Origin: Penicillus capitatus
Taxonomy: Eukaryota; Plantae; Chlorophyta
Direction of reading: 5' to 3'
Assembly (NCBI GenBank): GCA_965649825.1
Contig: OZ287700.1
Coordinates: forward strand, 62,001 to 126,000
DNA length: 64,000 nucleotides
Shown here in pieces: positions 1 to 64,000 of the stretch (position 1 is the first letter of the stretch; each line of letters begins with the position of its first letter). The notes beneath the pieces are model-generated. The model was not told where the DNA came from and searched no databases. It was given only the letters and a program-made list of their open reading frames with translations. The position numbers and the translations under genes were made by a program.

Positions 1-2082
1 CTCTCCCCCCTGTAAAGACAACGAAACACGTTTGTCAGGTCAAGAGATAGATCTGTGTCTGCTCACTTTCTCTTCTTCTGCAACAGGCAATGCTTGTCCA
101 GACTGAGACGTTGTCTTGACATCGTCTGGGGGAACTGCAGGGCTCTCGATGGAAGAATCCTGATCGAGATCTGTTGTCATCATTCGCAGCTTTCTGCGAC
201 AACGTTGTGCTGCCATGAATCGGACAACATTTCTGATGCGATCCCATCGACTCTGGACGACGGTACCTTTACCAGATGGTTTATTCAGATGGTGTCTGCA
301 TAGACTGTCCCAGTGGCTTACGGAATTTTTCAGGGGTTTGCGTATGAGCTGAGTCTGCTGTCAGTTTCACAAAACCGTCGCTGCGATCTGAACGTGTGTT
401 CTTTTCATCAGAATGCCCGGAAACTAGGATTCGAAATCATGGCATCCAGAGTATAGACTCTGTTTTCTCACTCTGCGCAGTGGAAGCATTTTGACCATCT
501 CCCAGTCCACGGGGCTTGTGGACGAGAGAAAAAGGAGACGGTCCTTTCTCATCGGATGACGTATCTTCAGAATCGGAATTCTTATCTGGGCAAGGAAGAG
601 GCTTTGATAAATTGATCACTGACAACAAACACACAACAACTCAGCATGTGACATCAGGCACTGGGCTTGGGGCATCGTACAGTCCTCTATTTCCTGTTGG
701 TTGAATTGTGTAATGTGTGATGCCCTCTTGAACATCGATCGCCTGTCCTTCACAGAATTGGAAGACGGACGAACACCAGGCGACGGTGAATGCCCCTTTG
801 ATGAAAATAGATTGGTAGGAAGAAAACCCGACATAGACAGGAGGTTTTACCGGAACAGGTGCACTCATGAATTTGGGAACGTCCGTAGAACCCAGGCGGT
901 ACAGAAAGTTCTCCAGGATGGGGACAATGTCTTTGAATGTGGGTCTCTTTTCTGGAGTTCCTTTCCAACATTGCTTGATCAATTTGCAATAGTCTGTATA
1001 AACAGGGCATGGACCGCCCAACAGCTCATTGTTCGGTGGAATCGCCGGTCGTTCGTTTTTGAAAACGGTCCCAAAGAGAACGGCCGCTGGATTTCGGGGT
1101 CCGCCATCTGTCTCGTAAGGAAACTTCCACGTCATCAGTTCCCACAGAATTGTTCCAAAAGGATAAACATCGGAGGCCCGTGAGAATTTCATTCCTTGCA
1201 AGATTTCTGGGGCCAGCCAATGAGGATTGTTGGCGGCAATCGAATTCGTGACAACTTGTGCATCCATGAACCTATCCACACCACCCCGCCCTTGTCACAA
1301 AAGCAATCATATCTCATTCAACGACTCGGCCACCTTGCTGTGTTAAAATCGCAGATCTTGCAGTTGAGATTCTCATCCAATAGCAGATTTGGACTCTTCA
1401 AATCTCGATGAAGAACTGGGCAACAGTCTCTGTAGTGCAGGTATTGCATACCACAGGCCACATCGAATGCAATACGCAATCGTCTAACCCACGACAGTCT
1501 CTCTGCATATTCACTATCCTTCCGAGCGTTTTCTGAGAAAACAAGAAAGCACATGAGAAGACCATCTGATGGTCATTCCGTGATGTCATGTATACCAATG
1601 AAATCAAACAGCGACAGATGGGCACAGTATTCTGTGACGATTGCCGCTGGTTCGAGGCACACTCCATAGAACTGCACGATCGGTGCAAAACTGAGACTCT
1701 TCAAAATACGGACTTCCCGTTCCAAGGCGACAACCAAATCGGCAACTTGTTTCTTCTTGGCATCACTCAACTGCTCGGGTGTCTTCTCTTCGGACTCAAC
1801 GAGAAGTCCGACCCGCGACACCGAATTCTGAACGTTAAGTACTTTTACAGCGACGTCCTGATCGTAGAGGCGGCCTTTAAAGACGGTACCGAAGCTGCCA
1901 CGACCAATGCGCTTGCGGAGGACTAACTCCGACCGTTTAATGAAAACCACATCGTCCAGTGTTGGCGGCAAGAGCGTCTTAGAGATATGTTCTCCTTCAT
2001 TCATTCTTGGCGGCGAAATCGAGCTTCCGCCGACACGGTTACCCGTGCGTTTGAAGTTGCTCAAGGGAAAGGGCGGTAGCAT
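1..2082 (-). CDS. Raf-like/TKL (CTR1/EDR1-type MAPKKK-like) protein kinase, multi-exon, 3' end runs off the window start
   Basis: Kinase motifs are spread over ORFs 1573-2082 (IGRGSFGTVFKG, VAVK), 1318-1554 (HRDLKSPNLL, CDFN) and 641-1279 (APE, SDVYPFG, RPTF). GT-AG introns re-join downstream frames into a low-complexity C-terminal tail that continues past position 1. Confidence 0.9.
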
Positions 2083-2099
2083 GAGGCCGAGTCGCCAAG

Positions 2100-3779
2100 A
2101 TGAATCACATTCTCTGCATCAGTCCGCGGCCGTGGCGTCAAAATGACCTATGCCATCACACACGAAGAGTGGCCACGTCGCATGTGCGCTTGCTTCTAGC
2201 ACTTCACAAACGAAGACATGTTCTCGCAGACTGCTGGATGAAACGGGTCAGACGGAAGAAGGTCCATGCATTGTCCTCCTGCATTGTTGTGAGAAACGAT
2301 GGTGCCGACGGCGTGATTGTAGAGCAGGATGACGATGAGAGACATGTGCCACTGTGGTTGTGTTTTGTTATTCCTCTGATAAGTGCTATCGTTGGGTATA
2401 CAACAAATGTCATTGCCCTTCGAATGTCGTTCTATCCGTTAGAATTTACTGGAGTGAAGGTAGCTTCTCGCTTCTGCAGATGAGAGTGGTTCTGGGTGGC
2501 CAGTTGCATCTTGTAGTTATGGCAACCTGCTGGTCAGCCATTTGGACTCTTTGGCTGGCAAGGGATTGTGCCGGCGAGAGCGCGGATCATGGCGTCACGT
2601 TTGACGGAGCTCTTTCTGAATCGGCTCCTGGATTTGGAAGATATGTTCTCCAGAATCGATCCAGAAGTTGTAAGAAAGCAATGTGAACCCGCCACACAAG
2701 TGCGATCTAACACACTTCACCGCAACGCCCCTTAACACATAAGATCGATGTACGACAGGTCCTGACCGATCGCATTGTCAAAGAAACAATGGACTTGTTT
2801 GCGCCTGATGTGTATGAAAATCTACACGGCCAGACGAAGAGAGAAATTCGATCAGCTGTATCCGATCAGTCGGCGGAGATGGTGTCGATGCTGATGTCGG
2901 AAACGCAGTCCAGAATTCTCGACCTCTTGAATCTCATCGCACTCATGGGTCGGCTCGCCGAAGAGAACAAGGAACTCGTCGTCCGAATGTTCCTCGAGAT
3001 CGGACAAAGGGAGTACAGATTCATCGAACAGTCAGGGTTCTGGTTCGGATTGCTCTTCGGTTGTGTGCAGGTGAGATTCCATTGCCGTGCCCGGATCAAT
3101 GTTTTGTCTGTCAGGCATCGATCTACTATTTCTATGATGCCTGGTGGATACTACCAACGGCAGGTCTCTTTGTCGGATGGTTCACGAATTACCTAGCCAT
3201 TACGCTGATTTTTCAGCCGACCGATCCAATCCATATCTGTGGCTACACCATTCAAGGTGTCTTCCTCAAAAGACAGCAGGAAGCATCGATCTCCATTGCA
3301 GACTTATCCCAGTCCAGCTTCTTGACCATCGATCACATGATGAATGAGATCGTCTTTGGTGTGTCCTCTCTTCTCGTACAATGCTAAACATACTCTCAGG
3401 TGATGGACACCATGTCTTTAATGAGATCCTACATACGATCACGAAGCGACACATCTCCAAAATGACGAGTGGAGTGGCAGGTGTCCTGTCATCCTTGATA
3501 TTCTCTTCGGAGTTTCCACAGAGACTGGAGAGCGTCATAGTATCGATCACCCAGAGTGAAATGGGCAACATCTGGCCGCTTGCTTACAATCACATCGAGG
3601 AGGCAATGAATTTGAGAGAGACGTTGCGAACACAGCTACAAGCCTTGCCGCCCAAAGAATTTGTGGGGACACTGAGACCTGTATTCCAGGAAGACGAAAT
3701 GAAACTGATCATTGTTGGAGCCCTCCTGGGAATGATTGTCGGATTTATGCAGCAATTTCTCATCTTCCACTGGATCTAA
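2100..3779 (+). CDS. DUF445-family membrane protein (spliced)
   Basis: Hydrophobic segments IPLISAIVGYTTNVIALRMSFYPLEF, GFWFGLLFG, GLFVGWFTNYLAITLIFQP and C-terminal FQEDEMKLIIVGALLGMIVG match the DUF445 pattern I recognise. The start codon is uncertain (2100 or about 2238). Confidence 0.75.
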
Positions 3780-3947
3780 ATTCGCTGTACTGCACAGAGA
3801 AGGCGCGCGTCCATATCTGTATGCATGGCAGCATTTGTTATTTGAGAGAGCCAGAACATGCGCATTAACATATACGATCGATCATCTGTTTTGTAATGAC
3901 AACACTTCTTGCAGGAATGCGTGTCTTTCATGTCTCTCTGTCTCTTT

Positions 3948-5264
3948 TCACATAATGGCGCATCGAGATGTCCCCGAATCTACCAAGTCTCCCACTTTCT
4001 CTCTCACTTCTTCGTCCTGTTCTGCCAATGCCTTCAAAATCAGGAGTGCTTCGTCACTGTAGTCTTCATCCTGTTCATCCGTTTCCGCCTCTGGTTCCGC
4101 TTCTGGATTGCTTTTCTTTCCCCATCCAATGACAGACAGCAATGGCTCTATCAGTGCTGTGCCTTCGCATCCTAGCATGTTGCGATTCGGATTCAGCATG
4201 TTCTTGTTTTGCCGAATGAGATTCCACAAAACGTGAACTGCCATTCCACGATTGTCTTTATCTAGCCATCCATGCACACACTGTTTCCATAGACTGATAA
4301 TTGCAGGAAGATGCAGACCTTGTCGGACGGTATGGGCAATGGGTTTCACGGCGCCTTCCTCACAAAGAAACGCCTGCAGCATACGATGATAAATACTCCT
4401 CTACTGCTGCTGGACAGCAGCTTCTCGAGAGAAAACTCACAGCTGAGGCCGGATGTTGTTCGCAGAGAGATCCCATGAGCACCATCGCCTCTTTCTTGAA
4501 CGGACTCCCTTCTTCTTGCACAATTGCCAGAATGGGCAACATGACTTGATCCAACAGCACAACAACATCATTTCTAACCTAAGAACGGCAAGAAAACATT
4601 CCTATCAGCGATGACTGTAGGGTGGACAGAAAGAACAATTCCTCGATATCTGGAAGGAGTCCATTGAGCTGCTCCAATCTCGTATTGTTGTGATCGAGAA
4701 AATCATGTACAAGACATCGTAGGTAACATGTCTTGTTGACGTGATTGAATGAACAGCAGGAGATCAATGTCTGACTGGCTGCCTCTTTCACGCCTTCCAG
4801 TTTGGAATCCAACAGATTTGTCAGTTTCCTTCACAAGGAAGAGCAAAGAATGAGTGTCTATATCTATTGGCATGTTTGCCGTATCCACTTCACCTGATTC
4901 CTTCGACATCTGCGAGTTCATTTTGAACGGGATTGAAATTTCTTTCCATGAAACCTGTCTCCAGTCCACTCCGCTTTCGAATGGAGACACCTTCGATATT
5001 GGCACACAACGCAGCCACTGTCTCGCACACTTCTATCAATTCTGCTGCCTCTTCTGAAGAGAGAAGAGGAATCAGGGCAGGAATGATGCCAAGGGAAGCC
5101 AGTTCTATTTGCACGACGTAATGGTCGTCGGCTGGGTCTATCAGTTTCTTCAGCGCCTGACAGACCTCGACGACGCGTTTGTGCGATTCTAACAGCTCTA
5201 CGAGTTCGGCAGAATCGGAAGGCAAAGATCCATCATCGTCCTTTTCGACCGCCGCATCGGCCAT
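3948..5264 (-). CDS. Armadillo/ARM-repeat-like helical protein (spliced)
   Basis: Consecutive minus-strand ORFs 4890-5291, 4579-4812, 4360-4560 and 3948-4382 give amphipathic helical repeats (IASLG-type ELASLGIIPALIPLLSS, EGTALIEPLLSVI, ALLILKAL). No specific orthologue recognised. Confidence 0.55.
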
Positions 5265-5374
5265 GTCTCCTGAGCAAGGTAGATAGATCAAAAAAATCCG
5301 TTCCTTTTAATGCATAAACGTTTAGCATTTGTCATGCAACGTGAACAGGGTCAGCGAAGATTTGTTCGGCAGCA

Positions 5375-8300
5375 TTAGACTTTGGTCTTGTCGCCAATAT
5401 CAACCATGACAAGAACCTTCTCTTCCATCATGTCCTTCATCGCCCATCTGATGCCTTCCCTTCCAAAACCCGAATCCTTGACGCCTCCATAAGGCTGAGA
5501 ATCGACACGAACACTCGGCACATGGTTCAATACAACGCCACCCACATCCAGATGTTCAAACGCATAGAATGCCTTGTCCATGTCATGTGTGAAAATGCCA
5601 GTCTGCGACACAAACACGCCAAGGCTCGCATACACTCACTCCACGGTGGTGTGAAGATTCTACCTGCAAACCGAACTCTGAATCATTGACTTTGTCGACG
5701 GCATCTGCAAAGTGTGTGTAGGATTCAATGATCAAAACGGGACCGAAAGCTTCGTCTCGGTAAATTGTCGCTGTTGGTTTCACATTTTCGAGCAATGTGG
5801 CATCATAGAATGCTCCTTCGCGTTTACCTCCAATCAAAACAGCCGCACCATCGTTGACAGCTTCATTCACCCATCTCTCAATACGAATGGCTTCAGATTC
5901 CGCAATCAGTGGACCGATGAATGTGTTCTCATCCTGACAGAGATGCACGACTGAGACAAGACCCGATTGTGGAGATCGTTGTTCACCTTGGGGTCTCCTT
6001 TCTTCAATTTTGAAACGGCATCGACGAGTCGGATTTTGATTTCATTGTAGTGATCTTGACGAATGAGCAGACGCTGCACACTGATACAGGACTGACCGGT
6101 TTGGTAGAAGGCTCCATGGACGACTTTCTCGATGATTGTCTCAACTTCTCCCTCATTCTTCGTGTCTTCCACGATGCAGGCTGCATTTCCTCCAAGCTCC
6201 AGGACTACTTTCTTTTTCCCGGCCCGTGCTTTCATTGGCCAGCCCACCTACAGACACCAAACATGGATGCAGATGGTCATTAAACATGGTTTAACGATGT
6301 ACTCCAGGTGATCCTGTAAATGAGAGGAGTTTGAAGCGTGCATCCACCGTAAACAGATCTGCTCCATCACGACTGCACGGAAGAACAGAGAATGCTCCTG
6401 GTGGCAGATGAGGTGCTTTGCTTAGAATCTCTCCTGCAAATATCAAACAATGCTGAATATGGCGATCCTTTCTCTCAAAGATCTACCGATGATGAGTGCA
6501 CCAATGGGTGTTCTTGATGCCGGTTTAACCACAAAAGGACAGCCCACTGCTAATGCAGGAGCAATCTTGTGTGCTGCCAAATTCAATGGAAAATTAAAAG
6601 GCGAAATCATAGACACGGGACCGATGGGGAATCCACGGACGATTCCTTTGAAGCCGTCTGTCCTCTTGCTGATGTCTAGAGGAGAGTATTCTCCATACAT
6701 ACGTGTTGCCTCTTCTGCTGCAATGGTAAAGGTGTCGATGAGTCGACCCACCTCCCCTCTAGAATCCTTGATGGGCTTTCCTGCTTCGATGCACAGAGCC
6801 ATGGCCAATTCCTCGAATCTTTCTTTGAAATGCGTGACACAGAAATCCAGAATCTCTTTCTTCTGCCAAGAAGACAGAGCTGCCATCGCCGGAGTCGCCT
6901 TCTCAGCAGCTCCAATGGCACGATCGATATCGTCAGCATTGGCCAGTGCCACTTGATATGCCACCTCCCCTAAAATGCCAAGGATCAGAGTTTTTACCTT
7001 GGTGCAGTTCGTGCCAGTCTACCTGTATACTTATCCGTAACCTCGAGATCGTAGTTGGGTTCTTCAGGCTTGTTGGCCAGATAAAATGGATATTGCTTCA
7101 CATCCGCTGCAATTCTTTTTTCCGACCGAGCATCCATTTGCCCATTGAGTGCTGTCTCCTCCTCCTTAATGGGTCCCACTTTTTCAAAGAAAGCTTCTAG
7201 GCTGTCAAGCGTTGCGGATAGATGTGCCTTAAGAGCCGGGACATGCAGAACACTGCTGATGGAGTAATCGATAGGAACATCGATAACGTGCACGCCTGGG
7301 TTCGTAAAACAGTGCTGCAAAAAAGACGAAAACTGCTCTGACTTTTCGACGCGATATCCCTTTGCACCATATGACTCTGCGTACTTCACAAAATCGGGAT
7401 TCGTTAGATCCAGTCCAAAATCGGGGAACTCTCCACCAGTTTGCTTCCATTTGATCATTCCATACGCATTGTCGTTCAGAATCAGCACAGTGATGTGCAA
7501 ATTCAGCATGACTGCTGTTGCCAGCTCTTGAGAATTCATCATGAATCCACCATCTCCACACACAGCAACGACTGTTCTTTCTGGGTAAATCATTTTGGCC
7601 GCCATGGCACTGGGTAATCCAGCACCCATTGTAGCCAGAGCATTGTCCAAAAGCAGAGTATTCGGGTGGTAAGTTTTGAAGTTTCGAGCAAACCATACCT
7701 GCCAAAAACAGCACAGGCATTGTCAAGTGGTTACTATCTCTATCCGTATGCACCTTGTACAATCCATTATCCAAACAAACAATGCCGTCATCTGGAACCG
7801 CTCTGCGCAATGTTTCAAGCAGAAACGGCGGGCTCAGAGGACAGGTGCCCAGATTCACACCAACCTTCAGATGTTCTTCAAAGTTCTCTCGGACGTATTT
7901 GAAGTAGCGCAGATCCCACTTAAGTGTGGTAACCCCTTTCAATCCTTCTTTCAAGCGCCAGATCGTGTTTCCAATATCGCCGACCACTTCCAGGTGAGGG
8001 AAGTACACCTGATCGACCTGAGCCCCGAAGTAGTTAATATGGATCACTTTTCTTTTGTCCGTGAAGTTCATGAAGAACGGAGGTTTCTCAACAACATCAT
8101 GGCCGACCTACATCCATCCAGTTAGCATACACTACACGCCTTAAGTGTTGCAAACACCATCAGTATAAGATCTGCATGATCAATGCATGCATGAATGTAG
8201 TCGGATGTACTGATGGCTGCCGTTCCCATAAAACTGGTGTGTCGTTCATCCACCACCCCTATGTTCAGCCATCTCCCTTGCTCTTTTGTTTTGTGCTGTC

Positions 8301-9195
8301 TGTCGCTGACCTTTTCCCATTTGTGTGTTGCAGAATGGAATGCGCGTCTGATCGATGAACTGTCTCAACATGTTTGATGTAATCTTCCGATTTGCTCCTG
8401 CTGCGATGAGGAGAAGTGGATGTTTTGCTTCCTTGAGCATTTCCAGTGCTCTGGCAATCGCTTTGTCTTCGGCAATCGGACGGCGAACTTTTTCTCGTGC
8501 GTGAATGTATGATTCATCTTCGGGAACCTAAAACGAAGAAGCATTGGGTACGAGGCATGGTGTCGGAGAACTGTCACTCACCATTTCAGCTGCAATATCT
8601 TCTGGCAGTTCCAAATGTGCGGCACCTGGACGTTCTTCTTCTGCAATGCGAAAGGCTTCCCTCGTCGAAGAGGGAATCAGTCCACCATGCACAATCTACA
8701 CGAGCACGAGCAAGCAAACGCATCTCGTTGTTTGGAATGGAAAACGCATTGGCAATACCACATACCTGTTTGGCGAGTTTGGTCACAGGCCTCTGCATAT
8801 TGACCACATCCAGAATCTGAAATGACCCTTGCTTGCTTTTCAGAATAGGCTTCTGTCCTGCGAGTAGACACCATGTTAATGCAAAGAGGCGTTATCAAGT
8901 AGCTACCCGTGATCATGAGCATCGGAAAAGCACCCAACTGTGCGTAGGCGGCGGCCGTTAGGAAGTTTGTGGCTCCGGGTCCAAGAGTTGACAGACAGAC
9001 GCCTGTCTTACCAGTCAATCTGCCAACGGTGGCCGCCATGAAACCTGCTCCCTGCTCGTGACGTGTCACTACCAATTGGATCTTTGACGTCCTCAGCGAC
9101 TCGACGAAATCCAAATTCTCTTCGCCCGGCACACCAAACACATACTCAACACCTTCATTCTCCAATGCTCGAACCAAGAGATCCGACGCCTTCAT
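5375..9195 (-). CDS. Fusion protein: N-terminal ThDP-dependent ALS-like/2-oxoglutarate-decarboxylase-like enzyme (PRK08322 type) + C-terminal ALDH21-type aldehyde dehydrogenase
   Basis: The N-terminus MKASDLLVRALENEGVEYVFGVPGEEN...TRHEQGAGF...GPG is followed by spliced GQKPILKSKQGSFQ, REAFRIAEEERPGAAHLELPED, and the ThDP motif GDGGFMMNSQEL...NDNAYG. The frame continues with no stop into YPFYLANKPEEPNYDLEVTDKYT. A 53-nt intron (7022-6970) then joins G-EVAYQVALA. ALDH motifs follow: SPFNFPLNL, KPASRTP, LELGGN, FYQTGQSC (catalytic Cys), EAFGP, PYGGVKDSGFGREG. Stop at 5375. Confidence 0.92.
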
Positions 9196-9265
9196 CGACC
9201 CAAGCGATTTGAGCAGAACCGGCAGTCAATGACGTGAAAATGGCGAGAAGAGGAATCTCGCATAT

Positions 9266-9295
9266 GATTTATACCACCGTCGGGACATGACGTCA
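9266..9295. promoter_or_regulatory. Candidate TATA box (minus strand TATAAAT, 9267-9273) and palindromic TGACGTCA (9288-9295) in the divergent promoter between the fusion gene and the DHHC gene
   Basis: Both motifs read directly from the sequence; the TATA-like site is about 72 nt upstream of ATG 9195. Function is not demonstrated. Confidence 0.3.
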
Positions 9296-9536
9296 CAGAG
9301 TGGCTCATGGCACCATACGTGGCACATGCATGACACGATGTCAGTTGCACCAACGACAGAATTCTCTCCCTACTGTCCGGCATGACATATGCTCTCGTAC
9401 AGGGTTGTTATATGGAAGCCGTAAGACAGGTACAGGTACAGAAAACGTCCATAACGTTTAATGATCGGCGTCTCGACATTCAGCTCTAACGGTTCCACCG
9501 TTTCCTATCTTCTTACCATCGCACTGTGCCGTTTCC

Positions 9537-10868
9537 ATGGATGAGCCATTACTGAGGAGAACAGACCAAACAGTAGCCCTGCAACGCGGTTTGATCTTTT
9601 CAGAACTTAAATCGCCTTTGAGTGCGTTCGTCTGGTCTGGCTCGAAAACGCAGTCACCCTCGTTCTCTTGCACTCTAGTCTTGGGATGCTTTATTCTCGG
9701 CGCAGCGGCAATGGGGTTTGGCATCAGGTGTGTACAGATGACTATTCCTAAAAAGAGTGAACAGGACACTCCAGTGTTCGAGGTCTTCCCTTCTGGTTTC
9801 AGTTCCCTATCATGATCCTGACTCTGTCTTGCGTCGTCTGTTTTGCTCTGACCATCACGATTGATCCAGGAATTATCCATCCGAATGTTATTGACGGTAT
9901 GCCTGCCCTGCCGACTGCGTCTCATACGAATGAAGGTGTCGTGTGGCATCGTGGTCTGGACAGACCCTATCATCGCGCGTTTCGATTTGGATCTCCGACC
10001 ACAGACACACACAGATGAAAACTATCGATATCGTTGTGAAAATGATCGAATTATGAGACTTCCACTAGAATGCGATGAAAATATTGAACTGCACCATTGG
10101 GAGAAATACTGTGTGACCTGTAAACTCTGGAGACCGCCGAGGGCGCATCATTGTCGCAAATGTGGTTACTGTATGGTGAGAGGCAAGTTTGTTTGTTTGA
10201 TTCTGTCAACGTCGACGACACAGAAAAAACACGCAACATGTGATCATCTTTATGTCTGATGGCGTGTGCCTGTAGGAACGCTTTGATCATCACTGTGCTG
10301 TACTGGGCACCTGCATTGCAAAAAATAACCATCGCTTCTTCTCACTCTTTCTCCTGTGCGCGCATGTCGGGTGTGCCTTGTTTGCAGCAGGTGGTATCTG
10401 GAGACTAGATCGAATGCAGTTCCCTCGGTACATACCACAGTCGATAGAGGCTTCGATAGATAACATGCGCTCTGTGGATGCAGGCAGCCAAATTCATGGA
10501 AAGATAGTGAAATGTTTCTGATTTTGGTGCTCATCGTCATCTACTCTTACATCTACCTTCTGCTTTTCTTCGGCCTGGGTCACTGTCTCTTCATCCTTCT
10601 CGGTCCATCTGTATTCTCCTGAATGCACACCACAGCTGAGGTTGAATGTATTGCAGATGTCACCACAAAAGATCTGATAGTGGATGCTCATGTCTGGCGA
10701 GACAAGCCCTGTTGTTCTCGGCGGCGCAGTCCCTATGCTTTGTTCAAGAATTTCTTGGGGGTCTGCTTTGCCCCAGTGGGAACTAGATTTATTCATCCTT
10801 TGAATGTGGACCGGGATGAATTCGGGTATCAGGGTTCTCGTAATGAAGATTTGATGTTAGGCGCTTAA
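9537..10868 (+). CDS. DHHC-type protein S-palmitoyltransferase (spliced)
   Basis: CVTCKLWRPPRAHHCRKCGYCM splices to ERFDHHCAVLGTCIAKNNHRFF. Flanking transmembrane segments and a DPG motif are present. Confidence 0.92.
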
Positions 10869-11008
10869 TTCAATAATGTGAAACAAAATCACTGACAATA
10901 TGCATATAATAGGCGATGTCACGTCATGCGCTTCGACAGAAGGCGGATAGGAAGGTTTTGAGGCAGAACAGACGTGACGGGTAAGGCTACGGCATGAAAA
11001 GACGGAAT

Positions 11009-11080
11009 GGGGAACGCCGGGAATTGAACCCGGGGCCTCTTGCACCCAAAGCAAGAATCATACCTCTAGACCACGTTCCC
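11009..11080 (-). tRNA. tRNA-Pro (anticodon UGG), intronless
   Basis: Reverse complement is GGGAACGTGGTCTAGAGGTATGATTCTTGCTTTGGGTGCAAGAGGCCCCGGGTTCAATTCCCGGCGTTCCCC. It has a 7-bp acceptor stem, anticodon arm CTTGC-TTTGGGT-GCAAG and a GTTCAA T-loop, with TTTT shortly downstream. Confidence 0.96.
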
Positions 11081-11809
11081 ATACGAGGTCACATTCCAGC
11101 CAAACAATGTACTCCTTGGATGTTGTAACGAGGCAGAAGGAGAGAGCAAACAGACAAGGATGATGACAAAACATGTCGCCCGAAGCTTAGCCATAACACC
11201 TTAGAGGCTCACAACTGGACAGCCGGGCCTTCGCTTTCCCCATTAGTGAATGTTGACGTGACTTTCTGAACGGCGTTCCAAGAAAAGACGTTCGAAGAAG
11301 AGAAAACGATGGTACTCTGAAAGACTTCGAAGAGCATTTGATACGGTATGCCAAATGCTGTGCTTAGAAACCAGACAAATTCGTTGACTCGAAGAATATT
11401 CTGATGCATCTTTCATCAAAGCACCCATCGCCTGTGTGGACTGCTGCCAGACAATTGGCATTCTGTTTGCTTCAAAACCTCAACAAGGTGTTGTGAAGCA
11501 CGATGCAGAAGTCGATTGTGATCTATTTCCGTTCTGATGCACAGTTTTCCCCTCAGTCTGACAAACCAGCCCGATTAGTTTCCTTTTCTTCAGAGAGATA
11601 GATCTTGCTGCATGTGCAGCTGGCAAGTGAATGTTCATTGCCATGATGCGACCTGACAAAGAGAAATGAGAGAAAGGGGATCACGCAGGATGCGGATTGG
11701 CAATGGGTGATCTCCTGATGGTTCTCCTTCTTGACCATCCATACCGCTTCGTTGACAAAATGTATCTGTGAGCCACATATGACGCTCTTCACTCAGATTT
11801 TCATTTGTT

Positions 11810-13365
11810 TCATTCACAGTATCCCTGTTTGTTGAATATTTTGTCCAGTTGAACAGTAAAACAAGCAACAATGCCTCTAATGTACACGGCAAACTCCACA
11901 GAGTTCTCTTCTTTACAGTGTCGGTGCGTCATGCTCGCATGAAACCTGATGAAACACACGTATCGACAAAAGCAGGGACAGGGATGCTGAATACCATGAA
12001 TCTGACAGGCTGAATGGGAGATCAAGGTTCATATACTTGAGGAATTCTATCGTATGCTTTTCTGTTCTGAACAGAGCAACCGATCCAACCTTAGGATGGG
12101 GATGATCCAGCAGAACAGCAAGACGTTGCCCCGTCGTCTCCCAACAGAGACACTTCGCACAGTTCACTTGCTCTCCCCTGTTAAAAAACCCGTCACCTTG
12201 TACTATCAGGAAAAACACTTGCTCGTGTTCCGTGCTAAGATGGTGAGCTGTTTTGCTTTGAAGGATCTTGTAGGAGACCTGTGCTTTTCGATCGACACAG
12301 CAATGTGCCAGATATGATGAATCTGAGAAAGACATGAACATCTGCGTCGTATCTCCCTCTGGACAGCTCCAGGCGACCGAACAAACATAACCTTCCCGGC
12401 TTCCGTAGAACTTTATCACATTCCATGTCTGTGCACTCCAGATATGGACCCATCGATAATCAGAGACTAAAAACAACAGATAGGCCATCCATCAACGCCG
12501 GAGTAAAGAGGATAGACCAGTCATAATGAAACCTCCACAGGGAGAGTACTGCACATCGTAGACACGCTCACAGGCTTGTCGGCACTGTTTAGAAGCACCC
12601 GTCATGATATCGTAGACATAGAACCCAGCAATCTTTGGACCGGCAGCAACAGCCTGACGACCATTTGGATGAAAATCGATGGCATCAACGGCAAACTGTG
12701 CATGCGGATCGAGGCTCTCGGATGTCCACTGTATCTCATCTTCAACGCTCTCTCGCTGTGGTAGCAACAGTAGAATACCTGTCTCAGTGCCAACACCAAC
12801 GTAACCGAGACCACATGGTTTGCAACACACGCAATAAACCTGATTGATATGTCAAAGATCAATCTCCTAGACCGAACAGGCAGGCACCTTTGATCTGATG
12901 ACGGGGACCATCTGCTGGATTGCGCCGCGAGCTCTATCGAGAACATAGATGAGGAGCGAGCCGTGAACCACGACGGCAATAGCGGACATGTTTTCTCGAT
13001 AGGTCAAGTGACGACCGAAAGGAGAAGAATGCGAGTCTACGGCCGGTGTCGCCGATAGACTGTAAACAACACCCTGACAGAATGCACTTGAACATCGAAA
13101 CGACACCTTGCCCATATCGCCTTTGCGCAACGCAACGCCACGGAGGACTGAGCAAACCTGATGCCACATGCCTCATCCGACAAGACCTGGTCGCAAAGGA
13201 GCACATACTTGGCATACTCTTGCGAAGGAAGATCCTCGACTGAGAAGATGCGAATATTCAATGACCAAACAAAGAGACAAGTGGCGTGATCTTACCATAC
13301 GGCTCCAATTCGCCGTAAGTGTTCGAAACTTGATAGCGTAGAAGTGAGTGGACTGCTTCCGTCAT
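11810..13365 (-). CDS. WD40-repeat protein, Aladin (AAAS)-like nucleoporin (spliced; ends approximate)
   Basis: WD-like segments VYDVQYSPCG, VHIWSAQTW, VCSVAWS and CLCWETTGQRLAVLL...VALFRT resemble the Aladin C-terminal blades. Putative ATG at 13365. Confidence 0.6.
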
Positions 13366-13515
13366 TCGTCTGAAAAGAATGGCGCCACCAACTGGTCGAA
13401 TAGAACGAAGACGTCTTTGTACGACATGAATGTGTCGATTGACTTTGGCCTGTTCGAAACAAATGCTGCGTCGTCGACTTCATGCTGTCTTTGTTTCTTG
13501 CATCGTCCTCCTGCA

Positions 13516-14098
13516 ATGCTCAAAGAATGTGCTGAGTGTCGGAAATGGCAACCTACATCCGTGTCGTCTACAACGTCCATCTGTGAAAACGGTGAGTGGT
13601 GACGTTGACATTCTGTCCTCGCACAAAGGACCGGATACGGACGTTGTTCCAGGGAGGTAACTTTGTTGTCGGGCTCGTTTTCACGGCGAATGGAAATGAA
13701 AGCAGCATTGAATGGAGTACTCCCGAAGATGGACCTCATCCGTGTGTAGAGGCAGACAAGGAAACACTGGTCTCCGTCTATGAATGCCGCTCTCTGTTTG
13801 AGACTGCGCTCCCTTTTAGATGCCACACAGAATTGCTGTGTCATACTTCAATGTGGAGGTCGATAAGCTTATGCTGCTTGACAGCATCCAACAGATGCAA
13901 GATGCATTCACAGAAGACTTCAATAACGTCACTGTTCTCGCCTTCAGGTGCAGTCTATCTCTTACATTTGAGGGTTCGATAAATGTGTATTGTAGTGGCG
14001 GCTATCGTTCTGAGGCAAGAGTGGTCAGCACCCGAGATGGAGAAGAATGGAAGATTATTCGTTCCCTTGCACTCATCGCAGATTTTGGTGTAACATGA
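13516..14098 (+). CDS. Hypothetical spliced protein
   Basis: Plausible GT-AG joined exons: DRIRTLFQGGNFVVGLVF... / MPHRIAVSYFNVEVDKL... / SGGYRSEARVVSTRDGEEW. No family recognised and the 5' end is unclear. Confidence 0.4.
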
Positions 14099-15006
14099 AG
14101 CAGCCATCAAAGCCATTACTTGTCATCTGTAGGCGAGAACGGATTGAAGCAGCTGCAATGGTTCGATTTGGAATGTGGAGAGTGTGAGCGTGGGGATGAA
14201 TGTCGACGATTCGATCGACAAACATCCTGTGCTTCGACCTGCAATCTCTCGAACAGGTCATATCTTCTAGGGTGATTGTGCATGACTCTGTGGTTTAGGG
14301 AAACATGCCGGACAGAGATTTACGTATCCTTTGACGGCATCGATCGAAATAAGGAAGTTCTTAATTCGGCAACACAAGTCCGTAGACTTCGGCGAGCTTC
14401 TGTGTCGCATGTTTACGCTTCAGGACGCGATATTGCCTCAAGTGCTGTGCCTTTTTAGCTAAGAGATTGATAGTCTTCCATAATGTTGCCCTTCACTTCG
14501 AACAGATACTCATTTGTAAGCGTTAGGCTCCGTCCCGGAGAAGCCGCGAAAATCTGTTCCACGCTTCAATCTGTTCATGCTAAGTGTATTTTGTCAATTC
14601 TCTAATGCGCTACTCGCTGAGAAGAGCCGCTTTCAGAACTAATTGGAGCGAAGAGAAGACAGTCTTCGATCAAAGATTCTGTGTTTCACTGCTTGAGTGA
14701 AAGAGAGAAGGATTCCAATGTTATGTGCCTACGGCTGATGTAGGAAACACGACATACGATGAGACAACACAAATCACAGAACTGTTGTAATAATCTCACT
14801 GAACATCAACGTGTCCAATGAAAAGAGGGAGGTAAACGGTGAAAAACTGGACACACACGGTGTGTAGCAGAGACAGAATGCAAGACTTATTGTCAGTCTA
14901 CTTTCCGTCACAGATTACTTGCTCGTAGCACTCCGATAAACTGCAGTCTCATTGCATTAATATCGATGTTCTAGAAAATGACATCATCTTCTAGAATCCA
15001 GAGATG

Positions 15007-17043
15007 TTAATCGGACTCTGAACGCAGAGCGGACATCGCACGATCTAGCTGGCCTATCACTGCAGAGCGCACGTTGGGGTCCTGGTCATTGAGGCCCCTT
15101 TCCAGCATTCCGAGCAGCTGATCGGACTCCAAAGGCCGAGCAGACATCGCACCCACGAGTTGACCTACCGCTGCAATGCGAACACGGGGGTCTTGGTCAT
15201 CGAAGCTCCTTACAAGCACCACTAGCAGCTGGTCTAACTCCGAGGGCTGGGCAGACATGAGACTTGCTAGTTGGCCCACCGCTGCAGAGCGCACGCTGGC
15301 GTCGAGGTCATTGAGGCCCCGTTTTAGCACGAAGACCACCTGATCGGATTCCAAACGAACAGTAGACGCCGCCTTTACGAACTGGCCCACCGCTGCAGAG
15401 CGCACACGAGCGTCGAGGTCATTGAGGCCCCGTTTTAGCGTGAAGACCACCTGATCGGACTCCAAACGAACAGTAGACGCCGCCTTTACGAACTGGCTCA
15501 CCGCTGCAGAGCGCACGCTGGGGTCGAGGTCATTGAGGCCTCTTTCCAGCATTATGAACAGCCGATCGGACTCTCCAGGTAGGGCTAACACTACACCGGC
15601 CAACTGGCCCATCGCTGCTGAGCGCACGCTGGGGTCCTGGTCGTGGAGGCCCATTTCCAGCTTCATGAACAGCCGATCGGACTCTTCAGGAAGGGCTAAC
15701 ACTACACCGGCCAACTGGCACACCGCTGCTGAGCGCACGCTGGGGTCGAGGTCATTGAGGCCTCTTTCCAGCATTATGAACAGCCGATCGGACTCTCCAG
15801 GTAGGGCTAACACTACACCGGCCAACTGGCCCATCGCTGCTGAGCGCACGCTGGGGTCCTGGTCGTGGAGGCCCATTTCCAGCTTCATGAACAGCCGATC
15901 GGACTCTTCAGGAAGGGCTGACATTACACCCGACACCTGGCCCATCGCTGCTGAGCGCACGCTGGGGTCCTGGTCGTGGAGGCCCATTTCCAGCTTCATG
16001 AACAGCCGATCGGACTCTTCAGGAAGGGCTGACATTACACCCGACACTTGGCCCATCGCTGCTGAGCGCACGCTGGGGTCGAGGTCATTGAGGCCTCTTT
16101 CCAGCATTATGAACAGCCGATCGGACTCTCCAGGTAGGGCTAACACTACACCGGCCAACTGGCCCATCGCTGCTGAGCGCACGCTGGGGTCCTGGTCGTG
16201 GAGGCCCATTTCCAGCTTCATGAACAGCCGATCGGACTCTTCAGGAAGGGCTAACACTACACCGGCCAACTGGCACACCGCTGCTGAGCGCACGCTGGGG
16301 TCGAGGTCATTGAGGCCTCTTTCCAGCATTATGAACAGCCGATCGGACTCTCCAGGTAGGGCTAACACTACACCGGCCAACTGGCCCATCGCTGCTGAGC
16401 GCACGCTGGGGTCCTGGTCGTGGAGGCCCATTTCCAGCTTCATGAACAGCCGATCGGACTCTTCAGGAAGGGCTGACATTACACCCGACACCTGGCCCAT
16501 CGCTGCTGAGCGCACGCTGGGGTCCTGGTCGTGGAGGCCCATTTCCAGCTTCATGAACAGCCGATCGGACTCTTCAGGAAGGGCTGACATTACACCCGAC
16601 ACTTGGCCCATCGCTGCTGAGCGCACGCTGGGGTCGAGGTCATTGAGGCCTCTTTCCAGCATTATGAACAGCCGATCGGACTCTCCAGGTAGGGCTAACA
16701 CTACACCGGCCAACTGGCCCATCGCTGCTGAGCGCACGCTGGGGTCCTGGTCGTGGAGGCCCATTTCCAGCTTCATGAACAGCCGATCGGACTCTTCAGG
16801 AAGGGCTAACACTACACCGGCCAACTGGCACACCGCTGCTGAGCGCACGCTGGGGTCGAGGTCATTGAGGCCTCTTTCCAGCATTATGAACAGCCGATCG
16901 GACTCTCCAGGTAGGGCTAACACTACACCGGCCAACTGGCCCATCGCTGCTGAGCGCACTCTTTGATCCTGGTCATTGAATCCGTTCGTTAGCATCTCGA
17001 ACAGGCGTTCGGACTCTGCAGAATGGCCGGATATTTCACACAA
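15007..17043 (-). CDS. Intronless HEAT-repeat ORF (about 18 x 37-aa repeats); true 5' end unresolved
   Basis: Repeat consensus D(Q/L)DPSVRSAA..QL..V..ALP.ESDRLF..LE.GL matches HEAT helices (VRxAA). The in-frame stop is near 17110, and the first in-frame ATG is only about 16997. Confidence 0.8.
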   Translation of the reverse strand: MCEISGHSAESERLFEMLTNGFNDQDQRVRSAAMGQLAGVVLALPGESDRLFIMLERGLNDLDPSVRSAAVCQLAGVVLALPEESDRLFMKLEMGLHDQDPSVRSAAMGQLAGVVLALPGESDRLFIMLERGLNDLDPSVRSAAMGQVSGVMSALPEESDRLFMKLEMGLHDQDPSVRSAAMGQVSGVMSALPEESDRLFMKLEMGLHDQDPSVRSAAMGQLAGVVLALPGESDRLFIMLERGLNDLDPSVRSAAVCQLAGVVLALPEESDRLFMKLEMGLHDQDPSVRSAAMGQLAGVVLALPGESDRLFIMLERGLNDLDPSVRSAAMGQVSGVMSALPEESDRLFMKLEMGLHDQDPSVRSAAMGQVSGVMSALPEESDRLFMKLEMGLHDQDPSVRSAAMGQLAGVVLALPGESDRLFIMLERGLNDLDPSVRSAAVCQLAGVVLALPEESDRLFMKLEMGLHDQDPSVRSAAMGQLAGVVLALPGESDRLFIMLERGLNDLDPSVRSAAVSQFVKAASTVRLESDQVVFTLKRGLNDLDARVRSAAVGQFVKAASTVRLESDQVVFVLKRGLNDLDASVRSAAVGQLASLMSAQPSELDQLLVVLVRSFDDQDPRVRIAAVGQLVGAMSARPLESDQLLGMLERGLNDQDPNVRSAVIGQLDRAMSALRSESD
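15010..16974 (-). repeat. Coding tandem repeat, 111-bp unit; 13 near-identical units (15532-16974) with a 555-bp higher-order period, plus 5 diverged units
   Basis: CAGCCGATCGGACTC recurs at 15559, 15670 and so on (111-bp spacing). Unit order in the protein is A-B-A-C-D-A-B-A-C-D-A-B-A. Confidence 0.95.
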
Positions 17044-20000
17044 GAGATGATTTATCGCCGTCGCAGGCAGGCTGCTTTGTTTTTTAGCTGAATCTCTTTT
17101 GGGTTTCTTTTATGTCTACTATCGTAGGACGAACGTTTCGATGAGGTGCGGTGCCGCGCAAACTGAGTTCTTAGATGCAACGGATAATATTAGCGTTACA
17201 TTGTGCATTGCGTTTGTTTCCATTTAGATATAATCTACTACAGTTTGTTAGCAAGCAGAGTCCGGAGTTACAAAGTGGGCTGAAAAGGCAACAACAAAAC
17301 ACATGAAAGTCGATATGCAAACTAGCAATTCAAAGAATAGTTAGATACCTAGCACCGCCTCGGGAACCAGGCAGTCCTCCAGAGCTTTAAGCGGAAAAGC
17401 ACCACGAGTTTTTGATAATCGGAGGAGCTCAAGTTGTGTTGGTATATGTTTGACTTCTTAGCTAATTGGTCTTTTTGGCTTTTGCTAGTTTGTTGAGCCT
17501 TTGGCTTAACTGACTTCGCATCGCCTTTCACGTCGCTGCACTCCATCAAAAAATTAAGTGCGCCTTTATATCACATCGGCACTTGTCATTTCATCGCGCC
17601 TACCACCAAAACACATGTATTCTTCACAAATACCTTTATCTTTTAAGTATCGGCAGGAGAACAGCATTCTAATCAACCGTATGTTGAGCCATATCCAACC
17701 TTGTGCCCATTTCGGAAAAATGTCACACTGTCCAGCCTGAATCCTTTCAGCGACGAAACATAGATCAAAGTGTGTGTATCAATGTTCGTGTAACAAACTA
17801 TTGACGCCGTCCAAGACATTTACGCTTCAAAGCCGGTCGGTGCTTAGTCTGACTTGCAGCAAAAGGATTTACAATTGTTCAAAACCAGAGAAGAACAGGT
17901 CTGCATGTATTCACTCTGTACTATACAGCGATGCAAACTTAAGACGACAGCGTCATCTCCCACCTAAGGACAAGGAAAACAGCCCTTTCTAAGGGCAAAA
18001 TATGGACCGTCAGAAATGGTCGTCATGAGTTCTTTTCTGTTCATTTCTAGGCTGTGAATGATGTTTTCACAGATTTGAAAGAAAGAGCCATAAGGCTCGC
18101 CGAATGTCGCTCCAGTCTCGGATGAACCGAAATGCGACGCTATCGCAACAAAACAATCAAATCGTCACGGGTAAAGCCACAACACACGGACGGAATTATA
18201 GAGGACAATGGTTCGACAGATGTCTCGTTTGAATATCCGAATGCTGCCGGAACCCAGGAGGGGGACAGCTGTCCTCATGAGGCGACAGAAACTACCAGCT
18301 GTTCTCCTTGACACAAATATATCCGCTTCTCGGATACAAACTTCGTCTTTCTAAGTGGTGTTTTGGTTTTGTTCTTGTTATGTCGGGTATATCGGGTTGC
18401 AAGTTTTGTCTCCATTGTTTTTGGTTCTTCATATGGCCCGTTTCCGCTAATGTGCGTGTAAAAAATCATTGTCTATTTTCGTTCACATTTGCTCGAAGAC
18501 GCCCTGTTTGATGTTGTTTCGTAGTGGAGTGTTTAACAGAAGATTCTAAATGATACATGAAGGCATCTTTACGTTAAGGCCTTTGTTCTCTTTGTTATTG
18601 ACGACTTTCGCGTCTTGAACTTTGAAAAACTAATTGAAGGTAACACTAGCGACCTTGAAAAATTTTTAGCTTTTCTTTTTCGTATCGCACGTCGAATGCA
18701 AACCTCAGATTGCGGACAAATGAAAGTAGAATCTGAAGCTCCAGTAATATTCTTGGGGCAAGATGAAAAGGAATCTGTCTGTATTTATGATGCTTAAAGA
18801 TTTCAATCGGCTGAGAAAGAATGCGAGATTTTGTGGGAGAAGTCGAGTCTTGCCTCTCATGAGAGCGACAACGATTACAACCAACGAGCATCGTCGATGG
18901 ATTTGTCCAGTGTCCCGGAGTGCCTCTCCAGACGTTCATAGCGTAGCAGAATGACAGGATGGACGTTGATAACCTTAAAACATCACTTTCTGGAAAACAT
19001 TCTTTGGCTTTGTACATGACTCCTATTCGCAAGACACAAAGTATGCATTTGTAAGAACCTTTTCTGCAAGCTCTTGATCGTTATTGCGATCGGTCTTGTT
19101 TCACTAACGCATATGCATATCCTATGATAACTGAATGGGACAAATCTACAGATAAGATACACCTATTGAGAAGAGTCACCAAAGAACTTTCGCGGTTACT
19201 GGGTCGTTTGGTAAAAACTCAAAGCTGTTCCGGAAACAACATATCAAGGCGATCTTATTGTGAAACCGACTGTCGAATAAGATTAATAAAGGTGGAAAGC
19301 GAGAGGCGATTTTCGGCGAAAGAATAAAGAAGAAAGCCGAACAGTCGTATCGCTCTGTGTGGATTTCTTTTCCTGCGATTGTTCTGACTATACCGATTGT
19401 AACGCGATCGTTTTGTTGGCGTCGAAGCGTGTCTGCTACGTCATGGGCCCAAGACGAGGTTTTACACTTATACACAAGGCCCTTAAGATTTATCATCCAA
19501 TGAACTCGTCCATACGATGTCGGACTCTTAATTACGTTATCCATGTGGTTCTTTGACAGCGAATTCTAAAAGTTGGTATGAGTTCTCTTTCTTATAAGGA
19601 AGCATAAACGGCATGTCAACAGTGTCTTGGACTAAAAGAGTCAGCACTGCGGTTATTGAAAATCAAAGAAACGACCGATTTCTTGCACATGACTTATTTC
19701 TTTCTCGTGCTATTCTCCGCTTTCTGTCGTCGTCTAAAGGCAAAAGCTGTGACAGAGCTCGCATTCTCTTATCGTTATCTTCTTTGTCCGCCAAAGGAAT
19801 ACTGTTATCGTTCTGCTCGGTTATCGAAATGAGTTATTCATGAAATCCATTCTCTCTTCGCTCTTATACTCATTTGCACCACTAAACATTGTTCATTGAA
19901 TTTCAAAGATCAAAATGTAACGTCAAACACTATGCTAAGGTGTTGACAGCAGAGAGACGCTTGGCGATGGTTGACAAGCGCCTGGGTGTTGTACTTTATG

Positions 20001-20674
20001 TCACGTAGCAAAAACCCTTCTTACGTCTGCTTAAAGCTATCGTTCCTTGTGCCGTCGATTTGCAGTTCCGCGGTGTTCGTGTTGTTTCCCGCGGTTTAAT
20101 AAAGTACGACACGTTATATTCTGCCAACAAGTGTGTGTGGTGATCGCATCGATTACTATCTCAGTAATCACTTCGCCCGATACACGGATATTTCGAAGGC
20201 AGAAAAGATCTGAGATGCAATTAGATTGTCAGAACAATCGAAGATAAAACAGATATCATTAAATTTGATGGCACTGAACTGTCATTCTTTTGGTCACACG
20301 ACTCTTCTTTAGTTGTTATCTGTAAGAAAACTCGTTCTTAATGGTTCTAGGACTGTTTTCTGCCCTCGTTGACTATGAGTCTGGTAGGTTAGTGCGTGCG
20401 TCTGAACCCAGCCAACATCGAATTCTATTGTTTCGTGAAGCAAAACTCTTTAATGCTATCCATCAAAAAGCGCCGTCGAAGACGACCTTATTCCACCGCG
20501 CGTTCTTGATCCGATCAGGAGCAGTCGACAGTTTCTGCGATCCACGTCGCCTCGGCGTGTGATAACCGCATAAGGCAACCGCCATTGTAATGGTATCTGC
20601 GGCAGAACATCTATCCACCAAAAGTCGTTCTTGAGCGTCTGACCGTCGCCCTTTGTCGACGGACTTGTCGCGAA

Positions 20675-22182
20675 ATGCTTTGGAACTTTGTTTTTCTCCT
20701 TGTTGCCATCTCTTGTCTCGCTATCTGGGCCTCGATCACATGGCGGAAGAAACAAAATCGGGTCGAGTTACACCCAAAAAAGGAGGTCGTTCTTAAAGAC
20801 CTGGGAGAGCCTAAACTTCCTTTTCCTATAAGAGGTTTCAATTTCTTCGGAAGATTTCTACCCTCTCAGCGTCTAACAGTGGAAGCCGTCGTCAATGAGG
20901 CCCAAAGAAGAACGAACCTGCGAATCTGTCTAGATGAAGAGAGATACCCTTTTCGAGATGGATTGAAGAAACTGGTCCAGGATTATAACGATCACAAGAA
21001 CCATCTGACGGCGTTTGGGAGACTATGTTTAAGGAACGTCTTCGTCAAAATGATCTCAAATAACTTGCGCATGGCTGAGCAGATATGTCACCATCCCCAA
21101 ATCTTGTCCGAGTCTATCGCCCAGCCAGTCTTTATTATTGGCCCACCAAGAACAGGATCTTCCCATCTGCATGATACGCTCTCGCAGCATCCTGCTTTTC
21201 GCACTCCGAAGCATCTGGAGATGCTAAACCCTGTCCTGAAGGAAGATCATTTTGAGTCGACGAGTGCAGATCTCAGAGAACGGAGATGTAATGCTTATCT
21301 GAGGTTTGCTCAATATCTCAGGCCTCATCTATCGCTATTGCACAATGTCGATGTCCATGCGAGTGAAGAAGACATCTTCGTCACTGGCATCTTGTTTCGG
21401 AGCATTATTTTCGGAACCATGTTTCCATGCAAAGGATATATGCAGTGGTTTGGAGAAGTGGACCACATCCCTGTCTACGAGTTCCTCAAGTTGGCATTGC
21501 AAGTGAACCTCCCATATCCATTCCTTGACCCGATCACAGAGCATTGCTGTTTCGCTTGTAGCTATTGCAGTGGCAAGATGTGCACATGGGCCACCCTCGC
21601 CGCCGCTGGCTGCTAAAATCGCCAGATCATTCGTTTAGTCTACCCAGTTTGATGAAGATCTTCCCAGACGCCACTATAATCCAGACACACAGGGAAATGA
21701 ATGCTGTCCTTCCATCTTACTTGAATCTCGCTGGGTACATCCACGGGATCTTCATAAACTCGATCGATCTCAAGTGGTTCGGAGAATGGTGGACTGCATG
21801 GTTTGAGTTTGTCCTCCATCGATTCGTCAAAGATCAAGCCAACATCGAAGGTAGCCCTCCATCCTGTCAACACAAGCCAGACTGATACGTATGTGGGACA
21901 GGACGCGTAATTAATGTCCTCTTCCATGAGTTGGTTTCCGACGATCTGTCCGTCGTTCTACACATCCTGTCTGTGCTGGGCGCTTATATGGATAACGATA
22001 TACGTCAGCAGCTGAAGACTTATGCGGAAGCTCACAAACGCCATTCAAAAGGAAGAATCATATATAATGGCAGTGTCTTTGGTATCAAGAATCAGAGCGT
22101 TCGTGACCGTTTCAGTACATACCATGCAACATTCGGCTTACTACAAAACTCCTCTTTCCAGAGACAAGAGAACGGGGGATGA
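20675..22182 (+). CDS. Membrane-anchored sulfotransferase (Sulfotransfer_3 / mycobacterial Stf-like family)
   Basis: N-terminal TM segment (FVFLLVAISCLAIWASI), PAPS-binding loop PVFIIGPPRTGSSHLH, then WLLKSPDH and IFPDATIIQTHR. Two short introns. Confidence 0.85.
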
Positions 22183-22276
22183 CGAATGGCGAGGAACATA
22201 TGCCTTCCCGGGGCTCTTTGACATCCATGTGCGGTCCGGGAAATAGCGTGCGTCTCACGTCAAAGATCTTATAGCT

Positions 22277-23644
22277 TCATTTGCCGAATGCATTTTTTAA
22301 GATGAAAATCTTCTCGCTTCTGAAACGAGTAATAAGATCTTCTCTGTCATCTGCAGCGCTCTGTACAGGCACTTGCAAATTGGTCGTCTCTTCTTGGCAG
22401 AATTCTGCGAGAATGTGAGAGACAATGTCATCTTGGTGCGGTGTGTTTGGAATCCAAGATCTCAGAGTCTCCACGACCGATGAATCGAATCCTCCTCTGT
22501 AGATGTCGATATCTGCGGGGACAACATCGATGGGGAATGATGGCTTTCCATGTATCTCTTCAAACAGCTGGTAGAGTTTGGCCATTCCCTTTTCCACACG
22601 AACAAAGTCGTGAGGGTTGTCTTTTTCAACAAAGCCGTAATACTGTAGCAAATCATCGTTTGACTTGCTGCCATAGCTAATGAAAACCTGGTCGCCAACA
22701 TCATAGTCTCTATCCAAGCGCACGCTGTAGCCGTCAGAGAAGTAGTCGTACTTCAGATCACACTGGACGTTGCAGTTGTGATTGATGAAGTCGACACCAG
22801 GTGCAAGCAGATAGACTCTTAATCTCTGAGAAAGAAAGACATCATACAGAAGATTGAAAACCGAAACAGAAACCACAGCATTGAAGGTCTGTGTGATGGA
22901 CTCTGTACCCGAGAGCAAAATGTTGGCTGCGGCAAGCAGAAAGATGACCATTCCCAGTCGGATACGATCGGGCAGCCTGCTGCCGATATAAGGCCCGCTA
23001 AACGAACGGCTGCGTACAAGAGACAGACACGAAAGAAAGAGGTCTTTGTCCAGCTTCAATTCGGGTGCCTCCTTGGCCAGCATGTCTGCAAGCTGTTGCC
23101 ACTCTCTCTTTTGTTTCTTGATGGATTGGACCAATGATGGATACCTGAGATTCATCAGATCTTTTTCCGGCCAAAAGAAAGGGATATCTGCTTTCTCGGG
23201 CAGACTGCGGAGGTAGCCAGCATAGTCAGAATCTTTGCCTTTGACCCGCTCTAACATGACCATTAGAGCTAGCTTAACATACCAGGCTTGTTTATTCCAG
23301 ACATCTGGAGGGCATTCAACAGGTCCTTTTGTGTTGGGCTCGATAAACAAAGCGCTGGTTCTTGGAAGCTGTACCGCAACGTCACCGGCTTTGATGGTTT
23401 CCAAAGCCTCCATTCCTCTCAGCCCCCCATTAAACTTCGCGATTCCAAGCTTTGGAAATCGGATACGTTTTTGATTTGCCCATCTATCGAAAGCGGCTGT
23501 CGAAATCTCTTGACAGCAAAGGACGCGGCCAGAGACGATGCCATGTGTTCTGGATAGCATCTTTCCAATCAGGTATCTTGTCAGCACGGGACGGTTAAGC
23601 CGCGGAACAGGAGTACGGCGACAGTTGGCGTCACAGGGAGCCAC
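22277..23644 (-). CDS. SET-domain lysine methyltransferase, Rubisco LSMT-like
   Basis: GLRGMEA, LAPGVDFINH, QVFISYGSKSNDDLLQYYGFV and NPHD are SET/LSMT motifs, in one continuous ORF. Confidence 0.88.
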   Translation of the reverse strand: MAPCDANCRRTPVPRLNRPVLTRYLIGKMLSRTHGIVSGRVLCCQEISTAAFDRWANQKRIRFPKLGIAKFNGGLRGMEALETIKAGDVAVQLPRTSALFIEPNTKGPVECPPDVWNKQAWYVKLALMVMLERVKGKDSDYAGYLRSLPEKADIPFFWPEKDLMNLRYPSLVQSIKKQKREWQQLADMLAKEAPELKLDKDLFLSCLSLVRSRSFSGPYIGSRLPDRIRLGMVIFLLAAANILLSGTESITQTFNAVVSVSVFNLLYDVFLSQRLRVYLLAPGVDFINHNCNVQCDLKYDYFSDGYSVRLDRDYDVGDQVFISYGSKSNDDLLQYYGFVEKDNPHDFVRVEKGMAKLYQLFEEIHGKPSFPIDVVPADIDIYRGGFDSSVVETLRSWIPNTPHQDDIVSHILAEFCQEETTNLQVPVQSAADDREDLITRFRSEKIFILKNAFGK

Positions 23645-24028
23645 TGCCTCGACACCCCGATGGAAGTTGACCTTTCCCTATCAATAGTTCTATTATCAAC
23701 GCCAAGATTACCGCATCCGTCCGTTTCTCTCCCAGCTCTTGCATAGTTGTCTTCTAACCGTGATGATTGGAGTCTGTTGTTCTCTCTGTTAGCACCCCCA
23801 GACTCCTCGTCCTTCCTCGCTGCTGCTCTCACAGAATTTGCCGCAGCGGCAACACGTTTCTTTGCTCGTCATCGTCGCGGACCGCAATTTCCTTCAAGGA
23901 AAACAACGACGGTCCCGTCCTTTTTCTCTGTGTGTCACGTTGCTAAGCATTTTGACCCTAGGTAAGAATAGCGGTTAGTGCTTGAATTTCTTGAACAATA
24001 GAATTTGTTTTAGGGAAGAAAATTCCGT

Positions 24029-25067
24029 ATGAAGCGTTTTCAGCGCGACTGTGGCGTCACCAATCCGATTGGTACTGTTTACGCCTCCGTTCCTTACTCG
24101 GACAATCGCTTCAAAAAGATATGCCGCGTCGGCGAAGGTTATGGTGGACGTGTCGTTAAGAGCGTCGACAAACAGAGCGGAGATTTGGTCGCTTTGAAGA
24201 TCATCGACTTGAAACAGGCAAACTATGCTAGAGCTGTCGCCGAGGTGCGCAACCACAGCAAACTGCATCACCACAATGTCATCAAGCTCAGACAAGTCTA
24301 TTTAAGAAGCGAGCGTTTTGTTTACCTCGTCCTTGATTATGCTGACCTGGGAGACCTGCAACAATTTCTACTCGAAAAAAGAAGTGGAATCTTGCCGGAG
24401 AATATGGCAAAGTACATATTTCGTCAGATTGTGGAAGGGGTGCAATACATCCACAGTCAAGGAATCGTTTCGAGGGATATCAAACTGGCGAACGTCCTTG
24501 TCCTATCCAACAACAACAGTGTCGAACAGCTGCCGACGATTAAGTTGTGCGACTTCGGATTCAGTCATGACTGCAACGAATCGAAAACAAAGTAATCCAA
24601 TACGCTATGGAAACATCGAAGAGGCCATCTGAGCGCTCACTTGTACTTTATTTAGATCCTGTGTGGGCACGCCGGAGTATGTGCCTCCAGAGATTATCGA
24701 TGCAGATGACGTGAACCCATACGATGGATTCAAGGTGGATTCCTGGTCGTGTGCCGTGGTTCTCTTCAATCTAGTTACTGGTCATCAACCGTTCTCTGGG
24801 ATCAAAATCGGTGGTAAATATGACAAAATGACAGCGGACACCTTCTTGCACAAAATTCTGGCTGTTGATTACTCCTTCCCTCCCGATGTTTCTTTGTCCG
24901 AAGATTGCATCAGTTTAATTAAGGGATGCCTCGTGAAAGATCCCGAAAAGCGTATGAGTATCGCAGATATTCTCAAGCATCCTTGGCTGCACCAGTCTCG
25001 GGGGGCAAGCTTGCAGGATCCATTGGTGGTGGAAGATCGTATTATGGCAAGCTGCTATGAAACGTAA
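24029..25067 (+). CDS. Ser/Thr protein kinase (CAMK/SnRK2-like), one intron
   Basis: GEGYGG, VALK, RDIKLAN, KLCDFGFS, GTPEYVPPE, DSWSCAV and DPEKRMSIADILKHPW. Confidence 0.92.
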
Positions 25068-26950
25068 GGTTGCTGTGATCACCATAGCTCTTCACCCACC
25101 ACCACCACTACTCATCTTGCGTTCTATTACGCATAACTGTAAAATAATCTTTGGACACATTTTGATCTTTGTCCGGAAAGTCGCGTGGTAGACCAGTTAT
25201 CGGGGAATTAGGGTATACGGGGTTCTCTTCGATTTTCACGTCGAATGAACAAAATATCACACTGGGTTTATCTCTCTCCTCTATGACTTCAAATATTCAA
25301 AGATTATACGGGATTGGTAGGCAATCTTGTGATTCGCACTTGAAGGATCTATCGTTTACCGTTTAGTTTCAAAACAACAACATCACAAGACGAAAGGAAA
25401 AGAAAACAACAAGACATCATGCCTTGTGTTTATGTGATCTGCTTGGTCGTTATTAGATTGTTTACCTTGGGGTCAATCTTCACATGGCGGCAGTCGTTCT
25501 TTGATCTTTCCGGTGATGTTAAAGAATTACTTCTCTGACCACCCGTGTCTACCACTTTTCGTGCCTCTATCGAAAGTGACACACCTAGCTGGTGACCTGC
25601 CAAAATGAAAAGGACTTTTACCGTTTCGCTTTCTTATTCTAACGTCTGCCGTACAAACTCAAAATCGCTGTGTTGTCATGAGCAGCTAGCTCTCAAGCAT
25701 CAACTGAGTCTCTTTCAGCTTACTTAGAGATTGCAGTGTGAAACACATGCATTGCTATCGAACCGAACAGCCTGTCGATAATAACCGTCGGCAACCGTTT
25801 GAACGTCCGGGATGTTGTCGCCATATGATGCACATGCAAACATCATGCAGCATTCATTTCAAATCGACCGATGGACTGGGAACGATGGATCTTGAATCTG
25901 TAATGCATCATTCACTTTCTTGACCTTTGAATCTGTGGCATCCCACCCACCGTTACTCTCTCATGATCGCTCTACTAGTGTGGACGTTGCCCGATCGACT
26001 TTGGAGATCAACAAATTTAAATACTTTCCAATCTGCCACTAACGGGATAAGGGAATCGATTGTGGGGGCCCTAGCATTCACGTTTTGAGGTTGTGGTTGT
26101 CGTTGTTGTCACATTGTCTTCGTTACCTTCGTTGTCGTCGTTGTCCTCACCATTGTTGTTGTCGTTGTTGTTGTTAATAGAACAGATCAGATGTCTCAAA
26201 ACTCATGTTTTTATTCTCCTAGATTGTTACAGTCACGGGTCTGGTGTGTGATGTGATGATCTCTGGAACGCGTGTGACAGTCAGTCATTCGATTGTACGA
26301 TCGAAACTGTGGTCTTAGGTGACAACAAGAGTGCTTGCTCATTGAGATGCGTTCAAACTCAGTCCAATGTCAATGGCGAGAGCAGTGTTGAGAAGGTTTT
26401 TTGTGATGACCGAAGATCTCCCGGGGCTGTTCTCTCGCGCCTGTGTCTTTGATGATAGGGATGGCGCAGTGTTCAGTCGTAAGGATTCATGTTTCTTAAA
26501 GAGACTTCTTCTTGTGTTTGCTGAGACACAATGACTCTGTTATGTCAAGAAAGAAATTTTACGCGCAAAACCCATTGCCCTATTCATAACAAACTCGCGA
26601 ACAACATTGAATGCACATACGCTTCTTCAGTCAGTCAGTCAGTCGCATTGACAGATTCATTCAGATGGCGTATTCCTTCTAACGCATGTAGAGCCAGGCA
26701 ACGTCTATTAAGGGTTTTGCAAACAAGCAAGCAAACAAACAAACTAGAGGCACAGTGAGTGTCCTTCACAGAGGGAGTCGATCCTCAGAAGACGGGGCAG
26801 ACAATGAATGCAACAATACCCATACACAGATGTCAACTGGGATCTTCCTTTATAGATGATATCGCACCACGACCAGCCTTTGACAGAACAGTTGATTTTG
26901 GCACTTGGATCACGGCAGTCTAGCCACAATGAGAAGTCTCTGGAACAGAT

Positions 26951-29900
26951 TTAGGACGTTTTGACTCCGGCTGGACAGGTGAAGGAAGAATCAAGGTTTT
27001 TGTCATAGCAAACGGTGTCACTGATCTTCAAACTCGATCGTCGTGCATCGGCTTCCGGCAATACGAATGGACCAATGACTCCAAAGACGGCAGCAGGATC
27101 GTCTGGGTTCACCACCTGGTTGAAGCCTCCGAGGTAGAGCTCGTTGGCCACGACCGAGATGTATGCCGCATCGCCCACATTGGGATACCAGACAGTACTC
27201 GTCAATGCAGCCCGGTTAGGACCGGTCATGATCCGCGTCTTCTCTCTCTTCTCCGTTGGATCGACGACCCAAAGGGCATTGTTCATATGTCCACAATCCA
27301 TCGGACTGGTGTCCAATCTGCAAGAGTCCTCGGCAATGATGATCTGACGATGGCCTGGAATGCTGGTAATGTCTTTAGGATTTGCCATTTGCTCAATGTC
27401 GCAGTTGTTGTCGCCAACGGTTCCCTGATCATCCGAACCGCAAAAGTACTGTTTAAACTCAGCTGTGTCATAATCTTCTGTCACTCGCATCTGATAGATA
27501 CAGCCGCAAGGAGACAATGCCACCTTGATGCTGTTTGTGCTGCCTTCAACGTCATCCTGAAGCATGATCTTATCTCTGGCCGTCACTCTGTTGATGGTCA
27601 CAAACAACTAGAAGACACAGAGCAAACATGAGTGATCCACGCTGCCTGAAGAATGCAGGGATTCTTACGGCTGATGTTGTCGGGTCGAACACGAGACCTT
27701 TAACGTTGGCCAATTCAATAGATGCTTTTCTCAGTGCTGCATACCGCCTTGTCTCAAAGAAAGCAGCATACGTTTCCATATCTTTCTTAACGTCGAGACA
27801 CTCGACTCTGGATTTCACGTTAATGGTCTGTAGGCGACAGGATTTGGTTCCGGGAATGGAATCGAAGATATCTGCGAATTTGATCGAGTCAGACATCTTG
27901 ATCAACTCATCGTTTGAGGCTGAGCCTAGACGAATCCATTTGATATCGAAGGATTGCAACGTTCCACGTTTCGGCTGGAATTGGGCGGCGTACAGCGTTC
28001 CAGCAGACAGGTCGTTCTTCTTGAAGGCGATAAACTTGAAAAGACCACCTCCCACTTGTCGACCTTCTGTCCAGTCCGTCATGTAAACCGTCTTGCCATC
28101 GGGCATAATCTGCATGTCTCCGTGAGAGAAGCGACCCAATGTCATGTACTTTGTCGGACTCGTGCAACCATTCTTGCTGACTTTCACTTCATAGACATAT
28201 CCATACTTGTACGGATTGAAGATCCTTCCAAGTTTGTCGAATTTATTCTTGAAATCGTCAAAGTACGTTCCGAAATAACGGACGAACTGGATACTCTTGG
28301 TAAAGGAGTCCTCCGCACGCGATTTGAAACATCCGGAGAATCCCGTAAGGCATGGATATCCCAAGAAGTCCATGGCATCTGGCTCAAATGCCTCTCCTGC
28401 AATGTGTGTATTCCACGGAGACACCAATCCGCTTCCAGAGACCCCCCACAGACCGCCATGTTCCTTCCAGTCGACGTAGTCCACACTCGCAACTTCCAAT
28501 TCTGGTGCCTCTCCTTTCTTTTTGGATCGTTCATAACTGAAAACGTAGCTGACAGCTGGAATGGAGTTGGTAGAGACCACTGAGAAGATGGTACCACACA
28601 TGTCAATGAGCGAAGAGAATCCGAAGCTGTGATGCGTTTCTTCGACATCGACCACTTTTGGATCACCTGGACCTTCCTCGTAAGAGCTCACAGGTTTGAA
28701 ATTCTCGTCAACCACGACGCCGATCTTCACTTCTCCCTTTTTGTTTCCTGCCTGTTTGTAAGCGACTCCGGAACGAATCAATTCTGTAAAGCCGGGGATC
28801 TCCTCAGCAACTCCCGTTGTCACCACTCTGAAAACTTGTGGAATTCCTTTTGGACCAACAGCGTAAGGCACTCCCACAGAACTGAAGGTCAATTTTTCAC
28901 CAGCTGTCAAATCAAAGGATCCCAGATACGAAAGCCAACCCTTTTGATCGTAAGGATGGGCAATGGTGACGCCGATATAGTTGTTTCCACCAACCACATC
29001 CTGGAACCAGCTGATCGATGACAAACCTCCTTGCAGTGGAGCTGTCAGGATTCGAGAATAATAGCCTGTGGCTGGATCATATGCCCACAAGACATTGTTC
29101 TCGTGATTTTCGCTGTCCTCTCCAATCAACAGATTCTCAAAGTTGTTAGCAAATGTCAATGATCGAGCATTGGCAACGCTTTCAGTGCTACACTTGTTGT
29201 TGGCATCTACAACAAGACACGCAACGGTTAGCTGTTATGTACTGAAATCAAAAAGATTTGTTTACCGTCTGGGGTGCTCGTTGTGCCACACATGATGGCT
29301 GTCATCGATGTCGCATCGCCTGTGTCTTCTTCGGTATCGATTTCAAAGACGCAGCCGCATGGATTTCCTTCGACGATTGCTTTGTCCTTTCCGGATCCGA
29401 CAGACAGGACGCCCGCTTCGATGCTCTTCGCCGCGATGTAGACTTTGTTAGAGTTCAAACGTGTGGCAATTTCAGAGAATTGGAAGACTCCAATGGTGGC
29501 TCCCTTGATCAGTGCCAGACGAGCTGGCTCGAAAATCGCAGCCAATGTCTCATCTTTCACTTTCAAGCACTCAATGTACTCTACGACAAGGAGGTTGCGC
29601 ACAGCCGTCGTGTTAAACCCGATGCTCACCGGTGAACTCGACGAATTCCTTGCCGGTGCCACAGCCGCTGCCTCTCGGCTCATCGTAATCAAAAATGTCA
29701 TCGAAACTGAGGGGAGCAACTTCAGGATTGCCAGATACTTCGTTCTCGACTGCGCTGACATCCGTTTCTGCAAGTTCAACCCACTCGATATCGAAAACAT
29801 CACCCACATTGATCGCCGAGATGCGTTTCTTGGCTCTGAAGAGAGCGGCGTACAGGACACCAGAAGTGAACGAACCGTCGCCGGAGTCCTCGAATTTGAA

Positions 29901-31015
29901 CAGACCTCCGGTTCCACCGGACAGGTACATGGTGACGCCATTTTGCATGACGGCCACTCCCTGAGCGCCGATTCTGCCAACGGCATAGAGCTTGTCGACC
30001 TCATCAACAACACGGTCATCATCGAGAGCTTTCAAACTGACCGTATAAGGAAACCCGTAACGGTAAACTCTGCAGACAGGCACGAACACAACCGAATCAC
30101 AAAATGATCACACTTTAAGAGTGAGCGCACTTGAATCCAGGGATGCCCTTTTGTGGTGAGGAATTGAGTCTGCCGTCCTTTTTCAGTTCCTCTGGCGTTC
30201 TTACGAAATATCTCATGAAATCCAGAATATCAAAATACATATCCTCATCGAAATTAGACAGACATTCAAACTCCTTTGGATCCGACAAGCATTTCACGGA
30301 AGAAAAAATGCGACCTGAATGGACATCACGACAGATGGTGTGACAAGACTGATGCAACGGATGGCAATGACATCTCACCGTCCGGTGGGAGGCCTTCTGT
30401 TCCAATCATGATACTGTCGGGTGTCAATGATGATGCCCTTGGCTTCCAGAGTCCTCCAAATTTACCAAAGTTCACAGGAATGGTCAAACGCGACGCAAGG
30501 TCCGTGTCGTTCTCGAGACGCACACGGACTCGGTATAGGACTCCCGGATTCGGCTCCTCGAACGTGTACATCATAAACCAGCGGTCCGAATTCGTTTCCT
30601 GAAGCAGAATGCCGCCACTCGGGTTGTGCGAAATTTCCACCTAGACGCGAGAAGCTAACCGACGACGCATCGCTGGGAGGAAACTCACAGCGCGGCGTCG
30701 CTTCTCCACACGATCTTTCAGCGAATCCCTGTCGTAGCGCGTCACGTTTGAGCTCTGAATGTTGAGCACTTCGCCCATGAGTGTGCATCCTGGTAAGATG
30801 CAGTTGTGGTCTTCCGTGGTTCTTCCAATACGACTCCATGTGTTCCTGGTCGGTCGACCGTAAGTCGCTTTTCTCGTTGCGCGAATGCCCGCTTTGAGTT
30901 CGAATCCGTCTTTGAGCGCCAGGAGCTGCTCAAACTGTATATATCCCTCAGCAAGGTTCGCGCATATTAGAAACAAAACCGCCAACAAGGGCGGCAGCAG
31001 TGTATGGCTTCTCAT
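26951..31015 (-). CDS. Secreted PhoX-family (DUF839) alkaline-phosphatase-like protein with two tandem PhoX domains
   Basis: Signal peptide MRSHTLLPPLLAVLFLICANLAEG. Algal PhoX motifs occur twice: GGLW, PY(R/K)YG, GGLFKF, G(V/T)LYAA, AA(I/F)FE, I(G/A)ED...H(E/M)NN(V/A)LW, RI(L/M)T.P. Confidence 0.82.
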
Positions 31016-31385
31016 GGACAGCAAATCAACAAGTATTCAAGACACCTGAAACAATACGAGGCAAACGAGGTTGTTTGTTGTAGCACTTTTAAATACACGT
31101 GTAGCGGTTACCGCGGGTAGTGATATAGACAGCGGCAGCGGCAGCAGAGAAGCAATCACGAAGACAGATGCACACCTTTCTGTGCTAAAACTCTCTCCAG
31201 CACAAAGCGAAGCTTCAAAGGTGTTCTCTAAGTTAAGGCTAGGTTCGGAATGGAATTTCGCGAGGAGCGGACGAATTTCAATGTGAATTAACCGGTCGAC
31301 GTGTCACAAATCGCTGCACGCCGTTTGTTTGTAATGCTTTACATGATGCGCGGCATTCGTTGCGAATAAACCAATCACAGTAACC

Positions 31386-31748
31386 GTCCAAGAACCGACC
31401 GCCTCTTAACATTCAAGACAAAAAACCGTCAAACATGGAACAGTAGTTATAGCATGTTGGCAGAAAATATAGACACATGACAGACATTCTCTGATACTTC
31501 AAGCAAATGGCGTCCAAGAACCGACCGCCTCTTAACATTCAAGACAAAAAACCGTCAAACATGGAGCAGTAGTTATAGTATGTTGGCTGAAAATATAGAC
31601 ACATGACAGACATTCTCTGATACTTCAAGCAAATGGCGTCCAAGAACCGACCGCCTCTTAACATTCAAGGCAAAAAACCGTCAAACATGGAGCAAGCAGT
31701 AGTTATAGTATGTTGGCTGAAAATATAGATACATGACAGACATTCTCT
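31386..31748. repeat. Non-coding tandem repeat, 126-bp unit x about 3
   Basis: GTCCAAGAACCGACCGCCTCTTAACATTCAAG starts at 31386, 31512 and 31638. The third copy has a 4-nt insertion and abuts the APC1 stop codon. Confidence 0.95.
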
Positions 31749-34700
31749 AATAGTTCAACAAAAAGGCGTCCCGAATGTTATGATTTTTGTCTGGCTTCCC
31801 ATCGTGACTTGAGAGATCGGCCTCGATGAAGGAGAGGAAACAGTTGAAGAGAAGTTGGATGTGACGCGATTCTGCGGGCCATGACTCACATGCCTTGTCA
31901 TAGTAGTACATAAGGGCCGTTGGTTCGTCGGTTGTCATCTCCTCCGACACAAAACGCATCGACAGAAAGATTTCCCACAACTGATTCCGTATTTCCGTCA
32001 GATGCAGATACTGAATAAGTGGCGGCGGCAATCTGTGACACAGAATCATTTGGTGCATCGAGGAGATGTGGAGGCAGTGAATGGCACGAACTTCTCATCG
32101 TTGACAATTCGCTTCTCATCAGCATCAAAAAAGGAATGGAACAGATCACAATTGTAATACTCTTCAGCAGCATGGAAGTTCGACATCCATAGTACCATCT
32201 CTGAGATGATGTCACTCTATCATTCAGAACTCACTGCATTGAGGGGCCACTTACCGATTTCGGATCGAGTCCTGCGCGGCTGACCAGCAGAAACACTTCT
32301 AATGGGTTCTGCTTCAGACGCCAACTGCTTGCATTTATCATAGAGTCTGTGCACATCCATGTAGGTGTTCAGCATGTCAGGCTTATCTTGCTCGACGCAT
32401 TCTGACAAAATTCCACGGCAGAAGAGCACAAAGTCTCTCATTCTTGGATCTTGCATCCGTGCTACAACACACCATGCATTGGTCAGTTGGCCAGGTCTTG
32501 GAGCAGCAAGGGAATGACCTTCGGAACAGTAAGTCTTGGCAAAGCCAGTGAACACTGGATCGATGTCGTGTTCTTTGAAGAGCTCCATCAGTTCTGAGTA
32601 ATGCTCCGGTCCATCATCTCTGCACACAGCACACATGCTCACACAGTTATGACAGTCTTCATGAGTGACCGACAGTTGAAGAAAGGCTCGAGTGCCAAGG
32701 GCCATTCCGCACGGGTCACGCTCGTAGGGCAACATCCATTTCTTTCGCTTCACATAGATCTTGCGTTCCTGATAGATTCTATCCAAACCATATCCACTGA
32801 TCTTGCACGGATGATATCTGCTGCCAATAACACTCAGCGACGACACCTTGAGAGGAGATGCCGTTGTTACGCTAAGAGTGAGAAATGTGTGAGATGGCGC
32901 ATACCAGATGTCGTTCGGGAAGTAGACAGGGAGTGCCGAGCTCGTGCTTTAATGTCACATAATCTGTCTCGGAGTACTCCGACGTTTCTGCCATTAAATG
33001 ATCGCCGTCACGATCCGTCGTTGCCGGTTGGGATGCTAATGGGTATGGCTTGGTCTTCGAAATTCTCTGTTCGACTATGATGGGAGCAAAGACCGCTTCA
33101 CCTGAATCGACATCAATGGCTGACAATCCACGGTCTTCGGCAGCCAGTACATAAAGATGACGAAACGCCTAGGCAACAGGACAATGTATGAGCAGCTCTA
33201 CCACCAAGCACGAAACGGCAGCAGTCCGAGTCTCACCTGTAAATGAACTTGGTTATCGGAGATGAGAATTGGAAATTGAGGGAAAACAGCCATTAGCAAA
33301 CAGGCAATGGAGAGATTGTCCGTCTTAAAACCTACACGTGAACAGACGTTGCAATGCAGTCGTCGTCTGAGACCAGTCCATCATGGGGGTACCTTGCCGC
33401 CCACCTCCCAGAAAAACGAACCCTGTGGCCATGGTTATTGCCATGTAGTCGCCATATACAATATCTGATACCACTTCCTTCAACGAGGAGGATTTGACGA
33501 TTCTCTTTCGTAGACATTCCAGCAGTAGGAATGTTTGGTTGTGTCCAGATCCAGCCATGACAATACCAAGAGCCAGAGCAGTGATGCACAAGACCGACTC
33601 CATCACCCGCTTGTCTATTCGGTTGAAGCTCTCCACGGGATGGGCAATTCCATCTATGGCCTTGTACTTGAACTCCATGAACTGCACGAGATAATTGCTG
33701 AGCATAGATCTGGCTGCCTCATTGTTGGTACTGGCAAATCGCAAGCCAATTGCCAAACATGCACCAGCAACGGCATACAGATGTGCCTTGCCAATGTCAT
33801 GCAGAGTCTGAGATGCTGTAGGTTCAAAATAGTCTGTCAATGCGTGGTCTGTCATAAGTGTTGGAAGCATAGACTCTATCCACTTCTCTGACGGCAGGAT
33901 GTCATACCACAAAACAAGTGCTTTCGCCACGACACGATGCAGCACAAAATCGTGACGAATGTGATCGAGTTCATATGTTGTGCTTGGAAGAGTAAAGAGC
34001 TTCGCGATGTTCCTGTTGTGCGTTTTTAGGTACATCAAGGACAATGCGAACGTCGCAGCAGGGCCAGTCACATCTGTGTCCAGATACTCACTTTCCAGTA
34101 CAACCTAAGAGGCACAGGTCCGTCAGCAACGTAGAGGATTCAGGGGTGTTTGCGTTCGGACATTGGATTGGCTGATAATGACATTGGCTTGCTCTCCTTC
34201 GAGACCATGTTGCGTTTGATCTCGACTCAAACTGTCGCAGAGAATTGGAATGTCTGCCACAGTTTCGGCATCATCCAGACCGTCATTCCACGGAACACCC
34301 CCTGGTCCAAGCAGAGTGGTAGGCGGAGCTGACTGATTGGCGATGTCCGTTGGCTCGACGAGCGGATCGCGGCCGCCAATCATGTATTGCCACAGCATTT
34401 CGGTGATTTTGTCGTAGTAGTATCCTCGCAGTCGATCGCCAGCTCCGAGGTTGATCAGTCCAATTGCAAATCCAGCAGCCAGTGCATATCCTTCTCTGTC
34501 CAAAGTGACACCTCCATAAGGAACACTACGCCAGAAACGCTCCGAGGGTGCTGCTCCGGGAAAGAGAGGGTGGCGGCTTACTTTGATCGAATGTTGGGTG
34601 GTCTTACCCCTGGATGTCGTCCGAGTTCGTCCAACATGCGTTTTGTGGTCGTGTGATTGCCGCTGTTTGCTTTTAGGAATCCAATTGAGAGCAACATGGC

Positions 34701-37700
34701 GGTTTGCACCGATGCAGGACACCAGTCTGCCTCAGGAAAGGATCTGGGATGGTAATGTGGCAAATGCAGAAATGCCATGCGTTCAGCCTCCGAATCTTGA
34801 CTTCCTCTCAGAGAAATGCTCAGTCCGAGCACAACACTGATCTGCGTTAATGGATGTTGCATGCCCAGCAGGGCAGTGATCTCTGGAATGTGGCTCTCTG
34901 TGAGCTGACTTTGCAAACCAGCAGCAAACCAATACCCTGCCTGCGTGTGGCTCGGTGCAGGCAGATACTCTGAGCAGTCTGCAAAACGTTGAGTGAAGGT
35001 TGCATCTAGACAACAGAGGCTGCAAAAGAGTATTCGATTTTGGCCAGGTGCCTTGCCTGGCTTGACTTTGAGCGCCGAGGCGACCGCTTGATGGAACTCT
35101 GCCCAGTCGATCAGTTTCTTGATCTCCTCACTCTCTGAACGCACACCATCCACAAGTCACACAGGACGTGTTAGACATAAGCAGGCAGGCAGACCTTCGG
35201 GAGTGCTGCCGATCTTTACAGGCTGATCTTTGCCCTTGACACGACCAGTGATGCAGATCTGTGGTGCCACATCTATCTCGTCTGCAGAAGAGTAGACAGT
35301 GCTCAGCGAAAAGGCACCTCGGCCTTGCCACACACAGATGGTCAGATGTAGAAGATTGATACACAGATCATAATGAAACCTATGGGGGTGGCCAGTGTCC
35401 GCAGAGAGGTAGCAATCAGCTTCGCTTGAATCCGTTCTCTGGTCTCGTCATTGATCTCTGGGCCGACAACCATCTCCAAGTCCTGTGGCAGAGTGGTGTT
35501 CAGGGCACGACGGACCTAAGAGCATGAGTGTTCTAGTAAAAGACCACAGAGCAGCTCAGCAAGGCTGACTCCATCGATTCGATTGTCAGCGCTGAAGCGT
35601 TGTGTGCCGATGGAGTCGATGACATCATCGAGGCCATCCCCCAACTTCCGTGTCAAAGACGACGAAGTGGTTGATGTGACAGCCTTGACGGCCTCTGATG
35701 AAGAACGTGGCATCTGGCCACAGCGTGACTTGAAAGAACGGCTGCAGAGTTTCTTCTCCTTGACCACATATCGCAACACTGAGTTCTCTTCTGGACTGGT
35801 ATTCTTATCTGGCTCCGGTCCAATTGTTGCAATGATATCTTCGCGATCAATCAACATATATCCCTCTGTCGACCATCCTAAACGACAGAGATCCTTTCCG
35901 TGTACTGAATGAAGAGATGGACCTTCTGGAGGGAATTCCTTGAGTACATGAATCATTTCTTGAATTGGAATGGCAAAGCCAAAAGGCAGTGTTCGCAGCA
36001 CGGAGTGATCCCATCCCTTCTTAATAATAAAGTCGGTCACCTCCTTGGCAGCCGCGAAAAACTCCTGTCGACGCAAGTCATCCGAATCTGCAGACAGATT
36101 TGCCAACATCCAATCGAGCGTAACCAAAACGAGAAATACTGTTGAACTCTATCTCGCATAGGTGTTTCTTGATAATTGCATGCACGTCTCGAAGCACTGC
36201 ATATCTGGATTCCTCCAGGCCTACCATTGAAACGGATGTCGAGGCACCTGAGCAGACATGCCGTCCCGTGCAGAGATCCTTGTGATCTAAGATGCGCATC
36301 GTTACCTTTCTTCTGGGATTTAATCGGTCGGAGAATGTCCAGCAGTGCGAATTGCTTGTTCACAGGCTCCTGCAGAAGAAACGGTTTTGATGTCGGACTC
36401 TTATAGGCAATTTCGATAAAGTCTCTCAGAGATATTCCAAATTCCTCGGCCATCACATCTGGCGTGAAATCGCGAGCATAGTGGTCTAAATACATGATAG
36501 CGTAGAGATTCGCAGCCAGTGAACTCAGCAGCTGCCAAGATCTCCGTTTAGCCACTGAAAACCGTAAGAGTGTGCATACATGTGCCAGTTTCTTGATCTG
36601 AATCCATTTGCTCGTGTCGAACTTGAGGTTTTCGTAAATATCGTGCAGCCCGAAGAGTACATTGGACGCAGCATCCGTCACCCTGCGTGTTTCCCATTGC
36701 CTTGTTCCTTTCTACAGATCCAGCAACACACAGCGATCAACAAGACCGTCATCGTTGCTCATGGCTTACCACAATTGCCTTAGGTCCGCCTGGAAAGATG
36801 AACTCCGCATTCAATGCCTTGTGAAGAGCCTCGCAGAATCCGACCCAATCACTGAGACAAGAATTGTCTTCCGATACTAACACAAGACACGTTTGGCAGG
36901 ACGAGCACCGGAGAGTGCTACTCGTACAGTGATCTTTTATCCACTGCTTAACCAGTGTCTTATAGAAAGAGGGATCGATTTCCTTGATGACAAAGAAGCA
37001 TTCGATGGCAAGCTCGTCAGCAGGTCGAATGTCTATCCGATAACGACGATAGGCATTCCCGTTCCACAGAGTGACGCACGATCCAGCAGTATCCAGAACG
37101 AGATCGTGCTGAATAAACAAACGCTGTTCCGTCCCTCCCGGAGTGCCTGTTGAAGGATAGACCCTGTTAGGCAAATGCACATACATGTTGATGTCTTCGA
37201 TGCGTGCAATGCCTGTAGACAGCATCATCTTCTGAACTTTGAAGATGTAATCGTGCCTTGGTAGAGGCGAATGTTGCCGTCTACGTTCGTGGAGATGAAG
37301 TATCTTTCCTCCATTCTTTCTTTTCCCGGATGTTTCGGAAGTGGATTGATGCTGGCGATGGAGAGAATATCGACTTGGGACTTCTCGTACTTGAAATGAT
37401 GCTTTCCTTCTCTGTCACGACACAAACATCCAAAGAGTCTCTTTTCCCTTCGTCAGTTGCTTACACATCGGCCGAGCAGAAGTATGCACGTCTGGTATTG
37501 TTGCAGTGGATGGCAATCATGATGGCGCGTCCCATCTCTGTACCAGCAATGCATGCATCATCAGCAATGTCACCTGCAGGTAGACACACGCAGTCCGTCA
37601 GCCGTAAACCATAAAGCATCCAGCTTAGAGCGTGTACGTTTGTCCACGCACACAACGTCCTGCATATGGCAGAAATGAAAGAATGGGGAAGTGCATCGCT

Positions 37701-38820
37701 CGCAAGGATTGGAAGGTCCATGACGTGCACTGTCAACGCTGTCCTCATTCACGACATTCAGCTCGAATACAGAATCCGGTACACAAGGGGTCTCTCCATT
37801 CTGTACACGCGTCCTAGAGCAGTTCGCCCGTCAATGGATATCCTTCCATTGCGCTTTGGGCCACATACACAGTATCCGATCTTAGCTTCGTGACACTGGT
37901 TGTCAGGCTTCTCGTTGAACGTCTCTTGTGTGGAGGTGTCTTGAGTGTCGATGATGCAAGAGAGATCGAATCCACCGCACCAAACCGTAGCCTCCAGATA
38001 GAAATGGCCGACTACAGATCCACAGACATCGGATGAAACAGGTATCCTTCTTCGATGATCAGATTCATCCACCGCATTCTGTGAGATGACAAGGGGAAGC
38101 TCTGTCGATGACCACACAATGCCGCCAGGGAATGTCTCCTCCCCTGGTTTGTTGAAAAACTCAACAATCATCATGTCTTCATTCAATTTCCTCATATAAT
38201 AAAACTTGAAACTCGACTGGGAACACAACGGAGGACCTCAGGTGAGAATCGGCGCTCCGTTTCTTGCCTGTATCAAGAGTCCATAAGGCAGTGGCCAAAT
38301 AGCAGTGATTTCATCTTCTTCGGGGAGAGGATAGTCGTAGGGGCTATCGCCGGGGACGTAGAAGGAGAGACGCGACGGCAAGAACGTGCAGAGGCAGCGA
38401 TTCGGCATGTAGACCCACTTCACCTAAAACGCACGTCGCTTCGACGACCTCGACGTTCGCGCAGCGCCTTACATCGTTCACTTCTTCGCAGTATGTAAAC
38501 TGCCGTTTGGTGACACCCTCGGCCGACCAGATCACTCTAGGCACACATCGTTGCTCTCGTTCGCTGCGACGTGTGGCGGAGTGGACTTGTTGTCTTTGAT
38601 GACAATCTCCTCTTCGTAGGCATTATCGCCGAGTATCTCTGAATAACCGCTGAATATAAAGTTCCGAGGCTGGAGACACGTAAGTGAATATGTCAAGCAG
38701 AGACGGCAGACAACGCCGTGTTACTTGTGCATCGACGTCTGTCCGTTCGTAGACTGTTCCATTGTGAGGAACGCGTTGAACGCGATGTAGCTTTGGCCAG
38801 TCGCGATTGTCGTAAGACAT
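31747..38820 (-). CDS. APC1: Anaphase-promoting complex subunit 1 (many exons)
   Basis: N-terminal VIWS..G..KRQFT. PC repeats REGYALAAGFAIGLINLG, TGPAATFALSLMYLKT and YGDYMAITMATGFVFLGGG. C-terminal region contains YVLAAEDRGLSAIDVDSG and GTPCLLPE. The start at 38820 is inferred from splice joins. Confidence 0.88.
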
Positions 38821-38943
38821 CTTTCGACCAAAACGGAAACGATCCCGCCAAAAACCAATTCGCTGAAATAGATGTCGCGACGTTTGAAGCATGATGACAC
38901 CGAGATGGTCCCATTTCGCTGATGATGTCCTCAATTGGACCTC

Positions 38944-40084
38944 TTACAGAATTTTGGTGAGAACCTCGCCCACTTGCTCTCCTGCCAGGAGAGGCGGATA
39001 GCGCTTCAGGGTCTCATGCGTTTCGAACCTGCCGAGAGGAGAGAGGACAACATCTGATGCCACATGACCAAACAGCGTCGAACTCACACGCCATGTGCAC
39101 TTTCCTGTGCCTTCATGCTGCTGCAGTGTTGCCAAGGTGCCTTCAGATATGACAACCTCGTGCAGTCCTGCCTGAATGTAGCCACCTATGTGGATGGACA
39201 CCGTTTGCCGTGTCATGCATAGAGACGGTCTGCACCTGTGAGCCGTTCCAGTTGCATACCGGACTGGATCAGAATGCAGCCATCAGGAATCTTCACAGGA
39301 ATGCGTGTGCCATCGCGTAACCAAATGAACAGTCCTGGGAAACGCGATTTGCCATGGGCAGTGAGGAGGTTCAGATCTGTATGAAATCCAGCAATGCAGG
39401 TGTTCAATGCTCGGTGCTGTGAAACATCGATGCCTGTCGGTGCCAGAATATGAGGCCCATACAGCATGCGTTTTGTCAGTTCTTCTTCATCTGCCCATCC
39501 CAATCCCACACTAGACATACCATCATCCAATGCTCACATAGTCACTCCATGAAACGCGTGTGGTGGTGCCTGAGCAATCTGCAGACGATAAGGATCGTGT
39601 CGAGCAGTTTCTTTCCCCAATTGTTCATGATCGTCTCCCATTCGTCAAGATCTTCTGGAATCACTGGCTCGGCATTGAGCTCGTAGAAATTGGTCTTCTC
39701 TGGTCGCGGTCCAATTCTCCACATGTATCTGCATTTTGGATCGGGCCCTTCTGGAAATCTGGGCTGGTGTTCGGCAGCGAGATGTCGCAGATTGTCCACT
39801 TTCTTCTTGTCTCTGAGGGACTCTGGCTTCTCAATGCCTCCTGGCATCCATCCCACCTGATATCGCAGTTCAGGGTGCGCGTGCTGTATCTTCTTGGACA
39901 TCGGTTGTGTAAAATAGCGCTCCATAAGGTCCAGGAATCGATTATTGTCGTGTACAGAGACCCGTGGATCTCGCACTATCAAGCAGCTCGTTTCGTGAAG
40001 GCATTGCGCAAGGCGTTTGCAGAAATCGGCGTCCCGCTCGCCGTTCCGGACAGCAGCTGTCAGATCAAAGACCTCAACATCCAT
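38944..40084 (-). CDS. 2-oxoglutarate/Fe(II)-dependent oxygenase (IPNS-like fold)
   Basis: Fe ligands are GFHTD (HxD) and GLHEVV, and the 2OG-binding Arg is in WRVSS. Also YQVGWMP and SRFPGLFIW. Confidence 0.85.
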
Positions 40085-40098
40085 CCCGCTCAAATGAA

Positions 40099-40551
40099 AT
40101 GGTCGTCCGCATTCGATTGGCGCGTTTTGGCAGAAAGGTGCCACGCTGTCTTTGAGAAATCTCTCCTGCTAACGACTGTCTTGCCCCGACAGAACTATCA
40201 ATTCTTTAAGATCTTTGTCGCAGATTCTCGGTCCAAGCGCGACGGTCGTCACCTCGAATGTCTTGGACACTATGATCCGGCTCCAGGTGTCAAAAAACGA
40301 CTGACGGATTTGCACCGCTTTCGGCGGAAATGCCTCTTTTCGTAGGAGTGGATGGAAATCGCTACGTCAGTTTGAATTTCGAGAGGATTAAGTATTGGAT
40401 TTCGGTCGGTGCTCAGCCAACAGAGACAGTCAGTCAGCTGTTGGGACAGGCGGGTGTGATGCCGTGGGCACCTGAGAAACCTTCAAGGTACAAACGACGC
40501 ATCTTGGCACCGAATGTCGACATTCCGGATGGAAAGAAAGAAAAAGAGTGA
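40099..40551 (+). CDS. rps16: Organellar ribosomal protein S16 (nuclear-encoded, spliced)
   Basis: MVVRIRLARFGRK / FFKIFVADSRSKRDGRHLECLGHYDP / VSLNFERIKYWISVGAQPTETV. Confidence 0.93.
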
Positions 40552-40612
40552 TGCTCGATCCGGGCAAAAGCGAATAATTCTCAGATACTTGGTTTAAACG
40601 AGAGCATTCCTT

Positions 40613-42167
40613 TCACATCTTTCTTCTGTGCCGAGAAGGACAAACCTTCGCTACACGAATGCGCTCTCCGCTTTTCTCAAATATTGACAGAAGTGGTAAA
40701 CAGTGAGATTTTTCAAAAATGCTTGCCGACAAGAGATCGAGCAGCATTTGCAAGTTATCGCGTTCATCAAAATCCACAACGTCTTCACAGACACCCATAC
40801 TTTCTTGTGCTCATAAGAGGACCGACATCAAAGAAAGGACAAGTCCATCGATGAATGTTGGATAGGTACAAAAATAGAGAATGTACAAGATGTCTCTTAT
40901 TCCACTGCTTACTGTACAAGACTGCTCACTACTGTCTCTCTTTGCACTTGTCTTTGGCACGTATGCGCTTCGAAACGATCTCCAAGGCCCGATAAGCAGA
41001 TGCATCCTCATGGAATTCGCTTTCAGAGAGACAATCGTCCAAGCAATCATCCTCCCCAATAGCAAAGCTCCTTGTCCCGATCAGCCTGAGAAACCATCAT
41101 GCCAAGACCATACGATCGCGACAATAGACCTACCTTTCGTATGGGAGAGCTCCTTCTTCACGCTTAGCTCCATTCTCCAGCTCCCCTCCAAAATGCATGG
41201 ACGTTCTCGGAGACCATTCTTCAAAACATCCAGATGAACGTCTTCGATGTCGCCATCTTTTCGGACGACGCAAATCAGCACTCTTCGTCAAGATCGCAAA
41301 TCGAGTGTCTGTTTCCTGTTGGAGGCTAAACAGAATGGGCATGCATTTGTTTCGATGCTTCCGCTCACTGAATTCTCGTGCTTCTCGTTCGAGAGGCGTC
41401 CTCTGCAGCTGCTTCAATTCTGATGGGGACAAATAACTCATGATTCGGTGACCTGCGATGCGAAACACCAGAGAGATCTTATTCTTCAATGCTTGGAACT
41501 CCGCTGGACCAGCACTAGGATGTGCCAGACAGAAATCGAAGACGGCTCCTGGGCGGGCACTACGACAGGAATGCATGATTTCCTCTACTCGATCCAATAC
41601 AGCAAAACGTCGAATCACGTCCGGCAGTCGAGTGCGCTTTCCTTTGCCCTTTTTCAGATAGTCTCCCAGAATAAAACACCAAAGCAGCTTGTTTCTCTTA
41701 ATCCATCTCTCCTGACTCACATGGAGTCTCTCCAACAAAAGGAGCACCTTTCTCGATGGCCACGAATTCGGGTAGCAGACCCAACCGCTTCCTGATCCGA
41801 TTTTGGACAGATGGTTCTCCCATTGCTGCTTTGATTTCTTTTCCATTTTGTCCTTATTGCATCCGCCCATGTATTTCACCTCTGCCAGCTGGAACACCAT
41901 TGATGGCAGCACTTTTGGGTATGAGTTCAGGTGATTCAAATCCTTTCTCGTGCAGTGGTATGTCTTCAAGGCTGTTTGTTGCGTCACCCGGCGGCGCAGT
42001 CTATCGGGGTCTGCTCGAACACAACAGTCCATGCAACAGATCGTGAGCTTCACACCATCGCAGCAGCCCGTCACTTCTCTACCGCACAGAACGCACTCTT
42101 CCATATCCATGCCATCGGTATTGTCGACGCAACGCGATAGCGACATATTCAGTCCAGGTATAGACAC
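40613..42167 (-). CDS. Hypothetical protein with Cys-rich N-terminus
   Basis: A 345-aa ORF (CVLC..GCC..CCMDCC, TALKTYHCTRKDL) plus probable downstream exons. No family recognised. Confidence 0.45.
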
Positions 42168-42542
42168 ATCACCAGTCGAGCTTCCTTCTGTATGGTCACA
42201 TCACGTCGTACATCAATGGAAACGGACACCAGGATCACGCACTGGGAGATAGGGTCGGACGACTCCTGAGATCCATCCGTATGCTGACACGTCACAAGTC
42301 AATCTGACAGCGTGGCAGCAGTTCGCAAAGCTATTGGCTCAACACTGTACTGTATTTCTCAATTGTTGGACATAGAGGGACAGCTGTTCTGTCACATCGG
42401 CGATGGAAAAACATCGAACGAACGGTTTATATGTGCTGTGAACGAAACCTCTCCTAAAACGATTTACGCAAGTAGCACGAGTCGTAGAAGCATATTTTTC
42501 GTCGCATTAAGCCACAGCTGGCGAAACTCCGTTCAGAGAATC

Positions 42543-45500
42543 ATGTTGCACCTACAGGACTCCCTCCGTAGAACTCTAGAAAACCGCCGGTCGACAAAAT
42601 GCGAGGCACGACAGACCATGAACGTCATAGGTATGGCAGTCGTTTTTATTACATCCATATAGCAGTGCAAAACAGAGGGTATCGGTTCTTCCAACGGCGT
42701 AAACTATGCATACACCCTTAATAGTTCTCCCTGGCACGCGTCTTACGAGGTATGACGCTCATGCGCGTGGTGTATCATATGAACAGCTGTGCTGTCATCA
42801 GTGGCGAGTGCACCGATCTCTTCTCGACCAGAGTTGCAAGATTCACACGAATAGGTTTTCTGTCGGGGGTGTCTTCTGGTAAGGTCACATATGGCGGTTC
42901 CGAACTCTCCGAACGCGACGCGCTGTTCGAAGGAGGGTCTATTTGACGCATCTCGACAGTGAGCAAGTCGTCGTTAAACTGAAGTCGTGGAACTGGGGAC
43001 GCGTGAATGCTCACTATGCCTTCACTCTTGTCAACCATGCGAATTGTATGGAAAACCTGTGCAGAAGTACAGATGCTTAGATCCCGCGGCCGTCTATTAT
43101 TGACATGCTGCATGTGCAGGTGGGTTAGGTGATTTTTTATTGACGAGCTGTAAAGAAGTCGGCCCCCTCATGAAATCCTCCGAGATCAAGGATCCGCTCT
43201 CGGGATTTCTGAAGGATGATATGTTAACTCTTCGAATGGATCTGAGAATTAGACGTCGCATCAACGAGCACTTCTCCTTGAGTATGACTGGACGGGCACT
43301 GACATGTAAAGTACGTCATGAGGTGTTCTGTCTGATCCGATGTGGATTCTCGGAGTGTATTAGTGGAGCCTCAAGCATGCATGGGAAATGTGTCCATCTT
43401 CAATGTGCACAGATGTTTTCAAGATTGAAGACAGAGAGATGTGAGCAGTCGGCCAGCTCCTCTTTCTTTGACATCGACACTACTGTTGGTTATGTTCGTG
43501 CAGGCAGCTGGAATTTCAAGAGGAGAGATCGTCTGGTGTGAAGAAAGGAGTGAGTGTTCTGCTTAGAAATCTTAGTCATCTGCCCGTTCACGTACGGGGA
43601 GAGCTGCATATGCGCAACCGTCGTGACTCTGGTGCGTCTTTTCTGTGACTTGTCTCGATTCTGATGATTCCTTCGATGAAGAATTGGTCGAGAGAATTGA
43701 TGCTGGAAGTGCCAAAGGCTGGATACAGATTCTGAAAGAGCAGGATTTTGTAGATGGATGCTCTGCAAAAGATGGTTGGCTGACTCTTACAACGAACGTT
43801 ACCTTACTGACGCCAAAAGACTTTGAGAACACAACGGTTCTTATTCCAAAGCACCTGTCGTCTGACGTGATTCCGAAGACCGATGTACAACACCCACGAC
43901 TGACTATTGAAAGTGCGTCATCCTTGTCATACCGCCACAAAGCAACGCCCATGTATCCAATGGTAGAGGGAAATGCGGTAACTGACGGTATCAAGCATGC
44001 ACATATGATCATGAGGAACAAGTGGTGTGCATCGTACAAGGCAAGCTCCTTTCAAAGCTCCATCGTCAGGTGATAGATGTGTACATAGTGGTTTGTGCAT
44101 CGATCATTGCTGGAAATGACGAACAAGGCAATCTTCACGAATCCATTTGCTGTAGAGGAGACGCAATGGTGCGCACAGGGCCTTTTCGCATCCTCGATGT
44201 CGACGATTTTTCAGGTCTATCGAAATGGGGCCATCCAGAGATGGAACCCTGGAATGTTGCCTTTGTTCCAAAAATGAAACTCCAGTTGCTGTTCAGTTCG
44301 AATGGACTCTAGTAAACTTCGCCGATGCTGCGAAGAGCATCGGTAGAGGTACTGCAGTGTGGTTAGCACACAGTGTCTTCAAGTACTGCTATCCCTTAGG
44401 GAATTGTCACACGTTTTTTCATGCTGACGATCGTTTGGGGTTTTCTTTCCTTCCTTGTGTTGACATCGAATCATTCGATTCTGGATATGTACAAGATGAA
44501 TACGTGCTGGCGCGTCTCGATCTGAGGCTCAAGAAAGAAGACAATGAATCGTGTCAGATCTTTGTCGATGACAATTCGGCCACATGCGAGGTAATGGTTG
44601 TACTCGACGATTCCCGTGTTCTTATATGGGGTGCGCTCCAGTGGAAGCTGAGGTCTGTAGGAGACACACATCCACCTTACTTAAGAACAGACACATTCAC
44701 ATTTGGAGACGCTCAATTGTGAGCATCTGTCTCGAAATTGTCTCCTCTTGAACTGTTGTGGACACGCAGGCAGCTGTTTCTCCGCCCGAAAAACGCAGAT
44801 GGTTCAGGACCCTTAGAAATCTTCGTCTCTAATCTTCATTGCGAGCTCGTGAGAATGAAAGGCAATGTCCGTGTGATCTGTCATTCCGGTACGATGGAAG
44901 ACGATCGCGTCAAAGGTCAAGCCGGTTTCCATTTCCCTCTCAAGTCAAATCTCGTCGCCGTAGATTTTCATTGCATCGTGTCACCGAAGAGTTCCTACGG
45001 ATCTGGAATCTTTATGGATCTAGACGAATTGAAGGACGGACTTGCGGGTTTCGTTAAAGACGGTTGGATATTTTTAGCAATACAGATCACACAGTTAACA
45101 GAGCTGGAATTCGAGGACATGTCTTCGACCGCATCCCAATTGCCCAATAAGATGCTCTGTTCCACAGAGCCTCCCATTCTTGATGATTTGATGCGCGTTG
45201 AAGGTGCCTCCCTTGTCCACGACATTATTGGATGTATCATTCTTGTTGTGCAGAGGGAAACGGCGCGTCTGATGGATCAGCGTATACGTTTGTCTTGAAC
45301 ACGTACAAGTACTATGCAACCTACGAGGTGCATTCCGTGAAGTGTGATGATCTCCATCTCACACAAACGGCGGCGTGTTTGTTGACAGTGCTGTGTGGAT
45401 CGATCGTTTTTGGACAAGGCGAACAGCCAGATTGAAACGGATGTATTCGGGCTGGGCGATAGAAAGTGGTGCGATCCGAAAAGCAACAAAGCGTTTCCTG

Positions 45501-46491
45501 ATCGTTGTCGTTTTAGGAAAATCGCTCTGGTACACAAGGAAGATGGACAACTGAAGGCATTGCTGTGTTACGAAGGAGAGGGAGTGACATCAGCCCATTT
45601 TTCTTTTGTAGTTGTAAACGGTGTTGACAGCAAGAATGATTTGGTTTTAGGTAACCACTCCGTCTGGGACAGATTTGCTTTAATAGGTCTCTGAACGTTC
45701 TAGGAGATTTTCGTAGTTTTTCATCTGAAGCCCTGCAGGATAAATGGGGGTTTGACCTATGCCCTGTTGCCACAATAAAGGATCCACCACTTGGGTTTTT
45801 GCGAGATGACCGATTCACGGTGCGTCTGGAACTCAGGCTAAAACTTCCGGAGAATGAGATATGGGGAACATCCATCACTCAGAAGACGGCCAGATGCACC
45901 GTACACGCAGAACCTCTTCTTCACTAGAGATAGCGTGATGGTCGCTGTCTTCTAGTGGATGTTAAAAGACTTGAAGGACTTGAGTCCGCTGTTGCTGAAA
46001 TCTGAGATCTTCAAGATTGACGGTACTGAATGGTGCGTCTAGCTCCCATTGTGTTCTGGCTCTTAAGTCTCGAGTCTCTGTAGGAGGTTGCGCCTCTGTC
46101 CGAATGGTGAGACATCAGATTCGGACAGCCTGGAAATGTACCTGATCAACAAACAGAACTATCCCATTCGTGCAAGGATTGGATTCTGTGCAGTGAACCA
46201 CAAGTCATCGGCAACTTCAGGGGACAAAATTCGAGGTCCGTGCCATTCGATGCCCCTCTGCTGCTGAATCTTGTCTTCCTCACAGGCTTCACTAAGGTCA
46301 TTGATGCCCATAGTGGATGGGGTGTTGGTAAATTTGTAGAAAGCGACGAAATGGTAGATGAGTCCCTTGGCTTTGTGGACAAAGGCTGGATCTCGATCGC
46401 AGCAAAGATTACTGTCCTTGAAGATGAGATTCCACAGAGTGTCTTCAGCAAGAGTGCCCCGATGTGCTCTGCCCTTCGTGGCACCAAGTAA
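42543..46491 (+). CDS. Multi-MATH (TRAF-like) domain protein, about 5-6 tandem MATH domains, many introns
   Basis: Repeated MATH hallmarks: AHYAFTLVNH, QFEWTLVN, AHFSFVVVN, IGFCAVNH. C-terminal strands DPLSGFLKDDMLTLRMDL, SGYVQDEYVLARLDL, GFVKDGWIFLAIQI, DPPLGFLRDDRFTVRLEL and GWGVGKF...GFVDKGWISIAAKI. The 5' end is approximate. Confidence 0.8.
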
Positions 46492-47882
46492 CCACACCCA
46501 TCTCCATTTCTCCCTGCGATATGGTGTTGCGGTTTTCTCACCAGCGAACACCTGTGCTGCCGTACCTCATCTGCCAAGCTACCTCAAGAATCGCTAGATG
46601 TCGATCCGGCAATGAAGGACCCGGAATGTCAAGAGATAGCTGATGGTGTTGCGGTGCATTCCACTTCTGTGGAGAATGAAGACCTTGAACTGTGGAGATG
46701 CCAGAGCACCATGGCACCGATTCTCGTGGACGATGGTCCAAACTGAGGACCAGTCAGCCTGTTGAACAGAACGCCACACGCATATCGAAAATGCGTTGTG
46801 ATCTTTTCGTCGCAGTGTTTGTTTTTTTATAGTTGAATCATTCATCGAAGACTGACGAATTGACTGGACGTGTCTCAGAGAGAACAACGAACGTGCGGAT
46901 CTTTCATTGCATTGTTCGCAAGAATGACTTACTTGAAAGAAGGGGTTCATTCTTCTTACACCATAGTTGGCGGGGGTGCTTTAAAACGATTCATCATCGT
47001 TGCCTCTGTGCTTATTAGAAATGTTCAGTCGACGCTGTTTTTAAGGGCACTATTTCATTGCTTGCCCGGCACCGCATCCATTCTGTATCCACTACGAGCG
47101 CTTTGAATGAACAACTTCCAGACGCCATCCATTTCAGGTACTCAAACAAGAGAAGGTGAATGGCATCGGATTCCAGTCTCTCAACGGATGCCGTTTTGCC
47201 GAATGTCACCAGTGCTTCTGCAGGTGGTGAGTTAGATCGCCTGGTAAGAATCCATTGCTGAGAAATGAACAATAGAGCAGATATTTCTGAGCGAATATGC
47301 GCTTGTTTGGTGCGCATGGCGTGCGTTTGCATAATATTGTGCGACAAATGGTACAGTGAAAGGTCTCTAAACAGACCTGATCAGCGTTTTTCCACAGGTG
47401 TGCTTACTGCTTGAGCGACTCTTCAATACAAATAACAATTTTGCACTGGAACGGATGCACAGTGAGAAACTTCATCACATGAATCTCTCCCCAGTTTCGA
47501 AACCGTCTGTCGAGAGCGAGGCTGCGACATAATAAACTCTGAATAAGGCCGAACTCACTGACTGCTCTTTCACCAATACGCAACATCCCTTAGCAAGAAT
47601 ACGACGCACGAGCAAAGAACGACACATCCAGAACGCAAACCATCCGATCGGAGCAGAAAATTGAATTCGTAACGCAGACTTGAGTTGCAAGGACATCCAA
47701 CCACACTGCATTGCAGCGCATACCAATCGAAAACATGACCATCAGGTAGGCAGCAGGTATCTGACAGAATCTGACGTATCATACATACACTGGAAATGGA
47801 TACACTTTTTAGCCAAGCATCCGTTTCTTAGTGACCAGGCCAACGAAATCGATGTCCGTTCTCTCGCAGAATAAAATCCTTG

Positions 47883-48783
47883 TCAAATTGAACAAAAGAG
47901 AGACGTATTTTCCGGCACTCGTTTTGCAACAGAGAGTCTCTTCTCAAAGGCGTACAGCTCCGTTAAACAAGCACGACGCTCTCTGTCCGCAAAACGCGAG
48001 TCTGGTTTTCTCCGAACGGCAACGACGGTATCGAATAGAGACGAAACACCGGTTTCCTTTTCGTGGCTTGGCGAATGCGCTGACCTCGCAGGCAACTTAC
48101 TGCGGTCACGTTGCGTATGGAACAGACCCCTTTGCATGTCATATCTCTCTTTTCCTGCAGAAAGACAGAAACCCATGTCTCCAGGCAATATCCGATGGTA
48201 CGAGCTACTGATTTTGCGTTCTCTTTTGAGATCTTCTTCCTTCCACTGTAGATCGCGTTGGGTACATCCTCTCAAGCATAAGAGATGCGATTGCAGGATG
48301 CCTTTGTCGTTTTCGTAGAAGGACATTCCGTGCCACACAGGACTCACGAGAGCGACGTCGGCCGTTGTCGATGAACGCGTCTTTGTCACAAACGCATTGC
48401 CATGCAGACGCTGAAGGCGAACAGAGATTTTGACGGCTGGATGCGATAAACGGCATACTTTATTGGAGCTTTCGGCATCGCCAACTTCAGTACGTTGGCC
48501 TCGTCGGAACGTGTTTAGGAAAAAGCCAAGGCCTTGATCCGATGCGCCTTCGACTAGACAATCTTCGTAGGCGTGCTTCGCCAGAGTCATTCAAAACAAC
48601 GCTCTTGTGCGTTTCGGGTGAAGGACGAGAACTTGTCGCGAATTCCGAGACTCGTGTCGCGTTTATTGGATGCATCGTCGTCACGGATTTCACCCGACGT
48701 CTATCTCGGTGGTAGCTAAAAAGGCGACGAGCCGCGTGTATCGGAGTCCGCGTTCGCGACGTATTCATCGATTCGCATTCCAT
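47883..48783 (-). CDS. Possible hypothetical protein
   Basis: A 235-aa ORF (47883-48590) and an overlapping upstream ORF. No motif recognised, so it could be spurious. Confidence 0.3.
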
Positions 48784-49101
48784 GCATGCACTCCTTAAAA
48801 CAAAGAGAGAGTCGACAATGACTGATGATGGACAATACCTTCAGCATTCCGAAACTCAAGAAATCTGTTTCTCTCAAGGAAGCCACTTGAGTGGCGCATG
48901 ATGGAATCTAGTGCCAAAAACCCTTGTATCGACTCTGCTGTCGATACTGAATCACTCTCTGTTTCGTAATTCAGTTTTTGCTGCCCCAACAATAAAAGAA
49001 ATCCACACACTGATGCAAAAAAGGATACCAGACATCGATGCTGGTGAAGTGTGTGCGTTCGCTTCGAAGTGTTCAGACGAAATCAAAAAGAAATAGAAGA
49101 C

Positions 49102-51069
49102 TTAGATGTTGATGCTGGCAGGAATCTCAGATGGCAAAAGATATCTGTAAGCAAAAGAGCCGCGGTGGCAATTGCGTCTTTCGATGACAGTTTCGATCGC
49201 CTCAAGTTCCTTTCTGAATGCTGCCAAAGCCGATTCCACCTTTTTCTCGAGAGTTCCACAGTAGGGGAATTCATTCGAATGGTATTCACCGAGACGGCGG
49301 TAATGCACGCTTCCAAGAAGATAGAAGAGGCCCAACTGTTCTTCGGCCACGGACATGGGAGGCATCGTTCTCAGCCACATGTTTTCGGTTGCATACTCTT
49401 CCGGCGGAGGGAAGTTGGACCACACTGCCCCAGACACTGCAGGCGCAAACGTCATGTCCTGAGACTGTGGAGAGTTGATGGCAGCGTGCTGAGCGGAAGC
49501 CAAAAACATCACCATCGACAACGTCTCTGCCAGAAGCTCCTTCGTCTTTGGCGCTTCGAAGTTCGTCAGATCCCCATTCGTCAGCAGATCTTGCGACCAG
49601 GCCGCCAACTGAGTGTCTTTCTTCACCGCGTCATCATCTTCGTAGTACACTTCGACATAGTCACGAGCCCAGTGCTGAATCGCATTCCAAAGGACCTTGA
49701 CATCGTCACGATACGGGAACATCTTGAGTCTCTCAACTCCACGCGACGCGAGCTCTTTGTCTGGCCTACGGCCTACGAAGTCAAATCCGAGACGGGCACG
49801 TGTTGCCAATCCCTGAAGCGAACGGAGGCGAGGAGGACTGTCATTCGCAAAGAGCTCGTCGATCGGACCATCTGTGCTCATCAGACGATTTGCGGCTGCA
49901 TTGTTGATGAAATTTGTTCCTTCGAAGTGTGGCCTCAACAGTCTGGACAGTGGATGATCCTCTTTCAAGTTGCGCTGCGTTGCCACACTGAAAGCTTCCA
50001 TGACCAGATGTGTGTGCGCCAGATGGCAAACCATTTGGTGATGGACCGTATCTGCGGCTTGCACTGTCGTCTTCGCCATTTGCCAGCGGTACTTGTCCAT
50101 CGTGTCGGCCATAACCAACTCGCTGTTGTTCTTGTCCTGTCCCATCAGAATAGCAATAGGCATGATGTGACTCTTGCCATACAACGGTTCAGCGAAGACA
50201 GCAATGGGATCGGTGACAAAAGAGCTGTTGACGACCACGAAGGGACTCGTGCCTGAGAGCTCACGATAATCTGCGACGCAGAGACGGCCTTCATGTCCTG
50301 CTCTTTCGACGCTGTCTCCACACGTCTTTAGAATTTCATTGAATTTATGGTCCGAGATGCGATCCCCGATGAGATCGATCAGTTTTGGTTTGGTCACGCA
50401 TTGGATGACCATCGGATTGGGACCCGCCACTCGGTAACGGGAAAATGTCTCGTCGCTTTGGAAGCAGGTTGCGACGGCGGGAAGCGGGATCAAACGGAAA
50501 AGATCCTTGTAGTCCTGTATGCTATTGGGAACTTTCTGAATGGCACGTGTCGACTCCGTTTTCTCTTCGATTCCAACGACCTGCGCGTGCTTTGGCTGTA
50601 GAGACTTAACGAACTCATGAATCTCTGGAAGCAGCTTGTGTGGATCATCCACTTCGTCCGAATGATGAAAAAGCTCGACCACCGCCTCTCCAATGTGTTC
50701 GATACCGCTTTGTTTCTTGCGATGATGGTCAATTGTCGCATTCAGTCGCTTCTCGTACTCGTCCAGCTTAGCGATAAGGGGATGCGAGTCTGCACTCTTC
50801 AGCTTTTCGTCAGGCAATGCGCCATTCAGAAAGACAACGGCCAGCACTTTACCGACGTCCAAGACCCATACAGCTGTCGGGTTCTGAGCATGGGGCAGTT
50901 CTCCGGAGAGAGGCACTTTTGCCGTCAACGCATTCGCGACACCCCATGCAGGCGTCGCGTTATCCTTGACTTTCTCGCCGTGACAATGATGATGCTCCTT
51001 CTGCGTATCCTCGTTTTGTTCATCGTGGTCGTGCTTCAGACAGTCCATGGCCTGACAGCACAGACACAT
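49102..51069 (-). CDS. Lipoxygenase, bacterial/cyanobacterial type (no PLAT domain), intronless
   Basis: Iron-ligand motifs HHQMVCHLAHTHL and ASAQHAAIN, with C-terminal Ile (PSEIPASINI). Also RVAGPNPMVI, HFEGTNFINNAA and FPYRDD. Confidence 0.95.
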   Translation of the reverse strand: MCLCCQAMDCLKHDHDEQNEDTQKEHHHCHGEKVKDNATPAWGVANALTAKVPLSGELPHAQNPTAVWVLDVGKVLAVVFLNGALPDEKLKSADSHPLIAKLDEYEKRLNATIDHHRKKQSGIEHIGEAVVELFHHSDEVDDPHKLLPEIHEFVKSLQPKHAQVVGIEEKTESTRAIQKVPNSIQDYKDLFRLIPLPAVATCFQSDETFSRYRVAGPNPMVIQCVTKPKLIDLIGDRISDHKFNEILKTCGDSVERAGHEGRLCVADYRELSGTSPFVVVNSSFVTDPIAVFAEPLYGKSHIMPIAILMGQDKNNSELVMADTMDKYRWQMAKTTVQAADTVHHQMVCHLAHTHLVMEAFSVATQRNLKEDHPLSRLLRPHFEGTNFINNAAANRLMSTDGPIDELFANDSPPRLRSLQGLATRARLGFDFVGRRPDKELASRGVERLKMFPYRDDVKVLWNAIQHWARDYVEVYYEDDDAVKKDTQLAAWSQDLLTNGDLTNFEAPKTKELLAETLSMVMFLASAQHAAINSPQSQDMTFAPAVSGAVWSNFPPPEEYATENMWLRTMPPMSVAEEQLGLFYLLGSVHYRRLGEYHSNEFPYCGTLEKKVESALAAFRKELEAIETVIERRNCHRGSFAYRYLLPSEIPASINI

Positions 51070-52748
51070 TCATGTCACGCCGCCGTCAGACACGTTGCAT
51101 TCGGCTGCTGCGTGTGCCTCGTGGCTAGATCGCACTGACGGGAATGCATTTCGTTTGTCCTTACGTGCTTAGATGGAATGCCTCAGCTGTTTGTTCGTCA
51201 GGAAAGGAACCAAGTAGACGGACTCTTTTGCTGTCTGCCAAAAAGTTTCGTTCGAAATCTCAACCTTCGAAAAGCACGACCAATTGTCCAGACGAAAGAA
51301 CGCACCGTCGCAGCTTGTGCGTGGTTAAATAGTCAGCCAGGCAGGCTCAAAGAATTCACCCCTTCTGGATTTTCCATTTTTGGTCGACAGCACGTGTCTT
51401 TGGACCCCGCATGGAAGATCGCTTCTGTCACCTTGCTTAACCGTTCCTTAATTGGAATTTTCAAGGCAGGGGTTTGACAGGGGGGAGATAGGAATGGACG
51501 CTAGTCTGTCCTGCACTAACACTCCATTCTGCTCATCTGTGGAGCCGTTTACCACTTTATCAGACCTCTTGGTTTTTCTGGCAAAAACTGCCGCTTAGTG
51601 CTGTCACCACATGACGAATTTCTGCCTTGATCGACAGCATCGTGCTTCGACGATTTGCCACGAGGATAACAGTATATTCTCCAAGTCGGGCACGATGTGC
51701 TATTTTTATGTTGACCGCGTCTTGATGCAGCACAGCTTTCGGCGGCAGAGTGGCGGCGGTATGTGGGACGACAGCATGCTGTGCTGTTCAGCAGACCCAA
51801 ATCATCAGCCTCGACGGCTTGGAAAACAACGAGGCAGTATGGGCATGATGCTGTTGATTGTCATGTCCCTCGCTGAGAAACACTGCACGAAAAACGCGAT
51901 ACGTGCTCAGCTTGCGAGGAAGCACCATTCTATGCTGCCCTGTCGATAGACGCTCACGATGCGCATCGTCACGTACGATGCTACCAACAGCATCTGAATA
52001 GGCATTCCCGGTGCCATAGATAAATTGATGACTGAATTCTGCCGCACTTATGTGTTGGAGCACTATGACCTTCATTTTCCCTTCCCGAATAGAACACTGT
52101 GTGGCTGCTTCTGTGTTCCACACTGGAGATCATTCCAAATAATAAGTTCTCGTGGAGATCTCGTCCGAAATCCTCGTAAATACTCGCACATAAGCATCAT
52201 GCTCCGATAGAACATCGGCGGCAATTTCTCCATCGAACATCAGGGTTGTCGTGCAGACCTTCGGCGTCTTCAGTGAACATACCGGAAACGAGACAGGTGA
52301 ATGTCGCTGTCACTCGACGAAGAATGCACACGTGTTTGTCCGTTCAGTCGACGGCGGCGCCTTCGGATCAAGAGCCAGATACCGTATGCCGCGGGAGGTT
52401 CATAGCGCGGACACGATGTAACCGTTATTACATAGCCATTTTCCAGCGCAACTCTTCTCCGTTGTATCCGCACCACCCTGTTTCACGATTTAATTCGCTT
52501 TATTCTTCGAGCGCTGTTTGCCAAAAGGCCAAAGGTCGTTCATTTGTTGACCATTTCCATTTCGAGGTCAGCTAACGTGAAACCTTCTGTTGTCGCCTGT
52601 AGTTGAATAAAGACAAAATGAAGAGCTTGTTCCGATTGTTGAAACACAAAACTGTGTCTTCTGTTCAAACGAAACGCACTAATGAGACAGCGTCTTTAAA
52701 CAGAAGCCCGTTCGCCACAGGTCGTAAAATCCGCTGCGGATGTTTGCG

Positions 52749-54827
52749 GCTATGGACGACGGTTTGCTCTCAGGCTCAACAGACGTTGACTTCGTCGACC
52801 CTTTTCGCACAGTATCCGTTTCTTGTCCGGCTAGTAAATTCAACGCCTTAGCGGACTTGGCGCGACGGGTTTCATCCTGTGGGGAAATCGATGGAGTCAC
52901 CTCCGCTGCCGACTTTCTATCAGCAAGCAAATCACTTGAACTTGACGAGAAGCAAAACGACCACAAACCTGTTCTCCAAACGGTACTCACCCACCCTTCA
53001 TGACTGGATGTCTGTATCGACTGACATGATGTACGAATTGCTTACCCATAGCCATGGCCTTTTTCTTCATTCGCACGACATGAGGACGACCCTGAGATGC
53101 AAGACAAGGAGAAAAGCAACGAGACCGTTAAACAAGGGGGATTTGAATTTACTGTCCCTGCTCCCACGCCGATCGAGCAGAATGACGAGCCCGTTTCGAC
53201 GTTGTTCAAGTGGGGTACTCTGGATACCGTAAAGAGCGAAGAATCGCAAGAATCAGAGTTCAACAACTGTGAGGTGCATCACTATGCAACATGGCAGGCG
53301 GGTCAGAAAACCCCATTTGACAACTTGGCAAAGCGCGTGCCAGTCTCTTTCGCACATCGAGAGGACAGTGCACAACAGAGCTCTGCTGATCTCACCCTCG
53401 ATACGGAAGTGCGTAAGCCTCTGTTCCATGGACAGGGAGATATCGTTGTTGTCTGTGTTCAGAACCTGACATTGGATGGCTTGCAGCAATCTATCAAGCG
53501 AGTGAAACCGGGGATGATTCTAGACTTAGGCGGAGTGCATCTTGTCGCCGATGGCAATCTGTCGATTACTGTGGACGACATTACTTTGAGAAATGGATCT
53601 CTGGAGTTAACCCAGGGCATTTCCGTAAATGCTTGTGGAGTTTACATGCGGGATCTGACACTGATCTCGGATTCTAGCAAAGCGGCCACTTTGAAAGTCG
53701 TGAAGAGAGATTGTTGCATCAAACGATGCAAGCTTACCAATACTTCTGGTGTCGGCATTCAGGTAACTGGTGCCGGATCGAGGTTGGCCATGCAACAAAC
53801 TACTGTTCATGACTGCGAAAGAAGTTGCATTTGCGTCAGCCGATCTGGGATCTTGAAAATAGAAGAAGAATGCAGCATTCAAGGTTCTCGTAGTTTCCAT
53901 GGCATTTCGGCCACAGATGCGGGAACAGAGCTTTGGATCGAAAATTCAAGGATCTTCAATCATTTTCAAGATGGGATCTATGTCACGAACAGCGCACATG
54001 CGTGTATGGAGAACTGCGAGATTTCTGGCTCCCGTGCTTTCCATGGAATCGCTGGCAAGAAGTTCGGGACAACCGTCGTTCTAAAGAACTGCCAACTGCT
54101 GAGATGCAGAGAAAGTGCGTTGATAGTGGAACTGGGTGCTAAGGCAAGAGTAACAGACTCATTGATCAGTAAAAGTATCAAGAGTCCGGGCATCGTCGCC
54201 GACGGTCATGGCAGTCACGTCGATATCCTCAACTCAGAAATCGCTGACTGCGATGTCGGCGGTGTTCTCGTTCGTGGAAATGCGGCTGTCAAGATTCAAC
54301 GGACGCATGTTTTTGGAAGCACTTATGGGAATGGCGTCGTGGTTGCCGAGTCAGGATCACACGCGAGGATCATCAACTCCGTGATCTTTCAGAACTGCAG
54401 AAACGGAGTGCTGATCCTGAATCAAGGAAGAGCGATTATGGAGTCCTGTGATATTTCATCTTCCACGGCATGCAATGGTGTGCTTGTACGCGATGTTGGA
54501 TCCCAGGCTCTTCTGGATCGTTGCCAGTTTGCTAAGAATCATTCCTCTAATGTCTGCGCAGATGCAGGAGCAATGTGTCATGTCGTCAGTTGCAGATTCA
54601 ACTCAGCACGGAATGGTCCGAGTGTCTTAGCGAGAGGGTGTCGGACATACGTCAAAATGACGATAGAGGATGACGTTGTCGAAGCGATGCAGACAGATGT
54701 CCATATCTTCTGCAGAGCGAAGATAACGATGAACGAGAAAAAATGCAAAAATAGACAGAAATGGCCCAAGCTCAAGCCCAGTGCCGTTTTTTCATCCAAA
54801 TTGCCGTTCTCTTCGGATCGGAGGTAA
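52749..54827 (+). CDS. Right-handed parallel beta-helix repeat protein
   Basis: Repeats such as IENSRIFN..DGIYV, MENCEISGS..HGI, ILNSEIADC..GGVLV and IINSVIFQN..NGVLI. One predicted intron at 52983-53051. Confidence 0.8.
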
Positions 54828-55394
54828 TGCAAAACATGTTCCTTCTGTTGAACACGTTTCCATCAAGAAAATTCACTCACCCTCTCGCACCACCTGCTAA
54901 TTTTGACACTCAAGCGCATCTTCCATTCGTATTTCAAGGGACTTGGAATGCTGCTGACGTTGAATAAAGGTTTATCTTTCGAATAAAGAAGGGGCCGTGT
55001 TTGCGTTGGAGAGGTTTGCACTGTTACCATCATCTATGAACAGGAGTCGCTTGTGCTCTCCTGTCAGTCTTCTTTTTTACGAGACGAAGCAAGGTCATGT
55101 CAAGGATGTAGCGGCGCCTTGCATGCGAGATTTTCTAGTCTACGTTTTATCAGCCTTGATTATACTCTTAGTAAAAGGGACGGTCCCATACGACCGTCTA
55201 TTTGTTGGATTCGTTGCGCAGCATTGCTGCTCATTTCATGGTTTAGATCAAGCGACTGGTGCATTCAGAAGAATGTTCACCGGTGGGGCTTAACGACGTC
55301 GTGTCTGTCATGAACCTTACGTGTAACTTGTTTGATGAGTCCTTATCTGACACGTTTTGAACCGTAACATATCTATTTAACCGTAGGGAAGCAA

Positions 55395-56650
55395 TCAGAG
55401 CATGCCTCTTGCTTTGGCCACCCTACATACCACCAGCCGCTCGCTGCTTTGGTATGCGATATCGGAGCGCATCATATACCTGCTTTCGTACTCGGCGATG
55501 ACATCTTCCGGTCGATCCAGGGCGAAGAGAATCTCTTTGTCCGGAATCAGAACAGTGTCGATCATGTGCACGATGGAACCGGATGCCTCGAGATCTGTGC
55601 TCAGGATCTCAGCAGGCAGGCCGTAATCTGGCACCACTAAAATGCTGTTATCATGGCCAAAGACAACTTCGATATCCGACAACTCGCTCATCGTTTCCAA
55701 TATGTCACCGTCTTCAAAGTCTGACGACAGAAGAGGCTCGATTAAGACATGGGCACCGAGAATCTATGCCATCCATCAGGTGAAGCGCAAAACGCCCGTG
55801 GAAAACAACGAGTACACGTACCTCTTCAACGACGTCTGGAAAGTCCAGAAATTCGTCAGCGCCGATACACAGATCTTTCAGCAGCTCTTCGAAGGCGACG
55901 TTTGTCGGAGCGAATACAGTGACATGAAGCGCGGGGTCGTCAAAGGCCTCCTTTAGGTCAGTCATTTCCAGAACGATATCCAGGAAGTCCAACAGCTGAG
56001 ATCCCTCGACGCTTTCGCTGATGGTCCTGCAGATCACATCAACCGACGGACAGGGCGCACGTCCGCATGTCCGTGCACAGTGGTTGCTGGATACCATGAA
56101 CTCTGCATCACATTTACCGAAACGCATCTACGCGCGAGAGAAGTCCGTGTGCACGTATGGCGATCGTAGACACACTTGTTCCTCGCATGTGTAGATACTG
56201 TCTGGATGAATGTCGTCGCATGTGTGAACACTCCTTCTCGGAGCAGTCGGCGTTGGCTCAATGATATCAACTGGTGGCGGCCGTGTGGAGATCACTCTCA
56301 CGCCCGTCGCCTTCGCCTTGACGCCCTTCTTGGGTACGCGAACATCGTAATTCACAGGCACAAGCTTGTCATCTACGATGAGCGTTGCGCTCTCACTCGG
56401 ATATGTCGATTCGGCGAAGCGCGAATTCGACGCAACTGTAAAAGCACAGTGGTTGCTATAGTCGAATGGGATAGGTGTGGTGACCGAAGCGGCGAAATCG
56501 GGAGAACAAAGGAATCTTTGATCTATCTGACGGCCTTCCGAGCTTGCGATCGATGATCTCCTTTGTGGCATGCGTTTTATGGCAGCAAAAACATGTCAAG
56601 AGCACACCGACCAAGAAACTGGCCCAAAACGCTCGGCTTCGAAAACTCAT
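55395..56650 (-). CDS. Secreted fasciclin (FAS1) domain protein with a small Cys-rich module
   Basis: Signal-like N-terminus (AFWASFLVGVLLTCFCC). FAS1 H1 is HVTVFAPTNVAF and H2 is SIVHMIDTVLIP. The Cys module is CDDIHPDSIYTCEEQ/GKCDAEFM..HCARTCG. Confidence 0.82.
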
Positions 56651-56814
56651 CGTACGCAACACGTCACAACTGGAAGAAGACAATCGGCGACGCGCGAAAA
56701 ACAGCGTTCCGCGAACACATGCCGTTTCTGATGACCCTCTTGGACAGATCCGATGCACCGAATCGACAAAAGCGTAACGAAAAGGAGTAGGTCCAATGAA
56801 AGATCTCGCTGCGT

Positions 56815-58152
56815 TCAATGTCTTCTGGAACGCCGAGTCGATTCTCTGCTGCGGTGCCGTCGGCTTCTGTGACGCTCTCGATCTCCGCGATGCCTCGAGG
56901 AACGATGTCGTCTTTCACGCGAATCTCTTCTTTGGCGTTTCGCCCGACGCTCGTTGCGTTTAGGGCTCAGCTGTTCGCGGTGCTCTTCGTGTCCCTCTCC
57001 TCCTGGATGTTGCGGTATCTCTTCGAGAGCACTAGTCGCGTTTGTCTCTGGCGGCAGAGCCGGGCGGTCCGTCGGTGCATTCAACAGAACCGGATGCGGT
57101 TTCTTGACACCATCTGGACGTTCGTTTTTGTATTCGACCAGCTCGTCTTGAGTAAAATCGAAATCCGTCTCTGGTCTGTTATACAGATCCTGCACCATCC
57201 ATGCAAATTCATACAGTTCGCGCTCTTCGGCACCGAACAACGCCCACCACGGATATCTCCCATCCTCCGGCAAAGCAACCTGACGAACAAAGCATCATAG
57301 ACATAGATGTTAGAGACATTCTGTGGATCGATAGAATCACTTTGTGCTTCCGGGTCACAAAAAAGATCGATCCGCATGCCAAAACCTCAGACTTGTATCG
57401 CACACATGCCGTTGTCAAGTAACTGCGTCCATACCACAGCAGTAGAGAGGAATGGGGCGTTGAGGGTGTCGGATACCTGTCGTTGAGAACCTTCCACGCT
57501 TCTTGCATCAGATCGACCAGTTCCAGTTTCTGTATGTAAGTGAACATGAGTTTGTGGGGACGAGGGACATGCATGTTGAATCCAAACGCAATGAGAATGT
57601 CCATTTCCAAGCAGACCAACCACTCCCACCAAAGTTCGTACTCATTGCTGCGGAGAGTGACCCAATCGAGTGCCTCCTGCTGTCGCGATTCCGGAAGATA
57701 CGCGCGTTCTAAAAAACGACAGAACACAGGAATGAGCTCCTCTTCTGTGATATTGGTCTCCTCTGTCTTGAGCGCCAGATAGATGACTCCTAGGGCCACA
57801 TACTGCACAAACAAACACTTCGAGGGAGTCCATGCAGCTTAGAGAGGACTTTGAAATGAAACTCCGAGATGCTTCGCTGACAGTAGTATCGGTGAAGATA
57901 GATATGGGCCGTGCAGATGACGGCTCGATCAACGCCACAGAGGGTCAGGACACCTTGAACGATTTCGCAGCCTTTCAGACGAATTCTCTCTTCTTTCCAG
58001 CTGTCGAGGCCATCCTTCTTCGACGGTGTCTGCTCCAACTGCTCTCTGGAGAAGACTAAGGCGTTGCCGACGTCGACGATGTCGGAAGCAACGGCACCGC
58101 CAGATGTATCATACAAGGCACTGAACGGGACATTCATTATCGTCTCGTCCAT
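56815..58152 (-). CDS. Cyclin L-type (transcription/splicing cyclin with RS-like tail)
   Basis: TPSKKDGL..EERIRLKGCEIVQ, TAHIYLHRYY, YLALKTEE, EMDILIAFGF...PHK, LACGSIF, and a C-terminal Arg/Ser/His-rich tail. Confidence 0.88.
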
Positions 58153-58562
58153 CTCATCTCTCTCATTTCCCGTATGACAATCTTCTTAGATCGAAGAACG
58201 AAGTGGCGTCCTACGTCGCATTGAGAAGGTACTGATCGCGCAATCGTGACTCCGTGGTGTGTAATGTCGTCAGAATAGAGAAATGTCGATGGGGACTGTT
58301 CAAGGAAATGGGTTTCGCGGTGTTTGGGATCTGAAACAGAATTCTGCCCGAAGATTTGGTTATGTTAGATCACAAAACGTCACTGTTGATTGACGTGACG
58401 TCACCGTGCAAAACGATGTGCTGATGACCCTGTGAGAACACCCGATCCGATTCATCTCTATCCGTGGCCTCGACGCGTTCAGATATCTCGGCGGCACCCT
58501 CGATCCTAACAGTTACACTGGACATTTATCCAACCGTTTCGCAACCCTGACGTCTGGCGATC

Positions 58563-60761
58563 ATGTCTCACCTGCAAACTCGGGGATATTCTCTTCCTCC
58601 GTTGCAGACGGTTTCTACAGCAAAGCACGGCCTTTGTCGTGGAACGTCGAAGGCTTTCGGGTGGCGCAACATATCCACGCGCATTCATCTGACGCACCGC
58701 TGCATTTCGACGACGCGCACGTGGTTTGTTCGGTGTTTCCGCAGCCGTGTTGGAAAGCACGTTGCTACAGGAGATTGGAGAACGTGACCGGTGCTCTGGC
58801 TGACGAAACCCAGACCCAACAGGAGAGTCATCCAGTCCGAGAAGAGTAAGCACTCGCCCTAATGTCGGTCGATGTATGATTTCTGAACGCAGGCTGCTGT
58901 CGTCTACTGCCTTTCGCAAGTATCTCGGCAAGACGGCATTAGTGATAGGTGCAGGACCTGGTGGACTGGTATCAGCACTCTATCTCGCTAAAGAAGGATT
59001 CGATGTCGAGGTCAGACTTCTGTATTGAATTCTGGAGACAGGAAGGTGGAGATGGACGGTGTTCAATAATAGGTGTTTGAGAAACGAGGTGATCCACGAG
59101 AGAATCCCTATCCGCTTACGCGTTCGAATATCATCGGCTTGAGGGAAAGGACATTGAATGCCATGCAAGATGTTGGCATCGATATTCCGGAAGAAGGTTT
59201 CAGATCCGGCGTGCATATATCACACGGTATGGCTTTGTTCAAATCGCAATGGGTACCGTTTGGTACCTCAGTGGACTTCAGGTTCTTTGATGTTCGGGCC
59301 AGAGAAGGTGGAGAGCATTTCGGTTGACACGACTGACCGATCCTGCATCGGTGAAAGGCAAAGCCTCATGAAGTTGATTCTGGCAGAAATACAAGACAAC
59401 CATGTCGATCAGATCACCTTCCATTACCAGCACAGATGCAAGGCAGACACACGCTGATACCATTTCGCACACTTTAGTCCTCAAATGCCTTTTTAGAGAA
59501 TTGATCTCGAGGCAAAGAATGCAGTCTTCGAAGATCTCCACGGGAAAGAGGTGTTCCAGAGCTACGATTTGCTAATTGGAGCGGATGGCTACAATTCCGT
59601 TGTTCGAAAAGAGTTACAGAATATTGACGATTCCTTAACGATGAAGTGTTATCGTTGCAAGTGGGGATTCAAAACAATTCGCCATCTTCCTCTTCTAGAT
59701 GGAGGTAACGCACGAGAGCTATTTTTATGGGCAACGCCATTGTATGCTGTCAGATGCGGTGTCAGATTCTGTGAAACCTGGATGTATATTGTTTGGGCGT
59801 CTAGATGGGAAATCCTCTGTCACTAGAGGGTTGAAGGGGATCCCGACAATGATGTTCTATCGATCAGCCCCGACCGTAATAAATGGAACGCTCGCATCGA
59901 CTGTGGAATTACTCGAAGCAATTCAAGGAAAGGAGTACGAGTGGCTTAAGGACGCGACGCCTTCCTATTTTCCTGAAGTGTGGTTTCTTGAGTGTCATCT
60001 ACAGATGGTGTATTCTTGACTCGGTTTCAGGAATGGATCAAAGAGATCAGCGAACAAGTGAAAACAGCTCCCATAACGAGATATCCTGACGTCATCAGCC
60101 TGTCCAGGATGTACGGTCCCTCGACCGTTCTCCTAGGGGACGCTGCTCACAGCTTCAGTCCAATCCTAGGGATCGGGTTTGTTCTTCATCTCTGTCAAAC
60201 GAGCGCCTCAAATGGAATCTGTACAGGGCCAATTCCGCCGTTGTTGATGCAAAAGTGCTCAGTGATGCTCTGAACGTGGCAGATGGAGATATCGAAGCAG
60301 TAGGCAAGGCCTTCCACGGCCTGCGATTTGATGAGATGTATGCACTCCAGAAAACCACTCTGGTGACTTCCGTTTCCACCCATCAGATTTGATGTCGGTG
60401 TTTTTGGTATAGGCGCAAGGTTTCCAGAAGTATGACTACCCATCGGGAGACTTCGTCGGGTTCTTCGTCGGCTGGGTGTACCAAAATGTGACAGTGAAAC
60501 TGCGCAAGGTGTTTCCGAAGCTTGTTTCGATGCCCTACGAATTTGCCTACGTCCTTGGGGAAATCAGTGCTGCTGAAGCTCTGTTCATTGTTCGGCGCAA
60601 CGCCTGTCTCTTCGCACGTGAGCTCTGTTAAAGGTCCTCTCGCTTCGAGGTGTATACGGTTTATGTTGCTTCTAGTTTCATGCCTCGTAGCTCTGGGCAT
60701 TGTGGTAAAGTTCATGGCGATTCCGTTGGCCTCACTTGTAGCAAGAAAATTCGGAATCTGA
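58563..60761 (+). CDS. FAD-dependent monooxygenase (kynurenine-3-monooxygenase-like family), spliced; start uncertain
   Basis: ALVIGAGPGGL (Rossmann), VFEKR, YDLLIGADGYNSVVR, VLLGDAAHSFSPILG/QGANSAVVDA, and a hydrophobic C-terminus. Confidence 0.85.
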
Positions 60762-61493
60762 ATTCCCGTTCTTTGTTTTCTGTTGGCTTCACCTTCAGAA
60801 TCGGCGGCACGGAAAACAATCTCAGTGTGCAGAAGAATAGAGAATTCGCTCCAAAGCGATCTCAGATAGCACTTTTTGAATTCGTGTTTCTAGCGAGACA
60901 CCAGAGTATGCGATCCAGTCGCACTCCATCTGCCTAAAGCATACAACGTGTGTGGATAACTGTGGTCGTTCAGCAATTCATCGTTTCGCTAATTTCTCTA
61001 TCGATTTCTTAGCAAACGAGTTCGCAGCACATACTGCACTTGCCACGAACGAATGCAGGGAGTTTACGATCATTTAGTCGAGACGCCCATTCGAGATTCC
61101 CTGTGTCGTATCATACGTTTTGTCTTCTGTTATGGCATCTGCATGAGCATTGCCTCCGTAACTTCGCCGACACCCTCTCTCCGTCTCTCACTCTTCTTTC
61201 CAGCGGGAGAAGAAGAACCACACTTTGCTTCTCAAGGCCTAACGCTCTTGGCACGTCCTGCCTGTCTCCAACGCCTCACAACAAAAGCTGTCCAGACCGA
61301 AACAGACGGGGAAGATCAGAAAGAATGCGAGGAGTGATTACTGCAACGTGTTACATTGGACACCCATTGAAAGCTTGAACGTCGATATTGAACCATTACA
61401 GCTTGTTGTAAGTACGTTCAGAGAACAGACAGACAGGTATGACGAAATTGCTCATGGACGTTTCTTGAGATCCATCCACACCTTATCGGAGGA

Positions 61494-63059
61494 TCACGTT
61501 TCCAGTTCCACAAAAAGAGGCCAATGATCTGACACGATTTCTGGATTCGCTTCGTGATCGACCCAGACGCGTTGGATCCGACGGGACAGTCCTTTGGTCA
61601 TAAGAAGGTGATCGATCTGCGTGGTCTCTGTGACACCCTCATAAATATCATTCTCATTCTGATCCCACCATGATGTGTAGCGCTCTCTCATCGGCAAAAA
61701 TTCCATGACATTGTCCAGTTCATCATTCCCATCACCGTCCGGATCGCGCAACATCGAAAGGACGCGTGAAATGGGTTCACTCGATTGCACATCTTCGTGT
61801 AGATCTGAGTAGTCGTTCAAGTCTCCCGTGATGACGACCTCGAACTCTGCTGCCATGAGCTGTTGGACGACATCCTGAATCACACGTGCTTGGTTTTCGC
61901 GCCAGACACAGCGCGTCGGATTGGAGACGAAGGCATAAAGGTGCACGACGATCAGAGCAAACTTTTGGCCAAAGAGGCAGCTATCAAAGAGAGCAATCAT
62001 ATTCTTGCTGATTCCCCTCGTATTGCTGTAGGACGAACCGCAAACCGAACCGGGGACTGGTCCACTGCGGCAGTTTGTGCGTGTCATATTCCGAACCAGA
62101 TCCGTCTGAGTCAGTAGACCCACGTCCTGACCAGTCGCTGTATCCCTTCCCTGAACGAAGTGCGGCGTGTAGACTGGATCACGGATGCTTTCGGCGAGGT
62201 CCATCAGAATGTCCGCGTCTTCCACTTCCTGCAGCGCCAGAATATCAGGCGCGTTGCGTCGAATGACGCCAGCAATGTCTTCCATATGATCTTCTGCCGC
62301 TTGGGCATTCTGCCATATATTTTGAGGACGAGGATCGTTGACACCATCGAAGAGGAACTCTGTATTATAGGTTCCGATAATGACGGTGTCTTTTTCCACA
62401 GGTTCTGGACACGTATCCAACGAGAATTCTTCCAGTCGACTGCGAATGCTCCAGCAGCTGTCGTCGAATACCGTTTCAGGGCTGGAGGATGTCGTTGGTT
62501 CCCTCTCCTGATATTCGACCCGCCATTCCGATTGAGCCGCGTCTATCCAATCGGCATTGCCCCGTGTGACATTCTCATGTCGAATCAGCGCAAAATAACG
62601 TGCAGCAATGCTCCTACCTCCAACGGTCCATCGGCCGCCGACCACACCGTCTTCGTCTTCCACTCCGATGGCATCGACGACGACGCCGTTGTCGAGGAGA
62701 GCGACATAGTCGTCGTCCGTATAGCGAAGCCCTCCCCACATGACATCGCACGATTCGGAGCTGCGGGGATGGCAGATGGTGTACGTGCTGTTCGGTTCCA
62801 AAAGGGCGTCGGTGTGTATCGGCTCGAGTTCGTAGCGTGGTGCCCTTTCGGTGTTGACGCGAACCACCAGTGTGTATTGCGACAAATCCTCAGACGTCTC
62901 TCCCGTATTGCGCAGAGTGATACGCTTGCGATAAGAAGAATCGTAGAGCAGCTCTCCAATGATAACATCGCCCAACGAGAGACGACAATGCGAGAGGAAA
63001 AACACAAAGACGTGAAGAGAAAGGAAAACTAAATGTCGAATCCCTCTCGTCGCAGGCAT
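61494..63059 (-). CDS. Secreted endonuclease/exonuclease/phosphatase (EEP) with an N-terminal lamin-tail-like (LTD) domain, intronless
   Basis: Hydrophobic leader, then LTD-like VIIGELLY..ITLRNTGE...DLSQYTL. EEP motifs are YNTEFLFDG, DILALQEVE, VVHL, ITGDLND, IDHLL and SDHWPL. Confidence 0.88.
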   Translation of the reverse strand: MPATRGIRHLVFLSLHVFVFFLSHCRLSLGDVIIGELLYDSSYRKRITLRNTGETSEDLSQYTLVVRVNTERAPRYELEPIHTDALLEPNSTYTICHPRSSESCDVMWGGLRYTDDDYVALLDNGVVVDAIGVEDEDGVVGGRWTVGGRSIAARYFALIRHENVTRGNADWIDAAQSEWRVEYQEREPTTSSSPETVFDDSCWSIRSRLEEFSLDTCPEPVEKDTVIIGTYNTEFLFDGVNDPRPQNIWQNAQAAEDHMEDIAGVIRRNAPDILALQEVEDADILMDLAESIRDPVYTPHFVQGRDTATGQDVGLLTQTDLVRNMTRTNCRSGPVPGSVCGSSYSNTRGISKNMIALFDSCLFGQKFALIVVHLYAFVSNPTRCVWRENQARVIQDVVQQLMAAEFEVVITGDLNDYSDLHEDVQSSEPISRVLSMLRDPDGDGNDELDNVMEFLPMRERYTSWWDQNENDIYEGVTETTQIDHLLMTKGLSRRIQRVWVDHEANPEIVSDHWPLFVELET

Positions 63060-63350
63060 GCTTTGTGAGCTTCAATCAGTTGACGACAGGCTTCTTCACC
63101 TACACACATATATTAGACATATGCATCTCTCCTCTTTCATCGAGGCATCGTTATCCGTCGAACCTTTTTCGGCAATGCAGAGGTCGCGCTTTTCCTGTTG
63201 ACCAAAAGGACGGTCAGAGGTTGTGGTGTTAGGAAGGAGAAGGACTTTTGTTTCAGGACAGGCGCAGCAGATTTTCTTCGGTTTTTTCTCTTGCGGTTCT
63301 GTGTTTTCCAATGATGTTCCTTCGTTGCTCTGCCAAAAAAGGAAACCCAT
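63029..63350 (-). CDS. COX17: Cytochrome c oxidase copper chaperone
   Basis: Three exons give KPKKICCACPETK / EKRDLCIAEK / GEEACRQLIEAHKACLRREGFDI*, with the CCxC copper site and twin CX9C motif. Confidence 0.93.
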
Positions 63351-63432
63351 CGCTGCACCGCGTCGCGCGTCTCAATAATGGATGGAATGAAGCATTTGGC
63401 AATAAGGAGTGGCATCTTGACAAGCACCTGAC

Positions 63433-64000
63433 ATGCCGGGAACAACCGCGATGATGGCGTCTACAGAAGACGCACAAGCCAATGAGCTACCACAGGAAGG
63501 CGCTATGACGTCCATGCCTCCAGACCATGCTCTGCTCCAACGCGCACAGCTCGCTTTGAAAGCACAGTTGCTTGAAATTCAGCAGGATCTCGCCGATCGC
63601 GTACGAGAAAAGCAAAAAGCGCTGAAGGCAGTCATTCTTAGTGTCGGCCGACGGTCTTGAGTTTGTGGGCATTGCCCATAGGATGCTCAATCGTCTAGAC
63701 AAGAGCACGGCCTCGAGTTGTACGAATTTCAGCAACGCCTTGTCGGCACTCGTAAGGAATTGGACGCGACAGAAATCAATGCCACAAAGGCAGGACAGCA
63801 ACGAAACGAAGTTCGACACCGACGCTTTCTCCGCATGCGTCCTGGATCTCTCGCAGGCCGAGGAGAAACTGAAACACATTCGAAGCGCCGTCCGCGAGGA
63901 ACAAGAAGAAACAACCTGCCAAAAGAAGAAGGCACATTTTCGATCATATAAAAGGCGGCGCATCTGTGACCCGATGTTCTTAGGCCAATGCAGTGCAAAG
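63433..64000 (+). CDS. CCDC40: Coiled-coil axonemal ruler protein CCDC40/FAP172-like, 5' part only
   Basis: PDHALLQRAQLALKAQL..LREKQKALK / RQEHGLELYEFQQRL matches the N-terminal pattern of CCDC40 as I recall it. The gene runs off the window end. Confidence 0.7.

What the first reader, a model, noticed from the sequence alone, without database searches (positions are those of the whole stretch)
5375..9195. Single-gene fusion of a ThDP decarboxylase (PRK08322/OgdA-like) and an ALDH21-type dehydrogenase: candidate one-polypeptide 2-oxoglutarate -> succinate TCA bypass
Seen in sequence: the ThDP enzyme frame does not stop after its C-terminal VPIDYS. It runs through 56 residues straight into YPFYLANKP...VTDKYT, the typical ALDH21/RNP123 N-terminus. 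A clean 53-nt GT-AG intron (7022-6970) then joins it in frame to the rest of the ALDH, giving a protein of roughly 1,050-1,100 aa. Both catalytic sets look intact: the catalytic Glu in RHEQ and GDG...ND in the ThDP part; LELGGN Glu and GQSC Cys in the ALDH part. Established knowledge: cyanobacterial 2-oxoglutarate decarboxylase was originally annotated as an acetolactate synthase of this family and works with succinic semialdehyde dehydrogenase (SSADH) to close the TCA cycle. Moss ALDH21 is an NADP+-dependent SSADH, and residues resembling its substrate-binding Tyr (FYQ) and Arg (RVD) are present here. Inference: the fusion makes succinic semialdehyde and channels it to the ALDH, yielding succinate, CO2 and NADPH. 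I do not know of a description of such a fusion in a green alga.
Basis: partly seen in the sequence, partly recalled or inferred. Interest (0 to 1): 0.92.

Follow-up and report, generated by a model that had tools for sequence, protein, structure and literature searches.

The report
Fused ThDP decarboxylase–ALDH21 gene in a green alga
One intron-containing nuclear gene of a green seaweed-type alga joins a thiamine-dependent 2-oxoacid decarboxylase to an ALDH21-type aldehyde dehydrogenase, probably turning 2-oxoglutarate into succinate plus NADPH in one protein; the fusion is common in databases, yet I found no paper describing it.

Summary
On the minus strand, 9195-5375, twelve exons and eleven GT-AG introns (49-70 nt) give a 1071-aa protein. 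It has three ThDP-enzyme domains (PRK08322, 818 bits against a cut-off of 509), a roughly 56-residue linker and a complete ALDH, 58% identical to moss ALDH21. The junction lies inside one exon. A 79%-identical relative encodes the stretch from the ThDP C-domain to the ALDH end as one uninterrupted ORF.

The fusion is not unique. Colinear orthologues occur in other green algae, liverworts, a fern, a red alga and a thraustochytrid. A second, independent bacterial fusion uses a different ALDH. Each fusion class has an unfused ThDP-then-ALDH operon counterpart.

The 2-oxoglutarate-to-succinate reading is plausible but unproven.
- For it: characterised cyanobacterial 2-oxoglutarate decarboxylases belong to the same NCBIfam. 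Both lysines predicted to bind 2-oxoglutarate are invariant. The three ALDH21 residues that bind the succinic semialdehyde carboxylate are conserved.
- Against it: the ThDP half is only about 43% identical to the cyanobacterial enzymes, falls in a separate clade, and differs at several active-site positions.

The protein is probably cytosolic. No paper I could search describes the fusion.

Verdict: a new variant of a known two-enzyme bypass. Interest about 0.6.

The parts
5375..9195 (-). Whole coding region of the fusion gene, 1071 aa. Exons: 9195-8907, 8857-8766, 8695-8582, 8527-8311, 8258-8158, 8107-7754, 7698-7023, 6969-6487, 6433-6303, 6247-5987, 5933-5664, 5602-5375. Introns, all GT-AG: 8906-8858 (49 nt), 8765-8696 (70), 8581-8528 (54), 8310-8259 (52), 8157-8108 (50), 7753-7699 (55), 7022-6970 (53), 6486-6434 (53), 6302-6248 (55), 5986-5934 (53), 5663-5603 (61).
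   Evidence: Colinear alignment with 14 homologues. Pfam and NCBIfam.
8799..9195 (-). TPP_enzyme_N (pyrimidine-binding) domain, residues 1-116, with the catalytic Glu47 (9057-9055) in TRHEQ. Spans intron 1.
   Evidence: E47 is invariant in all 40 aligned family members.
7952..8458 (-). TPP_enzyme_M (central) domain, residues 189-323. Spans introns 4 and 5.
7276..7771 (-). TPP_enzyme_C (diphosphate-binding) domain, residues 384-530. It holds K389 (7756-7754), M413, the G437-D438-G439...N464-D465 Mg/ThDP motif and K474 (7446-7444). Spans intron 6.
   Evidence: K389 and K474 correspond to MaKGD K386 and K471, which docking predicted to bind 2-oxoglutarate. Both are invariant in all 40 sequences of both clades.
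7023..7698 (-). Exon 7, the junction exon. One exon encodes the end of the ThDP enzyme (residues 390-535), the linker (536-591) and the first 23 residues of the ALDH (592-614).
   Evidence: The ORF 7650-6994 is open across the junction.
7093..7260 (-). Inter-domain linker, residues 536-591. The first part forms two helices (542-552, 556-563). Residues 568-582 (7164-7120) are predicted flexible (pLDDT below 50). An internal Met577 (7137-7135) is not conserved.
   Evidence: AlphaFold2 model. Linker length and sequence vary among orthologues.
6970..7022 (-). Intron 7, 53 nt, GT...AG, phase 1. It carries an in-frame TAA (6996-6994) that would truncate the protein if the intron were retained.
   Evidence: The relative L126 has no intron here.
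5378..7092 (-). ALDH21-type aldehyde dehydrogenase half, residues 592-1071 (Pfam Aldedh 606-1059). Key residues: R690 (6745-6743), N740 (6595-6593), S766 in KPASRTP (6517-6515), E836 (6199-6197), Y867 (6106-6104), C873 (6088-6086), R1028 (5509-5507).
   Evidence: The residue roles in PpALDH21 are taken from bioRxiv 10.64898/2026.01.13.699213.

Best explanation
The gene encodes one polypeptide of about 118 kDa, probably cytosolic. An N-terminal ThDP/Mg2+-dependent 2-oxoacid decarboxylase of the PRK08322 family is tethered by a partly flexible linker to a C-terminal NADP+-dependent ALDH21-type dehydrogenase, a type that acts on aldehydes carrying a carboxylate.

The most likely chemistry is:
- 2-oxoglutarate -> CO2 + succinic semialdehyde (ThDP half);
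- succinic semialdehyde + NADP+ + H2O -> succinate + NADPH (ALDH half).

This would be the fused, eukaryotic counterpart of the two-enzyme 2-oxoglutarate decarboxylase/SSADH route of cyanobacteria. It would keep a reactive aldehyde close to the enzyme that removes it.

Shown: the fusion, the intact catalytic residues of both halves, the family memberships, and the repeated evolutionary coupling of this ThDP family with ALDHs.

Inferred: the identity of the 2-oxoacid, NADP+ use, the cytosolic location, and any channelling.
For: Gene model and domains.

Relative with a single-exon junction.

Fused transcript-derived ORFs in other species (EukProt and MMETSP entries P0009, P0017, P0026, P0027; about 4-kb Logan contigs L127/L128, which I take to be transcripts because each holds only the complete 1100-aa ORF plus short flanks).

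PRK08322 membership is shared with orthologues of the characterised cyanobacterial KGDs. The enzymology of MaKGD, ScKGD and StKGD, including strict specificity for 2-oxoglutarate, comes from PMC10418658.

K389 and K474 (MaKGD K386 and K471) are invariant in all 40 sequences.

The ALDH half is 58% identical to PpALDH21. It keeps Cys302, Glu267, R121, Y296 and R457 and the KPASRTP motif.

Unfused operons with the same gene order occur in Alcanivorax, a Verrucomicrobiales MAG, Allosphingosinicella and a Pseudomonadota MAG, that is 4 of 5 loci checked.

A second, independent fusion class and its own Edaphobacter operon counterpart.

In the KGD-motif clade (cyanobacteria and other bacteria), 33 of 38 loci with enough flanking sequence have an adjacent ALDH.
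Against: - There are no biochemical data for any member of the window's ThDP clade.
- The ThDP half is only 41-44% identical to the cyanobacterial KGD orthologues and falls in a separate clade.
- MaKGD residues Q254 and H385 are S254 and Y388 here. The SNGFAAMG motif is DNALATMG, and H of the HQ pair is F109.
- The substrate contacts quoted for MaKGD come from docking into a model, not from a structure.
- PpALDH21 has a rather high Km for succinic semialdehyde, 181 uM.
- One acidobacterial operon links the pair to PEP carboxykinase, which could point to a C4 or C3 substrate.
- No RNA data are available for this organism.
Confidence: 0.55

Rival explanations
1. Same tandem logic (decarboxylase, then aldehyde dehydrogenase), but the physiological substrate is a different carboxylate- or anion-bearing 2-oxoacid. 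Candidates include 2-oxoadipate (to glutarate), oxaloacetate (to malonate semialdehyde and malonate) and hydroxypyruvate, sulfopyruvate or phosphonopyruvate derivatives.
For: The window clade differs from the 2-oxoglutarate-specific cyanobacterial clade at several conserved positions of the ThDP domains: S254/H260, N385, Y388, D407, A409, I111/F109. It is a separate clade. The Edaphobacter operon is PEPCK-ThDP-ALDH. The ALDH half gives sub-threshold hits to sulfoacetaldehyde, phosphonoacetaldehyde and lactaldehyde dehydrogenase models. PpALDH21's Km for succinic semialdehyde is only moderate.
Against: The only characterised member of each half's family acts on 2-oxoglutarate or on succinic semialdehyde. 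The R/Y/R triad that positions the C4 carboxylate is conserved. Both lysines predicted to contact 2-oxoglutarate are invariant. All other NCBIfam ALDH models score far below their cut-offs.
Confidence: 0.3
2. The ThDP half is a carboligase (acetolactate-synthase-like) rather than a simple decarboxylase. The ALDH half then works on a different step, for example making the 2-oxoacid from an oxo-aldehyde, or acting on an unrelated aldehyde.
For: PRK08322 is named 'acetolactate synthase large subunit'. The nearest solved structures are acetolactate synthases (13bb_A at 467 bits; catabolic ALS about 290-330 bits).
Against: AlsS and biosynthetic ALS models score below their cut-offs: 452 against 510, 404 against 551, 348 against 538. 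Members of PRK08322 that have been assayed are decarboxylases that made no aldehyde from pyruvate. The ALS positions corresponding to K389 and K474 are Tyr and Gln in catabolic ALS. Fusion or adjacency with an ALDH arose at least three times, which fits an aldehyde product.
Confidence: 0.06
3. The fused ORF is not what the cell mainly makes. Retention of intron 7 (in-frame TAA at 6996-6994) would give a stand-alone ThDP enzyme. An internal start (Met577) or an internal promoter would give a stand-alone ALDH of about 495 aa.
For: Intron 7 contains an in-frame stop. Met577 lies in the linker and would give a protein about the size of moss ALDH21. Mosses do have split genes.
Against: The junction is within one exon. 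The close relative L126 has no intron there and one continuous ORF. Fused ORFs are recovered from transcriptome assemblies of several species. Met577 is not conserved.
Confidence: 0.05
4. An assembly chimera, a bacterial contaminant or a pseudogene.
For: None found. The closest prokaryotic relatives are bacterial operons.
Against: The gene has eleven short GT-AG introns and ordinary eukaryotic neighbours (DHHC, HEAT-repeat, SET, lipoxygenase). The frame is intact and the catalytic residues are invariant. The same architecture occurs in independently sequenced species.
Confidence: 0.01

Closest known systems
Cyanobacterial 2-oxoglutarate decarboxylase (OgdA/KGD: SynPCC7002_A2770, sll1981, MAE_06010) with its neighbouring SSADH
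   Same: The ThDP enzyme belongs to the same NCBIfam (PRK08322), has the same three-domain fold and is about the same length. E47, the GDG...ND motif, the YGxIxWK motif and both lysines predicted to bind 2-oxoglutarate are kept. It is also genetically coupled to an ALDH. The proposed net reaction is the same.
   Different: The two are about 43% identical and form separate clades. Several conserved positions in the ThDP domains differ. In the KGD-motif clade (mostly cyanobacteria) there are two genes in the order ALDH then ThDP (63 of 64 same-strand cases). The partner ALDH there is only about 30% identical to the window's ALDH half. Here there is one polypeptide in the order ThDP then ALDH, in a eukaryote.
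Physcomitrium patens ALDH21A1 (PDB 5MZ5/5MZ8/5N5S), a cytosolic NADP+-dependent succinic semialdehyde dehydrogenase
   Same: 58% identity over 476 residues. The catalytic Cys and Glu are conserved, as are R121/Y296/R457 and the KPASRTP cofactor motif.
   Different: The moss enzyme stands alone. Its ThDP partner is a separate gene, with no ALDH within 10 kb downstream. The literature places it in the GABA shunt, not downstream of a decarboxylase.
Uncharacterised bacterial ThDP-then-ALDH21-type operons (Alcanivorax sp. IL2, Verrucomicrobiales MAG, Allosphingosinicella MAG; Burkholderia ALDH structures 5JRY/5KF0/5J6B)
   Same: These are the closest prokaryotic relatives of both halves (61% and 63% identity), with the same gene order and close spacing: the genes abut in the Verrucomicrobiales MAG and lie 118-159 nt apart in the others.
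   Different: They are two separate genes, and none has been characterised biochemically as far as I could find.
Bacterial class-B ThDP-ALDH fusions (P0036-P0075, 1015-1048 aa) and the Edaphobacter PEPCK-ThDP-ALDH operon
   Same: Same domain order and the same ThDP family. The R/Y/R positions are also kept in the three class-B members aligned (P0036, P0039, P0058).
   Different: The ALDH half is of another lineage (31-36% identity to ALDH21-type, 52-56% to the Edaphobacter ALDH). The linker is very short. This is an independent fusion event.
Other bifunctional ALDH fusion enzymes (PutA, AdhE, ALDH1L formyl-THF dehydrogenase, P5CS)
   Same: An ALDH domain is fused to the enzyme that makes or consumes its aldehyde. 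Channelling has been shown for some of these (review PMC12041015).
   Different: The partner here is a ThDP decarboxylase, a combination that the 2025 review does not list.

Membership tests
NCBIfam NF006187 (PRK08322, 'acetolactate synthase large subunit' family; includes cyanobacterial KGD orthologues) | Whole-protein score at or above the curated cut-off of 509 bits | tested here: met
   818.4 bits, residues 1-537. The Acaryochloris KGD orthologue scores 865.9 bits.
ThDP-dependent enzyme (POX/ALS/PDC superfamily) | N, M and C domains, the catalytic Glu that activates ThDP, and the GDG-X(24-30)-N(D) diphosphate/Mg2+ motif | tested here: met
   Pfam PF02776, PF00205 and PF02775. E47 and G437-D438-G439...N464-D465 are invariant in the family alignment.
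Cyanobacterial 2-oxoglutarate decarboxylase (OgdA/KGD) orthologous group | Falls inside the clade of the characterised enzymes | tested here: not met
   NJ tree, 527 columns. The KGD-motif clade has 100% bootstrap and excludes the window, which groups with Bryopsis and Ostreobium (97%). Identity is 41-44%. The motif DGGYGLIEWK reads DNAYGMIKWK here.
Cyanobacterial 2-oxoglutarate decarboxylase (OgdA/KGD) orthologous group | Residues proposed to contact 2-oxoglutarate in MaKGD (Q254, K386, K471) and neighbouring H385, M410, Y465, L467 | tested here: inconclusive
   Kept: K389, K474, M413, Y468. Changed: Q254->S, H385->Y, L467->M. The MaKGD contacts come from docking only.
Cyanobacterial 2-oxoglutarate decarboxylase (OgdA/KGD) orthologous group | Decarboxylates 2-oxoglutarate to succinic semialdehyde and not pyruvate | not testable with these tools
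   Needs an enzyme assay.
Acetolactate synthase (catabolic AlsS; biosynthetic IlvB) | Score at or above the cut-offs of NF006378 (510), TIGR02418 (551.1) and TIGR00118 (538.35) | tested here: not met
   452.3, 404.3 and 348.3 bits.
ALDH21 family (ALDH nomenclature) | At least 40% identity to a named member, ALDH21A1 (nomenclature rule quoted from my own knowledge) | tested here: met
   58.0% over 476 aligned residues with PDB 5MZ5. It is among the best four PDB matches, at about 615 bits.
ALDH21 family (ALDH nomenclature) | Catalytic Cys, general-base Glu and oxyanion Asn | tested here: met
   C873, E836 and N740 are invariant in alignment A1.
ALDH21 family (ALDH nomenclature) | Arg121, Tyr296 and Arg457, which bind the succinic semialdehyde carboxylate | tested here: met
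   R690, Y867 and R1028 align to them. Chain numbering is offset by 18, checked on all three. They are conserved across alignment A1, including its three class-B fusions (P0036, P0039, P0058).
ALDH21 family (ALDH nomenclature) | NADP+ preference | tested here: inconclusive
   The KPASRTP motif is identical to PpALDH21, with Ser766 at the position of Glu195 of NAD+-specific ALDHs. The interpretation rests on general ALDH knowledge, not on a test.
GabD-type SSADH, lactaldehyde DH, SafD, PhnY (NCBIfam) | Score at or above the curated cut-off | tested here: not met
   TIGR01780: 294 against 646. NF040648: 402 against 650. NF047626: 321 against 700. TIGR03250: 295 against 636.

The most novel reading that the evidence does not exclude
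ALDH21, studied for two decades as a stand-alone, stress-induced GABA-shunt enzyme of 'lower plants', may ancestrally be the C-terminal half of a ThDP-decarboxylase fusion. On this reading the fused (or, in mosses, split) pair forms a cytosolic, CoA- and lipoate-independent route from 2-oxoglutarate to succinate that produces NADPH, in green algae, liverworts and ferns. It would have been acquired from a bacterial ThDP-then-ALDH operon, not from the cyanobacterial endosymbiont. The physiological source of ALDH21's substrate would then be a decarboxylase rather than GABA transaminase.
Probability: 0.45. Interest if true: 0.75.

Novelty: new variant of a known kind. Interest (0 to 1): 0.6.

Why it matters
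If the chemistry is as inferred, photosynthetic eukaryotes other than seed plants carry a one-protein, cytosolic version of the cyanobacterial 2-oxoglutarate decarboxylase/SSADH bypass. That route would link cytosolic 2-oxoglutarate (the carbon-nitrogen hub) directly to succinate and NADPH, without the mitochondrial 2-oxoglutarate dehydrogenase complex and without GABA.

It would also explain why a cytosolic NADP+-dependent succinic semialdehyde dehydrogenase exists, although the moss ALDH21 papers I read place GABA transaminase, and so succinic semialdehyde formation, in mitochondria. It gives the uncharacterised 'acetolactate synthase-like' proteins of mosses, liverworts and many bacteria a testable function.

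The two independent fusions and their operon counterparts are a clean Rosetta-stone case. A compact two-step oxidative decarboxylase that makes NADPH could also interest metabolic engineers working on succinate or 4-hydroxybutyrate production.

Tried and rejected
- The neighbourhoods of the bacterial fused genes (L001-L004) were uninformative.
- I could not obtain the MaKGD sequence: the supplement holds only a coordinate file and primers. I translated the mutagenesis primers into peptides and scanned genomes for DGGYGLIEWK, which recovered cyanobacterial orthologues.
- PDB 13bb_A, the best ThDP structural match, has no usable description and lacks K389.
- The first bootstrap run timed out and was redone with a numpy distance routine.
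- Kopecna et al. 2017 and Brocker et al. 2013 are not held, so I cannot exclude a remark on fused forms there.
- A plastid or cyanobacterial origin was considered and rejected on the tree and on ALDH identity.
- A 'ThDP + D-2-hydroxyacid dehydrogenase' protein (P0106) looked like a further informative fusion. Its junction reads like a read-through of two adjacent genes, and the dehydrogenase matches no specific family.
- The 'split' Coccomyxa C-169 entry (P0076) ends in what looks like intron read-through, so I take it to be an annotation artefact rather than a real fission.
- Foldseek was not run. The model (pLDDT 74.5) would only re-find ALS and ALDH21 structures.


Full report
OBSERVATION.

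The minus strand between 9195 and 5375 carries a split gene. I located eleven introns by their GT...AG ends (49-70 nt). Joining the twelve exons gives an open frame of 3216 nt, or 1071 residues, from ATG 9195 to TAA 5377-5375. An in-frame TGA lies 30 nt upstream of the ATG, so this exon offers no N-terminal extension (read).

Exon 7 (7698-7023) is open from the ThDP C-terminal domain through ...VIDVPIDYS, then 56 linker residues, into YPFYLANKP...VTDKYTG. The next intron (7022-6970, 53 nt) contains the in-frame TAA at 6996-6994. The two enzymes are therefore joined within one exon, and splicing is needed only to continue the ALDH.

Pfam finds TPP_enzyme_N (1-116), TPP_enzyme_M (189-323), TPP_enzyme_C (384-530) and Aldedh (606-1059). 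NCBIfam places residues 1-537 in PRK08322 at 818 bits against a cut-off of 509. The AlsS and IlvB models stay below their cut-offs. The best solved-structure matches of the C-terminal half are three Burkholderia ALDHs and moss ALDH21, all at about 615 bits.

IS THE MODEL RIGHT?

The 1071-aa model aligns colinearly with 14 homologues, with no gap or insertion at any splice site. The closest database relative (P0023, 81-84% identity) lies on a 4.5-kb contig, L126, with 41% GC. That contig has frame breaks at the positions of the window's introns 2 and 4, so it is genomic DNA. Yet it encodes everything from the ThDP C-domain to the end of the ALDH as one uninterrupted 660-codon ORF. In that species the fused reading frame needs no splicing at all, which independently confirms the reading across 7022/6970.

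Fused ORFs of 1100-1145 aa also come from transcriptome assemblies: EukProt and MMETSP entries, and Logan contigs of about 4 kb that I take to be transcripts because each holds only the complete ORF plus short flanks. The gene is a normal nuclear gene. Its neighbours are a DHHC palmitoyltransferase, a HEAT-repeat protein, a SET-domain protein, a lipoxygenase and others.

DISTRIBUTION.

The architecture is not peculiar to this window. Full-length colinear proteins occur in:
- Bryopsis sp. (72%) and Ostreobium quekettii (71%);
- Coccomyxa spp. and Elliptochloris;
- the streptophyte algae Mesotaenium and Spirogloea;
- the liverworts Riccia and Calypogeia (Marchantia carries at least a TPP_C+Aldedh gene model, P0122);
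- the fern Ceratopteris;
- the red alga Rhodosorus;
- the thraustochytrid Hondaea;
- several unnamed metagenomic contigs.

In a neighbour-joining tree of the ThDP halves (527 columns, 100 bootstraps), the window groups with Bryopsis and Ostreobium (97%) inside a chlorophyte clade (100%). Streptophytes form a clade (92%) in which the split moss genes (Physcomitrium, Sphagnum) are nested among fused ones. This indicates gene fission in mosses. The moss ThDP gene has no ALDH within 10 kb downstream.

About forty bacterial proteins of 1015-1048 aa are also ThDP-ALDH fusions. Their ALDH half is only 31-36% identical to ALDH21-type enzymes and 52-56% identical to the ALDH that follows a ThDP gene in Edaphobacter. 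There are thus at least two independent fusions.

Each fusion class has an unfused counterpart with the same gene order. For the window's class these are ThDP (61% identity) followed directly by an ALDH21-type gene (63%). This arrangement occurs in Alcanivorax sp. IL2, a Verrucomicrobiales MAG, an Allosphingosinicella MAG and a Pseudomonadota MAG, that is 4 of 5 loci examined. The Pseudomonadota MAG shares synteny with Alcanivorax, so it is not an independent case.

In a library clustered at 50% identity (1.84 billion representatives), only two full-length fusion representatives appear among the top 150 hits, one for each class.

WHAT DOES THE THDP HALF DO?

The cyanobacterial 2-oxoglutarate decarboxylases (SynPCC7002_A2770, sll1981, MAE_06010) have been assayed. 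They are specific for 2-oxoglutarate and make no aldehyde from pyruvate (PMC10418658).

I translated that paper's mutagenesis primers into peptides and scanned species-representative genomes for DGGYGLIEWK. This recovered cyanobacterial orthologues such as that of Acaryochloris marina.

It is, however, only 41-44% identical to the window's ThDP half. The motif-bearing clade separates from the window's clade with 100% bootstrap.

Position by position:
- The two lysines that docking placed against 2-oxoglutarate (K386 and K471 in MaKGD; K389 and K474 here) are invariant in all 40 sequences of both clades. Catabolic ALS has Tyr and Gln at these positions.
- The window clade has its own invariant set (S254, H260, N385, Y388, D407, A409, I111 and F109) where the KGD clade has Q, x, V, H, S, G, Y and H.

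The active sites are related but not identical. The substrate is therefore an inference.

WHAT DOES THE ALDH HALF DO?

It is 58% identical to Physcomitrium ALDH21A1. That enzyme is a cytosolic, NADP+-dependent succinic semialdehyde dehydrogenase with a Km of 181 uM. Arg121, Tyr296 and Arg457 bind its substrate's carboxylate (bioRxiv 10.64898/2026.01.13.699213, citing Kopecna 2017).

After correcting the 18-residue tag offset of chain 5MZ5_A, these three align with R690, Y867 and R1028. Cys302 and Glu267 align with C873 and E836, and the cofactor motif KPASRTP is identical. The three class-B bacterial fusions in alignment A1 keep the R/Y/R positions as well.

COUPLING.

A PRK08322-type ThDP enzyme sits next to, or is fused to, an ALDH in at least three unrelated arrangements:
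- cyanobacteria and other KGD-motif bacteria: ALDH upstream, 33 of 38 loci with enough flank, 63 of 64 same-strand cases in that order;
- the ALDH21-type operons and the eukaryotic fusion;
- the Edaphobacter-type operon and the bacterial fusion.

Assayed ALDH partners are known for two of these arrangements, and both are succinic semialdehyde dehydrogenases. Repeated coupling is what one expects if the ThDP enzyme releases an aldehyde that the ALDH oxidises.

MECHANISM PROPOSED.

ThDP half: 2-oxoglutarate -> CO2 + succinic semialdehyde. ALDH half: succinic semialdehyde + NADP+ -> succinate + NADPH.

An AlphaFold2 model (mean pLDDT 74.5, shallow alignment) folds both halves. It shows two helices after the ThDP domain and a low-confidence segment at 568-582 before the ALDH N-terminal strands. 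This fits a flexible tether.

Both parent families are tetramers, so a common oligomer is plausible. Channelling is speculation. The lack of a presequence and of a C-terminal targeting signal, together with the cytosolic location reported for PpALDH21, points to the cytosol. The route would then be a cytosolic shunt rather than a literal closure of the mitochondrial TCA cycle.

My confidence is about 0.97 that the fusion is real, about 0.8 that it works as a decarboxylase-then-dehydrogenase tandem, and about 0.55 that the substrate is 2-oxoglutarate.

RIVALS.

- Another carboxylated 2-oxoacid (0.3). This is supported by the clade-specific active-site residues and by a PEPCK-ThDP-ALDH operon in Edaphobacter.
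- A carboligase function (0.06).
- Separate products through intron retention or an internal start at the non-conserved Met577 (0.05).
- An artefact (0.01).

COMPARISON WITH WHAT IS KNOWN, AND NOVELTY.

Functionally the closest system is the cyanobacterial OgdA/SSADH pair. By descent, the closest are the uncharacterised bacterial ThDP-then-ALDH21 operons. The ALDH half is a member of family ALDH21. The ThDP half is a member of PRK08322 but not of the OgdA orthologous group.

Ten full-text searches found no paper describing a ThDP-ALDH fusion, or linking ALDH21 to a decarboxylase. A 2025 review that catalogues ALDH fusion enzymes does not list it. Plant ALDH reviews and a 2026 moss study treat ALDH21 purely as a GABA-shunt enzyme. 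One genome annotator did note 'probable lactaldehyde dehydrogenase at C-terminal half' for Coccomyxa sp. Obi. The 2017 ALDH21 paper could not be read.

I therefore rate this a new variant of a known kind. It is present but unremarked in databases, and it has a testable consequence for how ALDH21 is understood.

Noticed in passing
window 11009-11080 (-): A single tRNA-Pro (anticodon TGG), found by both ARAGORN and Rfam. It is the only RNA family hit in the 64-kb window.
   Followed up: no
window 15007-17043 (-), tandem repeat 15027-16974: About 17 copies of a 111-nt (37-aa) tandem repeat lie inside a 678-aa open frame that matches HEAT, Cnd1 and PDS5 repeat families. This is an unusually regular HEAT-like repeat array at the DNA level, 84-89% identical between copies.
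   Followed up: partly
window 31385-31771: A 126-nt tandem repeat of 3 copies, 94% identical, in an apparently non-coding stretch.
   Followed up: no
window 9861-10259 (+): The neighbour upstream of the fusion gene, transcribed divergently, carries a DHHC palmitoyltransferase domain with the variant motif AHHC.
   Followed up: no
window 49102-51069 (-), 27570-29159 (-), 53097-54827 (+), 61494-63059 (-), 20675-21616 (+), 22277-23644 (-): Other long exons in the window encode a lipoxygenase, a PhoX-like phosphatase, a right-handed beta-helix protein, a lamin-tail-domain plus endo/exonuclease/phosphatase protein, a sulfotransferase and a SET-domain protein. None has an evident link to the fusion gene.
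   Followed up: no
L005 8103-13228 (Edaphobacter sp. HDX4): GTP-dependent PEP carboxykinase, a PRK08322 ThDP enzyme and an ALDH lie head to tail with gaps of 44 and 24 nt. This suggests an operon tying the pair to oxaloacetate/PEP metabolism.
   Followed up: partly
L014, L027, L037, L049, L063 (Mycobacterium spp.): Mycobacteria carry a PRK08322-like gene with the cyanobacterial KGD motif DGGYGLIEWK and an adjacent ALDH. This is separate from the well-known E1o-type Kgd (the latter from my own knowledge).
   Followed up: no
L131 6362-8001 (Verrucomicrobiales MAG): The ThDP gene upstream of the ALDH21-type gene is called as two overlapping ORFs (280 + 274 aa). This is probably a frameshift or a sequencing error. 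Its stop abuts the ALDH start.
   Followed up: no
P0106 (899 aa), P0091 (649 aa): Two bacterial PRK08322 proteins carry extra N-terminal modules. One is a generic D-2-hydroxyacid dehydrogenase, whose junction looks like a read-through of adjacent genes. The other is a glutaredoxin/GST-like segment. The first hints at a route from 2-hydroxyacid to 2-oxoacid to aldehyde.
   Followed up: partly
P0076 (Coccomyxa subellipsoidea C-169) and P0082, P0086, P0102 (mosses, liverwort): The 'split' Coccomyxa entry ends in low-complexity sequence that looks like intron read-through, while its sister species has the fused gene, so the old gene model is probably truncated. The moss and Calypogeia split proteins keep a 50-120-residue tail after the ThDP domain, possibly a remnant of the linker.
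   Followed up: partly
window 7135-7137 (Met577): An ATG in the linker would allow a stand-alone ALDH of about 495 aa, the size of moss ALDH21. It is not conserved in orthologues.
   Followed up: partly
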